From Dipteris shenzhenensis (lineage: Eukaryota), in assembly GCA_047967505.1 (NCBI GenBank), contig CM106538.1: a DNA stretch of 64,000 nucleotides; one strand, given 5' to 3'. This document shows, piece after piece, positions 1 through 64,000 of this stretch. Both the position numbers and the translations under genes were made by a program. Numbering within the stretch: the stretch's first letter is position 1; each line of letters opens with the position of its first letter. A model generated the notes under the pieces. It ran no database searches. It saw only the letters and a program-made list of their open reading frames with translations, and had not been told where the DNA came from.

Positions 1-551
1 TGGAAAGGCAAAGAGAGGGGTAAAGAGGAGAGTAAAGATGTCACTCTATTTATGAGACCCCTCCCCTCTCACAGACAAAGCGATAGTTGATGTAGTCTAA
101 CGTAACCTAAACTAGTCTAACCTACCCTAGCCACTGTAGTCTAAGGCTAAGCCTACCACATCTAACCCAACCTTAACTAATGTAAACTAACCTAATTTAA
201 CTCAACCTACTTTATTTTAATGTAGGTTAAGCTAACGACATGGCAAGAGCAAGGTGGAGGCATCAACAGGAGTGCCATTATGAGGGTGAACAATGACGTG
301 AGGAGAGGGGGAAGCTGAGAGTGAGAGTGAGGGAGGGAGAGGGAGATGTTGAGAGAGGGGTTGATGAAGAAGAGTGGATGGCAAGGTCAGAGAGGGGAGG
401 CTAAATGGACTGATGAGGGAGGGAGAGGGGGTCAAGCAACTAACAACATGATGGTAAGGGAGGGAGAGGGATAGGAATATGGTGGATCTAAGCGGCTGAG
501 AGAGAGGAAGAGAGGGGGTTGAGGAAAGGGGGAAGGGGAGGGCATAGAAAC

Positions 552-553
<2 letters not shown>

Positions 554-591
<38 letters not shown>

Positions 592-616
592 GAGAGAGAG
601 AGGGGGGGGGGGGGGC
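554..616. repeat. (GA)n microsatellite plus poly-G run within a purine-rich tract
   Basis: Directly visible; explains the Ser/Leu-repeat ORFs at 232-706. Confidence 0.9.
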
Positions 617-1581
617 AGCACAAGGAGATGGCAACACACTTTCGCTTAAGGCTGCTCTTTTGTGCCCAAATTTGCATGAGTAAGCATATGAAGGTGGGCA
701 GCTCATATTTTCGAGCTAATGAGCACCTTCAAAAATCTGAACTTGCCGCTTAGCCCCTTCCACCAAACTAAGTGAACAAACAAAAATGAATTCCTAACAT
801 ATTCATATCTTTTCAAAGAACTCAGTACATTTCTATGTTGTCTTCAAAGTCTTTCGCATTAATCTTGTCAACAAATCATGTTCTTAACAATAATGATTAA
901 ACAGCAATACACACTTTTGAAAGAGCATAATTGATGGCAACGTATCATTGAGAAGATGATCACCTGTTCACATGATATAATAGCTGTCTGTGAAGTTTTG
1001 AACAGAAATTGACATCTCTGCATACCAAAAGAACTTTGATATTGCTCCTCTAGTGCTTGCCGATTTCTTCCATAGGGCGTTAGAGAGCCTAAGGATGGTT
1101 GTAATAAAGGCACCGATCAATGCAGCTACAGAAATTGTATTCGATACTCCATTCTTGATGACATGTTTTTGGAGCACGAAAAGACTCTTCCAGAGATCTG
1201 TGAGGACGCACCGAGGCAAGTACCAGCTACGATGAATTTTTTTCATACCTTTCCTACTTAAAGCTACAATTGGACCAATAGATAGATGTAGCATTGACGT
1301 ATTGAACTTTTAAACCTCCCTCTGCTTAAAAGAGACTATCGCTCAAAATTTACGCTGAAAATTGTTCCAAAGGATCCATGACATTGAGACAATGAGATTC
1401 AGGCATAGTTGTAAAGAAGATTCAACACATTATAAGAGGAGAAGCAGAAAGTAGAATTGCATGAACTACACTAGTTTCAGAAGAAGCAGTCTTGCAATTT
1501 TGAGTTACATTATCAAAATTGAGATCTACCTTGCACTTAAAGAACTCCGTTTCATTGGACATGAACCCCATCGGGCATTCC

Positions 1582-2751
1582 TCAACGTATTCTTTCCTGA
1601 ATAATTTTCAAAAGTTCAGAAGGGAAATCCTTTCGTAAGTGTTCGATCAAACAGTCGCTCTCCATCACCGATGCAAGATTTATAGACACAAATCTCAAAC
1701 AGGCGGCTTTTAACTGTGACGAATGATGCTGATCTGCTAAGGTAAGAGTGATGACAACATTGTCGACACTTAATTGTTCGCATAACTTCGATTCACAGAG
1801 CAGCTTCAGCCGCTCCAAACCGTATCGATCTGCTGCAGCTAACAAATGCTGAGCCAATATTGATGAATCTGAAAACGGTGATTCTGACAATCCACTATCA
1901 TCGTTCGGATAAGCATCCCTGTATATATAATGCAGCATTGCCTTGAAAACAGGTGCTGCTATGTCTACGACCGGAATGATCTTCGACGACTCGCTCTCTG
2001 CCATGGGACCAAAAAACTGCGCTCTGAACACAGGAGACCGTGCAGCAAGGATTGCCTTGTGCGCACGGAATATTTGAGAGTCTACTTCAATTTCAATATC
2101 GTAATTTACACCCGTGTCCAAGAGTTCTCCAAAATCAAGCGCTAGATTAGGCTCTGGCACACGGATGGACAAGAGCTTTGGTCTGGGGGGAGGAGAACGA
2201 ATCACGCCGAGGGTGCAAGTTAATTTAAGGCTGTCATTCTTCAAGAAATTGGAGTGGAGGAGATCAGCTACAGGGAGTAATTTGATAGCAGCAAGAGAGG
2301 AAGCTCCGGGTTTGAATGTGCAAGGGCTAGTGGAGCGTGCGCAAATTGTGTGATTGCCTTTGCCGCTCTGATCGAGTACGCTCTGATCGAGTAGAGCTAA
2401 TTCGAAAACTGCCTGGACCTCCGCTCTCTCAGTTTGAAGGGCGATGGAAACAGAAAAATAGTCAGCGTCAGTTGGTACACCCTTCGGATAGACATGGATT
2501 GCCCACTGGTACCCTCCGACCATAAAAGCTTCGCTGGAAATATACTGATCATGGGCGACAATCAAAGAATATCCAAGGATTTCGAAATCATGGCGGCCTT
2601 GGACAGCCCGCAGGTCATACGCTGAGGAGGAGGAAGAACAAATTGAGGCAGGCGACTTTGCATCTTCTTCTGCTACAAAGCCAGGATCTTCTTGCCAATT
2701 TCCACGAATAGCTTTACGAAAAGCAGCCCATCTACGCTTAGCCAAAGCCAT
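1582..2751 (-). CDS. Intronless MATH-BTB/POZ protein (BPM/SPOP-like CUL3 adaptor), 389 aa
   Basis: Single open ORF. It has MATH motifs (SEAFMVGGYQWAIHVYPKG, FLKNDSLKLTCTLGVI), BTB motifs (FRAHKAILAARSPVFRAQFFG, FKAMLHYIYRD, HLLAAADRYGLERLKLLCE) and a BACK-like tail (LADQHHSSQLKAACL). Confidence 0.92.
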   Translation of the reverse strand: MALAKRRWAAFRKAIRGNWQEDPGFVAEEDAKSPASICSSSSSAYDLRAVQGRHDFEILGYSLIVAHDQYISSEAFMVGGYQWAIHVYPKGVPTDADYFSVSIALQTERAEVQAVFELALLDQSVLDQSGKGNHTICARSTSPCTFKPGASSLAAIKLLPVADLLHSNFLKNDSLKLTCTLGVIRSPPPRPKLLSIRVPEPNLALDFGELLDTGVNYDIEIEVDSQIFRAHKAILAARSPVFRAQFFGPMAESESSKIIPVVDIAAPVFKAMLHYIYRDAYPNDDSGLSESPFSDSSILAQHLLAAADRYGLERLKLLCESKLCEQLSVDNVVITLTLADQHHSSQLKAACLRFVSINLASVMESDCLIEHLRKDFPSELLKIIQERIR

Positions 2752-2780
2752 TTGAATTGAGCTCGAGGAAGATGAACTCT

Positions 2781-2838
2781 CCTATATATTTATATATATA
2801 TATACACGTACGTACTATATATATATATATATATACAC
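2781..2838 (-). promoter_or_regulatory. (TA)n/ACGTAC tract just upstream of the MATH-BTB start; possible TATA region
   Basis: TATATA runs with CACGTAC motifs 30-90 bp upstream of the ATG. Confidence 0.3.
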
Positions 2839-2952
2839 GTACTTACGTATGTATGTACCCTCAAAGAAGAAAGGCTTACAAAAGATAGCTACTTACTATT
2901 CTAAAATGACGCTCCTCCTTAAATAATGTTGCCTCACCATACCTTAATGGCA

Positions 2953-3397
2953 TGTAGAGGCAAACCCTAGCCTTAGGGGTTCTCATTTATATATTCAATA
3001 CTACATAGTTTACATGTAGCTATATCGTGTGCACCCCCCCCTCTCTCTCTCTCTCTCTCTCCCCACTTTATCATGGTATCACAGCCGATGGTGCCTCCAC
3101 TCCCTTCATGAGTGTCAAGCCCTCCTTCTGCCTCGAGGCATCCTCTAGCGAGGTTTATCCTTTGAGAGAGTTTTATGTTTGAGAGAGAAAGACCTTGCCC
3201 TTGTTCCGTCAAAGAACAAGCCCTCCCTTCTCTAGCTCTCATCGTAGAGCTCCTCTCCATTTCTGTTTTGGTGCAGGAAGCTCTCCATTCCGCTTCATGG
3301 AGCTCAAGATATAGTGTTGAGAGGTGAAGGTTCCTTGTAAGCTCTTTGTAAGGTTCAAGTATTATGGTTCTTTGTTGTGAAGAGATGAAATAAGGTT
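2953..3397 (+). mobile_element. Short LTR (2953-3073, TG...CA) with tRNA-iMet-like PBS and start of internal region, cut off by a CACTA insertion
   Basis: ...TTTATCA is followed by TGGTATCACAGCC (3074-3086), one mismatch from the TGGTATCAGAGCC PBS. The LTR left boundary is inferred from a TG start only. Confidence 0.5.
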
Positions 3398-6160
3398 CAC
3401 TACTACACACGGATCCTATTGCGACGTTTACGTACCGACGTTTAGTGCGCGGGGTGCTAATTGTCGGTATAAAAAGCGCGTCCCATAAAGCGTTGCTATA
3501 TAGTGACTTTAGGCAAACGTCACTATATAGCGACTATTACAAAGGTCGCTATATAGTGACACTGATATACTATTTTATAGCGACATTTTTCAGAGAGGTT
3601 TTTTACTCATATAGGCCTTAAAAGTTCGTTTTTTCCAATGATAAATTTTTTTAAATTTTCATACATGTTTGATCTCATAGAGAATAAAAATATGAGAGCA
3701 TGTACATCAAACCTTTGAAGCTCGTATATTCATGTCCAAGTTTGAGATGAAAAAAATCAATGAAGAGCATTTACATCAACTGTTTCATCTTGAGCCAAGT
3801 CTAAGGTGCCAAACAAGTCTATCTCCAACTCTATACTGAGTTGATCTCCTATATCATCATCGTACTTTAGCATCGTACGTTCACCTAAAACACTTGATCA
3901 TCTTCTTCAATAAAGTGTGGTGATTCTTTTGTCTTCTTCCTCAATATTGTGATCTCCATCTTCCTCCCGTGCGATGTCATTATGCGCATCTTCCTCTTGG
4001 CTCATAATGTGATCTTTATCTTCTTCGCTAGATTCATCGGGATCAATTGGATCCAGCATTGGTAGTGGCATCTCCATATCCACAGCTCTATCTTCAAAAT
4101 TTTGCTTACTTCGTGGTGCAACTTGGATCACGTACCACCATCTTGGATCAGAATGATCCGAATGAAAAACCACCTATATTGAAGATGGGTGCCAAATGTC
4201 ATCAATTATATACATGAAATTATGCTCAAGTACATGTATCAATGGATCTTCAAAAATGAAAGCTTCGATTAATTAAATCATTAGTATGCACCTACTCACA
4301 GTACTCGGGAAGAACAAAAGTATCACTTTCATCGGCCTAATGTTTGGTGGAGTCTATTGCAAAGAAACCGCTACTATCTTTTCTCACTGTCGCATGGGGA
4401 CCGTTGTAAATAGTTCTAAACCATTTTACATCAAGAATGAAAATACTAAATTGTCTGAAATCAACTTCATAGATTTCGCGTATGGTTCCACAATAATCCA
4501 ACTGTGAGGAGAGAAGAAGCACTTGCTCGGCTATCTTGTGTGAAGTTAGCCATGACTCCACAATCATACATGACTCTCTTTGAATCGATGCGTTCCACGC
4601 GAAAATGTCATCCATATGACCATAATGCACCGTGACTCTCTTTGAATCGATGCGCTCCATGCGAAAATGTTGTCCATATGACCATAATGCACTGTACTTT
4701 TTGTACTATAAAAGAGCATCATTAAAACAATGAAGATGCATCTATTTTATAACGTATATTGCCACAAATAATTACTTAATTATGTCAAGAGGTAAGAAAC
4801 TTACATGCACCCTACATCTAGATGATAACTCTTGCTCGCGCTCGTTTATTGTCTCTCCATCGCGTTCGGCTTAACGTAGCGCCAGTTGTAGCCAATCAAG
4901 TAACATGTGAGTTGGGAGAAGAGCCATATCCCGTGGATATGGTTGCGATCGCCTGTACATTACTCTGAATCTCGTCCTTGCATTTATTCTTTCTGCTTTG
5001 GCCACTTCATATCTCTCAATACACTTCTGCATCTCAGGGCTATTGAGGATACAAAACTTATTGAATTTCTCCATTTGCTCTTCGCTCATCTTTCTTTCAA
5101 TCCCTTTTCCTTGGGGAACCTTGCCAATGATGCAATCATCATCCTTGTTATGCCAAGCTTGCGGCATATCGGGATTTGTGGATGCAAGAAACTTCGTGAT
5201 ATATACTAATGACTCTTGCATAAGCCATCCCTCTACCATGCTTGCTTCTAGTCTTGCTCTTTGTCTTACAAATCCCTTTAAAGTTTTCATAAACCGCTCG
5301 AGAAAAAACATCCATCGACTATGAACGGTACCTGCAATAGCCACCCCATCAACTATGTGCACAAGCAAGTGGACTTGAGTTGTCATAATGCTCGAGGAAA
5401 AGCGCTTCTCAAGCAAGCATATGGCTTCGATGGATTCCACCCTAGCCTTCTCGACTCTCTATATGGAGATCTCTTTTTGAGATATCCACCTATTTCACAT
5501 GTCCATGTAAGATATTTTCATAATCAGTCTACAGATTAATCAGCTTAAATTGAAGAAAATGCAATTAATGCGATTTGATAGTAAGCATACCTCACAATAC
5601 CATAGATCTTGAATATAGCATTTCTAACATCTTCTTATAAGCACCCTTTTATTGTAATTGGGAGGATGAACTATCAAAGTAACAAAGAAGTCATGTCAAT
5701 AATATAACATAATCATAATTATGCTAATGCATCACGATTATCGGTATACTAATTCTACAGCTTAGAATACTTGTAAGAACTTGTGCCAATCATGGGACTT
5801 GAGCCCACTAAGCTTATTGTCCTTTGAAAATGCTCCTTTCAAGCAATGCATGTACCCTATCGGTGTTTGGAAAGAGGCAATGTCCACCTTGACCACTGCC
5901 TCCTCCCTTGTAGAGAGGATCCACGTTGCTTTCGGGAGGACAACTTTTCCCGAAGCATGCACTTGGAGCCACAAACGAGACATCCTATTCATAGCACGCA
6001 AATCTTTTCGCACTCCTCTCGAGTCTTTGAAACCAACCAAGTGTGCCCAAATAGTAGCCCCCACATTCTTGAAGATATGCATGGGATCCAAGAGATGATT
6101 GATTTGTAACTGACCCCAATAAGGAAGCTCATGGAAGATCGATAGCCTCTTCAATGTCCC
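3398..6160 (-). mobile_element. CACTA/EnSpm transposon, 3' part: terminus plus decayed Tnp2/TnpD transposase exons
   Basis: CACTA terminus at 3398 with subterminal TATAG(C/T)GAC repeats in both orientations (3490-3585). Exons encode LPYW..HLLDPMHIFKN and GLKSHDWHKF (Transposase_21-like), VHLLVH..WMFFLERFMKTLK (DUF4218-like) and YCGTIREI..VKWF / WWYVIQVAPR (DUF4216-like). Confidence 0.88.
4571..4694. repeat. 62-bp tandem duplication inside a CACTA exon
   Basis: TGACTCTCTTTGAATCGATGCG... starts at 4571 and at 4633. Confidence 0.9.
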
Positions 6161-6906
6161 ATGCTTGGCTATAAGAAGCTCTTCATGAAGCTGAAGATGA
6201 TGAAGAGGATGTAATTGATCAAGAGCAGAAACTTGTGGTCGGATGTATGCCACATGTAAGTTTTTTACCTTTTTACTTTATTTGAGTATTTATGATCACA
6301 ATCACTACAAAATGCATCCTTCTTTCCTTGCAGTTAGATTATTTTGGGACCATACGTGACAAATGAATTGATTAAAAGCTAATATCTTTGTTTTTAAGCA
6401 AATGTTGGTAGATGCTTATATATGTATATATTTTTACTTAAGCATAAATGAATATAACTACTAGCACCTAATTTGTATCTTCAACGTACATGGTCTTTCA
6501 TCCAGATCGTTTGGATCGAAGATGATGGTATGTGGTCCAAGTTGCTCCTCGAAGCAAACATATTTTTGAAGGTAGGAATGTGGATACAGAGATGCCGACA
6601 GAAGATCCAAATAATGATGCCAATGGATCTAGGGAAGAGGATGAAGATGATGATATGGCCCATGAAGAAGGTGACAATAATGACAATGTAATGGAGGAAG
6701 GTGGAGATCATGACTTTGGGGAAGAAGAGGGGGAACTAGACACCGGTGAACTAGAGGATCAAGTCTTAGGTAGACATACAATAGGGGATGATGATGTAGG
6801 TGATCAATTGTATGTAAACCTTGAGATAGACATATTTGGCATGCAAGACTTGGCTCAAGATGAAGCCGTCGATGTAAATGCTACTGATTCATTGTTTTCA
6901 CATTGA
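6161..6906 (+). mobile_element. Second, diverged CACTA transposase 3' fragment in the opposite orientation
   Basis: The + strand reads EALHEAEDDEEDVIDQEQKLVVGCMPH|gtaag, ttgcag|LDYFGTIRD and VFHPDRLDR..YVVQVAPRSKH plus an acidic tail. These parallel the minus-strand exons at 3907-4870. Confidence 0.8.
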
Positions 6907-7499
6907 TGAGACTTCCTACGTCATTTGGACCTCATATTTTTAGGGCCTTAGCACTTTGCGAGTTTTTTTACAACGAGTTTTGCAAGTTTTCAACCCTATA
7001 AATATATAGCTTGTGGCTTGCTATATATTCACCCTAGATATAATCTACCCTTGCTACCTCATTATCTCAATAAATAGCAAGATTTCATAAATGTTTGTTG
7101 CGACTTCTTGCATTAATTATTTATAACCCATAGCAAGACCTGTCAATTGCAAAGATTAATTCTAAAGCTCATAAAACCAAGCTCTCCTTAGGCCAAAAAA
7201 CCCGGCTGATGTCCAAACATATTTGAAAGGACACGTAGAATATGAACAACAATTTCATATTTTCAAAGCCAAAATCTACCATGTGTAATGCTAGATTAGC
7301 CAAAATTTAAGATTTGCATCGTTTCCTATCATATAAACAAAATGTTTCTCAATAAAAGAAAAATGGATCAAACTGTCTCACCAACTTCCCACCACGATAC
7401 CTCAAATAGCCTTGTGGTTGCTAGAACGAGATAAAATTTGGAAGAGTTCCGTGGGAGAGAGTTGTGGGTTATGTCAAGACCCAATGTCACTATGTAAAC

Positions 7500-9780
7500 A
7501 AAGCACATATGCTTGCAAACGATGAACTTTCCTTTCTCAATCCTCTAGACAAAGTATGCACATGTGTATTGTGGAGAATCACTTATAGTCACATTGTAAG
7601 TGCTACGTGAAGGAGTTGTTGCATAGTTTTCAATTTGAAAGACAACCTTCCTATTCTAGTTAATGACTTGCTCTCGCACAACCACCACTATCAAATTCAT
7701 TGCCTTCGTGATCCTATCATTTGTTGTAGTAGAAATCGTTCTTCTTTGTCTTCCTTTTCCCCTTATTGCGACCTCACCTATGTTTAGAGCACTATCTAAC
7801 ACCACATTATTGGCCTACACTTCGTGAGCCTACAACATGTACCCTTATTTTTTCAATGCATCCGCTTCCTCTTGCCTCACGTTAGTTCCATTATCAATTG
7901 GCCATTGTTGTAGTGCCACTTTGGGTGGATTCACAATGTTCTTGTTTAGACGCCACGTATGAGTCACATCATCAGTACAAAACCACATGAATTGCATTGC
8001 CTTACCCCCACTATAAGCCCACTTTCCAAAGAATCCTGGGGCCACAATGTGAGTCCCTTGCCTTACCCAAGGTGATAGCCTTTCCACATTTTTTTTGGCC
8101 ACTGCTTGTGCCCATGCATATGACTTTACTACCACTAAGAATGTATGTAATTCCCCAAAATCTTTTGTGAATATGCTTTTCCACCAGAAATTGCACCAAT
8201 TGGACATGATTACTTGGTAATGATGATCTTCAACGATGCCCAATGTTTGATTCTGGTGTCCTTTTCACATTTACATAATCAATATCCGGTCTATGTGCCA
8301 TGTTCAAAGAAGCCTTAAGCAAATCTTTGACTAGTCTTTTTCTTCCTATAGTGATCTCATCCCCACCCAATCCTTTGTTTTTCACAACTAAGAAAGCTTC
8401 ATCAACAACACCACGAATAATATTTGCAGATCCTTGTTCTCAAATTGCATCAAGTTTACTAGACACCACCCACCTTACAAGTTTTTGCAAGATTGGTCCC
8501 ATCCCAATACGCCACCACGAATAATATTTGCAAATCCTTGTTCTCAAATTGCATCAAGTTTACCAGACACCACCCACCTTACAAGTTTTTGCAAGATTGG
8601 TCCCATCCCAATATGCTTACCCTTTATGTAAGATGCATAATGGGCACTTTGTAGAATTGAACCAACCATATTACCAACACAAGCTTCGTGTAGTCCTATC
8701 TGAGCATGATTCAACATAGCAGGCCAACCAACTCCCATGTTTGGATTTAGCCATGTTTACAATAGGCATGTTTGTGTGCTCCTCTTCTCCCAAAGTCTGC
8801 AAACAAAAATAAATTCCCATCTTTGATCAAAGAAACATTTGCATCGTAACTCATTTTAAACCAAGGTAATCTTAGAAACCTTCATGATATGTAGTGATAC
8901 TTACAACATTTATGTATGATCCCTAGTGCGAGTGTCTCACATGCCACCATGACAACCAACTATCCAAGGCAGGAAACCGTTGGGGGCATGCAATACCAGT
9001 TTGCCAGAAGGCTTTCATAACATTGTATTTGCCTTTGCATCTTGTTCATGCTCTACTTTTCTCCATGACTCGCACAATTCTATATGCCTAATTCTTTATT
9101 CGACAACTAGGAATTGTTTGGTATGCTTTATTAAACTATCTTTAAAATGAAACAAGTAGCTTCTTTCCCTACGTACCAAGGGTATACATTGACCTTTCCC
9201 ATAAACTTGCAAAATTGCATTCCAAATTGCCATGGCCTCATCTGCCACCATGAATCCATGGAATTGAACATCCATCACACCATGGTTTTTCATTTCAAGA
9301 TTTAATGTCTCCCAAATTTAATATTTGCTATGACATCTTCCACTTTCATCTCACAAATGGCTACTATATGTAGACTTTGAATATTGCACCAACAAAGAGT
9401 TGCTTAGAATCATCCAAATAATTAATATTAAATTTCATTGAAGGGCACTCAATTTGCATACCACGGTTCATACACTTGAGCTGCCATTGTAGACCAAGCA
9501 TGCACCCTTTGCAAATGATCAAAGCACACCCTTGATTGTTGCAAATCCCCTTCCTTTTGCATCCTCCTCACCAAATTAACACCTGCTGGTAATAGACATT
9601 TTAAAAATGTAACATCTTTCATTGGTAGTATCCATCAATTGCCCAAGAAACAACGATGCATGGAAGTTTTCATATTGACACTTTGCTTTTAGGTTTAGAA
9701 CATACTCAATTGAATCGTTAGCTAGATTTGAAGCCACTTTAAATGTTCAATCCATCTCCAAAGTCTACACAAAGACAGTT
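7500..9780 (-). mobile_element. Decayed Mutator-like DDE transposase
   Basis: Minus-strand motifs in order: CYIFKMS, CFDHLQRVHAWSTMAAQVY, AICEMKVED, FHGFMVADEA, ERSYLFHF, WLSWWH and NMAKSKHGSW (expected catalytic E reads K). Many stops; boundaries approximate. Confidence 0.6.
8411..8613. repeat. 104-bp tandem duplication
   Basis: CCACGAATAATATTTGCA starts at 8411 and at 8515. Confidence 0.9.
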
Positions 9781-9789
9781 GTCCTCAAT

Positions 9790-12700
9790 CTTTTTTTATG
9801 CAGCATGGATGAGCAATAATTTGACATAAGAAATACATGAGGAACCCAGGGCCATATCTTGTAAGGATTATATACAAAAGTCCCATTCCATATCCATTCC
9901 GGCTTGTTGTATCCTTTATCAAAGTCTATCTTGAGGAAGCACATATCTTGATTAGTTTCCTTAGCATATTCACACCCCTCCCAAATATTTGTGATTGCCT
10001 CCAAAAGGTGATGCCCTTTTATGAAGCCTTTCTATTCCTGAAGAATATAGTCTTTCATATTTCTTTAATTTCTAAGGGCTAGAACCTTAGCAAATATCGT
10101 ATATCTACAGTTAAGCATTGTGAGAGGTCTCCAATTCCTAAGGTTATCCTTAGAGACCTCCTTGGGGATGAGCTTGATGATTCCTCCATCAACATGAGAG
10201 GGTAGAGCACCCATGGAAATACTTTCTTGCCACAGTAGCAGTAAGTAGGGTCGAACTATGTCCTCAAAAAGCCTTTTAAACTTCAATGGGAAGACCATCC
10301 TCTCCTGGTGTTTTTCCATCTGGCATTACTATAACTGCTTGCTTTAGCTCTTCAATGGTAAAAGGCTTCTCTAAATTACCTATGTCAAACCTCTCTATAG
10401 ATTTTCATCTTACAACTTGGCACAACTCTCTGCCTCTCTGAACCTCTTCATCTAGAGTTACTATAGAAGAGAGGATTTCCTGGAAATGGCTATGTGTCAA
10501 ATTGATATTCTCCTCTGTGGATGAGACCAAAGTGCCATCGGCCTTCTTCAACAAAGGGATGTCCTCATCGAATCTTTTCATTCTAATAAGCTTAAAAGTC
10601 TCCTTGGTTGGCCTATCAATCTTACCTACCCACCAGTCCCTATAATACATTTCAGTGTCATTCAGTCTAATTTGCTCCTAGTTTTTGGGCTCTTTTTTAG
10701 CAGTTAGCAAATCACTTTGGGCATCTAGATCTCTTGATCTAGCCTACTTCTCTAAACTCTTAATCCTACTCTGAATCCTATCCATTCTCTAAGCTCTACT
10801 CCTAGCTCTATTCTTTCTAGCTATCTTGAAAAGTTTTTGAGTATTCTCAACTGCAACAACCCAAGTATCTGCAACATAAGTGCACTCAACAAAGGCATTA
10901 TCCCAAACTATATTTATCATGGATTGGACACTCTTCAAAGCAAAAAGTTTTGGGTCTATTTTAAACCAAGAAGTTCCTCTACAGGTATAAGCAGCCCTCA
11001 CTCCCTTAACTTCTACCATTACCATTGCAAACCCAAAGGCACAACAAAGAAAGACTAGCTTGTCGTCTGGATAGTTGGAGAGAAGAAAGTCTTAGTATTA
11101 AAAGAGCTAAGATTACTTAAAAGACCCTAGGAAAGATAAAACTTATCTAACCTGGCTTCTCTCCTACAATCACCGAATTGACTATTGCACCAAGTAAAAT
11201 CCCCCTTTAAACATGCCTCCACAAACTGCCAGTGCTCTTTAAAATGCTCCCATAATACCTTTTTGTCTGCTACTACTGCTGCATTTGGGGCATACACAAA
11301 AATAACTATACATTTATTCCCTTTGATGAAGCATTTGAGAAGCACCCATCTATTTTGACCATCTAGGTGACACCTCCATTGAAGTGAGAGAGGACTCCAA
11401 CAATAGTCCCTCCCTCCCTTCCACATGGGAAGTATAATACTAGACTCTTCTTTTCTCTATAGTCTTCAATCTACTCTCTAGATTGAATCTACAAGCCTTG
11501 ACCTCTTGTAATGCTATAAAAGTAGGGGAGAGTGAGTTAGCTCTCAACTAGTGATAAATCTCCTCTCCTCTTCCAAGTTCCATCAACCCTCTAACATTAA
11601 TGGTCAAGAAGGAGGCTACCTAACATTGTTTTTCTGCCCCTTCTTGGCCCTAGGATTTCATCACATGTGTAGACAGTCCACACAAGAAACAAGAATTGGG
11701 AAAATCCTTATACATTAGAGGTTGCTCCTCAAAGGTACTACCATTTTTATTTAGAATTATAAGTGTCATGGGCATTTCCTCTACAATGTCCATCTCAATA
11801 AGCACTTAGGGGTTCCCTTTGGGATTCATAAATTCTCCTATTCAACCCCAAGGACTTCTCCTAATCCATAGCATAAGGAAGGTAATTGATTGCACAGATA
11901 AAGGGGAAGATCAATCTCTACCCATATTGAAATCCTAGTGGATCTAGGGGCAACAGGAGAAAACTACTTGGACCACCATTGCAAGTACAGTGGCTGATTT
12001 TTAATGCTCCAAAGACCATGATGGAGGGCCCTTGCTACTGTCATCTCCGTCTTTAAATTAAGAAGAAAAAAAATCCTTTCTTTAAAAAATATTACATTTA
12101 ATACATTCATGCCCTTCCTTACCCAATTTGTTTTGATCCAAGTCTCAATAAGGCCACCGACTCTAAGAAGTAAGACTAACAGTGCATGAGTGCACATCCA
12201 CATCACTAAATCATTGATACGTTTGTCATCTAGGAAGGCCATTATTGACTTACTAAAACCAAGTTGTTCACCCTCACTTGTAGCTTGGCATGCTCCTTGA
12301 GTAGTTGATTGCGCATGAGCTCCTATTTTTTGATTGTCCTGGGGTGCTGACATATTCTCTTTCATTTTGCTAGTTAGGGGTACCCCCTGCTCACATTCGA
12401 GTCTTCCCAATAAGCCAGTAATCGACTCTTTGTTCTCCTATGCATTCATCATTTGTCATGGCACCACTGGTTGTGGTTCCTCCAACTCCACCTTGACTAT
12501 TATCCCCTCCTCTGATTCCTTATTTATTGCTATAGTTTCTTCCATTCATCGTGCTTTGGAGGTGTCCACTATTAGCTGGGGAACTATATCTTCTACTGTC
12601 TCCTCCTTGACCTTCAACAGGGGAGGCATCAGTTGCATTAACAAAGGTTCCTGTAAGAGTTCGTTCTCTCTCTTCAAAGGGGCTACCATCTCCTCTTTTG

Positions 12701-13400
12701 TATTATGAAGAGCTAGTGAGTGGGACTTGGTGTAAGAGTATAGAAGCTAGGGAGCCATCTAGATGGGTAGATCTAGCAAGTGAAACGCATTCTCAAGGGG
12801 AGGCTAAAGAAGCCACTTGTGCCTTTTAAGCTGCATGGGAGTAGGAGGGACGAGCCAGTCCTCCTCCTCTACCTCCTTGACTACCAAAGAATGATTCTCC
12901 CTTATGCAATGAATGAAAGAAGCGAGCATCAGTAGCAATAGATAGGCTTTGCTCCTTGATGAGAGCAGAAAAAGCTTGTTCATTTGAGAACTCAAGCTCA
13001 TCAGAGAACGAAACAGGTAGCATATCTTTGGCTTGTCCCATCCATGCACTGACATGACCTTCTCTCTAAGCCTCGAGATCATCAACAGTACGTCACAAAC
13101 CAAAATGTGCATTGGAATCTAGCTAGGGGAAGGAAGGGTAGCGATGGTGACCAATTTGGCCATCACCATTAAAGCCACTACCATATCCATCTCCATCCTC
13201 CATCCTAGCCTCTCCTCATATCCCTCTTTCTTTGCACTTATATCTTGATGCCTAGTCCTAAGAATAAACCTAGACATATCCATCACCATCACCATCAAAG
13301 CCACTACCATATCCATCTCCATCCTCCATCCTAGCCTTTTGCACTTATGTCTTGATGCCTAGTCCTAAGAATAAACCTAGACACAAACCTTCGAAGCCCT
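9790..13400 (-). mobile_element. Degenerate L1-like LINE (ORF1, endonuclease, N-terminal half of RT); 3' end missing
   Basis: RT motifs IKLIPK..NWRPLTMLN and FLKIDFDKGY. Endonuclease motifs LTINVRGL, FVYAPN and ARLDKFY. ORF1 has a CFLC..H zinc knuckle (~11660-11700). Upper boundary approximate. Confidence 0.85.
13160..13383. repeat. Imperfect ~126-bp tandem duplication
   Basis: AAAGCCACTACCATATCCATCTCC and GCCTAGTCCTAAGAATAAACCTAGACA each occur twice. Confidence 0.8.
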
Positions 13401-15324
13401 ATTAAAATGCAACTGATATATGCAACTGATATTGAGTCCTTTGGCTTCCTACCTTCCCATAACCAAGCCATATCTTTTGTGATTATGGTTGACGTAATAG
13501 TTAACACCTGATGTTACCAACATCCCTTATACCAACATCATCCCTATTCTATCATCTTCTTCCTTCAAGGTGGTTGCATTGCATTGCTCAAATATTTTAA
13601 TGCCATGTGTTGCATTTAGGATTTGTGTTCAACAATGGTTAAAGGGAAGTATCAATCTCATGAGAGAAAGATTCTAATGAGGCTTTGATTGATTAAAGAA
13701 TTGAGGACAATATTGGTAGAAAATATTTTTGGTTGTGTCTTATTCATCTCAAACTATCTACATTTATTTCAATGCTTTTTTTTTCTAGGAGCTTTGCAAC
13801 ACAAATATCAATGGTAATATCGATGCTTCTAGAACAAACTATAATAATTTTGATGCTTTTATTAATGTAAATTTTGATGCATCAACATAACATCATTTTA
13901 GCACTAAACATCTGTCATTTTCATTAAAGAATTAAGTAATAAGCACTGATAAATAGCATCAAAACAGGGGCTAATGTAGTAGTGGTATAGGAACTAGTAC
14001 AGATGGTTAATAGGCAATTTCTTGTTTTTTTTTAATTGACAAGGTTTTGTCATCATTTTTGCATGATTTCATGAAAATGGTGTTCACAAACATAAATTAC
14101 TCAAGAAGTGCACATGATAATGTGGACATGTAATCGCTATCCTTCAATCATCCCTTGCTTGTGTGATTTCTCATCATCACAAGTACCACTTGTTGATGGA
14201 TGATGAGGGTTAGGGGATGCCTGATGAAGATTAGGGGATGGTGGAGAAGAATCATGGATTTACTGAGGGGAACTCTTCGGATCCCCCTGGATCACTAGAA
14301 GTGTGTTCAGAGGATGCCATGGAGTTGGGAAACAAGGCTAACCTGGAGTCCTAATACGACTTCTAGTGGGTCTGGTAGATTTTTCTCTTGCCATAACAAA
14401 TGTGAGTTTAGGATTCACAATTTCTAAAATTGCTTTATGCCCTATTTTAAAACTAGTGTGGGGCCTTGTGTGTCCTAAATGGATAGAAGCCCCCATTTAT
14501 TTACCAACATCCATTGTTTTATTTACCAACGTCCATTGTCCATGTGCATCGAGAATATGCTACATAATGGAGCTAACATCATTTTTAAAACCAAAATTTT
14601 AAATAAAGCAAGCACAAAATTTGTAATGGTGATACACATATTTTATTGTACCCCTTGATTTTTGCATGTCCTCCATACCCTAAAACCAAATCCTCATCAT
14701 ATGCAATGCAACTACAAATACTTCTTCTCGAATCAATTTGAAACATAAACAAGATGCTTTATAGACCAAGGTGCTAGTAAGTGGCACTACAGATTCCTTA
14801 TGCTTTCCCATCTAGCAAACTTGAAAATTTTCAAAAACAAATATGTAAGCTCATTGTGACAACTTACATCTGCAAATCACAGTTTAAAACATATGGACTT
14901 AGCATCCAAAATGCCCTTGGGCAACTTGCACATGCAAGAGTATGTGTTTTGGGTCCTTCAGCATTCCAATGACCACTTGGATTCAATTAACTTTTTATGA
15001 AGAGTCAATATAATCCATGTTCATTAGTCCCATCACATCCTCTACCATGGATGTTCTAGATAATAAATTTCATTGAAACATTAGACCTTGTAGCCTGGAT
15101 TGTCATCTTTTGAGGAACATCTATGAATGAAGATGCTTATTTCCTTGCATATGAGGACTATGAAGCATATATTCAGAAGTTTCCCTACATCCCAAACTAC
15201 ATATGCTTGCATATTGAGCCTCCAATTCCAAGCTCACATAGTACTTGTTGGAGATGTTCTCATATGGTGCCATCAATTGTAGTCATAGAGTGGAGAGAGA
15301 ACATGGAAGGCCCTCAAACAACAT

Positions 15325-15810
15325 GAATGAGGAGGGAGGAGAAGGAGTAGGAATGAGCAAGAGGGAAGAAGGAGGAGCAAGGGATAGTACGCATGAGCAA
15401 GAGAGAGGTGAAGTAGGCATGAGAAACTCGGAGGGAGGTGGAGAAGGCATAAGCATGAGGGAAAAGAAATATAGGTGATAGCCATAGTATGGAGGAGAAG
15501 CCAGCTTGGGAAAGAGGGAGGAAGACGAGCAGGTGATAGCTATAGTAGCAAGGAGGAGAAGAAAGCTTGGGAAAGAGGGAGAAGGAGTAGGTAGAGGAGG
15601 AGGAGGAGGTAGGGGAGCATGTAGGTGGAGGAAGAGGAGGAGGTGGTGGAGGAGGAGGAGGTGGTGGTGGTGGAGGAGGAGGAAAAGGAGCCATGTGGTA
15701 GGAGGGAGGAGGAGGAGGAAGCATGTAGCAAAGGTGGGAGGAGGCTGATTGGGAATAATAGAGGGAGGAGGAGGATGGTGGAAGGAGGGAGGAAGGAAAG
15801 ATGGGGATAG
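15325..15810. repeat. GGA/GGT-rich low-complexity tract
   Basis: Visible; yields the poly-Pro, poly-Glu and poly-Arg ORFs. Confidence 0.8.
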
Positions 15811-16020
15811 TGAAAGAGGTGGATGGTTGATGTGTAAAGGTGACTAGGCATAACCCACCTAATGTAGGGGGGAGCTTGCATTAGCCCATTACTCCTCCTT
15901 TATCCACAATTCTTTATGACACCCTTTTGAGACTCCCTTTCTCTCATAATGTCAAAAATTTTATATGGAATTGCCCAAGCATCTTGTGATTAGGTCCCCT
16001 ATCATAACTACTATGGGGAT

Positions 16021-19000
16021 TGTTGAGAGTTGTGGTGCCATGAGCACATGTAGAGCAAAGGTATCAGTAAAGGGCAAGTTGCCACATGGCATGGAGGAGA
16101 TATCCCACATGTGAGCATGCATATGGATTTAAGTACCCACTCTTATAAAAGGGGGGTTCATTTGAAGTAATATCAATCAAGCACTTTGAACTATCTCAAG
16201 ATTCTCTTTATGACTCCAAGCTAAACTATCTTGGAACCTAATTGACTTGAGTTATAGATCATGATCACTCTTAGGATTCATCCACCTTAGATTAGTGTTG
16301 TCACTAGAGTAGATTAGTGTCCATAGGAGAGCTCGGTCCATGCGCTTTAACATGCTATCAGAGCTCAGGTCCTAGCTCTCCTAGAGAAATTCCTGTCATG
16401 CATTAGAAATTTCTGTTCATATTACTTTGAGAGATTTTTGTCTACATCTAAGAGGCATCTCTTCCATTGAGAGATTGTGTGAAAGAAAGACCTATGTTCT
16501 TTTTTGATAATTTTTCGAGAGAGAGAGCTACTTTGAGTGATTATGGTTCTCTAAGAAGAGGGCTCCATAGATGACCTTGACGACCACAAAAACGCCTTCA
16601 TGCTTCCAACATCCAACTCGAAGCTCATGGGCAACCCATCTCTCCTCGGCAGCAACAGCTCTTCTCCAACCACACAAAAGATATCTACAATGCCTCTGGT
16701 GAGCACCTCGACTCCAACCAAATGGATTGGTGGCTGTCACCAACAGCTAGCTCAAGGCTCTGCATCAACCTCAAGCCGGACTTCCTCACATAAGCCCTCC
16801 TCCAGCAGCTGCCTCTACAGCTCCAAGTGAGAACCGGCTCCTTGAAGCAACACAACTCCCTCTCCTCAGGCTAGCCAACAGACTGCATCTTCACCATAGG
16901 TGAGAAAAATGCACAAGGCCCAATCCCATCTATGCATGGACTACATCGACTGGGAGATGCTCAACACAAGCGCCTTTTTCAAGCTTACGGGCAGCAGCAG
17001 CCACAGTAGCGGATGAGCCAGCGATAGCATTAACTTGCAAAACTTATTCGAGGAAGACAAAGCAGCTTCTTCACCCATAGCCACGGGCTACAATGGCCAA
17101 CTACAGATGACTCCAACGAACCATTAACCATCTACACTAGCCCTACTTTGTGGCTGCGCAACAAGAATTCTCGTAGCTCGCATCTTCAAAGCATCTCCTT
17201 GCACATGATCTCCACATCCACATCCACCACGTCCTTACAGTGTCGCCCGTAGTGTCCTCACTGCATCACTGTCTGCACATAAGCTTCAAAGCTTCCATTT
17301 CCTTCTTTTCTAAGGTGGTAACCTTAAGACACATGGCATCCAATGGTAAAGACACATGGCAGATAAGCCACTCACCTTGGGCTAGTCATATAGTTAGTTT
17401 TTGGCCAGTATCAGGTTTATAGTTTACTATGGTTCAGTTTTTATAGGTTTGGTTAAGTTCTGGTTGGGTCAAAAGATTGCCACATGGCATAGGACCACCT
17501 CAGCACAATAACCCCTTGCTAAGCACAATTTGTAAGCTGCATGTGAATAGCCTATGCCACATCATCAAAGACCACCTCTTCTTCAAAAAATTTCAACAAG
17601 CCATAACTCTAAATCCAGAAAGAATTTGCATGTGCTCCAAAAGGAAAAATAATTAGTTTTTTGAGCTCTACGCGCTTGCCAACTCAGATTTTCTATATGC
17701 AATTAGACACTACCAGATTTGAAAGTATCTTCAACTAGTAGGACCTTTGTAATGACAATTTGCACCCCAACTGTTAAGAAGTTCACCGGGGAAGGGTTTC
17801 ACACTTGGTCTACACAAATGAGGTATCTCTTGATGCATCAAAAGCTTTGGAAGACTGTAAAAGAAGACATACCCACTACACAAAATGATGCTCGAAAGGA
17901 AAAAGATGAAGCAGCACTATCACTCATTGGTTTGCACTTGGAACCAAACATAATTCATCATATAGACTCCAAGGATCATGCCAAGGATGCATGGGATGAG
18001 TTGAACATAGTGTTTGGTGCAAAAGCCAAAAACCAAGAAATCCATCTTAAGATTTAATTCTATGGTTTGCACATGGACTTCAATGAATCCATGGCACAAT
18101 TTGTCAACAAAATCAAAAGCATTATGACCCAACTAGAAGGCATAAATGCAAAAGTAGGGGAAAAAGATGCACTTGCAATTCTCCTTAAAAGCATGCCTGC
18201 AGAGTACAAAACTCAATAACAACCACTTTGAAGAAAATCCAAAGTTTGAAGAATGTGTATCCTCTCTTCTTGAAAAAGAAAGAGAGTTGAAGGCATCAAC
18301 ATCAACATCAACATGCGGCATCAACACGCAATAGCTATAATGAAGAACAAGCACTGTTCAGTAAAACATCAACGAAGTGCTACCATTGTGGAACGATGGG
18401 TCACTATCAAAGTGATTATAGACTGAAGAACAAACCAAAGTGTCACCATTGCAAGAAGCTGGGACACAAAGAAGAAGATTGCAAATTGAAGAACCAGCAG
18501 GTCAACTACGTAGAGTCATCATCAAGCCATGAGCAGAATAACAAGAACAACATGTACTGAGAAGCAAAAGCCTTTCCACCTTTAGCCTATATTCTTGTAA
18601 TCAAACCTGACAACCTGAGAGTAGCCATGTAAGCACCTAGGGGAGGATTTGATCTTGTAACTCACATTTGAACACCTTGCAGTAGCTAAAGGATCATGGC
18701 ACCAAGGGGAGGTGTTGAGAGTTGTGGTGCCATGAGCACATGTAGAGCAAAGGTATGAGTAAAGGGCAAGCTGCCACATGGCATGGAGGAGATATCCCAC
18801 ATGTGAGCATGCATATGGATGTAAGTACCCACTCCTATAAAAGGGGGGTACCGTTCCTTTGAAGTAATATCAATCAAGCACTTTGCACTATCTCAAGATT
18901 CTCTTTATGAGTCCAAGCTAATCTATCTTGGAACCTAATAGACTTGAGTTATAGATCATGATCACTCTTAGGATTCATCCATCTTAGATTAGTCTTGTCA

Positions 19001-19049
19001 TTAGAGTAGATTAGCATCCATAGGAGAGCTCGGTCCATGCTCTTTAACA
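16021..19049 (+). mobile_element. Gag-only (TR-GAG-like, Copia-type gag) LTR retrotransposon, older copy
   Basis: LTRs are 16021-16352 and 18713-19049 (TG...CA; about 15 substitutions plus a 5-bp indel by eye). TSD GGGAT at 16016-16020 and 19050-19054. PBS TGCTATCAGAGC at 16353; PPT AAGGGGAGG at 18704-18712. No pol. Confidence 0.93.
17752..18560 (+). pseudogene. gag: Disrupted Copia-type gag with two zinc knuckles
   Basis: KFTGEGFHTW..AWDEL..LLKSMP; in-frame TAA at 18055-18057 and later frameshifts; knuckles CYHCGTMGH and CHHCKKLGHKEEDC. Confidence 0.85.
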
Positions 19050-19877
19050 GGGATCAATGACAATAGTTTAGGCATGTACTTGCATGAGAAATTCATGACC
19101 CAATGCTTTGATAAATAAACCTATTTCATCAATAAGTGTGAATTGCATTAACTTTGATCTCATTAGATCTGTATCCTTTCTTTTGCGAACCATCAGAGTT
19201 CATGATGTTGCTTCCTTGGTAATGTGGGAAACCAACTTTTAAGTATTATGTCAAGTTTGCTAAACATGACTGTAGATTGACCAAATTTCTATCCAAGCAG
19301 TTGTACCACACTATGGTGCATTTGACATGGTTATCACATAATTGATAGTGAGCTACCCAAACTTCTATACCTCAATATTCTCAATGGCTTAACGATTAAG
19401 ATACAAAGGATCGTGTACATAGCATACAATAGGCTTGCATGTGGAAGGCATCATTAATAAATAACATGAAAGAAACGAACATGTGAGCATATGAGCAACC
19501 CACATGCCTTATTTCATTGAACTCAAGCCATAGAGGGTAGGCATTATATGGGGCAGTGTGACACACTACCTCGTTGTGGGGAGATCTATTCATGAATTGG
19601 GGAAACGAGCTCCACATCCATAGTGTGGATTGACGAATGCCATGGTTCTGTCTTTTCTTTGTTTTTGTGTGGGAAATTTTGTGTTTGTCAACAGGTGGGC
19701 CAATGTAGTGGGTACATAATGGATTCTTTAAAACCAAAGAGTGAATAGCTACACAGTCAAAGAGTGTGTGCAATGAACAACCAATTTTGCTTTAATAATC
19801 CCCAAAAAAAAAAATCACCTCAAGATACTTAATATACATGAAGTAGGAGAACATATTTTGGATTACTATAAATAAGT

Positions 19878-19882
<5 letters not shown>

Positions 19883-19938
<56 letters not shown>

Positions 19939-20006
19939 TGTGCATGCATGCACATGCACGTGTACAAAGGATGACATACTTTGACTCTGTGTGTGTGTGT
20001 GTGTGC

Positions 20007-20081
<75 letters not shown>

Positions 20082-20125
20082 GCGTGTGCACATGCATGTG
20101 CTCATTTACATTAGGAGAACATATT

Positions 20126-20165
<40 letters not shown>

Positions 20166-20212
20166 GCGTGCACACATGCATGTGCTCATGTTCACTAGGA
20201 GAACATATTTTG

Positions 20213-20243
<31 letters not shown>

Positions 20244-20305
20244 ATGCGTGCGCACATGCACGCGCTCATGTTCACTAGGAGAACATATTTTGATGTCTCT
20301 CTGTC

Positions 20306-20341
<36 letters not shown>

Positions 20342-20391
20342 CATGCATGCGCACATGCACGCGCTCATGTTCACTAGGAGAACATATTTTG

Positions 20392-20438
<47 letters not shown>
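19883..20438. repeat. Compound minisatellite: ~50-bp unit (CATGC..CACATGCA..CTCATGTTCACTAGGAGAACATATTTTGAT) alternating with variable (CT)n
   Basis: Units at about 20079, 20163, 20243 and 20342, each followed by a (CT)n run. Confidence 0.9.
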
Positions 20439-20440
<2 letters not shown>

Positions 20441-21805
20441 ATGCCAAATCAAGGATTTCTTCTTACTCTCTAACGACCTATTTCCACACAGGGGTGAATG
20501 CGACACCTGTGCTCTTCCTCAGCACCACCGGTGGCGATGGGTTGCGCTATTGCCACCTGCCCTCGTGGTTCCCGCATGCAGAATGGAGGTAGAGGCGTCA
20601 ATGCACTGTTATGCACAGGCAGAGACTGAGAATACGCAGAGGCAGAGAGAAGATGTTTGCATGGGGTAAGGGTTAGAGTTGATTGGTGGATGCCCTACCC
20701 GAGACTGCAGGTTCACCTCTCGAGGCTCCAAGTTCACTTCTCGATGCAACTCGCACCCAAGAGGCCCTTTGGATCCAAGGAAATTTGGTGGATTCATTCT
20801 GCCACCGTTGGCTCTGAGTGCCATTTGAGGTTCTGGCATGGGAACCGAACACAGGTGGCTATGGTGCAGGAAAATGGCCCATTTATAGCTGCGTGGAAAT
20901 AGGTAGGAAGTAATCTAAAGGTCATATCTCTTTTGGTCCCAATGAAATCGGTGGCTTTAAAGCCAAAAGCTTGCAACCTGACTTGGCATTTCGAGATGCA
21001 ATAAGAGTGCACAAAAGAGAGTATGATTAACGGCCACTCCCAGCATCATTTGGTTTCAAGATGAAGGTATTCATATTTCAATTCTAAAGTTTTGAGTGGC
21101 TCCTCTCATGAGCAACAGCTTGAACCTTGGGGTGCAACACAAGCTCTTTTTGTTTCAAGATTTACCTGCCAGACTCGAGTGAACCGAGATGATCTTCATC
21201 TGTCCACAGAGAATGAAGAAGTGATTTCGTCGAATGAACAGTCAAAATGTGGTTAATAGATGGTGCGAAAACTTGCATCACAAACTTCTGGGGTGGCCAA
21301 CTGCTGCCAATATCTAGCGATCTCCTCAGTCCCAAACTGTGTTGGCTCTACGAAAAAGCATTTGGAATTTGGTACGAATATTTAGCTCGTACATCTATCC
21401 TGCGGCATGGCTTCTGAGTTTGTGGGTGTTTTCCCGCCGTTGCGGCTAGAGTTTGTGGGTGTTTTCCCGGTGGGGTGTTTTCCCGGTGCGGCTTCAACTC
21501 ATGCAGCTCTGCGCTCAACCGCTGTCTTCCACTCGCTTTCCCACAATCGTAGATTCGCAATCGCACACTCTTTGAGGCTTCTCCTGGGGGCGCTCATGCT
21601 GCGCTTTCGTTAATTAAATGCACCCCCCTGCCCTGCTCAATGCCGAGTCGCTAGCGCATTCTAACTGGCAACATTGTTGTCACCTGATCTCCCTACGAAA
21701 GAAATTTCAAGAACGACAAGTGTGACTGAAATCTTGCTTCTGGATTGAGCTACTTTCCCTTCGAACCAGGCACTGCTTTCTCTGCAAGGAACGAGTACCT
21801 CTAAG

Positions 21806-22573
21806 ATGACATTCCTCGTTGAGCTTGCGAAGGGAAGAGGCAGTGCGACAGTGAAAGTTCTCCTTTTGGGCTTGTTGATGTTACTTCCGTTTTGCCTCGC
21901 AAGGGATCACATTGTGGGAAAAGACCACGGATGGCAAGTTCCTGCAGATGCTGGGCCGAGCGTCAACCTGAACTACAGCACCTGGGCTGCATCCCAAACC
22001 TTTGTGTTGGGTGATACAGTCAGTAAGTTCTCTTTTTTCTGAAAATGCTCGTGCACTCTAAGCGTGGCTAGGGATCTAGCGTTTTCGATCATCATTTCGC
22101 TTCTTGACATGGTGTCTGATATCGAAACTCCACGTTGTGTCTCTTGCGATTAAAGCTCAACTTAATGGTCGATGCACCTCCCTGCAGCTTTTAGGTGGCA
22201 AAGAGGCCAACACACCGTCTATCAAGTCAACTACTCAACCTATGTGAACTGCAGTTTCAGTATGTACTACGGGCACGATTGGATTTACAACTGGACTGAT
22301 AGAATCGCCAGGGTTATCATTCCGCTGAACGAAACGAAGACTTACTATTTCGCATGTGGTGTGGGTGACCACTGCTCGCAAGGCATGAAGGTTGCTATCC
22401 CTGTGAGACAAAATGCGACTGTCGCTGCTACTACCACCTCCAATGCTACTAGCCCCTCCGGAGGCTCTGGTACAAAGGCGTCCTCTGGTGTCTCTTTGAA
22501 GTGTGCACGCTTAGCGTTGCCACTGGTTGAGGCTTTTCTGTTCATTGGCATTTTTTTCATTTTGTATCAGTAG
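21806..22573 (+). CDS. Phytocyanin (uclacyanin-like blue copper protein), 2 exons: 21806-22022 and 22188-22573, 200 aa
   Basis: Signal peptide, then DHIVG..GW and YSTWAASQTFVLGDTV. The GT-AG intron joins in frame (GDTVTFRW). Copper ligands H/C/H/M in GQHTV and FACGVGDHCSQGMK. Ser/Thr-rich stalk and hydrophobic C-terminus (GPI signal-like). Confidence 0.93.
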
Positions 22574-22949
22574 ATATCGAGAATTGCTTGTTCCTCAAAT
22601 ATAACTGTCACTTGCTGTTTGAGGTTTAATTCTACCTGCATCATCTGATTTTTTTTCCCCGCATATAACCTTGCACTATAGTGTTCTATGCTCATTTAGT
22701 TGGCTTATTGTCTTTACGCAAATAAGCGATCGAATGCACGTTCACATTGCGTTATTTCGTATTAAATCTGTTCGAGTTGAAGAACTTTTGTGAGACTACC
22801 TTGGATTGCTATGTGTTCGAAAATTATTAATGTTTTTACTATCTTCCCCTAGTGCCATGTTTTTGAATTGTTGCCTTCTGTCAAACAAGTGACAAGGCTG
22901 TTTGGTTTTTCAACTTTAAAAGAAAATTTAGTCCGCCTATAGAATAAGC

Positions 22950-23430
22950 AGATGAGAGGGAGGGCAATCGGGGAGGGGGGGGTGTAATTGGGAGAGGGAA
23001 CTTTGGGAGAGGGGAATGTGCAAGTAAAAGTCCAAGAAAGGACAAAAAGTGTGAGATGGAAAGGGAAAAGGAAAGGTAGAAGTGGGAAATGAGAGGGAGA
23101 GGGAGAGGAAGATGTTGAAAGCATGATGGAAATGAACAAGGGTAGAGGTGGGAAATTAGAGGAAGACGGGGAAAAGATGATGGAAATGATGAGGGGGAGG
23201 GGGAAAGGAAAAGGGAAGAATGGTGGAAATGAGAGTAGGGAGAGAGGAGGGTGGGGAGGAGAGGGAGCGATGGGGAGAGAGAGGGAAAGTGGAACTTTGA
23301 AAAGCACACCTTGTCCTTGCTAGTCTTGGTGTGGTAGCCTCGGACCTTCTCTTTAAGCTTGTGAGCATTTGAAGGTATGTGGGAGGGAAAAGCAAGCAAT
23401 GGGAGAAGGTTTGGAAGAGTGAGTGGAAAC
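22950..23430. repeat. Purine-rich (GA) low-complexity tract
   Basis: Visible; the overlapping Pro/Ser/Phe ORFs are compositional. Confidence 0.7.
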
Positions 23431-24431
23431 AACCCTAAGGCTCATAAGAGTCCTAGCATGAAGAGAGCAAAAAACAAACACTAAAAGATTGTGAGGGACA
23501 ATCTTGTTAACTCTTGAAACTATCAAACTAAGAGTTATAAAGAGGTTATAGGCACCAAAGTTTTGAATTAATGCTTCTTATTTTAAGCCGTCGCTTATTT
23601 AATTTCTATTCAGAATTAGTGGAGTACACTTCAAATTTAAGGTGTAAATAGATTCCAAAGCTCTAATGGCCTTGCCACAACAAACAAACCATTGAAGTCC
23701 ATATCTTTATGCACTTAATGTCAGAAAGATTGAATTCATCCAACTTGTCTAACCAATCTAATGGAAATCTACTCTAAAGCAAATGAGAATGGTAAAAGAA
23801 GATGGCATTGTGTTATACATATAAATCAAGCTCTAAAAGATTGGGAAAGTGACATGAAAAAGGCCATCTATGATTGATGTAAAGGGGCAAATGGAAGTAG
23901 TGTTGCCATAAGCTCACGACTTTCAAATGCAAGGGGCTTGTGCACTTGTTGGTTGAGTCTAGCATATTTATGCCCAAACAAGTGAAAAGTGGTTCCAAAT
24001 GCCAAGAAAGTGTGAAAAAAGAGGAAAATGGACTCTAGTCTTAAATAGTCATGCCACAATCTCATAAAATTCTAGTATGGGGGTCTTGCACATTTTGTTT
24101 GACTCATGGCCTTTTGCCCATTTTGTATGCTCAATTCAATGAAAATGTCTCCAAAGGCAACTAAGAAATTGTGGAAAAAGGCTACATATTATCCTGACTT
24201 GGAGTGGAAAAAGGATTCCAATTCTTGAACAATCTTGACACATGATTAAATTGACACATGATTAAATGTTTTAAGCATGAATGATCTTTCAACTTTGATA
24301 GAGAGTATCAATATAAGTTTCAAGTTAGAACAATGTAGGGTTGTGACTTATAAGGCTCAATCAAACCATCTAGAACTTAATTAGATCAATTATTGGCAAC
24401 ATACAAATGCAAAATATTAAATGCATAGCAT

Positions 24432-24743
24432 TGTGAGAACCACCCCAGACACCAAGCCCACTAATTGTCCCATACCTCCTCTAATCTCGTCTCAACCCAT
24501 GCACTCATTCGCTCCTTCTCCACTTGAGACTTAAACTTCACTTGTGGCTTATTATTATTATTATTATTAATTATCTAAGAATCCATATGGTTGTCTATAT
24601 GCCTAGGTAAAGTGATAACAAGACAGGGAAAACATGCATTACTTGTCTACCCAAACATAACTATGATGTTCTAACACCTAGTTTATTTGGATGGTGGCAA
24701 GTAAGTGGACCTCGACCTTGGAACTTGGACTGCTTGAGAATAT
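24432..24743 (+). repeat. ~300-bp repeat; inverted copy at 41212-41522
   Basis: AACCACCCCA..CCATGCACTCATTCGCTCCTTCTCCACTTGAGACTTAAACTTCACTTGTGGCTT is the reverse complement of the 41400-41515 region. Confidence 0.85.
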
Positions 24744-25399
24744 GAGCCTGCAAGAAAGGATTTATGGGAAAATGGCACCAAGCATAAGACAGTGTGCCGT
24801 CTCTAGTTTGAGTCTATTAAGCTAAATATAGAGAAGTTGGCTGTTGGGATGTTTATCTTTTTTTCCCTGGATAGGTGCCAAACTTGGGAGAGTTGTAAGT
24901 GCTTCTAGCTTATGAATGTGAGATTTAAGCTGACGGGTGCATAGCAAAGTTTATGGGGAAAGGTTTCTTTCTATTGCATTTTGTTTTGGAGGCTATTAGG
25001 AATGTGCTTGGTTGTTCTTACATGTTTTCAGGAGTTGCTATCTTGGTAATACCATGGATACCTCATTTAGCATTGACAAATTTATGTTTATGGAATGTCT
25101 AGTCTGGGTGGATTTTTCGAGGATGCATGTATGGACTACATGCGGTGTCTACCATATGCAAGAAAAGAGTTCAGCCCAAAACATGTGTGGATTCTTTAAG
25201 ACTGGGACAAGACACTCAAGATTTTGTTGATGTTCAATTATTTGATGAATCGACGGTCACAGAGAAGGTTGTTTTTTATCCTTCGTCCATGTTCTTGCTA
25301 CTTGTGCAACAAAACGAGGCATTGTGCATATTGTTGTCCTACTTGAGAAGAGAATACGAAGCTAACAAGGGGAGAAGATGAATTATGACTCTAAGATGT

Positions 25400-28290
25400 C
25401 TTCCTGAGTCTAGAATCATGCAAATGAAAGGTAGGCATTCACATGATGGATTGGCATATGTTAGGTGACATACATGCAACAAGAGGGAATCTAGAGGCTC
25501 CTAAGGCTCTCAACATAAAGAAGGTGACATTCAAGGGGATCAAAAGACACTAAAGGATGATCTAGTGTTGAGAGGCTTCATGCAGTGGAAGATTTGCCAA
25601 GGACAGGGGGGAAGTCGATGGATGGGAATTCACACACTTGTGCTTTGATGGTTGTAGATACTTGGAAAATAATGGGCAAAAAGGAAAAAGTTCTAGTCAA
25701 TTCTCAAGATAAGAAGATGGAGGAGTTTCTATCGAAGGTTAAGACCCTTGAACTTTTGAGGAGTGAAGGTGTGTGTCATGGTTCAGAGGCTAAAGCAATT
25801 GCTTGTTTGGTGGTTGAGGATGGCATCGAGGAAATTATGACCGATGTAAATCACCAAAAAAGGGTACTTGAAGAAAAGCCATAGAATAAGAAATCGTTGG
25901 AGGATGAGGTCCTGAATTGGTTGTGTCCAAAAGGATTAAGAATATGGCAAGGAATGCTATAAATGGAAAAGAAAATAGGTTCAATTTCCTATGTGATGCC
26001 TACAAAGCATTGGCTCAATAATGGAGCGCATGAGCGGAATGATTTTGTGGAATGTCTTCTTTATGCTACTACAAAGTCAAGCAAAATGATTGTGTCTCAG
26101 CTCTTCAAAGGTGGAATGCTGCAATTGTCCTTCTATAAGAGGTAAAGTGTGATCTTGATAAGGGTGTTTAGCTGGCATTTTATTAGATATGGTATGGAGT
26201 TTTTTTCAATTTTCTTGTGAGGGGTAGAGGGGGAATCATTGTGCTAATGAAGAGACCGATGGATGTGTCTAATGATGCTCAAGTCCATAGGGAATGTGGG
26301 AGGATTCTTAATGAGACAATGTTGGGGAGAAAATGGGTGTTAGGGAAGATAGATCTCATGCTGTCAAGGGGTTGTCATGTTTGGAATCAGAGGTTTAGGA
26401 GGAATGGTGTCTGGATAAGGGGTTGATTGACTATATTAAGCTAAACCATGAGGGGGTTTTCATGGAGTAATATGAGAAAGTGGGTGGATTTTAGAGCAAT
26501 TAGAATTGACAGATTTGTTGAAGTTTACAACCTTGATTAATTTAGATAGCCAAGATGTAGTGCCAAGCAATCAAGGGACTCCAAGCATTGGGATTTGTTC
26601 TTCAACCCCTTGAGATATTGTATTGTGATTGAACAATATTTTGTGATATTTGCTTTTTTGTTATAGACTCTATGTTGTTCATATGAGGTTCATAATTCTA
26701 TAAACATGATCTTGAAATAAATTGACTTTTTTACAAGTGCATCCTAAACCCTAAACCCTAAACTAGTAAGGAATGGTTGAAATCATGTTTAAAGAGAACA
26801 AAGTATCATTTTTAAAACATTCTTAGTAGCAAATTACAATATTCCTCTGTATCAGAGTTCTCTCACCAAGATAATTCCCAACTCTTATAAAATAGCATGA
26901 CAATGCTATGAAATAGCCATAAAGCATTATTTGAAAATAAGAGGAGGAAAAGTTGCACTTGGAGGATACCATTATGTAAGTGGCACAATGACTTGGAAGA
27001 GTAAAAAGAAATTTGGCATCCAAACGTTTGAGATGCTGAATGCTTTCAATAATGTTTACATGGATGTAGAGAATTTGCAGAGAGCCATGGTCAAATTCTA
27101 TGGGATGAGAGAAGAAGGTAAGAGAAATTCCCTCTTCGCATTCAACTTTACTTCATCTCATTTCTATATCCTTACTATATTTCTCTTTTGTTGTACAAAT
27201 GGCAAGCTAGTATTTGTTATAAAAATGGATGAAGCTCTGTTGGTAAAAGAGCACACAAGCTAGAGAGGGTGAGCATTTGTATTATGAATGATGCCTTACG
27301 TTTTGCTCAAGGGGATAAGGAAGTTGAGCAGGGTTTCTCAGTCTAATTTGAGAAGGACGTATGGTGGCTTGCAGCCTTTGAGACCCCAAAAGAGTGCCAC
27401 GAGACATTGAAGTGGGTTTTGGAGATAACCGGCATTTCATTGATTATTCAGAGACAAGAGACAGGGCAAACATTAATAGTGGATGGGCATGGAACGTTTC
27501 AAGTTGAATGGTATCTAGCTAGTGATTTGAAGACCCTGAAGTGCTTGTATGGTTGTGATATAGGTGTAGATGCAAAATGGACATGCTTGTATTGCACCCA
27601 CTCTTAGAAGATGCAAAGGGAAGCCTACAGTGGGAAAATGGCATCCTTTCTTGCAACCAAAGTGCAGCCCTTGATTGTCACAAAATAGATCCTAAGTGGG
27701 ACCCCATTCTACCGATTCCATTGGAGCAGGTACATGTGTGTAGTTTGCGTGCTGATCTGTGTATACTTGATAAGTTACTCTATCTCCATCTAGTTTATGA
27801 TTGGAAGTTGAGGCCACAGCAAGTCTCTACCTGATGCATTGTAAAAGCTGAAGAACTATTCTCACTAATGGGACTTCACGGAGGCAATGTGAAGCATAAG
27901 CAAAATAATAAACAATTAGGAAAGACACAAAATCTTCTTGCTAAAGTGTCCATGGGTGGAAGAAAGGCAAGGAGGTTCTTGTCCAACCAGAATGCTAATA
28001 AAGAAGAACATACATTAGCTCAAAGCACCCTAGGTTATGAGTACTAGAAAGCTTTGTGTGAGTGTGCTTCACATCCACAAATTTCTACTTTGAGAGCAAA
28101 AATGTGGAAAAAGATTGATGCATTTATAAAGTTGTTTAGACAAGGTCAAATAGATTAGCTTTATTATAAGAGATTCAGGACAAGGTCAAATAGATGAGCT
28201 TTATTATGAGAGATTCAGGACAACATTGGGAGCATTCATATCATTGATGGTAGAAGCATGGGGGGGGTCACATATTACACATTACATGGT
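25400..28290 (+). pseudogene. Decayed DDE transposase, Transib/RAG1/Chapaev-like
   Basis: Reconstructed across stops and frameshifts: VIKMDEA (D at 27228), LASDLK (D at 27524), WTCLYC (27578-27595), VHVCSLRADL, SMGGRKARRFL (27949-27981) and HITHYM|gt (28271-28290). The 5' boundary is approximate. Confidence 0.65.
28141..28220. repeat. 40-bp tandem duplication within the transposase relic
   Basis: CAAGGTCAAATAGAT starts at 28141 and at 28181. Confidence 0.9.
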
Positions 28291-28428
28291 AGATTCATGC
28301 CAACAACAATTAAAGTTACAAAATACAATGACAGTATAAAATAAAATTTGTAAAAGAACACAAAATGGAACACTATATAAAAAGTATATTTGTATTCATA
28401 TAAAATAAAATTTCTATACAATAAGGCT

Positions 28429-29159
28429 TCATAGCCTTTCTCTCTTCTCTAAAACATTGAGAATATCGGGCTTTGAATTCCCAAATAGACTCCGCTCTAA
28501 ACCTAGTCTCGATAGGGTGTCAATGCTATTGTTGTTGCTACTAGCCAGGGACATGGCTGTTGTCGTCAATGCCATACCTTGAGAATTGGTTCCAAAAGCA
28601 TTGAGGGCAGCCATGCGGTTCACCAAAATGACCTTGTAAGCATTTTCGGCTCTTCATTGTAGATGTTGGGCTCATCTATAGAAATAAGAGGATCAAAAAG
28701 GGCAGGGGTAGGGTTAGGGCTTGAGGTCGAGGCCTCCTCTTCCATTTGTCCCTCCTGGAGAATGAAAATAAAGGACATTTCCTAGGATAAGAACCTATTT
28801 CCCCTATTTTTGATGACTCCACATGCTAGGAGGTCATCAGTGTCCACCTCCCTAAACCCTAGGGGTGTGAGCTGGGCTCGAAAGTGATCTAAACACTTCA
28901 TGAACTTGGGTTCTTGATTGAACAAGTACTTCAAATAATCAATTGGGATCCATCTTTTTATAGACTCATCAAGTTGATATGCAAAACTCACAGTGTGGTC
29001 TTGCATGTACTTGATGAGGTCTTCAAAATCATCTTGCGCTCGCAAGTAGGTGCCTAAGACATCTACGCTCTTATCAAAGACTGAAAATAACTACTTCTCT
29101 CTGTCAACTAATGGAGTATGAGAGATGAAATCGTGGAAGGCAGACCTAGCAGAGTCCAT
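28429..29159 (-). pseudogene. Disrupted ORF of unknown function, convergent with the transposase
   Basis: ATG at 29159 (MDSARSAFHDFISH), TATA-like run ~70 bp upstream, protein-like 87-aa core (28782-29045), internal stops. Confidence 0.45.
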
Positions 29160-29359
29160 GGTAGTTTGGTAGCTAGGAGAACTATGGCTATGATAGTGAA
29201 ACTTTGAAACTAAAGGAACTTTATAACCTATATATACCCAAATGTTCTAAATATAAATAATAATATGAATTATATTTTTTTGGGGCAAAACTTGCATTGA
29301 CATGAAACAAAACCATTGAAAAAATCAAAATTAATTGCACCACTATGAATTGGAAAATG

Positions 29360-31150
29360 TCAAAATCCACAATTGTTCCACCCCACATTATTTACCATCT
29401 TCAATATTGCAGGAGGGATAAAAGTGGCACTATGCATGCATTTCTCTACACACTTTCCTACCTTTTCACAATTTAAGGTAAAGTGAAAGGACTCAGGCAT
29501 GCCATCCTCCATGACCAATAGGTGTTCCCACATGTCCCTGAGAGTCCATTGTGATGTGATGGTCACATTTTTGACATCTCCTAAATGAGAATCAATACAT
29601 AAACTTACCCCTATATTATCATCATTGATAGAGTAAAAGGAGAGCCAATTTCCACCTATTTTCTTCCAGCACCTATATTGGAAAGCAAAATATAACATTT
29701 GGTGGGAGATGTGGTACTTGACAACCACATTGTCCTTACATGGCATTAAAATAGATCACCCTTTTCTTCACGTGACCTACTTCCCCAATCACCCTAGATC
29801 TCATGTAGGCACTTGCATGACCACATGGTTTTTGTTCTGTGCATTTGGATATTCTGAAAACAAGAAGCTAAAATGTGTAGAGGCATAAACCAAGACAACC
29901 TTACCCATTTAGAGCCAAATGTAAACTGCATGGCCATGCCCACATCCTTTGCAATCTTTCCCTTTTATGATTGCACTGTTCTTGTGTCCACCATGGTGCA
30001 ATCCATGTCTTTAAGTTGTGGTGTTGCAATGCATTAAGAATGGCCATATCCTCATGCCATCCTTTGAGTAATGTACTTGGCATTATATCAATAGATATTT
30101 CTCTATTTCAAAGGAGAGGACTTCTCTCCAGCATGCATTTGCCTTCCTAAATCCTCATGAATGGCAGTAAACTTACCTAAGAAGCACTCGATTGGTTCCC
30201 ACTCCTCAAAGTTTGAAGGAAATACATTTGCTATTATGCACAAGTTCTATTTCAAAATAATATTTCAAACTGATTCATTACACTTAGAAATCTAACACAA
30301 AATGTAGACTTACAATGCAATGGTATTGTCGATTGCTTGCTTGATGAAGTAAGGCACATGTACTTCCCCATGTAGATGTGTTGCGCCTTTGCAAGCCATC
30401 CTTTCTTCCCAAGCTTGAACTTCATGATGTGGCCCTTCCATTCATGCAAAAGATCACATCTCTTGGGAAGCTTATGTGGACCCTTGGCAGATCCTCTCAT
30501 GAGAATATCCAATCATTCAAGCTGTAGAAGGCACCCATTCACCCAGTGCATTTTTGCTCCTGTGGGACATAGAGGACATGTATGGTCTCCTTGCCATGCT
30601 TGTACAGAGGTCAAAACAACAAGAGTGGACCTGAAAGTGTAGCTTGGAGGGAGAGAGTAGCTCTGATAGAGGGAGAGAGAGGGAGAGGGGGGGAAGGTAT
30701 AGAGGGTGCAACTGAAGGTGGAGAGCAGCTCCAAGAGGTGTTGTAGCTAGGGATGGAGGGAGAAAGACCAAAGGGGGATGAATAGCTACTCCAGGCGGTT
30801 TTGTAGCTAGGAATGGAGGGAGAAAGAGCCGAGGGGCCACTACAGGAGGTACTATAGCTAGGAATGGAGGGAGAAAGAGTAGAGGGGGATGAGTAGCTAC
30901 TGTAGGAGGTGTTGTAGCTAGGAATGGAGAGAGAATAAGAAACTACTACAAGAGGTGCTCGAGAGGGAGAAAGACAGTGGACCAGAGTAGGAGGGGGCAG
31001 AGAAGCTGCCAAATGAGATCCCACATAAGCTGGACCAGAGAAGAGGAGGGGGTAGGCCTGCAACAAGCTGATAGGGGGAAAAAGTTGCCCAGAAGCATAC
31101 ACCACCTCTTGAATGACTTGTAGGATTGTTTGGGGGAGGTGCATGTGGGA
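29360..31150 (-). pseudogene. Disrupted multi-exon gene: Ser/Pro repeats, CPLC motif, BAH-like domain, possible C-terminal ubiquitin-like domain
   Basis: The GT-AG intron 30313-30231 joins WKGHIMKFK..WLAKAQHIY..PLHS to NVFPSNFEEWEPIECFLGKFTAIH in frame. The C-terminal segment reads VTITSQWTLRDMWEHL..PESFHFTLN. Confidence 0.5.
30640..30950. repeat. Imperfect 51-60-bp tandem repeats (SPSIPSY on the minus strand)
   Basis: (G/A)TAGCTAGG(A/G)ATGGAG at about 30743, 30803, 30854 and 30914. Confidence 0.8.
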
Positions 31151-31944
31151 GGAGGGTCAAGCATGGGTTGAGGGGGGGGGAAGGTTTGAGTGGTCCTCGA
31201 TGTAAGAGGAGTAGCCAATAAGGGCTATTTGTAGGTTTGCCCACCCTCCACCTCAACATGGCATTGCCCCACAGAAAGGAGCACTCCCATTGGTACACCT
31301 CAAATACCTCACTAATCCCTTGAAATTAGGAAACACTAATTGGGGGCCCTTTGGAGACCTCGATTCTCCCCTAATGTGAGAGGAAGAAGTGAGTGGAATG
31401 ATCCATATTAGTCACTAGGCATGAGTGCATAGTCACCTAGACAAGCACTTTATGATGGTGAGTAGCAAGCTACAAAATTAGCTTGGAATAACATACCATT
31501 ATGACTTATGCAACAATAGACATCTGGATGGAGGATTCTACCTAGGCAATATGAAAAGTAGTTGAATCTTTAGCCGATGTTAGAGGCATGCTTGGAACAT
31601 TTCCAATAGTATGCGGCTAGGAGAGAAGAGCACTTCCATTGAGGTGCAAGAAGTTGGTGGAATTAGGCTGATTTGAGAAAAAAATTGAATTTAAGCCAGT
31701 GATGGTTGATCAATGGAGAGAGTGGGAATACTAAATGTTCCCCTAATAGTGGAGAGCACAAGGAATGCAAAGACCCACCATCCTCACTTAGAGAGGGCTG
31801 ACATCTGACTATTACAATGAGACTCGAAGTGAACCTGCCCTTGAATTGTGACCAATATATGATGAGGGGAAGATTGTAGAAGGGACCTCAAGATGGTTGC
31901 ATGAAGGTTTAGCCAAGTCTAGAGGCAAAGTGTGCCTGGGACAA

Positions 31945-32680
31945 GGAATGTTGCACTATAGCATAGATAAGACATTAGCGAGGTTTGACCATGACCAATG
32001 AATCCTAGGACAAGACCAAGAATCAACACGTGCATGAGCAAGGGAGTTAGTGCATGATCCAAGCTATGAGTGAGAGGCACAACAAGCCTCGAGTCTCCGT
32101 GTGCTTTTGGCTAAGAGCATTATGTGAGATGAAGCCATCTTATCTAAAGTCCAAATGTGTCTAATAGCAAGATCTGCACCAGGCTCCAAGGAACAACATG
32201 TTGAGTCAAGATATGCATCTGACGGGGTGAGAGACAAATCTGACTAAAAAATATAAGAGACCCCCAATTCACCACGCATATCTATGCCTTAGACAGGGAA
32301 TGTTGCACTATAGAAGATGATCCATAAGCTATCTAGAGGACATGCATGCCTTGAATAGGCAACATTGCACTGTAGAGGATGAGCCATGAGCAAGATTACA
32401 TCATGGTTGAAGAACCAAGACATGCATGAGTAAGGGAATTTGTGCATGAGCCAAGATATGTGTGAGGCACAACAAGACTCGAGTACCCACATGCTTCCAA
32501 CCAAGTGCACAATGTGAGATGGAAGACATTATATCTCAAGTATAGATGAGTGTCTAACACTGAGAGGTGCACTAAAATCTAGGAGCACCATGCCAAGTCA
32601 AGATGTGGATCTGATGGTGAGAGATGCACTTGAGTGAAAAAGATAAGAGACCCAGAGTGACCATGCACATATGACTTACA
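31945..32680. repeat. Diverged ~350-bp direct tandem repeat
   Basis: GGAATGTTGCACTATAG at about 31945 and 32297; ATAAGAGACCC at about 32254 and 32644. Confidence 0.65.
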
Positions 32681-32999
32681 AACAATGAAGAGATAGATGA
32701 GAGGCAAGAAAACAGAGTCGACGGTCAAAGTATGTGCACAGTGATAATTGCAGACACGAATGACCAATGGGGCCAAGTGTAGCCAAGAGTGAAGGACAAG
32801 TGCCTACCAAAAGCTAGAGACGGAGTCAAGATCTAAAATGTGATCAAAGGGAACAACTGAGGCCAAGGACCCCCAAGGTGACTATAGCCAAGCTGAGATC
32901 TATTGAGCTAAGGTAAAATTCTAGGGAGAGGACCATTATAGTCACCTCCAAATCTTTTTACGAGTTTGCCACATTAGTGGAGCAATGGCCAAGGAAGAG

Positions 33000-34745
33000 T
33001 ACAAGAATTATTTCCCATGTAGCTTGGTCAAAGTTTCTTAGAGATCATTCAATTAGTTTTCTATTAGCTACTTCATAGATTGGTAGCACATGTAAAGCTT
33101 TTCTTAGGATATTCAGGTAGGAGATCAATGAAAAAGATGTTCGAATCTAGTTGAATGATCTAAAGTAGAGGAAAGGTGAGCCCCATACATGATTTTGTGC
33201 TACATATATCAATGGACTTAGTACACCACCAAATGATAAATGGCTGCATACTTGATTGATTATTGGCTTGCAAATGGACTTGCATTCATAAAAAATTGTA
33301 AACCCACCCAAGACATGTGAGGAGATCTTGAACTGAGCCATTGTTTTGAAGAAGAGTGGAGTAGTCAAGTATAAGCAAAAGAAGGTGGCAAAAGTGAGGA
33401 CAATGATGCCTCGACATCAACAAAGAGAGATAAACTCAATTCTAAACTCAAGAAGTCCTTGCAAGAACTAGGTATCCAATGGAACTAAAGAAAAAGTGTC
33501 TTTTGTATAAGAGTAGGCAACCTATTTAGGTAGACCATTTTTAGGGAGGGCATACAAATTGAGCCTTCCAAGGTCCAAGCAATAGGATAGATTATAGAGC
33601 CCGAGTCTGATGCAACTCGGATTCTTTACTAGGTTCATTAGCTTCTATAGGAGGTTTGTGAAGGATTTTTCGAAAATTATGGCACCTCTTTATGAGCTTA
33701 CTAGGGAAAAGTTCCAAGTTTCATTGGTGTGAGGAGTTTATAGTATCCTTCCATGCTCTTAAACAATGAGCAACCATGATAGTAGCATAAGGTGGCCTAG
33801 GTGGGATGTAATCTTTCATGTTCATATTGATGCATCGAGGTATGCCATTGGTATCACCTTGGCACAACCAAATGGTAGGATGTATTACCTAGTTTATTAT
33901 GCTAGCAGACTCATGACCCCAGTTGAGTGCAACTATAATACTACCAAGTGAGAAACTCTTGGATGGTTTATAGTGTCCATAAAATTTGATGCTATTTCCT
34001 TGGTAATCCTTTTGTTTTCTATGTTGATCACCAAGATTTGTTGTATTTGATTAACAAAGCAGTCATCCAGGGATGATTGATGCATTGGATGTTATTATTA
34101 TAGGAATTCACTTTTAAGCTCATCCACAAACTAGGCAGGTCACATGCAGGAGCAAATTGTCTCTCATGGTTGCCGGCTCTCGGACCCCACTCAAGTTGTC
34201 ACTATTGAGATTTCAAATCCTCAGTTATTTGCAATTGATATTTTTAAATCCAACTATGATAAGATGCTCTAGCACCTATTGTTGCAGGCCACATGTGTTA
34301 AAAATATGTCCTGAGATGAGAACGGACAACTTGCCTTCAAAGCTTGGAAATATATCTTAATCGAAGTCCAACACTATCACCAAGGAGGTCTTACACAAAT
34401 ATGCTCTTCCTCAAGAATGAGCAATCATGATTGATGAGGCATAGGCTAGGCTAACTAGAGGACATTTTAGTGGAGAACTCATAGATTGGAAAGAGCCAAA
34501 AGTAGGATTGTGGTGGAACGCCCTGTTGCATGGAATGTGATGTATGTCAAAGAACAGGTTGCTTATTGCCACAACATTACATACCCCTTCAACCAAATTA
34601 GCCTTGGGGGGGAGCTTTCTAGTGTTGGGGGTTGGATTTTATGGGTTGGTATAAAAATTTGGCCTAGTATACACAAAAGAAGTACATCCTAGTTTCCATA
34701 GATTATACCATAAAGTGGCCAAAAGCCAAGGCACCATGGGATAAC
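33000..34745 (+). mobile_element. Highly degenerate Ty3/Gypsy pol (RT, RNase H, integrase start)
   Basis: SFYRRFVKDFSKIMAPLYELT, FHVHIDASRYAIG and VYYASRLM..ECNY, with many stops. Confidence 0.75.
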
Positions 34746-34769
34746 TTGTCTTGTATCACATCATGCTCA

Positions 34770-37700
34770 TCTATATGACTACATTATTGCACGAAAAAGA
34801 ACATAGTGTCTTATTTGATGATGGGAGCACCCATGTTTTCATTTTGCAACGTTTAGTTAAAAAGTTAGGGCTCCCAACCATCAAAACAAAATATAAAGTC
34901 AAATCAGCTTTTCAAGGATTGAATTATAATTGTTTGCAAATGGTTAAGGATCTTGAGGTGACTTTAGGGCCATTAGTTGAGAGCCGTGATTTCTTAGTCG
35001 CTCCTTTGCAAGAGCAAGATCTCATTCTAGGGATGCCCTAGCGCATTGATCATAATGCCAAACCTGATTATCTTGAACGCACCATTACTGTGACTCAAGG
35101 CACTGAGACTATGACTCTAGAATGCGACAAGAATCTTCCCTCTTGGCCTATATTGTCACATACCCAAGCTAAAAGAGCTTTGCGCAAACGTGAGAAGACA
35201 TATTTGGTTATGGTCAATAAGATTGAGGCTAGTCCTGAGACTAAGAAAACTAAGCCAGAGCCTCTGGATCCTTTTCTAACTACCTATGACGACTGCTTTA
35301 TGGAAGACTTACCCCCTGGCCTACCTCAATCTAGACCCGAGGATCATAAGATTGACCTTATTCCAGGTAGCGCACCACCGCGTAAACCACCATATAGACA
35401 CAATCCTACTGAGCAATAAGAGATTCAATTCAAAATAGAAGATCTTTTGGCTAGAGGCCTAATTCGACCTAGTAGCTCACCATTTGGGGCACCTATTCTT
35501 CTTGTCAAGAAGAAAAATGGAACTTTTCAAATGTGCATCGATTATCGTGCCTTAAATAAAATCATAGTGAAAATTTGATACCCCATTCCGAGAGTTGATG
35601 ATCTACGCGACAAGTTGAAAGGATCCACAATCTTTAGCAAGATTGATCTTAAGTCAGGATATCATCAAGTGAGAGTGATCGAGCCCAATGTTTTCAAGAC
35701 TGCTTTTAGAACCCAAACTGGTCACTATGAATTTCTTGTTATGCCTTTTGGATTGACCAATGAACCTGCCACATTTAGTCATATGATGAATCGTATCTTC
35801 CTACCCTATCAAGACTTTGTGGTAGTTTTCTTTGATGATATCATGATTTATAGCAAGAGTCGAGAGGGACATGAGAAACACTTGGATCTTGTTTTCTCTC
35901 TCTTATGTGAGAACCAATTGTATGCCAACCCAGAGAAAAGTTCTTTTTTCCAGCCTGAAATTGAATATCTTGGACACATTGTTTCAGCTGAAGGCATTCG
36001 AGTACATCCCAAGAAGGTAGAAGTGATAGTAAATTGCTGGCCATAGCCTAAAGATATCCATGAGTTACGATCTTTTCTAGGTCTGTGTAGTTTCTATCGT
36101 AGATTTGTTAGAAAATTTGCACACAAGGCACATCCATTGACCGAACTACTGCGTAAGACTCGTGCTTTCTCTTGGGGTGAGCAGCACACTTTAGATTTTC
36201 AACGACTTAAGGGTGCAATGACGGACACACCAGTTTTGACCATGCCGGACTTTACAAGACCCTTCTTTGTCATGGTCACTGATGCTAGTGGATAGGGTTT
36301 TGGGGCTATGCTCATGCAAGATAACATCCAATTGCATTCGAGTCATGTAAATTAAAACTAGTAGAGCTAAAATCTTCCATGTATGATAAAGAATTAGCCG
36401 CTATGGTGCATGCCTTTAAACTGTGAAAACACTATCTTATGGGTTTTGAGTTACTCATTAAGACTGATCACCAGAGTCTTAGACATCTCCTTACTCAACC
36501 GGTAATTTCGGATCAGCACATTAAATGGGCTACCTTTATTGACAGTTTTAAACCGATGATCCAATATCAACTAGGCAAAGACAATGTAGTTGCCGATGCA
36601 CTGAGTCGTCAACCTAGCATAAATAATATCTCAGTCATCGAGGGAGACCCTTTCGAGCCTATGAAGGTAGACTATCCTATTGATCGAGACTTTTCAAAAA
36701 TTTGGCATAAGATTAAGCAAGCTAATAGCACCCCTATGGCCTCTTATTCCATTCATAATGACTATCGGTAATAGAAGAGGTACATCAGCCACCCTACATG
36801 GGACATAAAGGCGTCGCTGCTATGTATCACACTATAATTCAAGATTTTTTATGGCCTAAGCTTAAAGTTGATGTTGCAACTTTTGTTGCACAATGTCTTA
36901 TTTGTCAAAAAGTCAAGAGCTACAAGGGCAAATATCAAGGTTTACTTATGCCTTTACCAATTCCTGATGGCCCATGGGAGTAGATTTCTATGGACTTTAT
37001 TACTGGATTTCCTACGACTAGCTCAGCTTTTGATATGATTTGGACTATCATTGATAGATTTAGCAAGCAGGCTTACTTTATTCCTTGTAAGAAGACCTTG
37101 ACCGCAGTTCAGGCTGCTCATTTGTTCATCAAGCACATCTTTATACACCATGGCCTTCCAAAAGTAATCGTGTCAGACCGGGATAGTAAATTTTATAGTA
37201 ACTTTTGGACCGCACTCTTTGACAATCTTGGTACGAAGTTAGATTTTTCCACTGCTTTTCATCTTGAGTTTAGGCCAAATTGAGGTCACACAAAATACTA
37301 TTTGTGACATGTTACGTTCTTATGTGTTTGGTCAGCCAGGCCAATGGGACAAATTTATACACATATAACAATTTGCCTACAACAACACTAAGCACTCTGC
37401 TATAGGCAAATCTCCATTCCAAATTGTCTATGGAAAGACCATTACTACTCCATTGACCCACCTTAAGCACCAAGTAGAGGCTACTGATCGATTTACTAAA
37501 GATTTCTCTAGCATTTTGGCTACTATAAAAAAGAATATCGAGCATGCTCAAGCTGTGTATATTGCACGTGCAAACAAGGGTAGAAAGAAACTTATATTTG
37601 CTAAAGGCGACCTAGTCATGTTATGTATTGAGAAGCGTAGACTTAAGAGTATTGAGACACAATTAAGTTTGCCCCTAAATCCTATGGTCCCTTTAAAGTT

Positions 37701-38450
37701 TTGGAGTGCATTAATGACAATGCCTATCGGCTTGAATTACCACCCGATTGGAAAATTCATAATTCTTTTCATATGCACCTCCTGAAACCTTTCCATGGAG
37801 ACCCACCAGTTCGACCTATTTTTGACGATGCACCGTTGCTTCAAGGAGAGACCTAGCTCTTAGAGCCAGACCAGATCATTGATCAACAAATCACTCAAAT
37901 GAGACATGGAAACTTGTATCCAATTTATCTTCTTACATTTAAGAACCACCCGGTTGAGGATGCTAAGTGGATGCCCGAGCGATATTTTCGCCAATACCCT
38001 GATTTATTGACTACTTTTTTGTCATGCAATCGAGGGCAATTGCGATTTCAAGCAAGAGGGATATTACGAGAATTAGAATTATCCCATTAATTTAATCCTT
38101 TAGTATTTAGTTTAGTGAGATCCAACATTTTTATCGCGCAGCTGATGTATGTGTGCTCACTGTTCCGTAGTGATGCATGTGTGCCCCTACATGGCTGGAT
38201 ATACGGCTGTGGCTCTATGAGTGTGTAGCATTGTGTGCACCACTTACGCGATGACAGTATGTGTAGCATGTGTGCACCATTCGTATGATTTTATTCATGT
38301 GTAGCATCAGGTGCACCATGAGATGGTATGTGTCACATGTGTGCACCATTCATCTGTGATTTATTGATTTTGTGTTGCTATAATACTGAAAGGTTGATTG
38401 ATTGTGGTGATTAACTCCAAGGTTATATTATGCTTGAAATATTTCATTAC
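34770..38450 (+). mobile_element. Degenerate Ty3/Gypsy chromovirus: PR-RT-RH-INT-chromodomain and probable 3' LTR
   Basis: VLFDDGSTH, KIDLKSGYHQV..VFFDDIMIYS, TDHQSL..VADALSR, MDFITGFP..IVSDRD and chromodomain YLLTFKNHPVEDAKWMPE. Purine tract at ~38050-38061. Confidence 0.9.
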
Positions 38451-39269
38451 TATTGATTCCGTGAATCTAGGGGAAGAGTAATTGATCGGGCGATGGCATC
38501 TGGCAAGCATGATCCGCCATATTTTGGGTGCAACTCTGGTGATGCAGGGATGAATAAGGCTTATGCCTAATTTTTGATATTACAAAAGCTTATGTACATA
38601 TTTGAATTTTGGAATATTAGTGACTTGGCTAAGTGTATAAACTAAAGTTAGAAAAAGCTTTATTTTTAGAAAAAGCCAGCTATTCTAGAAAGTGGATGGG
38701 CTTTTTGTAAAAGGGTGAATGGAGGAAAGCATAGGGGCTTTTGTATGATTTTTGCTCGGAAGCTTTTTGGGAAATATACATAAATACATAGGAGGTGGAA
38801 GGAGAGCACCACTCCTATGGGGGGAGATTGTACCCAGCACGCTTGTTCTGTCTCTTTTGTTTTGTGAGTTTTGAGAGTTTGTGCGTATTTTTGAAGAGTG
38901 TTGCTGTGTTTTTCAAGGATTTGCAGGTTCCATGAGCATTTCCCGTCGCATTGCTTGTTCCCCCATCTTTATGGTTACTTCCACATTTGCAAATGACTTG
39001 TATAGATGACGCTTGATTTCCCATCATAATTGACCATTAGTATGATTTTGAGTGCCAAGATACGCAAGGAGTGCAAGAGAGGTCATCTTTTGACACAAGC
39101 GGCTCTGCAAACATTGGGCATCTAGCACACAATAAGCATCAGGCTATTATCGGTCAACTAAGGGGTGAGGGGAAAAAGACCATTAACAATTTATCATCCC
39201 TAGAATCCTTTTTAAAAACATCCTTTCAACGCCCGCAGCAACGGGGTATACGGTTTTCGATGAGCTCGA

Positions 39270-39720
39270 GTTGATTAAAATGAAAGGGCAAGTAGCCAAT
39301 CATGATGTGATTGTGTTGTTTGACTCAGCATCAATGCACAATGTGATTAACTCGAAGCTTATTAAGAGGCTCAAGTTGAAAACTAGTTTGTCTGACTATG
39401 CTTATACGGTCAGGATGGCGGACGGAAGTTCAACTGAAGTATGGGACCAAAGGGTTACCCAGTTGGAACTTCGAATTCAAGACTATGTTGAGAAGCTGGA
39501 CTTTGAGTTGACCAGGCTTGCTCACGCAGATATAGCCCTAGGCATGGCTTGGCATTTTTGGAAAAATCCAGCCATTGATTGGAAAAAGCATATTTACCAG
39601 TTCAAGATGAACGGGATAGAATATGTTTTGCGAGGTGAAAAGGATTTACCTTGAGGACCATTGATTTCAGCCATGGAAATTCGGAAGACTCCGAAAGAGT
39701 TTCTGTGTCCATTCCTTGTA
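39270..39720 (+). mobile_element. Ty3/Gypsy aspartic protease fragment
   Basis: KMKGQVANHDVIVLFDSASMHNVI..DIALGMAW..NPAIDW. Confidence 0.8.
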
Positions 39721-39965
39721 AAGGTGAAAGGCCTTTGCTTCCTTTAATAAATTAAGATGATAAGATTAAGAACTGATGAAGGACTTTCTCAAGAAGTTTG
39801 CAACTATTTAAGGGATCCCTTTGTCCAATTAATTATAAAAGACATAAAAGATAACGCTTGAGGTCAAATATAAGTAAGGCATTAAGAGGTATTGGCTCTT
39901 TTAAAGTTTTTGATGACAATAAGTTGAGCTATTGATATTATAACATGGAATTGTTCTTCCTTTTT

Positions 39966-40553
39966 GATTTGGTGTCTATACGACAATGCCTTAAAGTTTC
40001 TAAAATATTCATATGCATGGCATGCAAGGGAAGTAAAAGGATTGAAAGACTAAAAGCATGGTTTGGTCCTTACCACAAGATAGCACCTAAGGGCAGGGCC
40101 CCAATTCGGTGCTTTTCATGTAGACAAATGTTTGAGGCTTTTCTTGACTGCACAATGTCTCTTTAGTCCCGTACATTAACTTAGCAAGTTCATTTTAAGA
40201 TTAGATCCAATGATACCTAGGCTAGTTGAGTCATTGAATCTTAGAAGAAATAGATTTGGTGTCTATACGACAATGCCTTAAAGTTTCTAAAATATCCATA
40301 TGCATGGCATGCAAGGGAAGTAAAAGGATTGAAAGACTAAAAACATGGTTTGGTCCTTACCACAAGAGAGCACCTAGGGACAAGGCCCCAATTTGGTGCT
40401 TTCATGTAGACTCCATGTAGACAAATGTTTGAAGCTTTTCTCAAGTGCACAATGTCTCTTTAGTCCCGTACATTAACTTAGCAAGTGCATTTTAAGATTA
40501 GATCCAATGATACCTAGGCTAGCTGAGTCATTTGAATCTTATAAGCAATAGAT
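39966..40553. repeat. ~287-bp tandem duplication
   Basis: GATTTGGTGTCTATACGACAATGCC starts at 39966 and at 40253. Confidence 0.92.
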
Positions 40554-40566
40554 ACGGCATGCTGAC

Positions 40567-40611
40567 ATTTCATGGGGGTAAATGAAAGAATAATTCATAG
40601 TTGGGGAAGTA

Positions 40612-40642
<31 letters not shown>

Positions 40643-41646
40643 AAAGAAATAAGTGTTTGTGTGTGTGAGATACATTTACTAATCAAATTTGTGTGTGTGT
40701 GCATGGCCCACCCCCAACCCAAAGGGTAAGACCACATGGTGGGGAGTAAGCCCACCATGTGGAACTTACTCCCCACCTACTGAACAATAAGTGAATTAAC
40801 GTGGATCTATATGATAAGTGTCAAAATGCAAAAATGATGCCAACAGTAAATGTGTAAACCACTTCTGCAAAATAGATATAAAAGTTAGTAAAAGATAAGG
40901 CAGATCACAAAATGACTAGGGATTATCCATGCTAAATAATTATCCAGTGGATGTGAATTAACTGTATGGCATGAGCCCGACCAAAGGCTAGTTGGGAAAT
41001 CAAAGTGTGTGTTTAGATTAAAAAGTCCCATTAATAATCGAGCCATATAATTAATTCCATCAATTGGATAAAAAGTAAAAAAAAACATATAAGGAAGAAA
41101 TGTTTGAGACATCTAAGTTGAAAAATGCAACAACTAGAGTTTGCAAAATTTCGATCAAAATTAAGATTTTTTAACAATATTGAGTTTGATAAACATAATA
41201 TTGGAAGAAGATGTCAAATCCTCAGGTAGTCCAGGTTCCAAGGTCGGGGTCCACTTACCTGCCACCATCCAAACAAAATAGGTGTTAGAAAATCATAGTT
41301 ACGTTTGGGCATATAGGTAATGCCTGTTTTCTCCGGCTTCTTATTGCTTCACCTAGGAATATAGACAACCATATGGATTCTTAAATAATTAAAAAAAAAT
41401 TTAAGCCACAAGTGAAGTTTAAGTCTCAAGTGGAGAAGGAGCGAATGAGTGCATGGGTTGAGATGAGATTAGAGGAGGTATGGGACGATTAGTGGGCTTG
41501 GTGTGTGGGGTGGTTAAAAACAGAGTGTAAAGGGGAGATTTCATGGGTGTAAATGAAAGAATAATTCATAGTTGGGAAGTATACATGTGTGTGTGTGTAA
41601 AGAAATAAGTGTTTGTGTGTGTGAGATACATTACTAATCAAATTTA
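40567..41646. repeat. Two ~110-125-bp direct repeats containing (TG)n (40567-40690 and 41538-41646)
   Basis: ATTTCATGGG.GTAAATGAAAGAATAATTCATAGTTGGG occurs twice. Confidence 0.85.
41212..41522 (-). repeat. Inverted copy of the 24432-24743 repeat; possibly a solo LTR (TG...CA)
   Basis: Reverse-complement identity to 24438-24743; no TSD found. Confidence 0.7.
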
Positions 41647-42089
41647 TGTAACATTTAGGACCTCCACAAGCAAACAAAAACCTTGAACCCTAAACACATT
41701 GGAAGCCCTTAAACTATTACTAACCCACACTTGAACCTCATACTAACCACAATTTGCATGGTCAAATTGACCAAATGAACTAACTTTAGAACTATAGACC
41801 TAATTCACCCTCTCTCTCGCTCTCTCCTATTCACCCTCCCGAATTCAAAAATCTATATAGATAAAAAAAACAGAATCTTTGTGTCAGATCAATTGCATCA
41901 CACTCCTAATTTTTGAGAGAAAATTATCGTAGGCTCAGATTGGGAGGTTGATAGAGGGAGGCGAGAGAGGTAGAGGGACCTCCATGCTCCTTCTCGATCA
42001 CCTTACCCTCCAACCCTCGATTTAGCCTCGCTCTCCCCTCTCTTTCTCTCTCCCTTCCCTCTCCCTCCCTTCCCTCTCCCTCTCCCACT

Positions 42090-42159
42090 GAGTTTAATTT
42101 AACGATTCGGTACCGAAGAGGAAAAGACAATAAGGTTGCTGATGCGTTGTCTCGCATTA
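42090..42159 (+). mobile_element. Isolated ~70-bp Gypsy RNase H C-terminal fragment
   Basis: Reads EFNLTIRYRRGKDNKVADALSRI and is embedded in a CT-rich tract. Confidence 0.7.
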
Positions 42160-42699
42160 CAGACTCTTCTCTCTCCCCCTCTATCCCTTCCTTCTACCTC
42201 TGCCTCCCCCTTCCCATATACTGGATCCCTTCTTTGTATCGTGCACGGGGTGGTGCAAAACAATCTAGAACGGGGACACGTGGCAAAACATCGACATACG
42301 AATCAACCTTACCTTAATTTTTGTCCCTTTTATACCACTCCCCCCCGCATGCGAGACTTCCATGGATTTTTATTGTAGGCAGCATAAAGGGAAGTTTTCC
42401 TTTTCTCAACTCTCATGAAACCACGTGTCACAATCTCCTCTGTCGTCGTTGATGTTCTGTAAACAAAATCATATGGACTTTAAGCTTTATTAGCAAGAAA
42501 ATTTTGAAGGAAAAATCATCTAGATTTTTCTCTTTATTTTAAGAAGAGAAATTTGCAGGAAGAAGTGGTATGTAGTTTCCTTGAGACCTTAGGTGTGCTC
42601 TAGTTCATCTGTCTAGTTGTAGCGTGCATGATGGCTTTTCATTTACAAGATCTGTAATGAGGAGGAACAATGTAATCAAGAGGTTTCCAATCTGTACCA

Positions 42700-43120
42700 A
42701 CCCCTATAGGGAGGAACAATTTTCGAACTCATTGGGATGCTTCTCTAGAGTTCATTGATTGTTGCAAAGATAATCGTCTCACCAGGCGTTGAAACAAACC
42801 CAATTGAGGGGGTATTTGTCCAAGTATCCAGATCCACAAAAATCAAAGTAGAGAAGTTGGAAAAAGATGTGGGCACTGAGCTTGTAAGGATGTTCCCCCA
42901 GAGCAATAATCCCCCTAGCGAATAGCAGAGGGCTGCAAGTCGCATTGTCACGCTTTCATTCTTGCGGACTGGTGAAAGAAAACAAGAAATAGGTTCCAAA
43001 TCTTACTAGGATGCTCCCATATTAACAGGAAATCCAAAGGAAGAATCAGCAGATATGCCCACCAATTCGATCTTGACATGAGTATAGTAACTTATACATG
43101 AAGAGTGACCAAGTCATTAA
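42700..43120 (-). pseudogene. Decayed plant extracellular LRR (RLK/RLP-like) fragment
   Basis: HVKIELVG, LLLWGNILTSSVPTSFSNFSTLIFVDL and NEL*RSIPMS resemble the LxLxxNxLxGxIP consensus. Confidence 0.4.
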
Positions 43121-45906
43121 ATTAGATCTTCTTCCCCGAGCTTCTACCTTGAAAGAAGCATTCTGGAGTGCCCACATTACTGCCAGCCCTGCGATCTCAC
43201 CGTAGATGATGATGGCCACATGAAGCTAATTTAATTGCACTATCAGATACAATCTTTCTTCCTCTAGAAGTAGTGATTAATAATGCTTCAAGGGATAAGA
43301 GCTTTTGTTACGCTTAAGAGTTTGGACGGCTGCACAGTCGGCGTAACTCTTATCAGTGAACCCCTTGGCCCTTAGAAGATTTGAATACAAAAAGAAGATG
43401 CAGGGAGTAGGCTGAGAGGAGACCCGGGTAGTGTGGGAGTGGCATTTGACACCTTGTCATGTACATACATTGGAGATGTTGGGGATGTTCCAAGAGTGGG
43501 GGATCGCTGGTACTCTCGCAGGAGCTAGCAGAGGCGGAGGGAACGGGGCAATGTTTAGGACTCTGGGCCATTGGTATAAAATTTCCAAACGAAGAGAGTA
43601 TGCCGCAGAAAGTCCAAAGTATGCCCAAAGTAGAAAATTTCCAAAGTATGCCATTGGTAGAAAATTTCCAAACAACGAGAGTATGCCCTTCATGTGCTCG
43701 AGAAAGTCCAAAGTATATATACTCCAGGAACAATTGATCTTGAGAGATTGATTAATAAGTTGTGGAAGAAAATTCAAACAAACACAATGCAAGTCTTGAT
43801 GATGTAGAAGTCCAAAGCCTCAGGATTGATCTAAGAGAGTAGATTCACAGAGATCAAATGCATATGTTTTAACTTGCACCTTTGCAGGTATGGATAATGG
43901 TTAATTGTTTGGTGCAAACAGAATTGGATGATCTGCAAGATAAGTTGCAACCTCTAACAACAAAGCAACATAAACATTGAAGCAACAGTTCAAAAAATGG
44001 AATTTGACACAAATGAAAACAACATGCTTAGTGAAACTATAATCCGGATCAAATCATTGAGGTAAAATTAGAGGCATCCAATTAGGCATTGAGCAGCACA
44101 ATGCTATTATTCAGCCTCAGAGCATTTGAATGTCCATCTAAAGTGATAGTTTATCCCATGTTTATTGTAATTGTTAGTGCCAAACCGTCTAAAACAGTTG
44201 CAAAAACTGATGAATTATAGTTTACAGCATGGAACTATCCAATCTAAGTGATGGAGTATAGACCTTCATAGAGCTACATTGAACTAGGAGATATATGCTT
44301 GTTGGCTAGAGGGCAGCATGGAGATGGTTGGAGATAGTAGCATTGAGATGGATGGATATGTGGCTCCAAAAAGAGTTTCTTCTGGCAAGGTGTTTAGTGA
44401 CAAATGTATCCTCCAAGTTTTTGTTTCGAATCCAATCACCCATCTACTAATTTATGTCTAAAGTATTGTGATAAAGGCTAGGTTTTACAAGCCCTCTGTC
44501 AAATTTGAATTTTAAGACCCTCAGGTGCTTTGCTTGTTTTCTATTTGTGAGTGAAGTTAGGATTGGAGTCATTAGGGAGATGTGGGATTTACGGCTAATA
44601 TAGAGAAACCGGGAATTGGCACTTGGATAACGAGCTAAATGCAACTAGCAATCACCATCTACTATCATCAAGAAAAGAGTCGTGGTGATTTTATCGGCAT
44701 TCAACTACGATTACGACTATTGACATTCATGTAATATGCCAGTATCTTATCCATTCACAAGACTTATTCTCAGCGCTAATATTCTGGTGTTAATATTCTC
44801 GGTGTACGGGAAGGGTCCATTCCCTCGGATTATAACTCTTTGGGGAAGGAAGCGTGCCGCCTCCGGTTATAATAATTATATATTATATATTATCATATAA
44901 ATATTTTCAATTGTTCGTCCATTCAAAATTGCTTGTTTTTAATATAATTCTTACAATATATTCTCTCTTTTGATGCATGTTCTCGAAGCTCAATGCAAGA
45001 TCAAAAGGTATCGACACCTTTATGCATATGATTGTAGTAAGTGTGACAATATTGTTTAGACTGCAATGAGAATCAATTATGAGATGTTGTGAGCGTCGCC
45101 TTATTCATGTATCTGTTGGGCTTCAACTCTCAAAATGCACAAACAATATGGCCAAGTCAATAATATATCACCACCCCTGACATTTGCAAGGAGGATTGGG
45201 ACCTAACGGACCCGATGTGGTGTCTCATGTCCACAGTTTTACTCATTTACTTTTTTCCTTTAAAAATTGATAAAATGCTAGGATTCTCAACGATGACGAA
45301 GGCGCAACCTAATTTGTATCATAGGGTACCTATTTAGCAACTCATTAACCAAGACATCCCTTAAGACCCTTCGAGGGCCAAAAACGTGAAGACGACTTCT
45401 TAGTGGGTACTAATGGGATTACAATTCACATTTAAGGTTATCTTACCACCACCAGCATCCAAACGAGTGTTCGCGAAGAACTTTTTTCTCCGTAGGTCAT
45501 AAAACCTACCACTGCATAATTTTATAGGTTTTTTCAAAACTTTATAGATTTTTACAGGTTTTCATAACTAAAACTCCTTGATTTTTACAATTTTTAAAAA
45601 CTGGAAAAAAAAAATTTACAGGTAAAAATGAAATCCATTGTATATAGTTTGCAGGTTCTCTGTGAAATTCCAAACTCTCTTGACTACTAAAATCCAGCTC
45701 GAAATGTGCAGTAACGCTTTGGAAAGTTTGCTTCCTTGAACATATGTAAGTATCGCAACTAAGGAGTAGAGTTCTTTCGGAAAGATTGGAGATTGTGCAC
45801 ACTCTGTATGTGTAACCGAGGTGCCGGCGACAATACGGAAGACGCTGAAGCGACAGCGGTTGCGTGGAGGAGCAGGTGCTCCTAGAAATTGCTGAAGGCT
45901 CATGGG

Positions 45907-46104
45907 ATGGAGTTATTCCGTCAATCCAAAGGCATTGTAACGGGAATTATGTTGGGAATGTGCATCGCATATCTTTTGCAAGCTGCAAGCAATTACACCG
46001 CGATAAGGCCAGCTGATCAGTTCTGGAATGGCATTGACAGCTCTCAGCCACCTTCGCCTTCTCACTTTGAACAAGCTGCGCATCTGCCTACAAGTGAGAA
46101 CTTG
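45907..46104 (+). CDS. Probable first coding exon of a type II membrane protein (short tail, TM helix, stem); product unknown
   Basis: MELFRQSK-GIVTGIMLGMCIAYLL-QAASNYT... with a GC-richer leader. Candidate donors near 46094 and 46105. Later exons not identified. Confidence 0.45.
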
Positions 46105-46139
46105 GTCAGCTCAATGAATTGTGCATCAGTTGGATTTGT

Positions 46140-46281
46140 CTTGAGTTGTCTGAAATAAATCACTGCACTCTGAACAGTCGCCGATGCTAGTTGTCTTCAG
46201 TTGTCCGAAACAAATCACTCCACTCTGAACAGTCGCCGATGCTAGTTGTCTTCAGTTGTCTGAAACAAATCACTCCACTCT
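46140..46281. repeat. 55-bp tandem repeat, about 2.5 copies
   Basis: AGTTGTC(T/C)GAAA at 46144, 46199 and 46254. Confidence 0.9.
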
Positions 46282-46859
46282 CTACGTGAGCATTTTGGAA
46301 TGCTGTCCTCAGGAATCTTGGATTTCCATGAAATTAGATCTCCTTGCTCTAGAGAAAATGAAATTAAAATAATATTGTCTTTATAAGCAGTCGCATCTTA
46401 GATGATGAGAATGTTTCTTCTTATTGCCCCTCATAGGCCATTTTGGCCTTCCGCAGACATAATGTCTTTCTTTGGGAGCTTTGATAGATAAGACCTCTCT
46501 ACACATGTGTTTGTGCAGTTGTGAGAGAGTATGTTTACACAAAAAGCTACCCCTTCGTTTAATGCGCTCAAGCATGGCTAGGTACATAACCAGACAAGAG
46601 GGCCATACACTTCAGCAAGCATCGAGTTGCCAGCTGTAGTTGGCTGGACAGCCACATGGCAGGTTGGCTAGCTAGAGTTGACCTTGGCTTGACTTGAGGA
46701 TGGGTCTGGGGTATTACTGCCGCCATGGGCTGTAGAGTAGTCAAGCTTGTTTAGTGAAGCAAAGTGTAAGGTAGAGTAGATCTACAATGGGAAAGGGAAG
46801 GTATACAGAGTGAGGAAGGGGAGAGTAGTGAAAGGAGGAGGTGGGAGAGATAGAGTTGC

Positions 46860-48918
46860 TCCTCTTGTTGAGTTGCACTAACTTTGTATGGGGGCCTATT
46901 AGGTGGCTCACTACTAGGAATGAGTTCTATGCCATGATCTTCAGGTCTCTCAGAGGGTAACTCCCCTGGCAAAGAGTCAGAAAAATCTTTAAAATCTTCA
47001 AGAAACTGAAATTTATTCTGATCTGCCTCACCTATTTCAGCATGCATGTCAACATCTCTCTCTTTTACAAAAACAATGTAAGCTGAAACTGCAGACTTCA
47101 TTTCTTTTCCAACAGAACTATTTGATACAATGGGAATAGTTTCCCCTCTATTCCTTGCAACCACACGGTGTACTTTGCCCCTATGTACAAACTCCAACAC
47201 TCTCTCAGGAAGAGTCAACTTCATTGCCTTGCGATGAAACCAAGGCATACCCAAGACTACGTCATGAGGTTTCAGTGGAGAAATGAAGTCGTCTTCCTGA
47301 TCCACATAACTCTGTACATGAAGACGGAGCTTTCCTATCAAGGGAGTGACTGGCACAGGGCTCCCACAGAACATCTGATCGGCATCCAGAGCCCTACCCA
47401 ATTTCTCCATCTTTATTCCTAGCTTTAGGGCTAAATCCTCTGATATAAAGTTATCTGTAGCCCTTGGATCAAATAAAATCAGCGCTTGTTGGTCTCTGAC
47501 TTTGCCCCATGATAGCAGCAATTCTCGTTCCTTTGGGTTTGAAACATGACCTAGTATATCAGGATTTCCCCCCGCCATGGGTTTGTGCGGTCCTTGTGGC
47601 TTCTCTGCCTCTTTTCCCTTCGGAGTTGAAGGCTTTTTTGGGCACTGGGCAACCATGCCCCTCTTTGCTGCATCTGAAGCTACCCTCTTTCCTTAAAGTT
47701 TCAATCTGATCAGGGGTAAACTGTGGTCTTCCCTTATAGGGCCTTTGTACCTGGTTTCCCCTAGGCTTTTGAGGCTGAAATCCCCTCTTCTGAGCCTTAG
47801 GAAACTCTCTTGTTTCAAACTTGGGGGTCGCCAACTTTTTATCCCTTGGTATTCCTGCCTGTAGTGAAGGCACAGAAGTAGGATCCTGCATGTACACGAG
47901 GCTAGCCACATTGGCTGGATGCTTAAGATCTGAAATTTCTTTGATATCCTTAGTGTTCACTTGGGCCTATATCTTTGGAGTGAGTCTTGCGCGGTACTTC
48001 CTGAGCTGAGTCTTATCAGAGATTTTCTTGAAAGGTGAAACTTGCAAGTAGGAGTCCCAAAATTTCTGGTTATAAGACTCAACTGTATCTTGTGCTACCA
48101 TATGTATACTCTCCCAACCAAGGAGAACATGATCCCGAAACTGTTTGGGAATAAACTGTTTATAGAAAGCTTTCTTGAAGTCCTTCCATTTCCTAGGAGC
48201 TACATAATTAGCTGTCTTAGCTATCCACCATGACTGGCTGTACCAGTCAAGTGCAAACCAACCATACGAAGCTTCAAGGACTCACTAAAATTGGCTGAAG
48301 GCAGCATCAAACTGCCTTATGAACTGCATTGCCTTTTTCAGCTTGGCCGTATTGGCCATTGTAGGTGGCAAATCTCACCGACTTCCCACCATCTTTGAAC
48401 TCTTTAGTCTCAGCGTTCTTGCCAGACTTCTTCTTCTTCTTCGTCTTCTTCTTCTTCTTCGGCTCTGAGGATCCAGAAGAAGATGATGATGTTGAGAGGT
48501 GGAGCTAGAAGAAGAAGATGAACTAGATGAACAATGACCTTCTTGGGAAGAGGACCTGCTCTTTTCCTCTTTTTGCTGTCCTTATGACGAGACTTCTTAC
48601 TCTTTCCCAATGTGTCATCTGTGGAAAGAGGAGCAGAACTCAAAGATCTCTTTTTGCCCATCTCTTCCTGATTTGCTCTAGAGGGAGGATTCTCTGGCTT
48701 TTCCTCAAAGAGAGGTTGTACCATCTTGCGAAACAAGGGGTCGCTTGTTGCCTCTCCAAACTGAGTAATCAGCTCTCTGTAGGCATTCTCTTTATTTATC
48801 TGCATAGCCTCTGCCCGCTGTACCTGATCAGACTCTGCCATTTCCTCATGGGATGATTGGGCATGTTGCTGTGAAGCCATCACTGCAACTTGTCTGAGGT
48901 CTACAAACTCTCACACAC
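46860..48918 (-). mobile_element. Ty3/Gypsy gag-protease, truncated before RT; its leader probably continues at ~54680-55800 beyond the LINE insertion
   Basis: Frameshifted gag with FRCSKEGH knuckle remnant; protease LILFDPRATDNFIS and DVVLGMPW; ends at PPNRPPYKVS. Confidence 0.85.
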
Positions 48919-49030
48919 TTTTTTTTTTTTTGGGGTAAAATCCATTGTATTTATATTCTCATAAATTTACAATATGGGAAGTCTCCCACACACTAGCAAA
49001 GAACTCCGAAAGAGAGCCCGATAGAAGAAC

Positions 49031-52000
49031 TCAAAAACAAGTAGAGAACACTTCAAGGCTAGTAGCATCCAAATCCCTTGCAGCAAAACTGTCATGTAAG
49101 GATTGCTTGAGGGACATTCTGAAGAAAATATATGCCTGAGGAAACTGTTGACCCATCCTAGAATGCAGTCTCTGTGTCCAGATGGTCCATAATACCCAAA
49201 AGGGAGTCCAATGAAAGAAAAGGAGTAATGGAGACATCTGAGATGAGAGGCATCCAAACATCCAGAAAAGTTTCCCAAATCTGCTAGAAGGGAACCGAAG
49301 CCGCAGTAAATGAGAAACATGAGTGATCAATGTGCGAGAGTGCGGGCAAAACCATAATAAGTGAGGAACTGTCTCGCGGGGATGAGAGCAACGGGGGCAG
49401 AAAGGAGAAGCAATGCGGCGTGCTGCCAATTTCACCCCAATGGAAAAGGCTCCCACTATACATCTCCAAAGGAAAAGCCTCTGTTTCAATGGCAATTTGG
49501 CTTTCCAGATTTTCATGAGTCGGGATTGCCACCAAGATAAAGGCCTATCCAAATTCCAAAGAGTGTTGGCATGCTTGTCAATCCATGGCTGTGGAAGAAG
49601 AAATCTGTAAACCTTCGAGGAGGTCAGATTGTGTATTGAGAGCGTATGGGTAGCAGGAGGTATGGAAGTCAAATTCCAGTCCATTAATCTGTCTTGTGCA
49701 AACAGTGGAGGAACCGGAACAAATGGCTGCAACATAGTTGAAAGTGTTCTCCAAATGGATCTATGATGCAGACCCAAGGAGAATGTCCTGCAAGCTTGTG
49801 GAAATGAAAGTGTATAGCCTTGTTGATCCACAACATCACCAACAAATCTTATGCCCAATTTCATGAGATTATATGCTTTGATAGGTGCCTGTAAAGCGAG
49901 AGGCGATGCAAACACCTTGCTCCAATGGATGCTTTCCAATCGAAAAGAATTACCATGATGAGAGGAAGCACCTGTCCATTTTGCATATGAAAGAATTCTC
50001 TTCCAATCATGAAGAAAAGCAGTAGAAACAGGGCAACCAGGAATTTTTCCCTGAAAGGAAGATAAAACTGCTTCCCAGTGATCTGTAATCCAATGCCCAT
50101 ATGCATGGGAAGCCATGTTTCCACACATAGCTGCTAACATAATAGCCCATGGTTGTTTTTGCTGAAAAAAATCAGCAATCATAGTGCTCTTTCTTGCCAA
50201 CATATGAACCTGGAGATTGAGAATATTCAGCCCCCCATGAGTCTTGGGTGAACAAATAGACTGCATAGGTAGTAGTCGCAAAGCTTTTTTATGAGATTTG
50301 CTTTTCCAAAGTATCTCCATAGCTTGGGACATATAAGAAGCCAAATGCTTGAAAGACCAAGGAAGAAGAGGCAAATAAAATTGCACATATGCCATAATGA
50401 TGGACTGTACTATCCGGAGTCGAACATGTAAAGGCCAAGTGGACAAATGCCAGTATTCCAGCTTCTTGTTGATCTTTTGAAGCACCCATTTGAGCTGTTG
50501 TTGCGGAGTAATATTCCAGCCAATGGGGTATCCGAGATGTCTGACAATAGTAAGGGAAGAGATAATGTGGCCTGGCCAAAAAAGTGCATGCCAATCAGCT
50601 TCTTTCAAAGCTAGAAGTTTTGATTTCTGAAAATTGATATGCAGTCCAGCAGCTATGCCAAAATCATTCAGTGTATGCATCAAACGAGAAAGATCACTTT
50701 GAGAATTCCTTGGCATGAAGTATGAATCATCAGCATAGGCCTGTGCAAGAAAAGACTGTGCCCCTGGAATTTGCAAGCCATGAAGCTGTCCTGTATCTGC
50801 CAGATAGTCCATATGCAAGAGTAACGGATGGGTAGCAATGGCATACAGTAAGGAACTAAAAGGGCAACCCTGTCTCACTGAGCGAGTCATAGTCCAGGTT
50901 CTTGACAACCCACCACCAAGCAAGCACTGTGCCGTGGCGTGAGAATAAAGCCAGTAAATGATGTGGACGAGTCGAGGGCCAAATCCCAATTTTTGCATAG
51001 TTTGAGAGATGAAATCCCAATGGACAGTATCAAAAGCTTTCGCAATGTCTACTTGCAGAATGAGAACATCTTGTTTAGAATATTTGGCATACTCAATCGC
51101 AAGCAAGGCATTGGAGATATTGTCAGTGATCTGCCTTCTGGGGACAAATCCATACTGCCTAGGATGAAGTCCTGCTTGCAAGAGGAAGCGAACCCTGAGG
51201 ACAATCATTTTAGCAATGAGTTTGTAAATGACAGGCATGAGGGATATAGGCCGCCAATCAGCCATCGTCTCACACAACCTTTTTTTGGGAATCAATTTTA
51301 CTAGGCCATGTTTCCAGGATGGAGGAAGAGATTGTTCTGCCCAAGCATGATTGATCATTAGAAGGAGAGTGTTCTTGAGATCACCCCAAAATGCACGGAA
51401 GAATTCAACAGTCAGTCCATCCCAACCAGGGGAGCTGCTTTTGCGTAGATGACTCAAAGCATCTTCCAGTTCACTAAGCATAAAAGGCTGCTCCAATGCA
51501 TGGGCCTGTTCCCGAGATACTATGGGCTGAACATGCATAAGGAATTGAGACCTGGCTGCATTTACTTGCATCAAATGATCAGGTTGAGAAGAAAGGAGAT
51601 GCTGAAAATGACTAGAACATTGCAATTCCAAGTCTGATTTGGAAGTGGTCCAGGTGCCATCAGCTTTCTTGATCCTGCAAATATCCTCCTTTCGCCTATC
51701 CGCATGGAGACTTTTAAAAAAGGCTTTGGAGGAGCAGCCCTTATCCAAAAGGGGTTTCATACGAGCTCGGATTTGCCACTTCTTTAATTTGCGAAGATCA
51801 TTTTGATGAATGATATGAACCGCATAAGCACAAGAATCCTGTTCAGAAGAAGTAAGCTGCCTATGAGAACTGATTGCATCCATTTGCTGCTTGTGGGATT
51901 GAGCCCATTTTATCTTGAGCCGAAGGTTTTCCATGTAACTCCGTCCGTAGTCTTGAATAACAGCCTGTAAGCGATGAGCAAGACTGATCCAAGCAAAATC

Positions 52001-52849
52001 CATATCCTCCTGAGCATGTAAGAGGAGGGGACGGACAGCCACTCTCACCATGTTCTGAAATTGTTGATGAAGCAAGTAGGCACTATTAACATGGAGCAAG
52101 CGATGACCAAAAAAAGGCATATCATCTGTCAGACGTGCTATTGATAATGTCAAGCATACTGGAAAATGATCAGATAGCAGGAGGGAGTGATCAATCCGCA
52201 ATGTACATGTAAAATCAGCATACTGCTGAGCATGCAGTAAATACCATCTGTCAAGTCGAGCCCAGTAATGAGTAAAGGCATTGTGATGATATGTATAACC
52301 CATATCTGTGTCCCTTGTTGAGAGCCATAGATCTTCTGCATGCAGAGATGAGAGCATATCTTCCCAATGTCGGAGCTCAGTGGGGATCATGTGAGAGCGA
52401 TGAGTAGTATTGTCTTGGGAGGCAGGCGAATTGTTAAAGTCTCCACACAAAAAAGCATTGGAAAGCCATGGATATTGTTTGAGGGAGGCCCACATTTGAG
52501 CTCTAGTCGCAGAAGTTTGTGAGGCATAAACAGATGCTATTTCATAGAGAGTATCCTGCCAGGTGCACCTGATCACCATCCATCGACCCTGAGGATCATT
52601 GTGGGCCACGGTGGGCTGTATATCATGTTTTACCAGCATGCAAACCCCCGAAAAGTGCATTGTACCAGCATAAAAAATATCATAACCAGCATAGTGGCCT
52701 TGCTGGCCAGCCAAGAAGTGTTGGTTGTGTTCTTGTAAGGAGATCACATCGGGATGCATTCTATGTACATAATGCCAGAAAAGTCTCCACTTATTGACAT
52801 TGCAAAGACCCTGAACATTGTATGTAATGCAAGTAATTGAAGTAGACAT
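49031..52849 (-). CDS. LINE ORF2: AP endonuclease, reverse transcriptase, C-terminal zinc finger (1272 aa, uninterrupted)
   Basis: YNVQGL, LQE, GDFN, RLDR, SDH; WRPISL, DIAKAFD, VRQGCP, YADD; CPRC..HLLWFC. Confidence 0.97.
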   Translation of the reverse strand: MSTSITCITYNVQGLCNVNKWRLFWHYVHRMHPDVISLQEHNQHFLAGQQGHYAGYDIFYAGTMHFSGVCMLVKHDIQPTVAHNDPQGRWMVIRCTWQDTLYEIASVYASQTSATRAQMWASLKQYPWLSNAFLCGDFNNSPASQDNTTHRSHMIPTELRHWEDMLSSLHAEDLWLSTRDTDMGYTYHHNAFTHYWARLDRWYLLHAQQYADFTCTLRIDHSLLLSDHFPVCLTLSIARLTDDMPFFGHRLLHVNSAYLLHQQFQNMVRVAVRPLLLHAQEDMDFAWISLAHRLQAVIQDYGRSYMENLRLKIKWAQSHKQQMDAISSHRQLTSSEQDSCAYAVHIIHQNDLRKLKKWQIRARMKPLLDKGCSSKAFFKSLHADRRKEDICRIKKADGTWTTSKSDLELQCSSHFQHLLSSQPDHLMQVNAARSQFLMHVQPIVSREQAHALEQPFMLSELEDALSHLRKSSSPGWDGLTVEFFRAFWGDLKNTLLLMINHAWAEQSLPPSWKHGLVKLIPKKRLCETMADWRPISLMPVIYKLIAKMIVLRVRFLLQAGLHPRQYGFVPRRQITDNISNALLAIEYAKYSKQDVLILQVDIAKAFDTVHWDFISQTMQKLGFGPRLVHIIYWLYSHATAQCLLGGGLSRTWTMTRSVRQGCPFSSLLYAIATHPLLLHMDYLADTGQLHGLQIPGAQSFLAQAYADDSYFMPRNSQSDLSRLMHTLNDFGIAAGLHINFQKSKLLALKEADWHALFWPGHIISSLTIVRHLGYPIGWNITPQQQLKWVLQKINKKLEYWHLSTWPLHVRLRIVQSIIMAYVQFYLPLLPWSFKHLASYMSQAMEILWKSKSHKKALRLLPMQSICSPKTHGGLNILNLQVHMLARKSTMIADFFQQKQPWAIMLAAMCGNMASHAYGHWITDHWEAVLSSFQGKIPGCPVSTAFLHDWKRILSYAKWTGASSHHGNSFRLESIHWSKVFASPLALQAPIKAYNLMKLGIRFVGDVVDQQGYTLSFPQACRTFSLGLHHRSIWRTLSTMLQPFVPVPPLFAQDRLMDWNLTSIPPATHTLSIHNLTSSKVYRFLLPQPWIDKHANTLWNLDRPLSWWQSRLMKIWKAKLPLKQRLFLWRCIVGAFSIGVKLAARRIASPFCPRCSHPRETVPHLLWFCPHSRTLITHVSHLLRLRFPSSRFGKLFWMFGCLSSQMSPLLLFFHWTPFWVLWTIWTQRLHSRMGQQFPQAYIFFRMSLKQSLHDSFAARDLDATSLEVFSTCF

Positions 52850-52896
52850 AAAAGATATGTACAGTCAAACCAAAAGGCAGAATAAAGTGTAAACTG

Positions 52897-54098
52897 TCAG
52901 GCCTCAGCCATGACATCAACATCCACCTGGGCTCCTGGATCATTAGCTCTATGATCCTCATCATTATCACATACAGGGATGCCTCTTTTTAGCACATCAA
53001 CCCACAGTTGAGAAGCAAGGCTGTCAGCAGGGGAAGAGGTCTGACCAGGGGTAGAAATTGAGGCATCCCAATGGCGAGATTGTAGTGGACGTGGTTTGAG
53101 AGCAAAAACCTTTTTGGGTTGCTGCCAGGCACCCTGGGGAGGGACATGAGATTCTGAAATTTTGCCCTTACCCTTATCCTTTTGCTTAGCTGAAACCTGA
53201 AGTACATTTTCTTTGGAAGGGACAGATTTGAGAGCCGCATCACCCAATTTGGTAGGCATTGCCTTAGACTCCGAGGCATAAGTCGGAGGGGGAGTATTTT
53301 CTGGAGCAATAGCTGTGGGTGGAAGCTGATGCAGAACTGGAGGACACTGTGAGGCTAAGTGGCCAAACTTATGGCATGTGAAACAAGCACCTGCAAAAAC
53401 TCCCCATTTCAAGTCAAAATATTTTTCACCAAGGGGAACATCCTCCACTTCTACCACAATGGAAGGAGGGGTTGGGTGATCTGTATCCCAAAGAATACAA
53501 AAGCGATTGCGATTACCCGAAGGGCGGGGTGGGCATACAACTTGCCCCAAAGTGGCTGCCAAACTTGGTAACTCAGCCCTCATATAGTCTGGAAAATCCA
53601 CTACCTCAACGGGGTTGAGTGATGTCGAATGAGGCTGTGGTAATCTTTGTTTGGCGACCATGGCATGACATGCACCATTTGTCTGCCATAGAAAAGGGGC
53701 GACATCTCCAAAATCTGCTGGCGATATGAGGCATCCGAAAAGTGCACCTCATAAAAGCCCCTAGAAGCAAAATATACCCCTTCAACAAAGCAGCCTCCCA
53801 ACAATGCCTGAACCCACTGAGCCACATCATTTGCTGAAGGTAGCTTTCCTGGGAAGAAGATGATAACTGCTTGCTGAGAGAATTTTCGAAGAGGAGCAAC
53901 CAATGATGGAAGCTTCAACTTGTATTTGATGGCCGGGGGAGGTTTGGCCCACTCCTTCCGGCTGTACTGAAATTCATCTTTAAGCATATCAAAGACATAG
54001 TGAGCGTCGACCGAATCTGTGGTAGAAAAATCAACCTGTTGTCTTTTGGAGTCCCGGGTCGACTCCTTACGAGAGTAGCTTTTGAACTGATCTTCCAT
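52897..54098 (-). pseudogene. LINE ORF1 (RRM/DUF4283-like region plus CCHC knuckle), one frameshift at ~53610
   Basis: MEDQFKS start at 54098; RGFYEVHF..VHVMPW; CFTCHKFGHLASQC; split between ORFs 53601-54137 and 52897-53661. Confidence 0.88.
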
Positions 54099-54589
54099 GA
54101 AGAGAAACAGGGCAGGATTGAAGGAAGGGCGGAACAAAGAAGGGCTGTACGGACGAAGAATAGGCTAGAGATGCGAGCTGTACGGAATGAAGGAGGAGGC
54201 AGGGAGAGTAAAGACTGTACGAATTTCAGAGGTGGAAAGGGCGGCTGACGCAACAGGCAAGACTATATGTACGGAAAAGGGCAAGTGGTACGGCGGTGCA
54301 ACGGGGAAGATGGCGCAGGGCAAGCAGACGCGACGGAGCAACGCAGGGAAAGAGAAGTGTGGCTGTACGGCGTCCGTACAAAAGTACGGCGTCCGTACAA
54401 TTGTACGGGCAGAACGCAGGAGCCAGCGGAAGAACGCAGGGATGAACAGAAACGCGACGCGGACGTGTACGAAGAGCGCAGGGATGAGCGGAGACCCTCG
54501 AGTCGTGTTCGTTTCTCTCGCACACTTTGTCTCCCTCGCCGTCGTCACTCCTCCTCGACTCGTCGCCTCACCGCAGCTCTCTCTCTCGC

Positions 54590-54621
<32 letters not shown>

Positions 54622-55799
54622 TGCGCGCACACACTGAGCAAACTCTCACACACAAACAAACAAACAAACTCTCACACACACTATGTATGCAACTGATGCA
54701 TTCAGCCTTTGCCTTTCAAAGGGAAAATACATGAACAAGAGGTGTATTGCATTCACAACTTGTGCCCAACTCTTGCAAGTGTCAGGCTGTTCACTCAATG
54801 CATAAACCCACAAGGTTGCCAAAGCATCAACAACTATGTTGCCTCTTTCCTGGCTGCTCCAAAAAGCACTCAGAATGCATTTGTTTTCCCTTCTATGTAC
54901 ACAAAGGCATGCATTTCTTAACTTGTGCAAATCTCTGATTTTTCTTTGTTTTCTGCTGATTTTCGACAGGAAATAATTGACAGGTAGGTGGAAACTGATG
55001 GCAAAAACTGTCTTTTTTTTTTGGGCAGTAACTGGATGAGTAACCAACTGGTTACACTAACCAAACCAACTGGTCTAGGTCTGGTTGGATGGACAGACTA
55101 ATTGGTCTGTAACCAGGCCACTAACTGAACTAAACTGGTTAACTGGACCAGTCTAGCTACTTAATTAGACAGTCTGGTTAGTTTGTCCTCTGACCAGATC
55201 TCTTACCAGGGTCAACTAACCAGGGTTAAATAACTGCATTAACTTGACCAAGGTCACACTAACCGCAAGTCTGCTAACTCAATTGACACATCAGCTGGTT
55301 GCCAAGTCAGCATACACCCTGTCACTTGCCACATCAGCTAACACGTGTCACTGGCACGTCAGCCTGCACATCAATGCCACATCAGCAAGTGAGCTGGCTG
55401 TCACATCACCTTCCCTGCTTGTTGCTGAGCATGCGAGGGCGTCGTCACTACGAAAACATCCGTTCAGAGCATGGCGACAGGCGGGCTTTACCTGCATGGA
55501 AAGTCATCAACGCCTCTTTTTTTCTATCAGTCACGTCACGCTCAATTCTCCCGGCCATCATCTCTTCACCGGAGAGAAATGTGTCGGAGGAAACTTGACG
55601 ATGGACACCAACGTAAATTCCCTGTACTCGCATTGTGTGATCTCTGCAGCACTCAATCTGTGCATGAGGATTATTGCGGGCGTTGATATGACAACCAATC
55701 GTCCGCTCGTGAAATTACTTCACACGAATAAGGCGGATACTTGCACGTCACCCGTCAGCCCTTTTTCGGTCTCACAAGGTCATGATCTTTAACCCCTCT

Positions 55800-57910
55800 T
55801 GAGCAAACATGCAATGGAAGCAGTTTACTTTTACTTTTGGTGGGTCACCAGTTGAGATCGTATCCTCATACACTTACTTGGGGGTCATCTTTTCCGGCTC
55901 GATCTTCACGATGAGACCAGTGATGCAGGCCAGACTGAGCAAGGGATACGCCTCACTGGCTCGGCTAGAGAGACAATACTTCCACTCCCATTGAGCAGGG
56001 GATATGCCTCAATGGCTCGGCTAGAGAGACAATACTTCCACTCCCACTTCCAGGACCCTCGGACCAAGGCTCTTCTCTTCGACTCCTTGGTTCGACCAGC
56101 TGGTATGTATGGCAGCCCTTGTTGGGGGCCTCACATGTCGGAGATAGAGTGGACACGGGTGGAGCACCTGCAAATCCTCATGCTCTCAGGGATGATCCGG
56201 GGGAAATCGTCTGTACCACATCACATCATTCAAGCCGAGTTTGGTGCTTCTCCACTCCAGCTAGTTTGGCACTGTATGAGAGAGTCTTAGGCCGAGTTCG
56301 AACAGGCGTAGGCTGGACAGATGAGATCTTGAGTACCATAGGGGTCAAACAGGGTGACGACACCAGCGATGCAGGCCAGAGTGAGCAAGGGATACGCCTC
56401 ACTGGCTCGGCTAGAGAGACAATACTTCCACTCCCACTTCCAGGACCCTCGGACCAAGGCTCTTCTCTTCGACTCCTTGGTCCGACCAACCGGTATGTAT
56501 GCAACCCTTGTTAGGGGCCTGACATGTCAGAGATAGAGTGGACATAGGTGGAGCGTCTGCATATCCTCATGTTCTCACGAATGATCCGGGGAAAACTGTC
56601 TATACCACACCACATCATTCAGGCCAAGTTTGGTGCTTCTTCACTCCAGCTAGATGCAGCCTTTCAGACCATCACATATCTACACGGGGTTAGATCATAT
56701 GGAGACTACACATCAGGGAGACAGAGGTTGCCATGGTTGGCTCTCGATTCCTCCATGAGGTTGGCAGCAGAGGGAGACAAGCGATGCTGGTATGCACAGA
56801 CTTATAGATGGTTTGTGAGACTAGGGTTCCAAATCGATAGGATACCTCCTTTTCAGTACAGTTTAGATGCCCCTCTGGTACTCCCACCCACCATCCCGAT
56901 TGGGCCACACACCAACCAGGTCATTCAACAGGATCTCCTGTAGCTACACACCTTTAGGATCTGGTTGGAGCCGAGGGAGCTTCCAGTGAAGCTGAGTTTC
57001 TACAGAGATTACTGTCTCCGTATTTCGGAGGAGGGATTCATCACACCACCGGGGTACATTGAGTTTCATATGCCTCACTCACTACGGATCTCCATCGGAC
57101 AGTTTCGGGTATCATCACACCGCCTCCGCATAGAGAGCGGCAGAGCAGAGGGGATTCCTGGGGAGAATCGCTTATGCATATTGTGCGACTGTCAGGAGGT
57201 TGAGTTGGAGGAGCATTTTATTTTCAAGTGCCCAGTGTACTACGAGATCCGAGGCTGCTACCACTACCTCTTCAGAGACATCTCCGGGCTCCTTTCCAGA
57301 TTCCTCACCTACCCAGATCAGAGATGCCTCGTGGCCTTCATTCACGAGGGGGTCCGACACAGAGAGTACTTACTCAGGCGACGGGGCTTGGCCACATTAT
57401 CAGACACCTCTCAGAGCAAGATCACAGAGTTCTTCCCATCGAGTGACATTGATCGTCCAGTCTCTAGCCACAAATGTGACAAAGACCGTGACTTGACGAT
57501 CGCCATGACACACGAGACATCGAGGGGACACACAGATCACTCTGGGGGACCTCTCGTCATTGTTTAGACCGGGATACGTACCATGGGAGTGATGGTGGCT
57601 CTGGTCTTGCGTCGAACCTCGTCCAAGAGACCGAGACGCACGGCGCCCCTTGACGGGCGTCAACATTTGATCATCGGCTATGCACCAGTCAGGGCGACAT
57701 GACATACAGAGGATTTCGCTCCGCTCCAGTCCTTTTCTTTTCATTGCTACATCCAGATGTATTTGATTATGTATGATCAGACTTAGGATTTAGCATAGGT
57801 GATGATGCTCGTTTCAGTAGCTCCACCCTTATTGTGATTTGTATCAGGTTTTCTTTCAGTCTCATAGACCCATCGGTCTTCTGAAGACTCTAATAAAATT
57901 TCTTTCTTTC
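55800..57910 (+). mobile_element. 5'-truncated, internally rearranged RTE/RTEX-like LINE with (TTTC)n tail
   Basis: EIVSSYTYLGV, LLFDSLVRP and FRVSSHRLRIESGR..RLCILC..EEHFIFKCP. Ends AATAAAATTTCTTTCTTTC at 57910. Clade assignment is tentative. Confidence 0.8.
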
Positions 57911-59260
57911 TAGACTCACTGTGGTGCGCTCAACATACAAGGCCATGTCATCTGCAAACTCCGAGTCAAGGAGCTTCTCCTCCTGTCTGATTGGGAGCCT
58001 CAACCTTGTGAGACCCGCCAGCTGTGATCTCAAGTAGTAGCCCAGAGCCTCTGCTACAAACAAGAAGAGGGAGCTAGTGGGCAGCCTTGGCGGATCGAGC
58101 GAGAGAGAGGAAAGGCCTCGCCTGTGTGTCCTTCGATAATCATATGACTAGAGCTCCTTGCGTATAGCGTTGGAACTCCTCTGACCCATCGGTCTAAGAA
58201 ACCCAATCTCCTCATAGTGCCCTCGAGGAAAGACCACTCCACCCTGTCGTAGGCCTTCTCGAAGGCCAAGAGAAGGATGTCTAGTGGCTGTGACTCCTCC
58301 TTGGACCAATCCACTGCCTCCCAGAATGTGAAGATGTTGTCCAGGATGTTGCGTTCCTAGACAAACCCAGTCTGTGTGTCATGGATGATGTCGGTAAGAT
58401 GAGGCCGTAACCGCAAACTCAAGACCTTGGCGAGGATCTTGTATGTAGTATCAAGCAAAGTGATCGGCCTACACCGTTGGATATCTGACCTATCTCCCCC
58501 TTTCAGGATCAAACAAATCCACCCCGTGCGCAAGGATAGAGGGAGAAGGCCTGTGTCGAAAATCTCCTGGCAAGCTAAACGGAAAGGAGTGGCGATAATC
58601 TCCCAGAAGTTCCGGATGAAGGCCGGAGTCAAGCCATCCTCCCTCGGCATTTCTGGGTCGGGAGAGCCTTGAGGGCTTCCTAGAGCTCCTCATCTGTGAA
58701 AGGCTCCTTAAGTCTGTTATAGGTCCCGCGAGACTACTGTCAGAACGTGATCCCAAACAAGCTCTCGAGCCACAAGAACGGCTGGGGTCATCCTTTCTGT
58801 TTGAAAGAGCTGGCTATAAAAACTGTTGGTCATGGCAAGAATCTCTTGCAGGTCAGTGTACATGATGCCCTGCGAGTCCCAGAGATGATGTAGCTGTGTG
58901 CCGGTCGATTAGGGCCCAGTGGTTTGAAAGAACTGCTTCATCATCCTATCCCCGTGTTGTACCCATCGGGCCTGGGAGGAATGATAGGAGAACTCAGCCT
59001 GCCGCAGCTTCGTGTCCCAAAGCTCGAGACGAGCGCTCTCCAATCTATCATTAAGCCATTGACACACTGGGTTCTGCTACCTGAGCCTCTCGATGGAGGC
59101 GAGGTCTCTCCTCAAAGCCCGCTCGCGCTCCTGGAGGGTCCTCCTCCGCCTGAGGGCGTGAGCTTGCAGCTCCACATTGCTCCTTTGAATCGCATCCGCA
59201 ACCCACGCCACCCAGCCCTCACTTGGTGCCATCTTTGAGTGCTCCCAGATCTCTGCCGAC
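57911..59260 (-). mobile_element. L1-like LINE RT fragment
   Basis: DGLTPAF, RPITLL, AFEKAYDRVEW, IRQGCPLAP and EFADDMALY. Confidence 0.85.
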
Positions 59261-59306
59261 CTAGCCATTTCTTGATCATCATAGTTTAGAAAAACCATGA
59301 AAACAT

Positions 59307-60633
59307 GCTCTGATACCAATGCAATCTTCCTGCTTCATCACTACGAACAACTCTTGTTATCTCTTCATTCGAACCATCACATAACAGCATACACTCTCTT
59401 TTGCGCGCTCTCCCTCTCTCTTTGCGAACACACTAGGGCCCAGGACAACACGTCGGGCTGGACCCCCCTGAAGGTATTTTATTCATGAGAGATAATCTGA
59501 GTACAAGCGTTTCAGCATAGAGCTGTTGTTACAAAATTTAGAACCTGAATCCAATTACAAAGGAACTCAAGGCTCATTCTTTTGGCAAGCTGCCACTTGT
59601 CTGATTTCTAGCCTAATTCTAATATCATGTCCATGGGTAAGGTCTTTTGGGGTCCTTAGCAATTGGTCATAACTCCTAATTGCTTGCGAAGCTCCGCAAT
59701 GCCCAAGTTTGGAACCTTTCTTATACATGCAACAATTAAGTAAAGCGCATAACCATGGCACCCTGTAATTGTTAGTGCTTCACATGCGAATAATAAGCTC
59801 TAGACTAATCCTAGTCACTGTGGGCGTCCCTACCAAGCAAACATGTGAACAAAGCATAGAACACAATTCTTGGTCGACGGAGGTCAACCCTCTTGGTCGT
59901 AATTAAGGGGCTTGACCATCAGTCAAAGCGCCTTAATTATGGCCAAGTCTCTCCAACCGAAGTTGGCGCACAGTGGTTAACGAGGTTAACCTTCTTGGCG
60001 TGAGCCAAATCTCGTTGGCTGAAGTCAACACTCTGTGACCGAAGTCAGTACTTTAATTGCTTGGTTAATCGTGGTTAACCATCTTGGACGAAGTGAGATC
60101 TTCCTGACCGAGGCTAGCCTTACTTAACTGAGGTTAAGTATCTTTGACCGGAGTCAAGACTTCGACCAAATGAAAGTAACTCTTTGAACATAATTAAATA
60201 AATGAAGAACTCGTTACAACTTTTTCTTTGACTTTTGGAATATTTACAGCCTGGTGATAGTTGGAGAGCTCATCGTTTCTGCTTTCTCCTAGTTTCTTTT
60301 GTATGCATTCAATCTCAGCATCCTGAAATTTACACACCTCCTTGATGCTGATATGCATCCTTTGATGTTCTTGTCTTCTATTTTCTCCGATTTGGTTCAG
60401 ATGACAATATACTTGCGCTCCTTTTCGCCTCTTGTTTTCTGGTCCTGTGGGCTGCCCATTGATCCCATTTGGTCTCTTTCTTGATCAGTGCTGACGGGCT
60501 GTTTTATATTTGCAGGTACGATCAGTTGGAGACGCTTGTAGCGGCCCCCCGTGCAGGGGAGGTGGGGTAGTTTGGTGGAAAGGTTTGTTGGGGTAGGCAA
60601 TGTACGTACCAAGGGCCTTGTAGGGCTACTCCT
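59307..60633 (-). mobile_element. PBS and adjoining long LTR-like sequence of a minus-strand LTR element; probably continues at 63069-63262
   Basis: GCTCTGATACCA (reverse complement of the tRNA-iMet PBS) at 59307-59318, next to TG at 59320. The far boundary is unresolved. Confidence 0.55.
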
Positions 60634-63068
60634 TGTTGGAGATAAGTGCACACTAAGTGTACTATTTCCTAGTCTAAGTCTAAGTCTAGTCTTTATGTCT
60701 TGAGTGTGTGCCATGTGGCACTTCTACAATTATCCCATAAACACTCTTGCATTATGTCTTGTACTTTGGCCCATATATTCAATGGGTCACATCATTCTAA
60801 TCAATCAGTCTAGCTTGTGTCTTGTCTACACTTTTCTCAAGGTATTTCTTGTCTTCTAGTCTTGTCATTTCATTTCCATTTCCAGTTTCTAGTTCTAGTT
60901 CTTTTTCATATTCCCACATGGTATCAGAGCTAGATTGATCCCTCTTCTCCCCCCTCAGTCTGCTGTAGCCATAGCTGCCTCTTCTCAGATTTCTCCCCCG
61001 CTCAGCTGGTCGCCATCTTCCTCTTCTGCCCGTCTTCTCCACGCTGCTGCCGTCCCTGCTGCCGCTGTAAATCTGCCCGCCATCTCTCTTCCAGATCTGC
61101 GCGCCAGATCTGCACGCCATTGCGCTGCCAGATCTGTTGCGCAGTTCCATTCTCTACCAGATCTGCACGTCAGATCTGCGCAGATCTGGCGCTGCTGTAG
61201 CTTCCGCTCCTGCTGTCGCTCAGCCAGATCTGAGCGCCAGATCTGCTGCCACCGACAAATCTGCGCAGCATCCATCTCTGCTCTCCGTACGACCGCCGCT
61301 GTACGCCACCGTACTTCGTTCGTCCCCGTCCGTACTCCGTCGTCAGTACTCTACACCATCGTCCGTACATCCGTACAGTCCGTACGACTGTACGGAATCC
61401 GTACCTGTACAGGCTGAAGACTTCTTCGACTTCATCTGCCTCTTTCAGTTTGCTGAACAGTCTCCTTTTTTGCTGGTTCCTCCTACTTCGATGGGCTGTC
61501 ATATGCTATGGCCCTGACAAAGTGGTGAGAGAACCGGCTTCTGGGATCTCTTCCTCTCATTTATTTTCTGCAATATTGTAAGGGAATAGACACTGCCCTT
61601 GCATCCTAGCAAGAGGTAAGACCTTCCCACATGGCATCTTCCTCTCATTCTCTCATATCTATCGACAAATTCAATGGGTCCAACTTTCATACTTGGCAGA
61701 TCAAAATCAAGTGCCATCTTATGAAAGAAGGCCTTTGGGACATTGTTCACCGTGATGCTCCCGAAGGTCCATCTGAGCAAGTTGTTGCTGCCAAGAACGA
61801 CAAAGCCTATGCTATCATATTGCTCGGCCTTGGAGATGATTACATTCATCACATCTCCGACATACAGTCTGCTCCTCAAGCATGGATCACTTTGGACACT
61901 CTTTTTGGAGCCCGATCTAAAAACTCTAAGATTGCACTTATGATCTCATTTTTTGATCTACATATGCAGGAAGGAGCTACTATAGCCTCTCATGTCAATT
62001 ATCTTCGCAGTCTTATGGTTCAGCTTGCATCAGTCAAGTCTCCCATCTCCGAAGATATTGCTATTGCTGTGCTTCTCAAAAGCTTACCTGACTCCTATGC
62101 TACTCTTGTCACTACCTTCAAGTATCATAATAATCCTTCTCTTGAGGGAATCATCAATGCTCTCCAAGAGGAAGAAAGAACTCAACAACGCAAGGTAACT
62201 GACACTGCATTTTTAGCAAAGAAAGGCAGTTCTAAGGTAAGAAAGCCTTGCACCCATTGTGGCAAGACTAATCATGTGGAGAAGGACTGTTTCAAGGCTC
62301 ATCCATGCACCATTTGTGGCCGTGATAATCACCGGGAGAGGGACTGCTACTCCAAAACCTCTACATCAGCTCCTGCATCTACCTCAGCCCATGTTGCTGC
62401 AACATCTCCATCAGCTGATCCTACTGTTCCTTCCTTACATGATGAAAAGTGGGCTTTCTGATTACTTCTATGTTTTGTCTACCACCTTGACCACCGATGA
62501 TGTAGGTCAAGGGGTTCTAGTGTCTTGGTCTTTCTATTTGTCTACAGTCAGTCTTCTGTCTATCTAGTCTTGTCTGTCTGTCTATTTGTCTATCAATCTG
62601 ACTGTGTTTTAGATCCATCTTGTCCCTACCCTTGTGGACCCATATGAGGATATCACTTGAGGAGGGGTGTCTCAGGATTTTTTGTCTGTCATGTCTTCTA
62701 TCTTGTCTCTCAGTCTATCAGTCTTTATGTCTGTCCTCTAGTCTTGTCTTTCTGTCTTACTCCTAGTGTCCACTTAAGGAGGGTGTTGGAGATAAGTGCA
62801 CACTAAGTGTACTATTTCCTAGTCTAAGTCTAAGTCTAGTCTTTATGTCTTGAGTGTGTGCCATGTGGCACTTCTACAATTATCCCATAAACACTCTTGC
62901 ATTATGTCTTGTACTTTGGCCCATATATTCAATGGGTCACATCATTCTAATCAATCAGTCTAGCTTGTGTCTTGTCTACACTTTTCTCAAGGTATTTCTT
63001 GTCTTCTAGTCTTGTCATTTCATTTCCATTTCCAGTTTCTAGTTCTAGTTCTTTTTCATATTCCCACA
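60634..63068 (+). mobile_element. Gag-only (TR-GAG-like) LTR retrotransposon, very recent
   Basis: 285-bp LTRs at 60634-60918 and 62784-63068, identical by eye. Perfect PBS TGGTATCAGAGC at 60919-60930; PPT AAGGAGGG at 62776-62783. No pol. Confidence 0.96.
61631..62461 (+). CDS. gag: Copia-type Gag, 276 aa, intact, with two CCHC zinc knuckles
   Basis: DKFNGSNFHTW, QAWITL and LLKSLPDSY; knuckles CTHCGKTNHVEKDC and CTICGRDNHRERDC. Confidence 0.93.
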   Translation: MASSSHSLISIDKFNGSNFHTWQIKIKCHLMKEGLWDIVHRDAPEGPSEQVVAAKNDKAYAIILLGLGDDYIHHISDIQSAPQAWITLDTLFGARSKNSKIALMISFFDLHMQEGATIASHVNYLRSLMVQLASVKSPISEDIAIAVLLKSLPDSYATLVTTFKYHNNPSLEGIINALQEEERTQQRKVTDTAFLAKKGSSKVRKPCTHCGKTNHVEKDCFKAHPCTICGRDNHRERDCYSKTSTSAPASTSAHVAATSPSADPTVPSLHDEKWAF

Positions 63069-63262
63069 CCTAGCAGCCAAGAGGGCTGCTGAGCTACGAT
63101 GGGCACAACAGCGCCAGTTCCATGACGGAGCATACAGCAGCAGGCGGGCTGTGAACAGCCCCGTGGGCTGTAAGCAGTCCCTTAGTGGCCCCCCACACAA
63201 TAGCATGAGGGCTCGAGCAATCCCGTGGAGCAGAGCGGGGACCTGTAGGTCCCGTGGAGCAG

Positions 63263-64000
63263 AGAGAAAGAAAGAAAGAAAGAAAGAAATTTTATTAGAG
63301 TCTTCGGAAGACCGCTGGGTCTATGAGACTGAAAGAAAACCTGATACAAATCATAGTAAGGGTGGAGCTACTGAAACGAGCATATCACCCGTGCTAAACC
63401 CTAAGTTTGATCATACATAATCAAATACATCTAGATGTAACAATGAAAAGAAAAGGATTGGAGCGGAGCGGAATTGTCCATATGTCATGTCGCCCTGGTT
63501 GGTGCATAGCCGGTGATGGGACGCTGGTGCTCGTCAAGGGGTGCCGTGCGTCTCGGTCTCCTAGACGAGGCTCGACACAAGACCAGAGCTGTTGTTACTC
63601 CCGTGGGACATATCCCGGGTCTAAACAATGACGAGAGGTCCCCTAGAGTGATCTGTCTCGTGTGTCGTGCTGCGGTCGTCAGGTCGGGGTCTGTCACGTC
63701 TGCGGCTAGAGACTGGACGATCAATGTCACTTAATGGGAAGAACTCTGTGATCCTGCTCTGAGAGGTGTCTGATGATGTGGCCAAGCCCCGTTGCCTGAG
63801 TAAGTACTCTCTGTTTCGGACCCCCTCGTGAATGAAGGCCGTGAGGCATCTCTGATCTGGGTAGGCGAGGAATTTGGAAAGGAGCCTGTAGCCGTCTTTG
63901 AAGAGGCAGTGGTAGCGAGCGTGGATCTCGTAGTACACTGGGCACCTAAAAATAAAATGCTCTTCCGACTCAACCTCTTGACAGTCGCACAATATGCATA
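63263..64000 (-). mobile_element. 3' end of a second copy of the RTE/RTEX-like LINE family with (TTTC)n tail
   Basis: High similarity to the reverse complement of 57175-57910; (GAAA)n at 63265-63289. Confidence 0.9.

Follow-up and report, generated by a model that had tools for sequence, protein, structure and literature searches.

RAG1 assembles antibody genes and is descended from Transib-type transposons. The range and diversity of its relatives therefore inform the origin of that machinery. RAG1 is grouped with the transposases of CACTA, Mirage, Chapaev, Transib and Lanisha elements, together called 'CMCT'. The sources for Lanisha are Maumus, McDaniel and Carey, Repbase Reports 2020, and Carey et al. 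2021, with GenBank MT647524 as the reference element. In Kojima 2025, the CMCT clade has a signature of D, D and E plus two Cys and three His, with C(2)C, H(3-4)H and a further conserved His located between the second Asp and the Glu, and CMCT elements have 5'-CA..TG-3' termini and 2-5 bp target site duplications (PMC12730594). Lanisha was proposed as a cut-and-paste superfamily from the moss Ceratodon purpureus and is placed in CMCT (PMC12730594, PMC8245031). Transib elements are described in the original report as 3-4 kb long with a single ~700-aa transposase, a 5-bp target site duplication and 38-bp ends that carry a CACAATG heptamer and a nonamer; members of the superfamily have a transposase similar to the Transib/RAG1 core, with ten conserved motifs (Kapitonov and Jurka 2005, PMC1131882).

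We analyzed a 64,000-nucleotide stretch of DNA from Dipteris shenzhenensis (contig CM106538.1, assembly GCA_047967505.1), referred to as the window. Very probably, the window holds the remains of a two-gene cut-and-paste transposon that has decayed and lost both of its ends, and that encoded a DDE transposase of the RAG1/Transib-like CMCT group. Full-length relatives gave linked tblastn matches at 26808/26955-28291 (E 1e-62 to 3e-66), and the rest of the window has no match to them below E 0.01. As judged from the sequence comparison, the peptide matches are far beyond chance. The relic is a pseudogene on the plus strand (26808-28291) that represents residues ~337-728 of a transposase of ~810 residues. 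It contains four in-frame stops, three frame changes and a 40-bp tandem duplication (Table 1).

Table 1. Features of the transposon relic in the window.
Feature	Position	Strand	Basis and remarks
Most upstream recognisable part of the transposase	26808..27116	+	tblastn, ORF list; residues ~74-159 of the relative P0003, ahead of the catalytic fold; TGA 26898-26900
Insertion of ~75 bp that keeps the frame and is absent from all relatives	27117..27191	+	Gap in tblastn alignments
Strand with first catalytic Asp, codon 27228-27230 (VFVIKMDEA)	27192..27248	+	Aligns to D379 of P0106
Second frame: TAA, second catalytic Asp 27524-27526 (ASDLKTLKC), CxxC 27584-27595	27248..27607	+	tblastn, 42-53% identity
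Third frame, helical insertion domain: Cys..Arg, two stops, GGRKARRF	27610..28156	+	P0001 translation, phmmer, alignments
Tandem duplication, 40 bp, 2.2 copies, 93% matches, shifts the frame	28138..28223	.	Tandem Repeats Finder
Last surviving coding piece, ends ..AWGGSHITHYM at 28288	28181..28290	+	tblastn; followed by conserved-intron GT 28289-28290
Trace of the second gene's C-terminal exon, peptide ..AYKVILVNRMAALNAFG..	28432..28653	-	Exon profile E 5.8e-4; tblastn E 0.079

A preliminary description of this DNA had joined five peptides from different frames into one transposase, and all five are present on the plus strand where it placed them. VIKMDEA is in the frame of the ORF at 26901-27263, with the Asp codon at 27228-27230. 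LASDLKTLKCLYG..WTCLYC is in the ORF at 27347-27607, with the Asp codon at 27524-27526 and Cys codons at 27584-27586 and 27593-27595. VHVCSLRADL and SMGGRKARRFL share a single frame, 27559-28156, broken by two stops, and HITHYM ends at 28288, directly before a GT at 28289-28290. The Arg that it read in 'LR' is indeed encoded by CGT (27748-27750), at a site where 40/40 aligned relatives have His.

The same description took the gene to contain introns. The GT after HITHYM does mark an intron position that the family conserves: of 34 gene calls from relatives, 29 read through into a GTN (Val) codon at this point, and in four intron-less forms a His follows instead. Most of the frame changes are due to decay, not splicing. 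The in-frame stops are TGA 26898-26900, TAA 27344-27346, TGA 27832-27834 and TAG 28045-28047; relatives have Gln opposite the TAA and Trp opposite the TAG. The frame shifts near 27248, near 27607 and through the tandem duplication at 28138-28223. The extra stretch at 27117..27191 opens with GT (27118-27119), has no AG where one would be required, and represents a degenerate intron or else an insertion. The exon with H-x4-H and the catalytic Glu is deleted in this copy: as the preliminary description had reported, it could not be found, and tblastn gave no match to it in the window at E<=10. The window copy is therefore non-functional and long dead, as it is missing ~330 residues at its N-terminus as well as the last exon and carries four stops and three frame changes. 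The change of the invariant His to Arg is among its lesions.

Relatives of the relic are numerous. An exhaustive phmmer search of 1.84 billion representatives with the window translation (P0001) found 72 at E<=1e-3, 34 of them at E<=1e-10, the best at 1.9e-46 with 63% identity. A word-indexed protein search with the same query returned no relatives, and the exhaustive search was required. Only three of the 72 are named, all hypothetical proteins from the fern Adiantum. These gene models align with just 12-24% of the query; unrelated Pfam domains occur in two. A second search yielded 36 long relatives of 800-900 aa. In metagenomes, 35 loci encode relatives, many divergent copies are found within single assemblies, and identity between copies ranges widely (24-90%). 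Going by these matches, the family occurs in land plants, represented by this window and Adiantum. From the many divergent copies, the dead copy in the window and the patchy Adiantum models, we infer a mobile element rather than a host gene. Pfam has no model that names the family, as scans of window pieces and long relatives indicated; the six reading-frame pieces of the relic and the joined frame P0001 also had no Pfam match.

The intact relatives preserve a complete catalytic signature. In an alignment of 40 rows (A2, numbered by the intact relative P0106), the first Asp, D379, is conserved in 37/40 and the second, D476, in 38/40. The CxxC motif follows (C496 36/40, C499 36/40), as does a Cys..His motif that is present in every row (C556 40/40, H559 40/40). 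In a second alignment of 22 rows (A3), both H-x4-H and the catalytic Glu are found in 22/22, so that the downstream His..His/Glu segment on which the preliminary description had staked its reading is present. The window relic retains both Asp and is without the Glu exon; its second frame holds the second Asp and the CxxC, in the D476, C496 and C499 columns.

Structural prediction is consistent with this signature. The AlphaFold2 model of P0106 has a mean pLDDT of 78.3. D379 is located inside strand 1 (371-384), D476 follows the end of strand 4 (465-475), and E753 is inside the helix 750-766. In a Foldseek search of the PDB, the model gave 48 matches at E<=1e-3, all to RAG1, Helicoverpa Transib or amphioxus RAG1-like protein. 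The top match is 6dbv_A (4.8e-11), and Transib 6pqn_B follows at 2.7e-7 with a target-normalised TM-score of 0.54. The preliminary description had named hAT and MULE as hits that would count against it; neither is among the best matches, and the next one beyond the 48 is the hAT transposase Hermes (2.2e-3). In addition, language-model features of P0106 residues 320-813 placed RAG1 clusters at the top (score 0.96, 200/256 features shared). RAG1 structures were included in AlphaFold2 training and, to our knowledge, RAG1 and Transib are the only solved structures in the group. HHpred ties another CMCT lineage, ESTA, to RAG1 too, according to Kojima 2025 (PMC12730594). For the latter two reasons, the RAG1 fold match is not specific.

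The link of the family to RAG1 or Transib at the sequence level is very weak. The Pfam RAG1 model (PF12940) matched 1/10 long relatives and 2/22 sequences in another set, where neither match reached the cut-off of 25 bits (the better one had 15.8 bits, E 0.0038). It matched 0/17 last-exon translations. The match covers only the last of the stretches that the preliminary description had likened to RAG1. Five sequence and profile searches of the PDB, with a window piece, P0106 and three family profiles, gave coiled-coil or chance matches only and no RAG1 or Transib.

The family combines a DDE triad on a predicted RNase-H-like fold with C(2)C, H(3-4)H and the extra His. Because intact relatives have the DDE and Cys/His signature as well as a RAG1-like predicted fold, we assign the family to the CMCT group. 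The assignment to a Transib/RAG1/Chapaev group in the preliminary description is thus supported for the broad group, a support that does not extend to Transib proper. Its statement that the group is known mainly from animals fails for the broad group: CACTA is common in plants, Lanisha comes from a moss, and a 2022 report listed 39 Transib-like proteins in plant assemblies (PMC9435367).

A conserved second gene accompanies the transposase. In nine loci, a convergent ORF is located tail-to-tail downstream of it, and the two genes together span at least 4.7 kb in loci L025 and L018. In L019, 918 bp downstream of the transposase have no match to the second gene. An exon profile built from eight metagenome loci detected its trace in the window as the top match, and the sole one below E 1, among 2681 six-frame window pieces; the match spans only ~46 residues, at the expected place. 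The second gene has no Pfam family, and a profile search of the PDB gave a single chance match. A database search returned only one protein, which is 99% identical to the query and is therefore the query's own cluster. The AlphaFold model of the second gene's product is mostly helical and of low confidence (mean pLDDT 51.4). In Foldseek, it had no match at E<=1e-3, and the insignificant top ones are winged-helix regulators. A RAG2-like identity was considered and rejected, as there is no Kelch or PHD signal, no Pfam match and no Foldseek match at E<=1e-3. A 102-aa open frame at 28782-29090 on the minus strand was likewise tried as the first exon and rejected (profile search negative, hhalign probability 0.8%).

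In intact relatives of ~800-900 aa, the predicted RNase-H-like core bears the Asp, Asp and Glu. The large helical insertion between the second Asp and the Glu is pinned by CxxC and H-x4-H, which form a zinc site in RAG1, and it also holds another invariant His. An enzyme acting as RAG1 and Transib do would bind the inverted ends of the element as a dimer, nick them, hairpin the flanking DNA to free the element, and reinsert it with a short target duplication. The product of the second gene presumably assists the transposase. Inverted-repeat searches of the eight longest loci gave low-complexity or internal repeats only and no convincing terminal inverted repeats. A perfect 16-nt pair in L005 (399-414 and 5032-5047) was rejected as element ends, as its outer parts match poorly. 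An all-against-all blastn comparison linked related copies among the loci, none of which marks an element boundary. Neither terminal inverted repeats nor target duplications turned up, so mobility is something we infer.

Within CMCT, several placements of the family were weighed. It may be Lanisha or a close relative, which is a serious possibility, if somewhat short of even, and refines rather than contradicts the CMCT reading. Besides CACTA, Lanisha is the sole CMCT lineage described from a land plant in the literature surveyed (PMC12730594, PMC8245031), and it is described there and in a preprint as sharing the C(2)C and H(3-4)H motifs (bioRxiv 10.1101/2020.07.03.163634). The presence of the family in a land-plant window and a fern, unnamed by Pfam, is also consistent with Lanisha. 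However, Lanisha is, in the words of Kojima, 'showing similarity to EnSpm', and the family has none to the Pfam EnSpm models or to the CACTA relic in the window. It is somewhat unlikely that the family falls inside the Transib superfamily or is its sister, which is how the title of the preliminary description reads in its narrow sense; a 5-bp target duplication and ends composed of a CAC heptamer and a nonamer would then be expected. The best structural and language-model matches point to RAG1 and Transib, and RAG1 is the only Pfam family matched by more than one member. The His spacing argues in the same direction: the family has H-x4-H, the same as RAG1 (H937/H942), and the CACTA relic in the window has H-x3-H. 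The 39 plant proteins mentioned above also favor Transib (PMC9435367). The predicted fold is that of RAG1 and Transib (48 Foldseek matches), but this fold is not exclusive to Transib. Furthermore, CAC ends and a 5-bp duplication were not found in the eight longest loci, and sequence similarity is under every threshold. Unlike the 3-4 kb single-gene Transib elements, the family has an 800-900 aa transposase and a second gene, and the pair covers at least 4.7 kb. An unclassified ancient sister of the Transib/RAG1-like lineage, neither Lanisha nor ordinary Transib, present in land plants and metagenome eukaryotes and with a convergent partner that is not RAG2, is unlikely. If this were the case, the RAG-like two-gene layout arose independently, or is far older and wider than animals and one pelagophyte alga.

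A very divergent transposase of CACTA/EnSpm, the common plant branch, or of Mirage/Chapaev is very unlikely. CACTA elements also encode two proteins and are abundant in plants, and the window itself contains a CACTA relic at 4337-6277 on the minus strand (DUF4218, 3.3e-21 by the same Pfam method that was applied to the family). When the 86-aa Asp/CxxC piece alone was used in the language-model search, Transposase_21 and Plavaka clusters came ahead of RAG1. With the full core, however, RAG1 clusters came first, and the Pfam models for Transposase_21, DUF4218 and Plavaka matched 0/10 long relatives (E<=10), 0/22 sequences (E<=1) and 0/17 last-exon translations (E<=10). Alignment of the family profiles to two CACTA pieces of the window with hhalign gave a probability of 0.2% each, a weak test because the templates are single and decayed. 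It is extremely improbable that the relatives are domesticated 'RAG1-like' genes of plant hosts, with a dead paralogue in the window. The lack of element ends in the eight longest loci and the strong conservation of catalytic residues and one intron position across divergent copies would fit a host gene, but active transposons likewise conserve catalytic residues. The two genes occur together on short contigs unrelated to one another, and single assemblies contain many divergent copies, with the window copy and loci with in-frame stops among the decayed ones. Novosib, another superfamily centred on plants, was also considered as an alternative.

The copy in the window is ordinary debris, and the family it led to is moderately interesting: a transposase family in land plants, apparently unrecognised by Pfam models, with a predicted RAG1/Transib fold and a conserved convergent partner gene. 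If it is distinct from Lanisha, it would add a plant branch to the clade around RAG1, and the two-gene layout would have a second example. If it is Lanisha, a barely described lineage gains its catalytic signature, its partner gene and a fold prediction. The family also matters for genome annotation, which now leaves such copies without a label or merges them with host genes, as in the Adiantum models.

Among known systems, plant CACTA/EnSpm elements are in the same broad clade, share the motif logic and are likewise plant-borne. They differ from the family in the H-x3-H of the window's CACTA relic and in the Transposase_21/DUF4218 models, which the family does not match. Lanisha resembles the family as a cut-and-paste CMCT lineage of land plants, a likeness by description. 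In RAG-like (ProtoRAG) transposons, as in the family, a transposase with the RAG1 fold is accompanied by a convergent second gene, tail-to-tail (PMC9435367). The partner in ProtoRAG is a RAG2-like Kelch propeller, whereas the partner in the family has no such signal and a mainly helical, low-confidence model. Compared to RAG1 and Transib, the family has no significant sequence similarity despite the fold match, and its protein has a longer N-terminus with a predicted single helix of ~85 residues. The predicted fold is shared with RAG1, Transib and amphioxus RAG1-like structures (4wwx, 6dbv, 6pqn and 6b40) over ~570-730 alignment columns, with Foldseek E values of 4.8e-11 to 2.1e-5 and target-normalised TM-scores of 0.41-0.54. 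The Asp-to-Asp spacing is similar, 97 in the family and 108 in RAG1, and the order of the key elements, Asp, Asp-CxxC, conserved His, H-x4-H and Glu, is common to them all.

All five peptides that the preliminary description had read as parts of a RAG1-like transposase were confirmed in place on the plus strand (Table). When eleven relatives were searched against the whole window by tblastn, linked matches were found from 26808 or 26955 to 28291, with E values of 1e-62 to 3e-66 for full-length queries. The relic corresponds to residues ~337-728 of P0106, an intact 813-aa relative used here for residue numbering. In this search no other region of the window fell below E 0.01, and the first ~330 residues of the transposase are missing. 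All sequence past ITHYM is missing as well, including the exon with the third catalytic Glu, which had not been located.

The window copy is a dead fragment. In the tblastn alignments the reading frame slips near 27248 and again near 27607. The Arg noted earlier in the LR peptide is encoded by CGT at 27748-27750, in place of a His that is invariant among relatives. The frames had been stitched together as those of an intron-containing gene. Most of these breaks reflect decay, whereas the GT directly after HITHYM, which ends at 28288, is the conserved intron donor of the family. A degenerate intron could account for the ~75-bp insertion. At 26743-26763, ~45 bp upstream of the start of transposase similarity, the plant telomere-type unit CCTAAAC is present in three copies. 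The window as a whole is ordinary plant DNA, in which the plant MATH-BTB gene is apparently intact and the LINE may be a young copy.

Table. Transposase relic and other features in the window
Feature	Position	Strand	Remarks
MATH-BTB (BPM) gene, 399-aa uninterrupted ORF	1582-2781	-	MATH, BTB, BPM/SPOP BACK domains
CACTA/EnSpm transposase relic, separate	4337-6277	-	
CACTA relic piece	4871-5458	-	DUF4218 3.3e-21
CACTA relic piece	5762-6277	-	LDPMHIFKNV-type motif, no Pfam match
Phytocyanin-like ORF, 135 aa	22166-22573	+	plastocyanin-like domain, E 1.2e-7
In-frame stop	26898-26900	+	
VFVIKMDEA	frame of ORF 26901-27263	+	ORF list
In-frame insertion, ~75 bp	27117-27191	+	starts with GT, without acceptor where required
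TAA stop	27344-27346	+	Gln at same site in relatives
LASDLKTLKCLYG...WTCLYC	ORF 27347-27607	+	ORF list
VHVCSLRADL and SMGGRKARRFL	single frame 27559-28156	+	translation
TGA and TAG stops	27832-27834 and 28045-28047	+	interrupt frame 27559-28156
Tandem duplication, 40 bp	28138-28223		third frame shift
Tandem repeat, 60 bp, 3.6 copies	30729-30935		within long proline-/serine-rich open frames, both strands
Gypsy-type reverse transcriptase pieces and copia-type gag ORF	35042-37785 and 61610-62461	+	gag ORF: Retrotran_gag_2 5.5e-33
LINE, unbroken 1277-aa ORF	49031-52864	-	endonuclease, reverse transcriptase, zf-RVT

No piece of the relic matched Pfam, and a word-indexed protein search with it returned no match. 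When the 199-residue middle frame was compared exhaustively with 1.84 billion representatives by phmmer, 72 proteins were detected with E<=1e-3, of which 34 were at or below 1e-10 and 3 at or below 1e-30. Most of the matches are fragments, and the best (1.9e-46) is 63% identical. A second search with P0106 yielded 36 long proteins. Names are attached to only three of them, ‘hypothetical proteins’ from the fern Adiantum nelumboides; these align with just 12-24% of P0106, and two of the three carry unrelated Pfam domains. The family to which the relic points is unannotated and moderately interesting. Two short proteins, P0076 and P0077, which belong to the cluster of the relative P0038, carry labels of transcriptomes from the dinoflagellate Prorocentrum and the green alga Pyramimonas; this could mean that protists transcribe the transposase family, or that the two are contaminants.

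Conservation was counted on an alignment of 40 relatives (A2) and on the C-terminal alignments A3 and A5. The first Asp, D379 in the motif VLKLDE, is present in 37 of 40 rows and the second, D476 in WHLAGDLKTLKC, in 38. Each Cys of a CxxC located 20 residues past the second Asp is found in 36 of 40 rows, and both C556 and H559 in RVHxCTLH in all 40. A basic motif, GGxKARxF, is also shared. The His..His/Glu segment that the preliminary description expected downstream is present in intact relatives, as H-x4-H followed by GSLxIWSTQGMEKSH, with both His and the Glu in 22/22 sequences. Gene calls mostly terminate directly past ITHYM with Val; among the 34 rows with a residue in this column there are 29 Val, 4 His and 1 Met. 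The terminal Val is read-through of the GT at a conserved intron, which is missing in four loci. Of the 35 metagenome loci, 28 gave a tblastn match to the exon downstream of the intron. The relic stops precisely at this donor position, as had been suspected.

A second gene accompanies the transposase in relatives. L025 and L018, at 6.1 kb each the longest loci, have a transposase that is divided by small introns and followed tail-to-tail by an ORF of 619 or 404 aa. By tblastn the second gene is downstream and convergent in nine loci (L025, L013, L029, L018, L004, L012, L021, L014 and L005); in L019, the 918 bp downstream of the transposase contain no match to it. It belongs to no Pfam family, and a protein search returned a single protein, 99% identical to the query. 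Its AlphaFold model (pLDDT 51.4) has one confident part, about residues 150-275, and gave no structural match at E<=1e-3. Pfam, the model and the structure search showed no sign of a RAG2-like propeller. The last-exon profile of the second gene matches the window at 28432-28653 on the minus strand (E 5.8e-4); of the 2681 six-frame pieces, this is the top match and no other has an E value below 1. This is exactly the position expected of the convergent partner, only ~140 bp past the relic end at 28291. The distance from the THYM codons to the KIILVE-motif codons is ~357 bp in the window and ~725 bp in L025, indicating that the last exon of the transposase was deleted in the window. A 102-aa open frame at 28782-29090 (-) was rejected as part of the second gene (no Pfam match; hhalign 0.8% against the second-gene profile).

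With A2 as input, AlphaFold2 gave a model of P0106 with a mean pLDDT of 78.3 and a pTM of 0.65. D379 is located in strand 371-384, D476 right after strand 465-475 and E753 in helix 750-766, a predicted placement that corresponds to an RNase-H-like layout. A Foldseek search of the PDB gave 48 matches with E<=1e-3, every one of them a RAG1, Helicoverpa Transib or amphioxus RAG1-like structure. The best are 6dbv_A (4.8e-11) and 4wwx_B (target-normalised TM-score 0.49); Transib 6pqn_B gave 2.7e-7, a TM-score of 0.54 and an rmsd of 7.9 Å. The hAT transposase Hermes follows next, at 2.2e-3 with a TM-score of 0.26. In a language-model feature search, P0106 residues 320-813 placed RAG1 clusters at the top (0.96, 200/256 features); the 86-aa Asp/CxxC piece by itself placed Transposase_21 and Plavaka clusters above RAG1. 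By primary sequence, the link to RAG1/Transib is poorly supported. Pfam RAG1 (PF12940) matched 1 of 10 long relatives, 2 in a set of 22 (best E 0.0038; 15.8 bits, where the cut-off is 25) and none of 17 last-exon translations. Searches of the PDB by sequence or by profile did not recover RAG1 or Transib.

CACTA, the common plant member of the CMCT clade (CACTA/Mirage/Chapaev/Transib/Lanisha, plus RAG1), could be considered as the identity of the family. However, no family member matches Transposase_21, DUF4218 or Plavaka in Pfam scans, whereas the genuine CACTA relic in the window gives DUF4218 at 3.3e-21 by the same method. Comparison of family profiles with this relic by hhalign gave a probability of 0.2%, a weak test as the templates are single, decayed sequences. 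The CACTA relic has H-x3-H, but the transposase family has H-x4-H. The spacing in RAG1 is H-x4-H.

Transib would be told apart from its cousins by the length of the target duplication and the sequence of the ends. Inverted ends were sought in eight loci and nothing convincing was found, nor did an element boundary emerge when loci were compared pairwise. Just past the second-gene start, L018 (5051-5291) and L004 (5009-5257) contain clustered 22-nt and 37-80-nt direct/inverted repeats. These may represent subterminal repeats belonging to the element; a counterpart at the opposite end was not found. Numerous divergent and decayed copies suggest that the family is mobile.

Kapitonov and Jurka (2005) described Transib as absent from plants (PMC1131882). 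In its available text, Tao et al. (2022) reports 39 Transib-like proteins from plant assemblies, with Juglans, Capsicum, Hordeum and Silene among the figure-legend species (PMC9435367), and the earlier statement is therefore outdated. In 2025, a screen covering 1007 plant genomes sought Transib via Pfam domains, as its accessible portion describes (PMC12973397), and this family would be invisible to such a screen. Lanisha, a proposal based on the moss Ceratodon purpureus (PMC8245031 and its preprint), is treated as a land-plant lineage within the CMCT clade in the text consulted of Kojima (2025; PMC12730594). It is quite possible, if somewhat short of probable, that our family is Lanisha. The accessible parts of the Transib, Novosib and Lanisha literature contained no account of a RAG1-like family from plants that has a convergent partner gene.

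The Transib/RAG1/Chapaev reading of the preliminary description is supported at the level of the group, and the narrower Transib label is unproven. ESTA transposases were also linked to RAG1, by HHpred (PMC12730594, available text), so that a RAG1 fold match assigns the protein to the clade and not to Transib. According to the same portion of that source, the stretch from the second Asp to the Glu contains C(2)C and H(3-4)H in all CMCT members, and the figure legend describes the motif as three catalytic residues, two Cys and three His. Our family has the same three catalytic residues, two Cys and three His.

Follow-up and report, generated by a model that had tools for sequence, protein, structure and literature searches.

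The region between positions 25400 and 31300 of a 64,000-nucleotide stretch of Dipteris shenzhenensis DNA (the window) had been described, in a preliminary way, as a possible three-gene DNA transposon, in which a Transib-like transposase faces two convergent accessory genes, here called ORF A and ORF B. The features found in the region are given below, with the methods by which they were recognized.

26743..26763, no strand: telomere-type heptamer (CCTAAAC/CCCTAAA) of the plant kind, 3 copies (Tandem Repeats Finder, period 7, 3.0 copies, 100% matches)
26808..28291, plus strand: pseudogene fragment of a transposase whose family has a predicted RAG1/Transib fold (tblastn, P0001-P0003 and 151 family proteins)
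27118..27206, ends approximate, plus strand: retained intron, after ...FYGMREEG (25-residue tblastn gap against P0001, P0002 and L001)
28138..28223, plus strand: 40-nt tandem duplication, 2.2 copies, within the transposase remnant (repeat search; Tandem Repeats Finder score 144)
28292..28428, no strand: AT-rich junction (79% A+T) from the last retained transposase exon boundary to the ORF A stop (end of homology)
28429..29159, minus strand: ORF A, decayed homologue of ORF2 (P0186 of L004) (tblastx, tblastn, BLASTP)
29160..29359, no strand: AT-rich spacer (72% A+T) from the ORF B stop to the ORF A ATG (contigs X1, X2)
29360..31150, minus strand: ORF B set, with pieces from 31156, in all three frames (ORF list; coding status unsupported)
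30729..30935, minus strand: 60-nt tandem repeat within ORF B, Ser/Pro-rich and purine-rich (Tandem Repeats Finder)

Similarity to the transposase family is limited to the segment 26808-28291, which aligns with positions 127-518 of 657 in the family profile (E 7e-54) and corresponds, in tblastn searches, to residues about 74-549 of P0001/P0002; an 86-aa piece matches P0001-P0003 with E-values from 1.7e-22 to 3.7e-13. The plus strand gene initially flagged is real but shorter than proposed, no match to family proteins being found within 25400-26807. The reading frames follow each other in the order 3, 2, 1, 2, and at least 5 in-frame stops are present. The fragment keeps both D residues, in KMDE (first) and ASDLKTLKC (second), as well as the CxxC (CLYC) and HITHYM motifs; it lacks the N-terminal domain and, with the last exon, the H(4)H motif and the catalytic E. 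A profile of the family N-terminal domain gave no significant match over 23500-27000 (best E 6), and leaves unsupported the likeness, noticed by eye, of FNFLVRGRGG to FLQFVGRGENG in that domain. The telomere-type heptamers lie 45 nt upstream of the point where homology starts. The intron at 27118-27206 has a position common to relatives (L005 reads through an insert there), and its retention indicates a genomic, not a processed, copy.

The last transposase exon is strongly conserved across 11 family sequences, and was searched for in the whole window by using both family proteins and the profile: it is absent, the weak matches at 14463-14507 and 29808-29895 not being significant. Homology to relatives stops at the THITHYMV exon boundary. 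The segment 26808-28291 is a truncated pseudogene of the family transposase, and no second copy of it, of ORF A or of ORF B occurs inside the window.

In order to characterize the family, a profile was built from P0001-P0003 and used with a threshold of E <= 1e-3, yielding 538 cluster representatives, mostly fragments. The structure of a full-length relative, P0152 (695 aa), was predicted from 146 aligned sequences, with a pLDDT of 79.3 and a pTM of 0.78. When this model was submitted to Foldseek, the best E-value was 2.1e-9, and the 36 rows listed out of ranks 1-49 all corresponded to RAG1, BbRAGL or HzTransib. By VIA-align 2, the model aligned with RAG1 (4wwx_B) over 440 residues (Z 18.2, rmsd 4.7), its residues 67-651 superposing on RAG1 475-1008, and with HzTransib (6pqx) with a Z of 16.6; the next folds were the P element (Z 11.2) and Hermes (Z 7.7 or less). 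The modelled relative contains the parts of the RAG1 core, from the dimerisation/DNA-binding region through to the C-terminal domain, with the RNase H catalytic domain and the zinc-binding insert, of which the window holds a fragment only. The predicted model thus shows a RAG1/Transib fold for the family transposase. Family sequences carry the motifs ...GDLKTLKC...C-IY-C...THITHYM / H-ILFA-H...QGMERSH, in the order D, D, C(2)C, H(4)H, E, and the putative catalytic residues were assigned according to this order and not by residue-level structural alignment.

At the sequence level the relationship falls below significance. The Pfam RAG1 family (PF12940) matched one of the 146 members, with an E-value of 0.0038 and a score of 15.8 bits that stays short of the cut-off of 25, and a profile search of PDB sequences returned 3 chance-level matches, none of them RAG1 or Transib; the significant sequence similarity to the Transib/RAG1 core that marks the Transib superfamily (sensu Kapitonov and Jurka 2005) was not found. 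Transposase_21, DUF4218 and DUF4216 are not among the best 25 of the 33 Pfam families matched by the 146 members at E <= 0.1, and P0152 matches 0 Pfam families. The label "Transib-like" holds, on the predicted model, at the level of the fold, whereas sequence similarity does not reach the thresholds. No related loci were found in viral contigs, and one match in a bacterial MAG among the prokaryote genomes searched (L009, 36 residues, E 5e-4) was taken as due to chance.

Both minus-strand ORF sets were confirmed by the ORF list at the positions first reported. ORF A runs from an ATG at 29159 to a stop at 28429, and is interrupted by two in-frame stops and, near 28650, by a single break of frame. 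Its homologue, ORF2, was found intact (349 aa) in L004, where it shares the strand of the transposase and starts 208 nt past the stop of that gene. ORF A matches ORF2 by tblastx (E 1.8e-14), BLASTP (E 2e-13) and tblastn (E 6e-13, 30% identity across 112 residues), and its conserved N-terminal domain spans 29081-28752. The C-terminal piece, 28429-28653, has no detectable similarity to the C-terminus of ORF2 (E 1.7); an internal deletion lies near 28646, and contigs of both matching sequencing runs break at 28644/28648 and continue with unlike sequence.

L004 and L005 are metagenome contigs, representing two loci of one other organism. They share 83% identity over 2201 nt, a stretch that takes in the first part of ORF2 (84% identity in aa), which indicates that the unit repeated there includes ORF2. 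Sequence comparison shows, then, that a second gene, adjoining the same transposase family elsewhere, survives in decayed form as ORF A, and since ORF2 lies directly downstream of that transposase, the transposase and ORF A can be assigned to one element family. In a sister subfamily, the same slot downstream of the transposase is occupied by a histone H3-like gene. No Pfam family was found in the ORF A pieces or in the intact ORF2, no protein homologue of ORF A in the longer-length class of proteins searched, and no usable match in the ESM Atlas; the predicted model of ORF2 (pLDDT 35.9) is too poor for a fold search.

The co-occurrence of homologues in the same order and orientation had been proposed as a check of the three-gene arrangement. 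Adjacency was recovered in both L004 and L005, but with the partner gene in tandem, on the strand of the transposase, which does not support the tail-to-tail, ProtoRAG-like order as a native layout. The last transposase exon is gone exactly where the 3' end of ORF A abuts, which argues that the tail-to-tail layout was rearranged; the junction at 28292-28428 is likely the breakpoint, and the convergent layout is, on the evidence of L004 and L005, probably the result of this rearrangement. A simple inversion that preserved the last exon is excluded by the absence of that exon from the whole window.

Contigs of two other organisms (X1 and X2) cover parts of the transposase, of ORF A and of ORF B, with 80-95% likeness. 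X2 contig record 13 (29122-29352) joins the spacer to the first 38 nt of ORF A, and X1 contig record 6 (29162-29581) joins it to the last 222 nt of ORF B; no listed contig crosses 28291-28429. Contig cover is almost nil over 24806-26941 and beyond 31748, a lack which proves nothing, and depths are uneven (about 5-14, then 40 for X1; 1-6, 12-20 and 32-103 for X2) and do not measure copy number. Only two sequencing runs matched the stretch, each to a small share, with no RNA run among the matches listed.

Transib TIRs begin with an RSS-like heptamer, CACNNTG, and insertion produces a 5-bp target site duplication. Between 24700-27000 and 31200-33800, inverted repeats did not exceed what chance would give (the longest exact match measures 11 nt, E 1.1), nor were RSS-like heptamers found in pairs, in a truncated copy whose ends may be lost; no TIRs or TSDs were found, in agreement with the preliminary description. 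A 310-nt inverted repeat (24438-24750 / 41205-41515) was considered as the TIRs of a 17-kb element and rejected, because its left copy is truncated, no TSD is present in the flanks and a contig of another organism continues like the flank of the right copy. No LTR pair was found for a Ty3 element located to the right of the region. An unrelated CACTA remnant, with DUF4218, lies at 4874-5458.

The initial proposal, a native three-gene element whose transposase faces two convergent accessory genes and which has merely decayed, can be set against these data. The three parts are adjacent, and the short spacers between them are AT-rich, as first noted (58% A+T for the whole window); they hold no retroelement, and the six read-through frames of 28300-31750 contain 0 Pfam families. 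The contigs that touch all three parts, joining the spacer to either ORF, and the genuine partnership of ORF A with the transposase family also speak for it. The tandem order in L004 and L005, the transposase ending at an exon boundary at the ORF A junction, the missing termini and the lack of any RAG2-type Pfam domain in ORF A or ORF B, neither of which had been thought to resemble RAG2, make it unlikely, as does the behaviour of ORF B: it has no homologue and is missing from all 8 related loci, although the flanks available there measure just 0.1-1.9 kb. The three-gene reading is supported in part: the link between transposase and ORF A stands, while the convergent layout as a native one is unsupported.

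ORF B is composed of frame pieces of 131, 68, 86 and 181 aa. Of 300 shuffles, 42 gave a stop-free run at least as long as the 131-aa frame; only 2 of 300 reached the length of the 181-aa frame, which sits in the low-complexity 60-nt tandem repeat. Searches found no protein homologue in the longer-length class of proteins, no Pfam family in the pieces or in six read-through frames, no ESM Atlas match and no similarity to the transposase family profile. These results, with the repeated changes of frame and the location of the longest frame inside a purine-rich repeat, would fit a sequence which is no gene at all, but a non-coding repeat with a Ser/Pro-like 60-nt tandem array beside the transposon remnant. 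The contigs of two other organisms that match 29574-31341 at 80-95% tell against this, indicating a sequence conserved or repeated among relatives, which need not code for protein, and we regard the non-coding explanation as possible but doubtful.

ORF B also ends 200 nt before the ATG of ORF A, much like the transposase stop before ORF2 in L004, and is not transposase-like. Gene capture by plant DNA transposons is well established (Pack-MULEs, CACTA). Two or more separate remnants might then lie side by side, the truncated plus strand transposase and a minus-strand copy or non-autonomous derivative with ORF A, in which ORF B would be a captured host-gene fragment replacing the transposase. 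For such a derivative neither ends nor TSDs were found, nor another set of transposase sequences, and ORF B matches no gene or domain pointing to a host donor, so that this arrangement appears quite improbable. ORF B most likely represents additional cargo or a neighbouring repeat, its membership in the element being unsupported.

The reading we prefer, with a probability of about 0.6, takes the region for the remains of a multi-gene cut-and-paste DNA transposon, dead and rearranged, of a strongly diverged plant/algal family, a RAG1-fold transposon with two genes, or possibly three. Its native unit would consist of the transposase, a spacer of about 200 nt and, in the same orientation, the second gene. 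The window copy of this unit would have been broken in the last transposase intron, an event that would leave ORF A facing the transposase and would account for the loss of the exon which carries the H(4)H zinc ligands together with the catalytic glutamate. Active copies would move in a Transib/RAG-like manner, through DDE catalysis by an RNase H fold that includes a CCHH zinc site, and the downstream slot may encode a helper related to chromatin, of the acidic ORF-A type in one subfamily and histone H3-like in a second. As no TIRs, TSDs or ends were found, movement of the present copy as a single unit is unsupported. The partner gene travels with the same transposase in another organism.

V(D)J recombination descends from RAG1-fold transposases, which have been considered rare outside animals. 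The 538 cluster representatives, which escape Pfam, suggest that counts of such elements in plants and algae are too low; a Pfam-based survey of 1007 plant genomes reports active elements of seven superfamilies, with no Transib among them (PMC12973397). The window copy is dead, and carries no functional weight of its own. A conserved second gene, swapped for a histone H3-like one in the sister subfamily, would, if true, provide a new testable case of transposon-encoded chromatin helpers. A much broader view is speculative and has little probability as a whole: green plants and algae would harbour a widespread RAG1-fold lineage missed by standard domain models, whose chromatin-protein slot (acidic ORF-A-type or histone H3-like) aids the choice or opening of chromatin or escape from silencing, as a plant parallel to RAG1-RAG2, with ORF B as a third co-mobilised component.

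ProtoRAG and other RAG-like transposons have convergent RAG1L and RAG2L genes. The region resembles them in the predicted RAG1-fold transposase, in the second gene of the element and in the tail-to-tail order seen in the window; it differs in that no Kelch or PHD domain was detected by Pfam in ORF A, ORF B, the read-through frames or ORF2, and in the tandem layout of L004/L005, where no convergent RAG2-like partner is present. Accessory proteins are also carried by plant DNA transposons, such as VANC in VANDAL, TnpA in CACTA, the Myb-like ORF2 in PIF/Harbinger and MURB in MuDR. None shares Pfam-level sequence or domain similarity with ORF A, and the common feature would be a transposase with a separately encoded helper within the element; interactions are mentioned for PIF, CACTA and MULE in the survey cited above (PMC12973397).

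Compared with Transib and RAG1 (HzTransib 6pqx/6pqn, mouse and zebrafish RAG1, BbRAGL 6b40), the predicted family fold matches the RAG1 core, less its nonamer-binding domain, with Z of 16.6-18.2 over 400-440 residues, and the family sequences share the same motif order, while their similarity is below Pfam and PDB-profile thresholds, the N-terminal domain is their own and the partner gene is not RAG2-like. Lanisha (GenBank MT647524, Repbase Reports 2020), a proposed cut-and-paste superfamily from the moss Ceratodon purpureus, is placed in the CMCT clade (CACTA/EnSpm-Mirage-Chapaev-Transib) (PMC8245031, PMC12730594). The present family could be of the same lineage, and may have its place within this wider CACTA-Mirage-Chapaev-Transib group, possibly in superfamily Lanisha.

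What remains at this locus is a dead fragment. Of its 15 ORF pieces, none matched a Pfam family at E <= 1; an 86-aa piece (27347-27607) matches three proteins, with E-values from 1.7e-22 to 3.7e-13. By using these proteins (P0001-P0003) as tblastn queries, transposase homology was confined to 26808-28291, where the reading frames follow in the order 3, 2, 1, 2, with at least 5 in-frame stops and a 25-residue insert at the point where the relatives have an intron: the transposase of the window is a pseudogene. Since homology begins only at 26808, and the N-terminal domain of the family was undetectable in 23500-27000 (best E 6), the start at 25400 assigned by the preliminary description is unsupported. 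The conserved last exon is also missing from the whole window: a tblastn search with 151 family proteins gave 215 rows, only 2 of them outside 26808-28300 and both unrelated to the family, and neither loose searches nor the family profile matched this exon significantly. The remnant is therefore truncated at both ends; it is about equidistant from all plant-like family members (36-40% identity).

Three perfect plant telomere-type heptamers are found at 26743-26763, 45 nt upstream of the truncated homology, and may mark a healed break or be a chance microsatellite. The window was also compared, over 26950-31350, with contigs from sequencing runs of two other organisms (X1 and X2). Changes are mostly A or T in the window against G or C in the contig (39 A>G and 52 T>C among the 198 listed for X1), as would be expected if methylated cytosines had been deaminated in a silenced copy. 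No second copy of the transposase remnant, ORF A or ORF B is present elsewhere in the 64-kb window.

In a search with a profile of the three proteins, the cluster representatives retrieved numbered 538 at E <= 1e-3, 316 at 1e-10 and 69 at 1e-30; short fragments, as transposon debris would be, make up most of the 538. The P0001 cluster includes the full-length 695-aa forms P0152 and P0160. These proteins read through a short intron after THITHYMV into a highly conserved last exon, whose motif HIL[YF]AHG...GSL..W..QGME[RK]SHY.AK..YFKNTRHGGG was found in 11 sequences. An N-terminal domain is shared by three metagenome contigs and one family protein, as follows.

Conserved N-terminal region of the transposase family
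L001:250-1005, metagenome contig
L003:429-1232, metagenome contig
L005:769-1419, metagenome contig
P0179, residues 61-330, family protein

This region lies upstream of the RAG1-like core and consists of ...FLQFVGRGENGLLGYCRRL..., a coiled coil and then a basic GGARKRR.ATR stretch. It matches no Pfam family, and is possibly a DNA-end-binding domain.

Searches with ORF A alone (minus strand, 28429-29159) found nothing among longer protein homologues or in the ESM Atlas. The DNA around relatives of the transposase was then examined on 8 metagenome contigs (1.5-4.4 kb). When window 28300-31750 was compared with them by tblastx, a single match appeared, between 29081-28836 (minus) and L004 2126-2371 (E 1.8e-14). 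In L004 the transposase gene keeps the intron and the last exon and ends at 1839; 208 nt past its stop, on the same strand, an intact ORF2 of 349 aa (P0186) starts with Met at 2048. ORF A aligns with P0186 residues 27-135 at 27-30% identity (tblastn E 6e-13; BLASTP E 2e-13), and its C-terminal piece has no detectable similarity to ORF2. L005 shares 83% identity with L004 across 2201 nt and also contains the ORF2 start (84% aa identity) before the contig ends, so that ORF2 is part of a repeated unit in that organism. ORF A has a deletion near 28646, where the X1 and X2 contigs both break, one of them running on with 187 unlike letters; the 14 listed differences from these contigs in frame 28782-29090 fall 6/5/3 on codon positions 1/2/3, a spread consistent with neutral decay.

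These alignments link ORF A to the transposase family. It would otherwise be very unlikely for an unrelated genome to have an ORF2 homologue adjoining a remnant of this family; transposase and ORF A therefore most probably belong to one element (probability about 0.9). The preliminary description, which is partly supported, had proposed that all three genes moved as one unit, to be checked by co-occurrence of homologues at other loci; this was found for ORF A, beside the transposase in L004 and L005, whereas ORF B (minus strand, 29360-31150) matches none of the 8 loci (best E 0.03) and has ORFs of chance length. Runs as long as its 131-aa one arose in 42 of 300 shuffles; its 181-aa frame sits in a 60-nt tandem repeat. 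No Pfam family, longer protein homologue, ESM Atlas match or match to the transposase family profile was found for it, and its sole link to ORF A is contiguity in contigs of the other organisms, where the first 38 nt of ORF A are joined to the spacer (X2, record 13) and the spacer to the last 222 nt of ORF B (X1, record 6). The end of ORF B, read along the minus strand, lies 200 nt ahead of the ORF A ATG, the position held in L004 by the transposase end; conjecturally, the locus could be a derivative in which other sequence, ORF B, took the place of the transposase. The related loci reach at most the ORF2 end, and thus cannot show sequence beyond it. That ORF B is part of the element is somewhat doubtful.

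The convergent three-gene layout, for which the preliminary description cited ProtoRAG, is unlikely to be native. The second gene is in tandem with the transposase in L004 and L005, and the window transposase stops at an exon boundary just before the ORF A junction; the arrangement is accordingly attributed either to secondary rearrangement or to the juxtaposition of two partial copies. The absence of the last exon from the window rules out a simple inversion that retained it. Neither inverted repeats above chance nor paired RSS-like heptamers flank the region. A 310-nt inverted pair (24438-24750 / 41205-41515), considered as TIRs, turned out to be two copies of a dispersed repeat. Copies of this repeat are 85-94% alike, the left one is 5'-truncated, and it also occurs in contigs of two other organisms.

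The surrounding DNA is plant nuclear and transposon-rich, with a CACTA remnant, copia and Ty3 remnants, an intact LINE ORF2 and two host genes.

Genes in the window
1585-2781, minus, MATH-BTB gene
22166-22570, plus, phytocyanin gene

The LINE ORF2 (49034-52864, minus) is uninterrupted over 1277 aa and encodes endonuclease, reverse transcriptase and zf-RVT domains; this non-LTR element may be young or active. In otherwise unannotated sequence at 31933-32653, with ORF B on one side and the Ty3 remnant (33.7-37.3 kb) on the other, about 390 nt are duplicated in tandem (74-90% alike).

In two diverged family copies, the slot just downstream of the transposase is occupied by a different gene.

Histone H3-like genes
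L003:3699-4436, same strand as transposase, 172 nt after its stop, Pfam Histone E 3.1e-18
L002:2658-2888, same strand as transposase, 274 nt after its stop, recognised by its N-terminal MARTKQTA tail, cut by contig end

In the H3-like protein the histone fold is accompanied by a MARTKQTA tail and a long insert. The downstream gene would act as a helper of the transposase; since an H3-like gene uses the same slot and the middle of P0186 is a long acidic region, we favour, from sequence features, a putative chromatin-related role for the P0186-type gene. Neither the conserved second gene nor its H3-like alternative was found in the literature searched, exclusive of Repbase and the Lanisha report.

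P0152 matches no Pfam family, and Pfam RAG1 was reached by only 1 of 146 members, within the last exon (E 0.0038; 15.8 bits, cut-off 25); a profile search of PDB sequences gave no relevant match. The ability to adopt a known fold was evaluated on an AlphaFold2 model of P0152 (146 aligned sequences, pLDDT 79.3, pTM 0.78). All 36 Foldseek rows listed from ranks 1-49 are RAG1, BbRAGL or HzTransib (best E 2.1e-9), Hermes being next at 3.7e-3. VIA-align 2 superposed model residues 67-651 onto RAG1 475-1008 (4wwx_B; Z 18.2, rmsd 4.7, 440 residues aligned), against Z 16.6 for HzTransib, 11.2 for the P element and 7.7 or less for Hermes. The family transposase thus has the RAG1/Transib fold, a kinship that sequence methods barely see, and the label "Transib-like" holds at the fold level and not by sequence. 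Active copies would transpose by a DDE cut-and-paste reaction like that of Transib/RAG.

The family shows the residue order D, D, C(2)C, H(4)H, E, which, according to PMC12730594, marks the whole CACTA/EnSpm-Mirage-Chapaev-Transib (CMCT) clade, including Lanisha, a superfamily described in PMC8245031 as proposed from the moss Ceratodon purpureus. As solved structures within this clade come from RAG1 and Transib members only, the fold match cannot separate Transib proper, Lanisha or others, and the family may be Lanisha. In plants, 39 Transib-like proteins are reported in PMC9435367, the examples named in its supplement including Capsicum chinense, Arabis nordmanniana and Corrigiola litoralis. 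For 1007 plant genomes surveyed by Pfam domains, PMC12973397 reported active elements from seven superfamilies, Transib not among them. The family behind this locus is a RAG1-fold transposon of plants and algae, invisible to Pfam.
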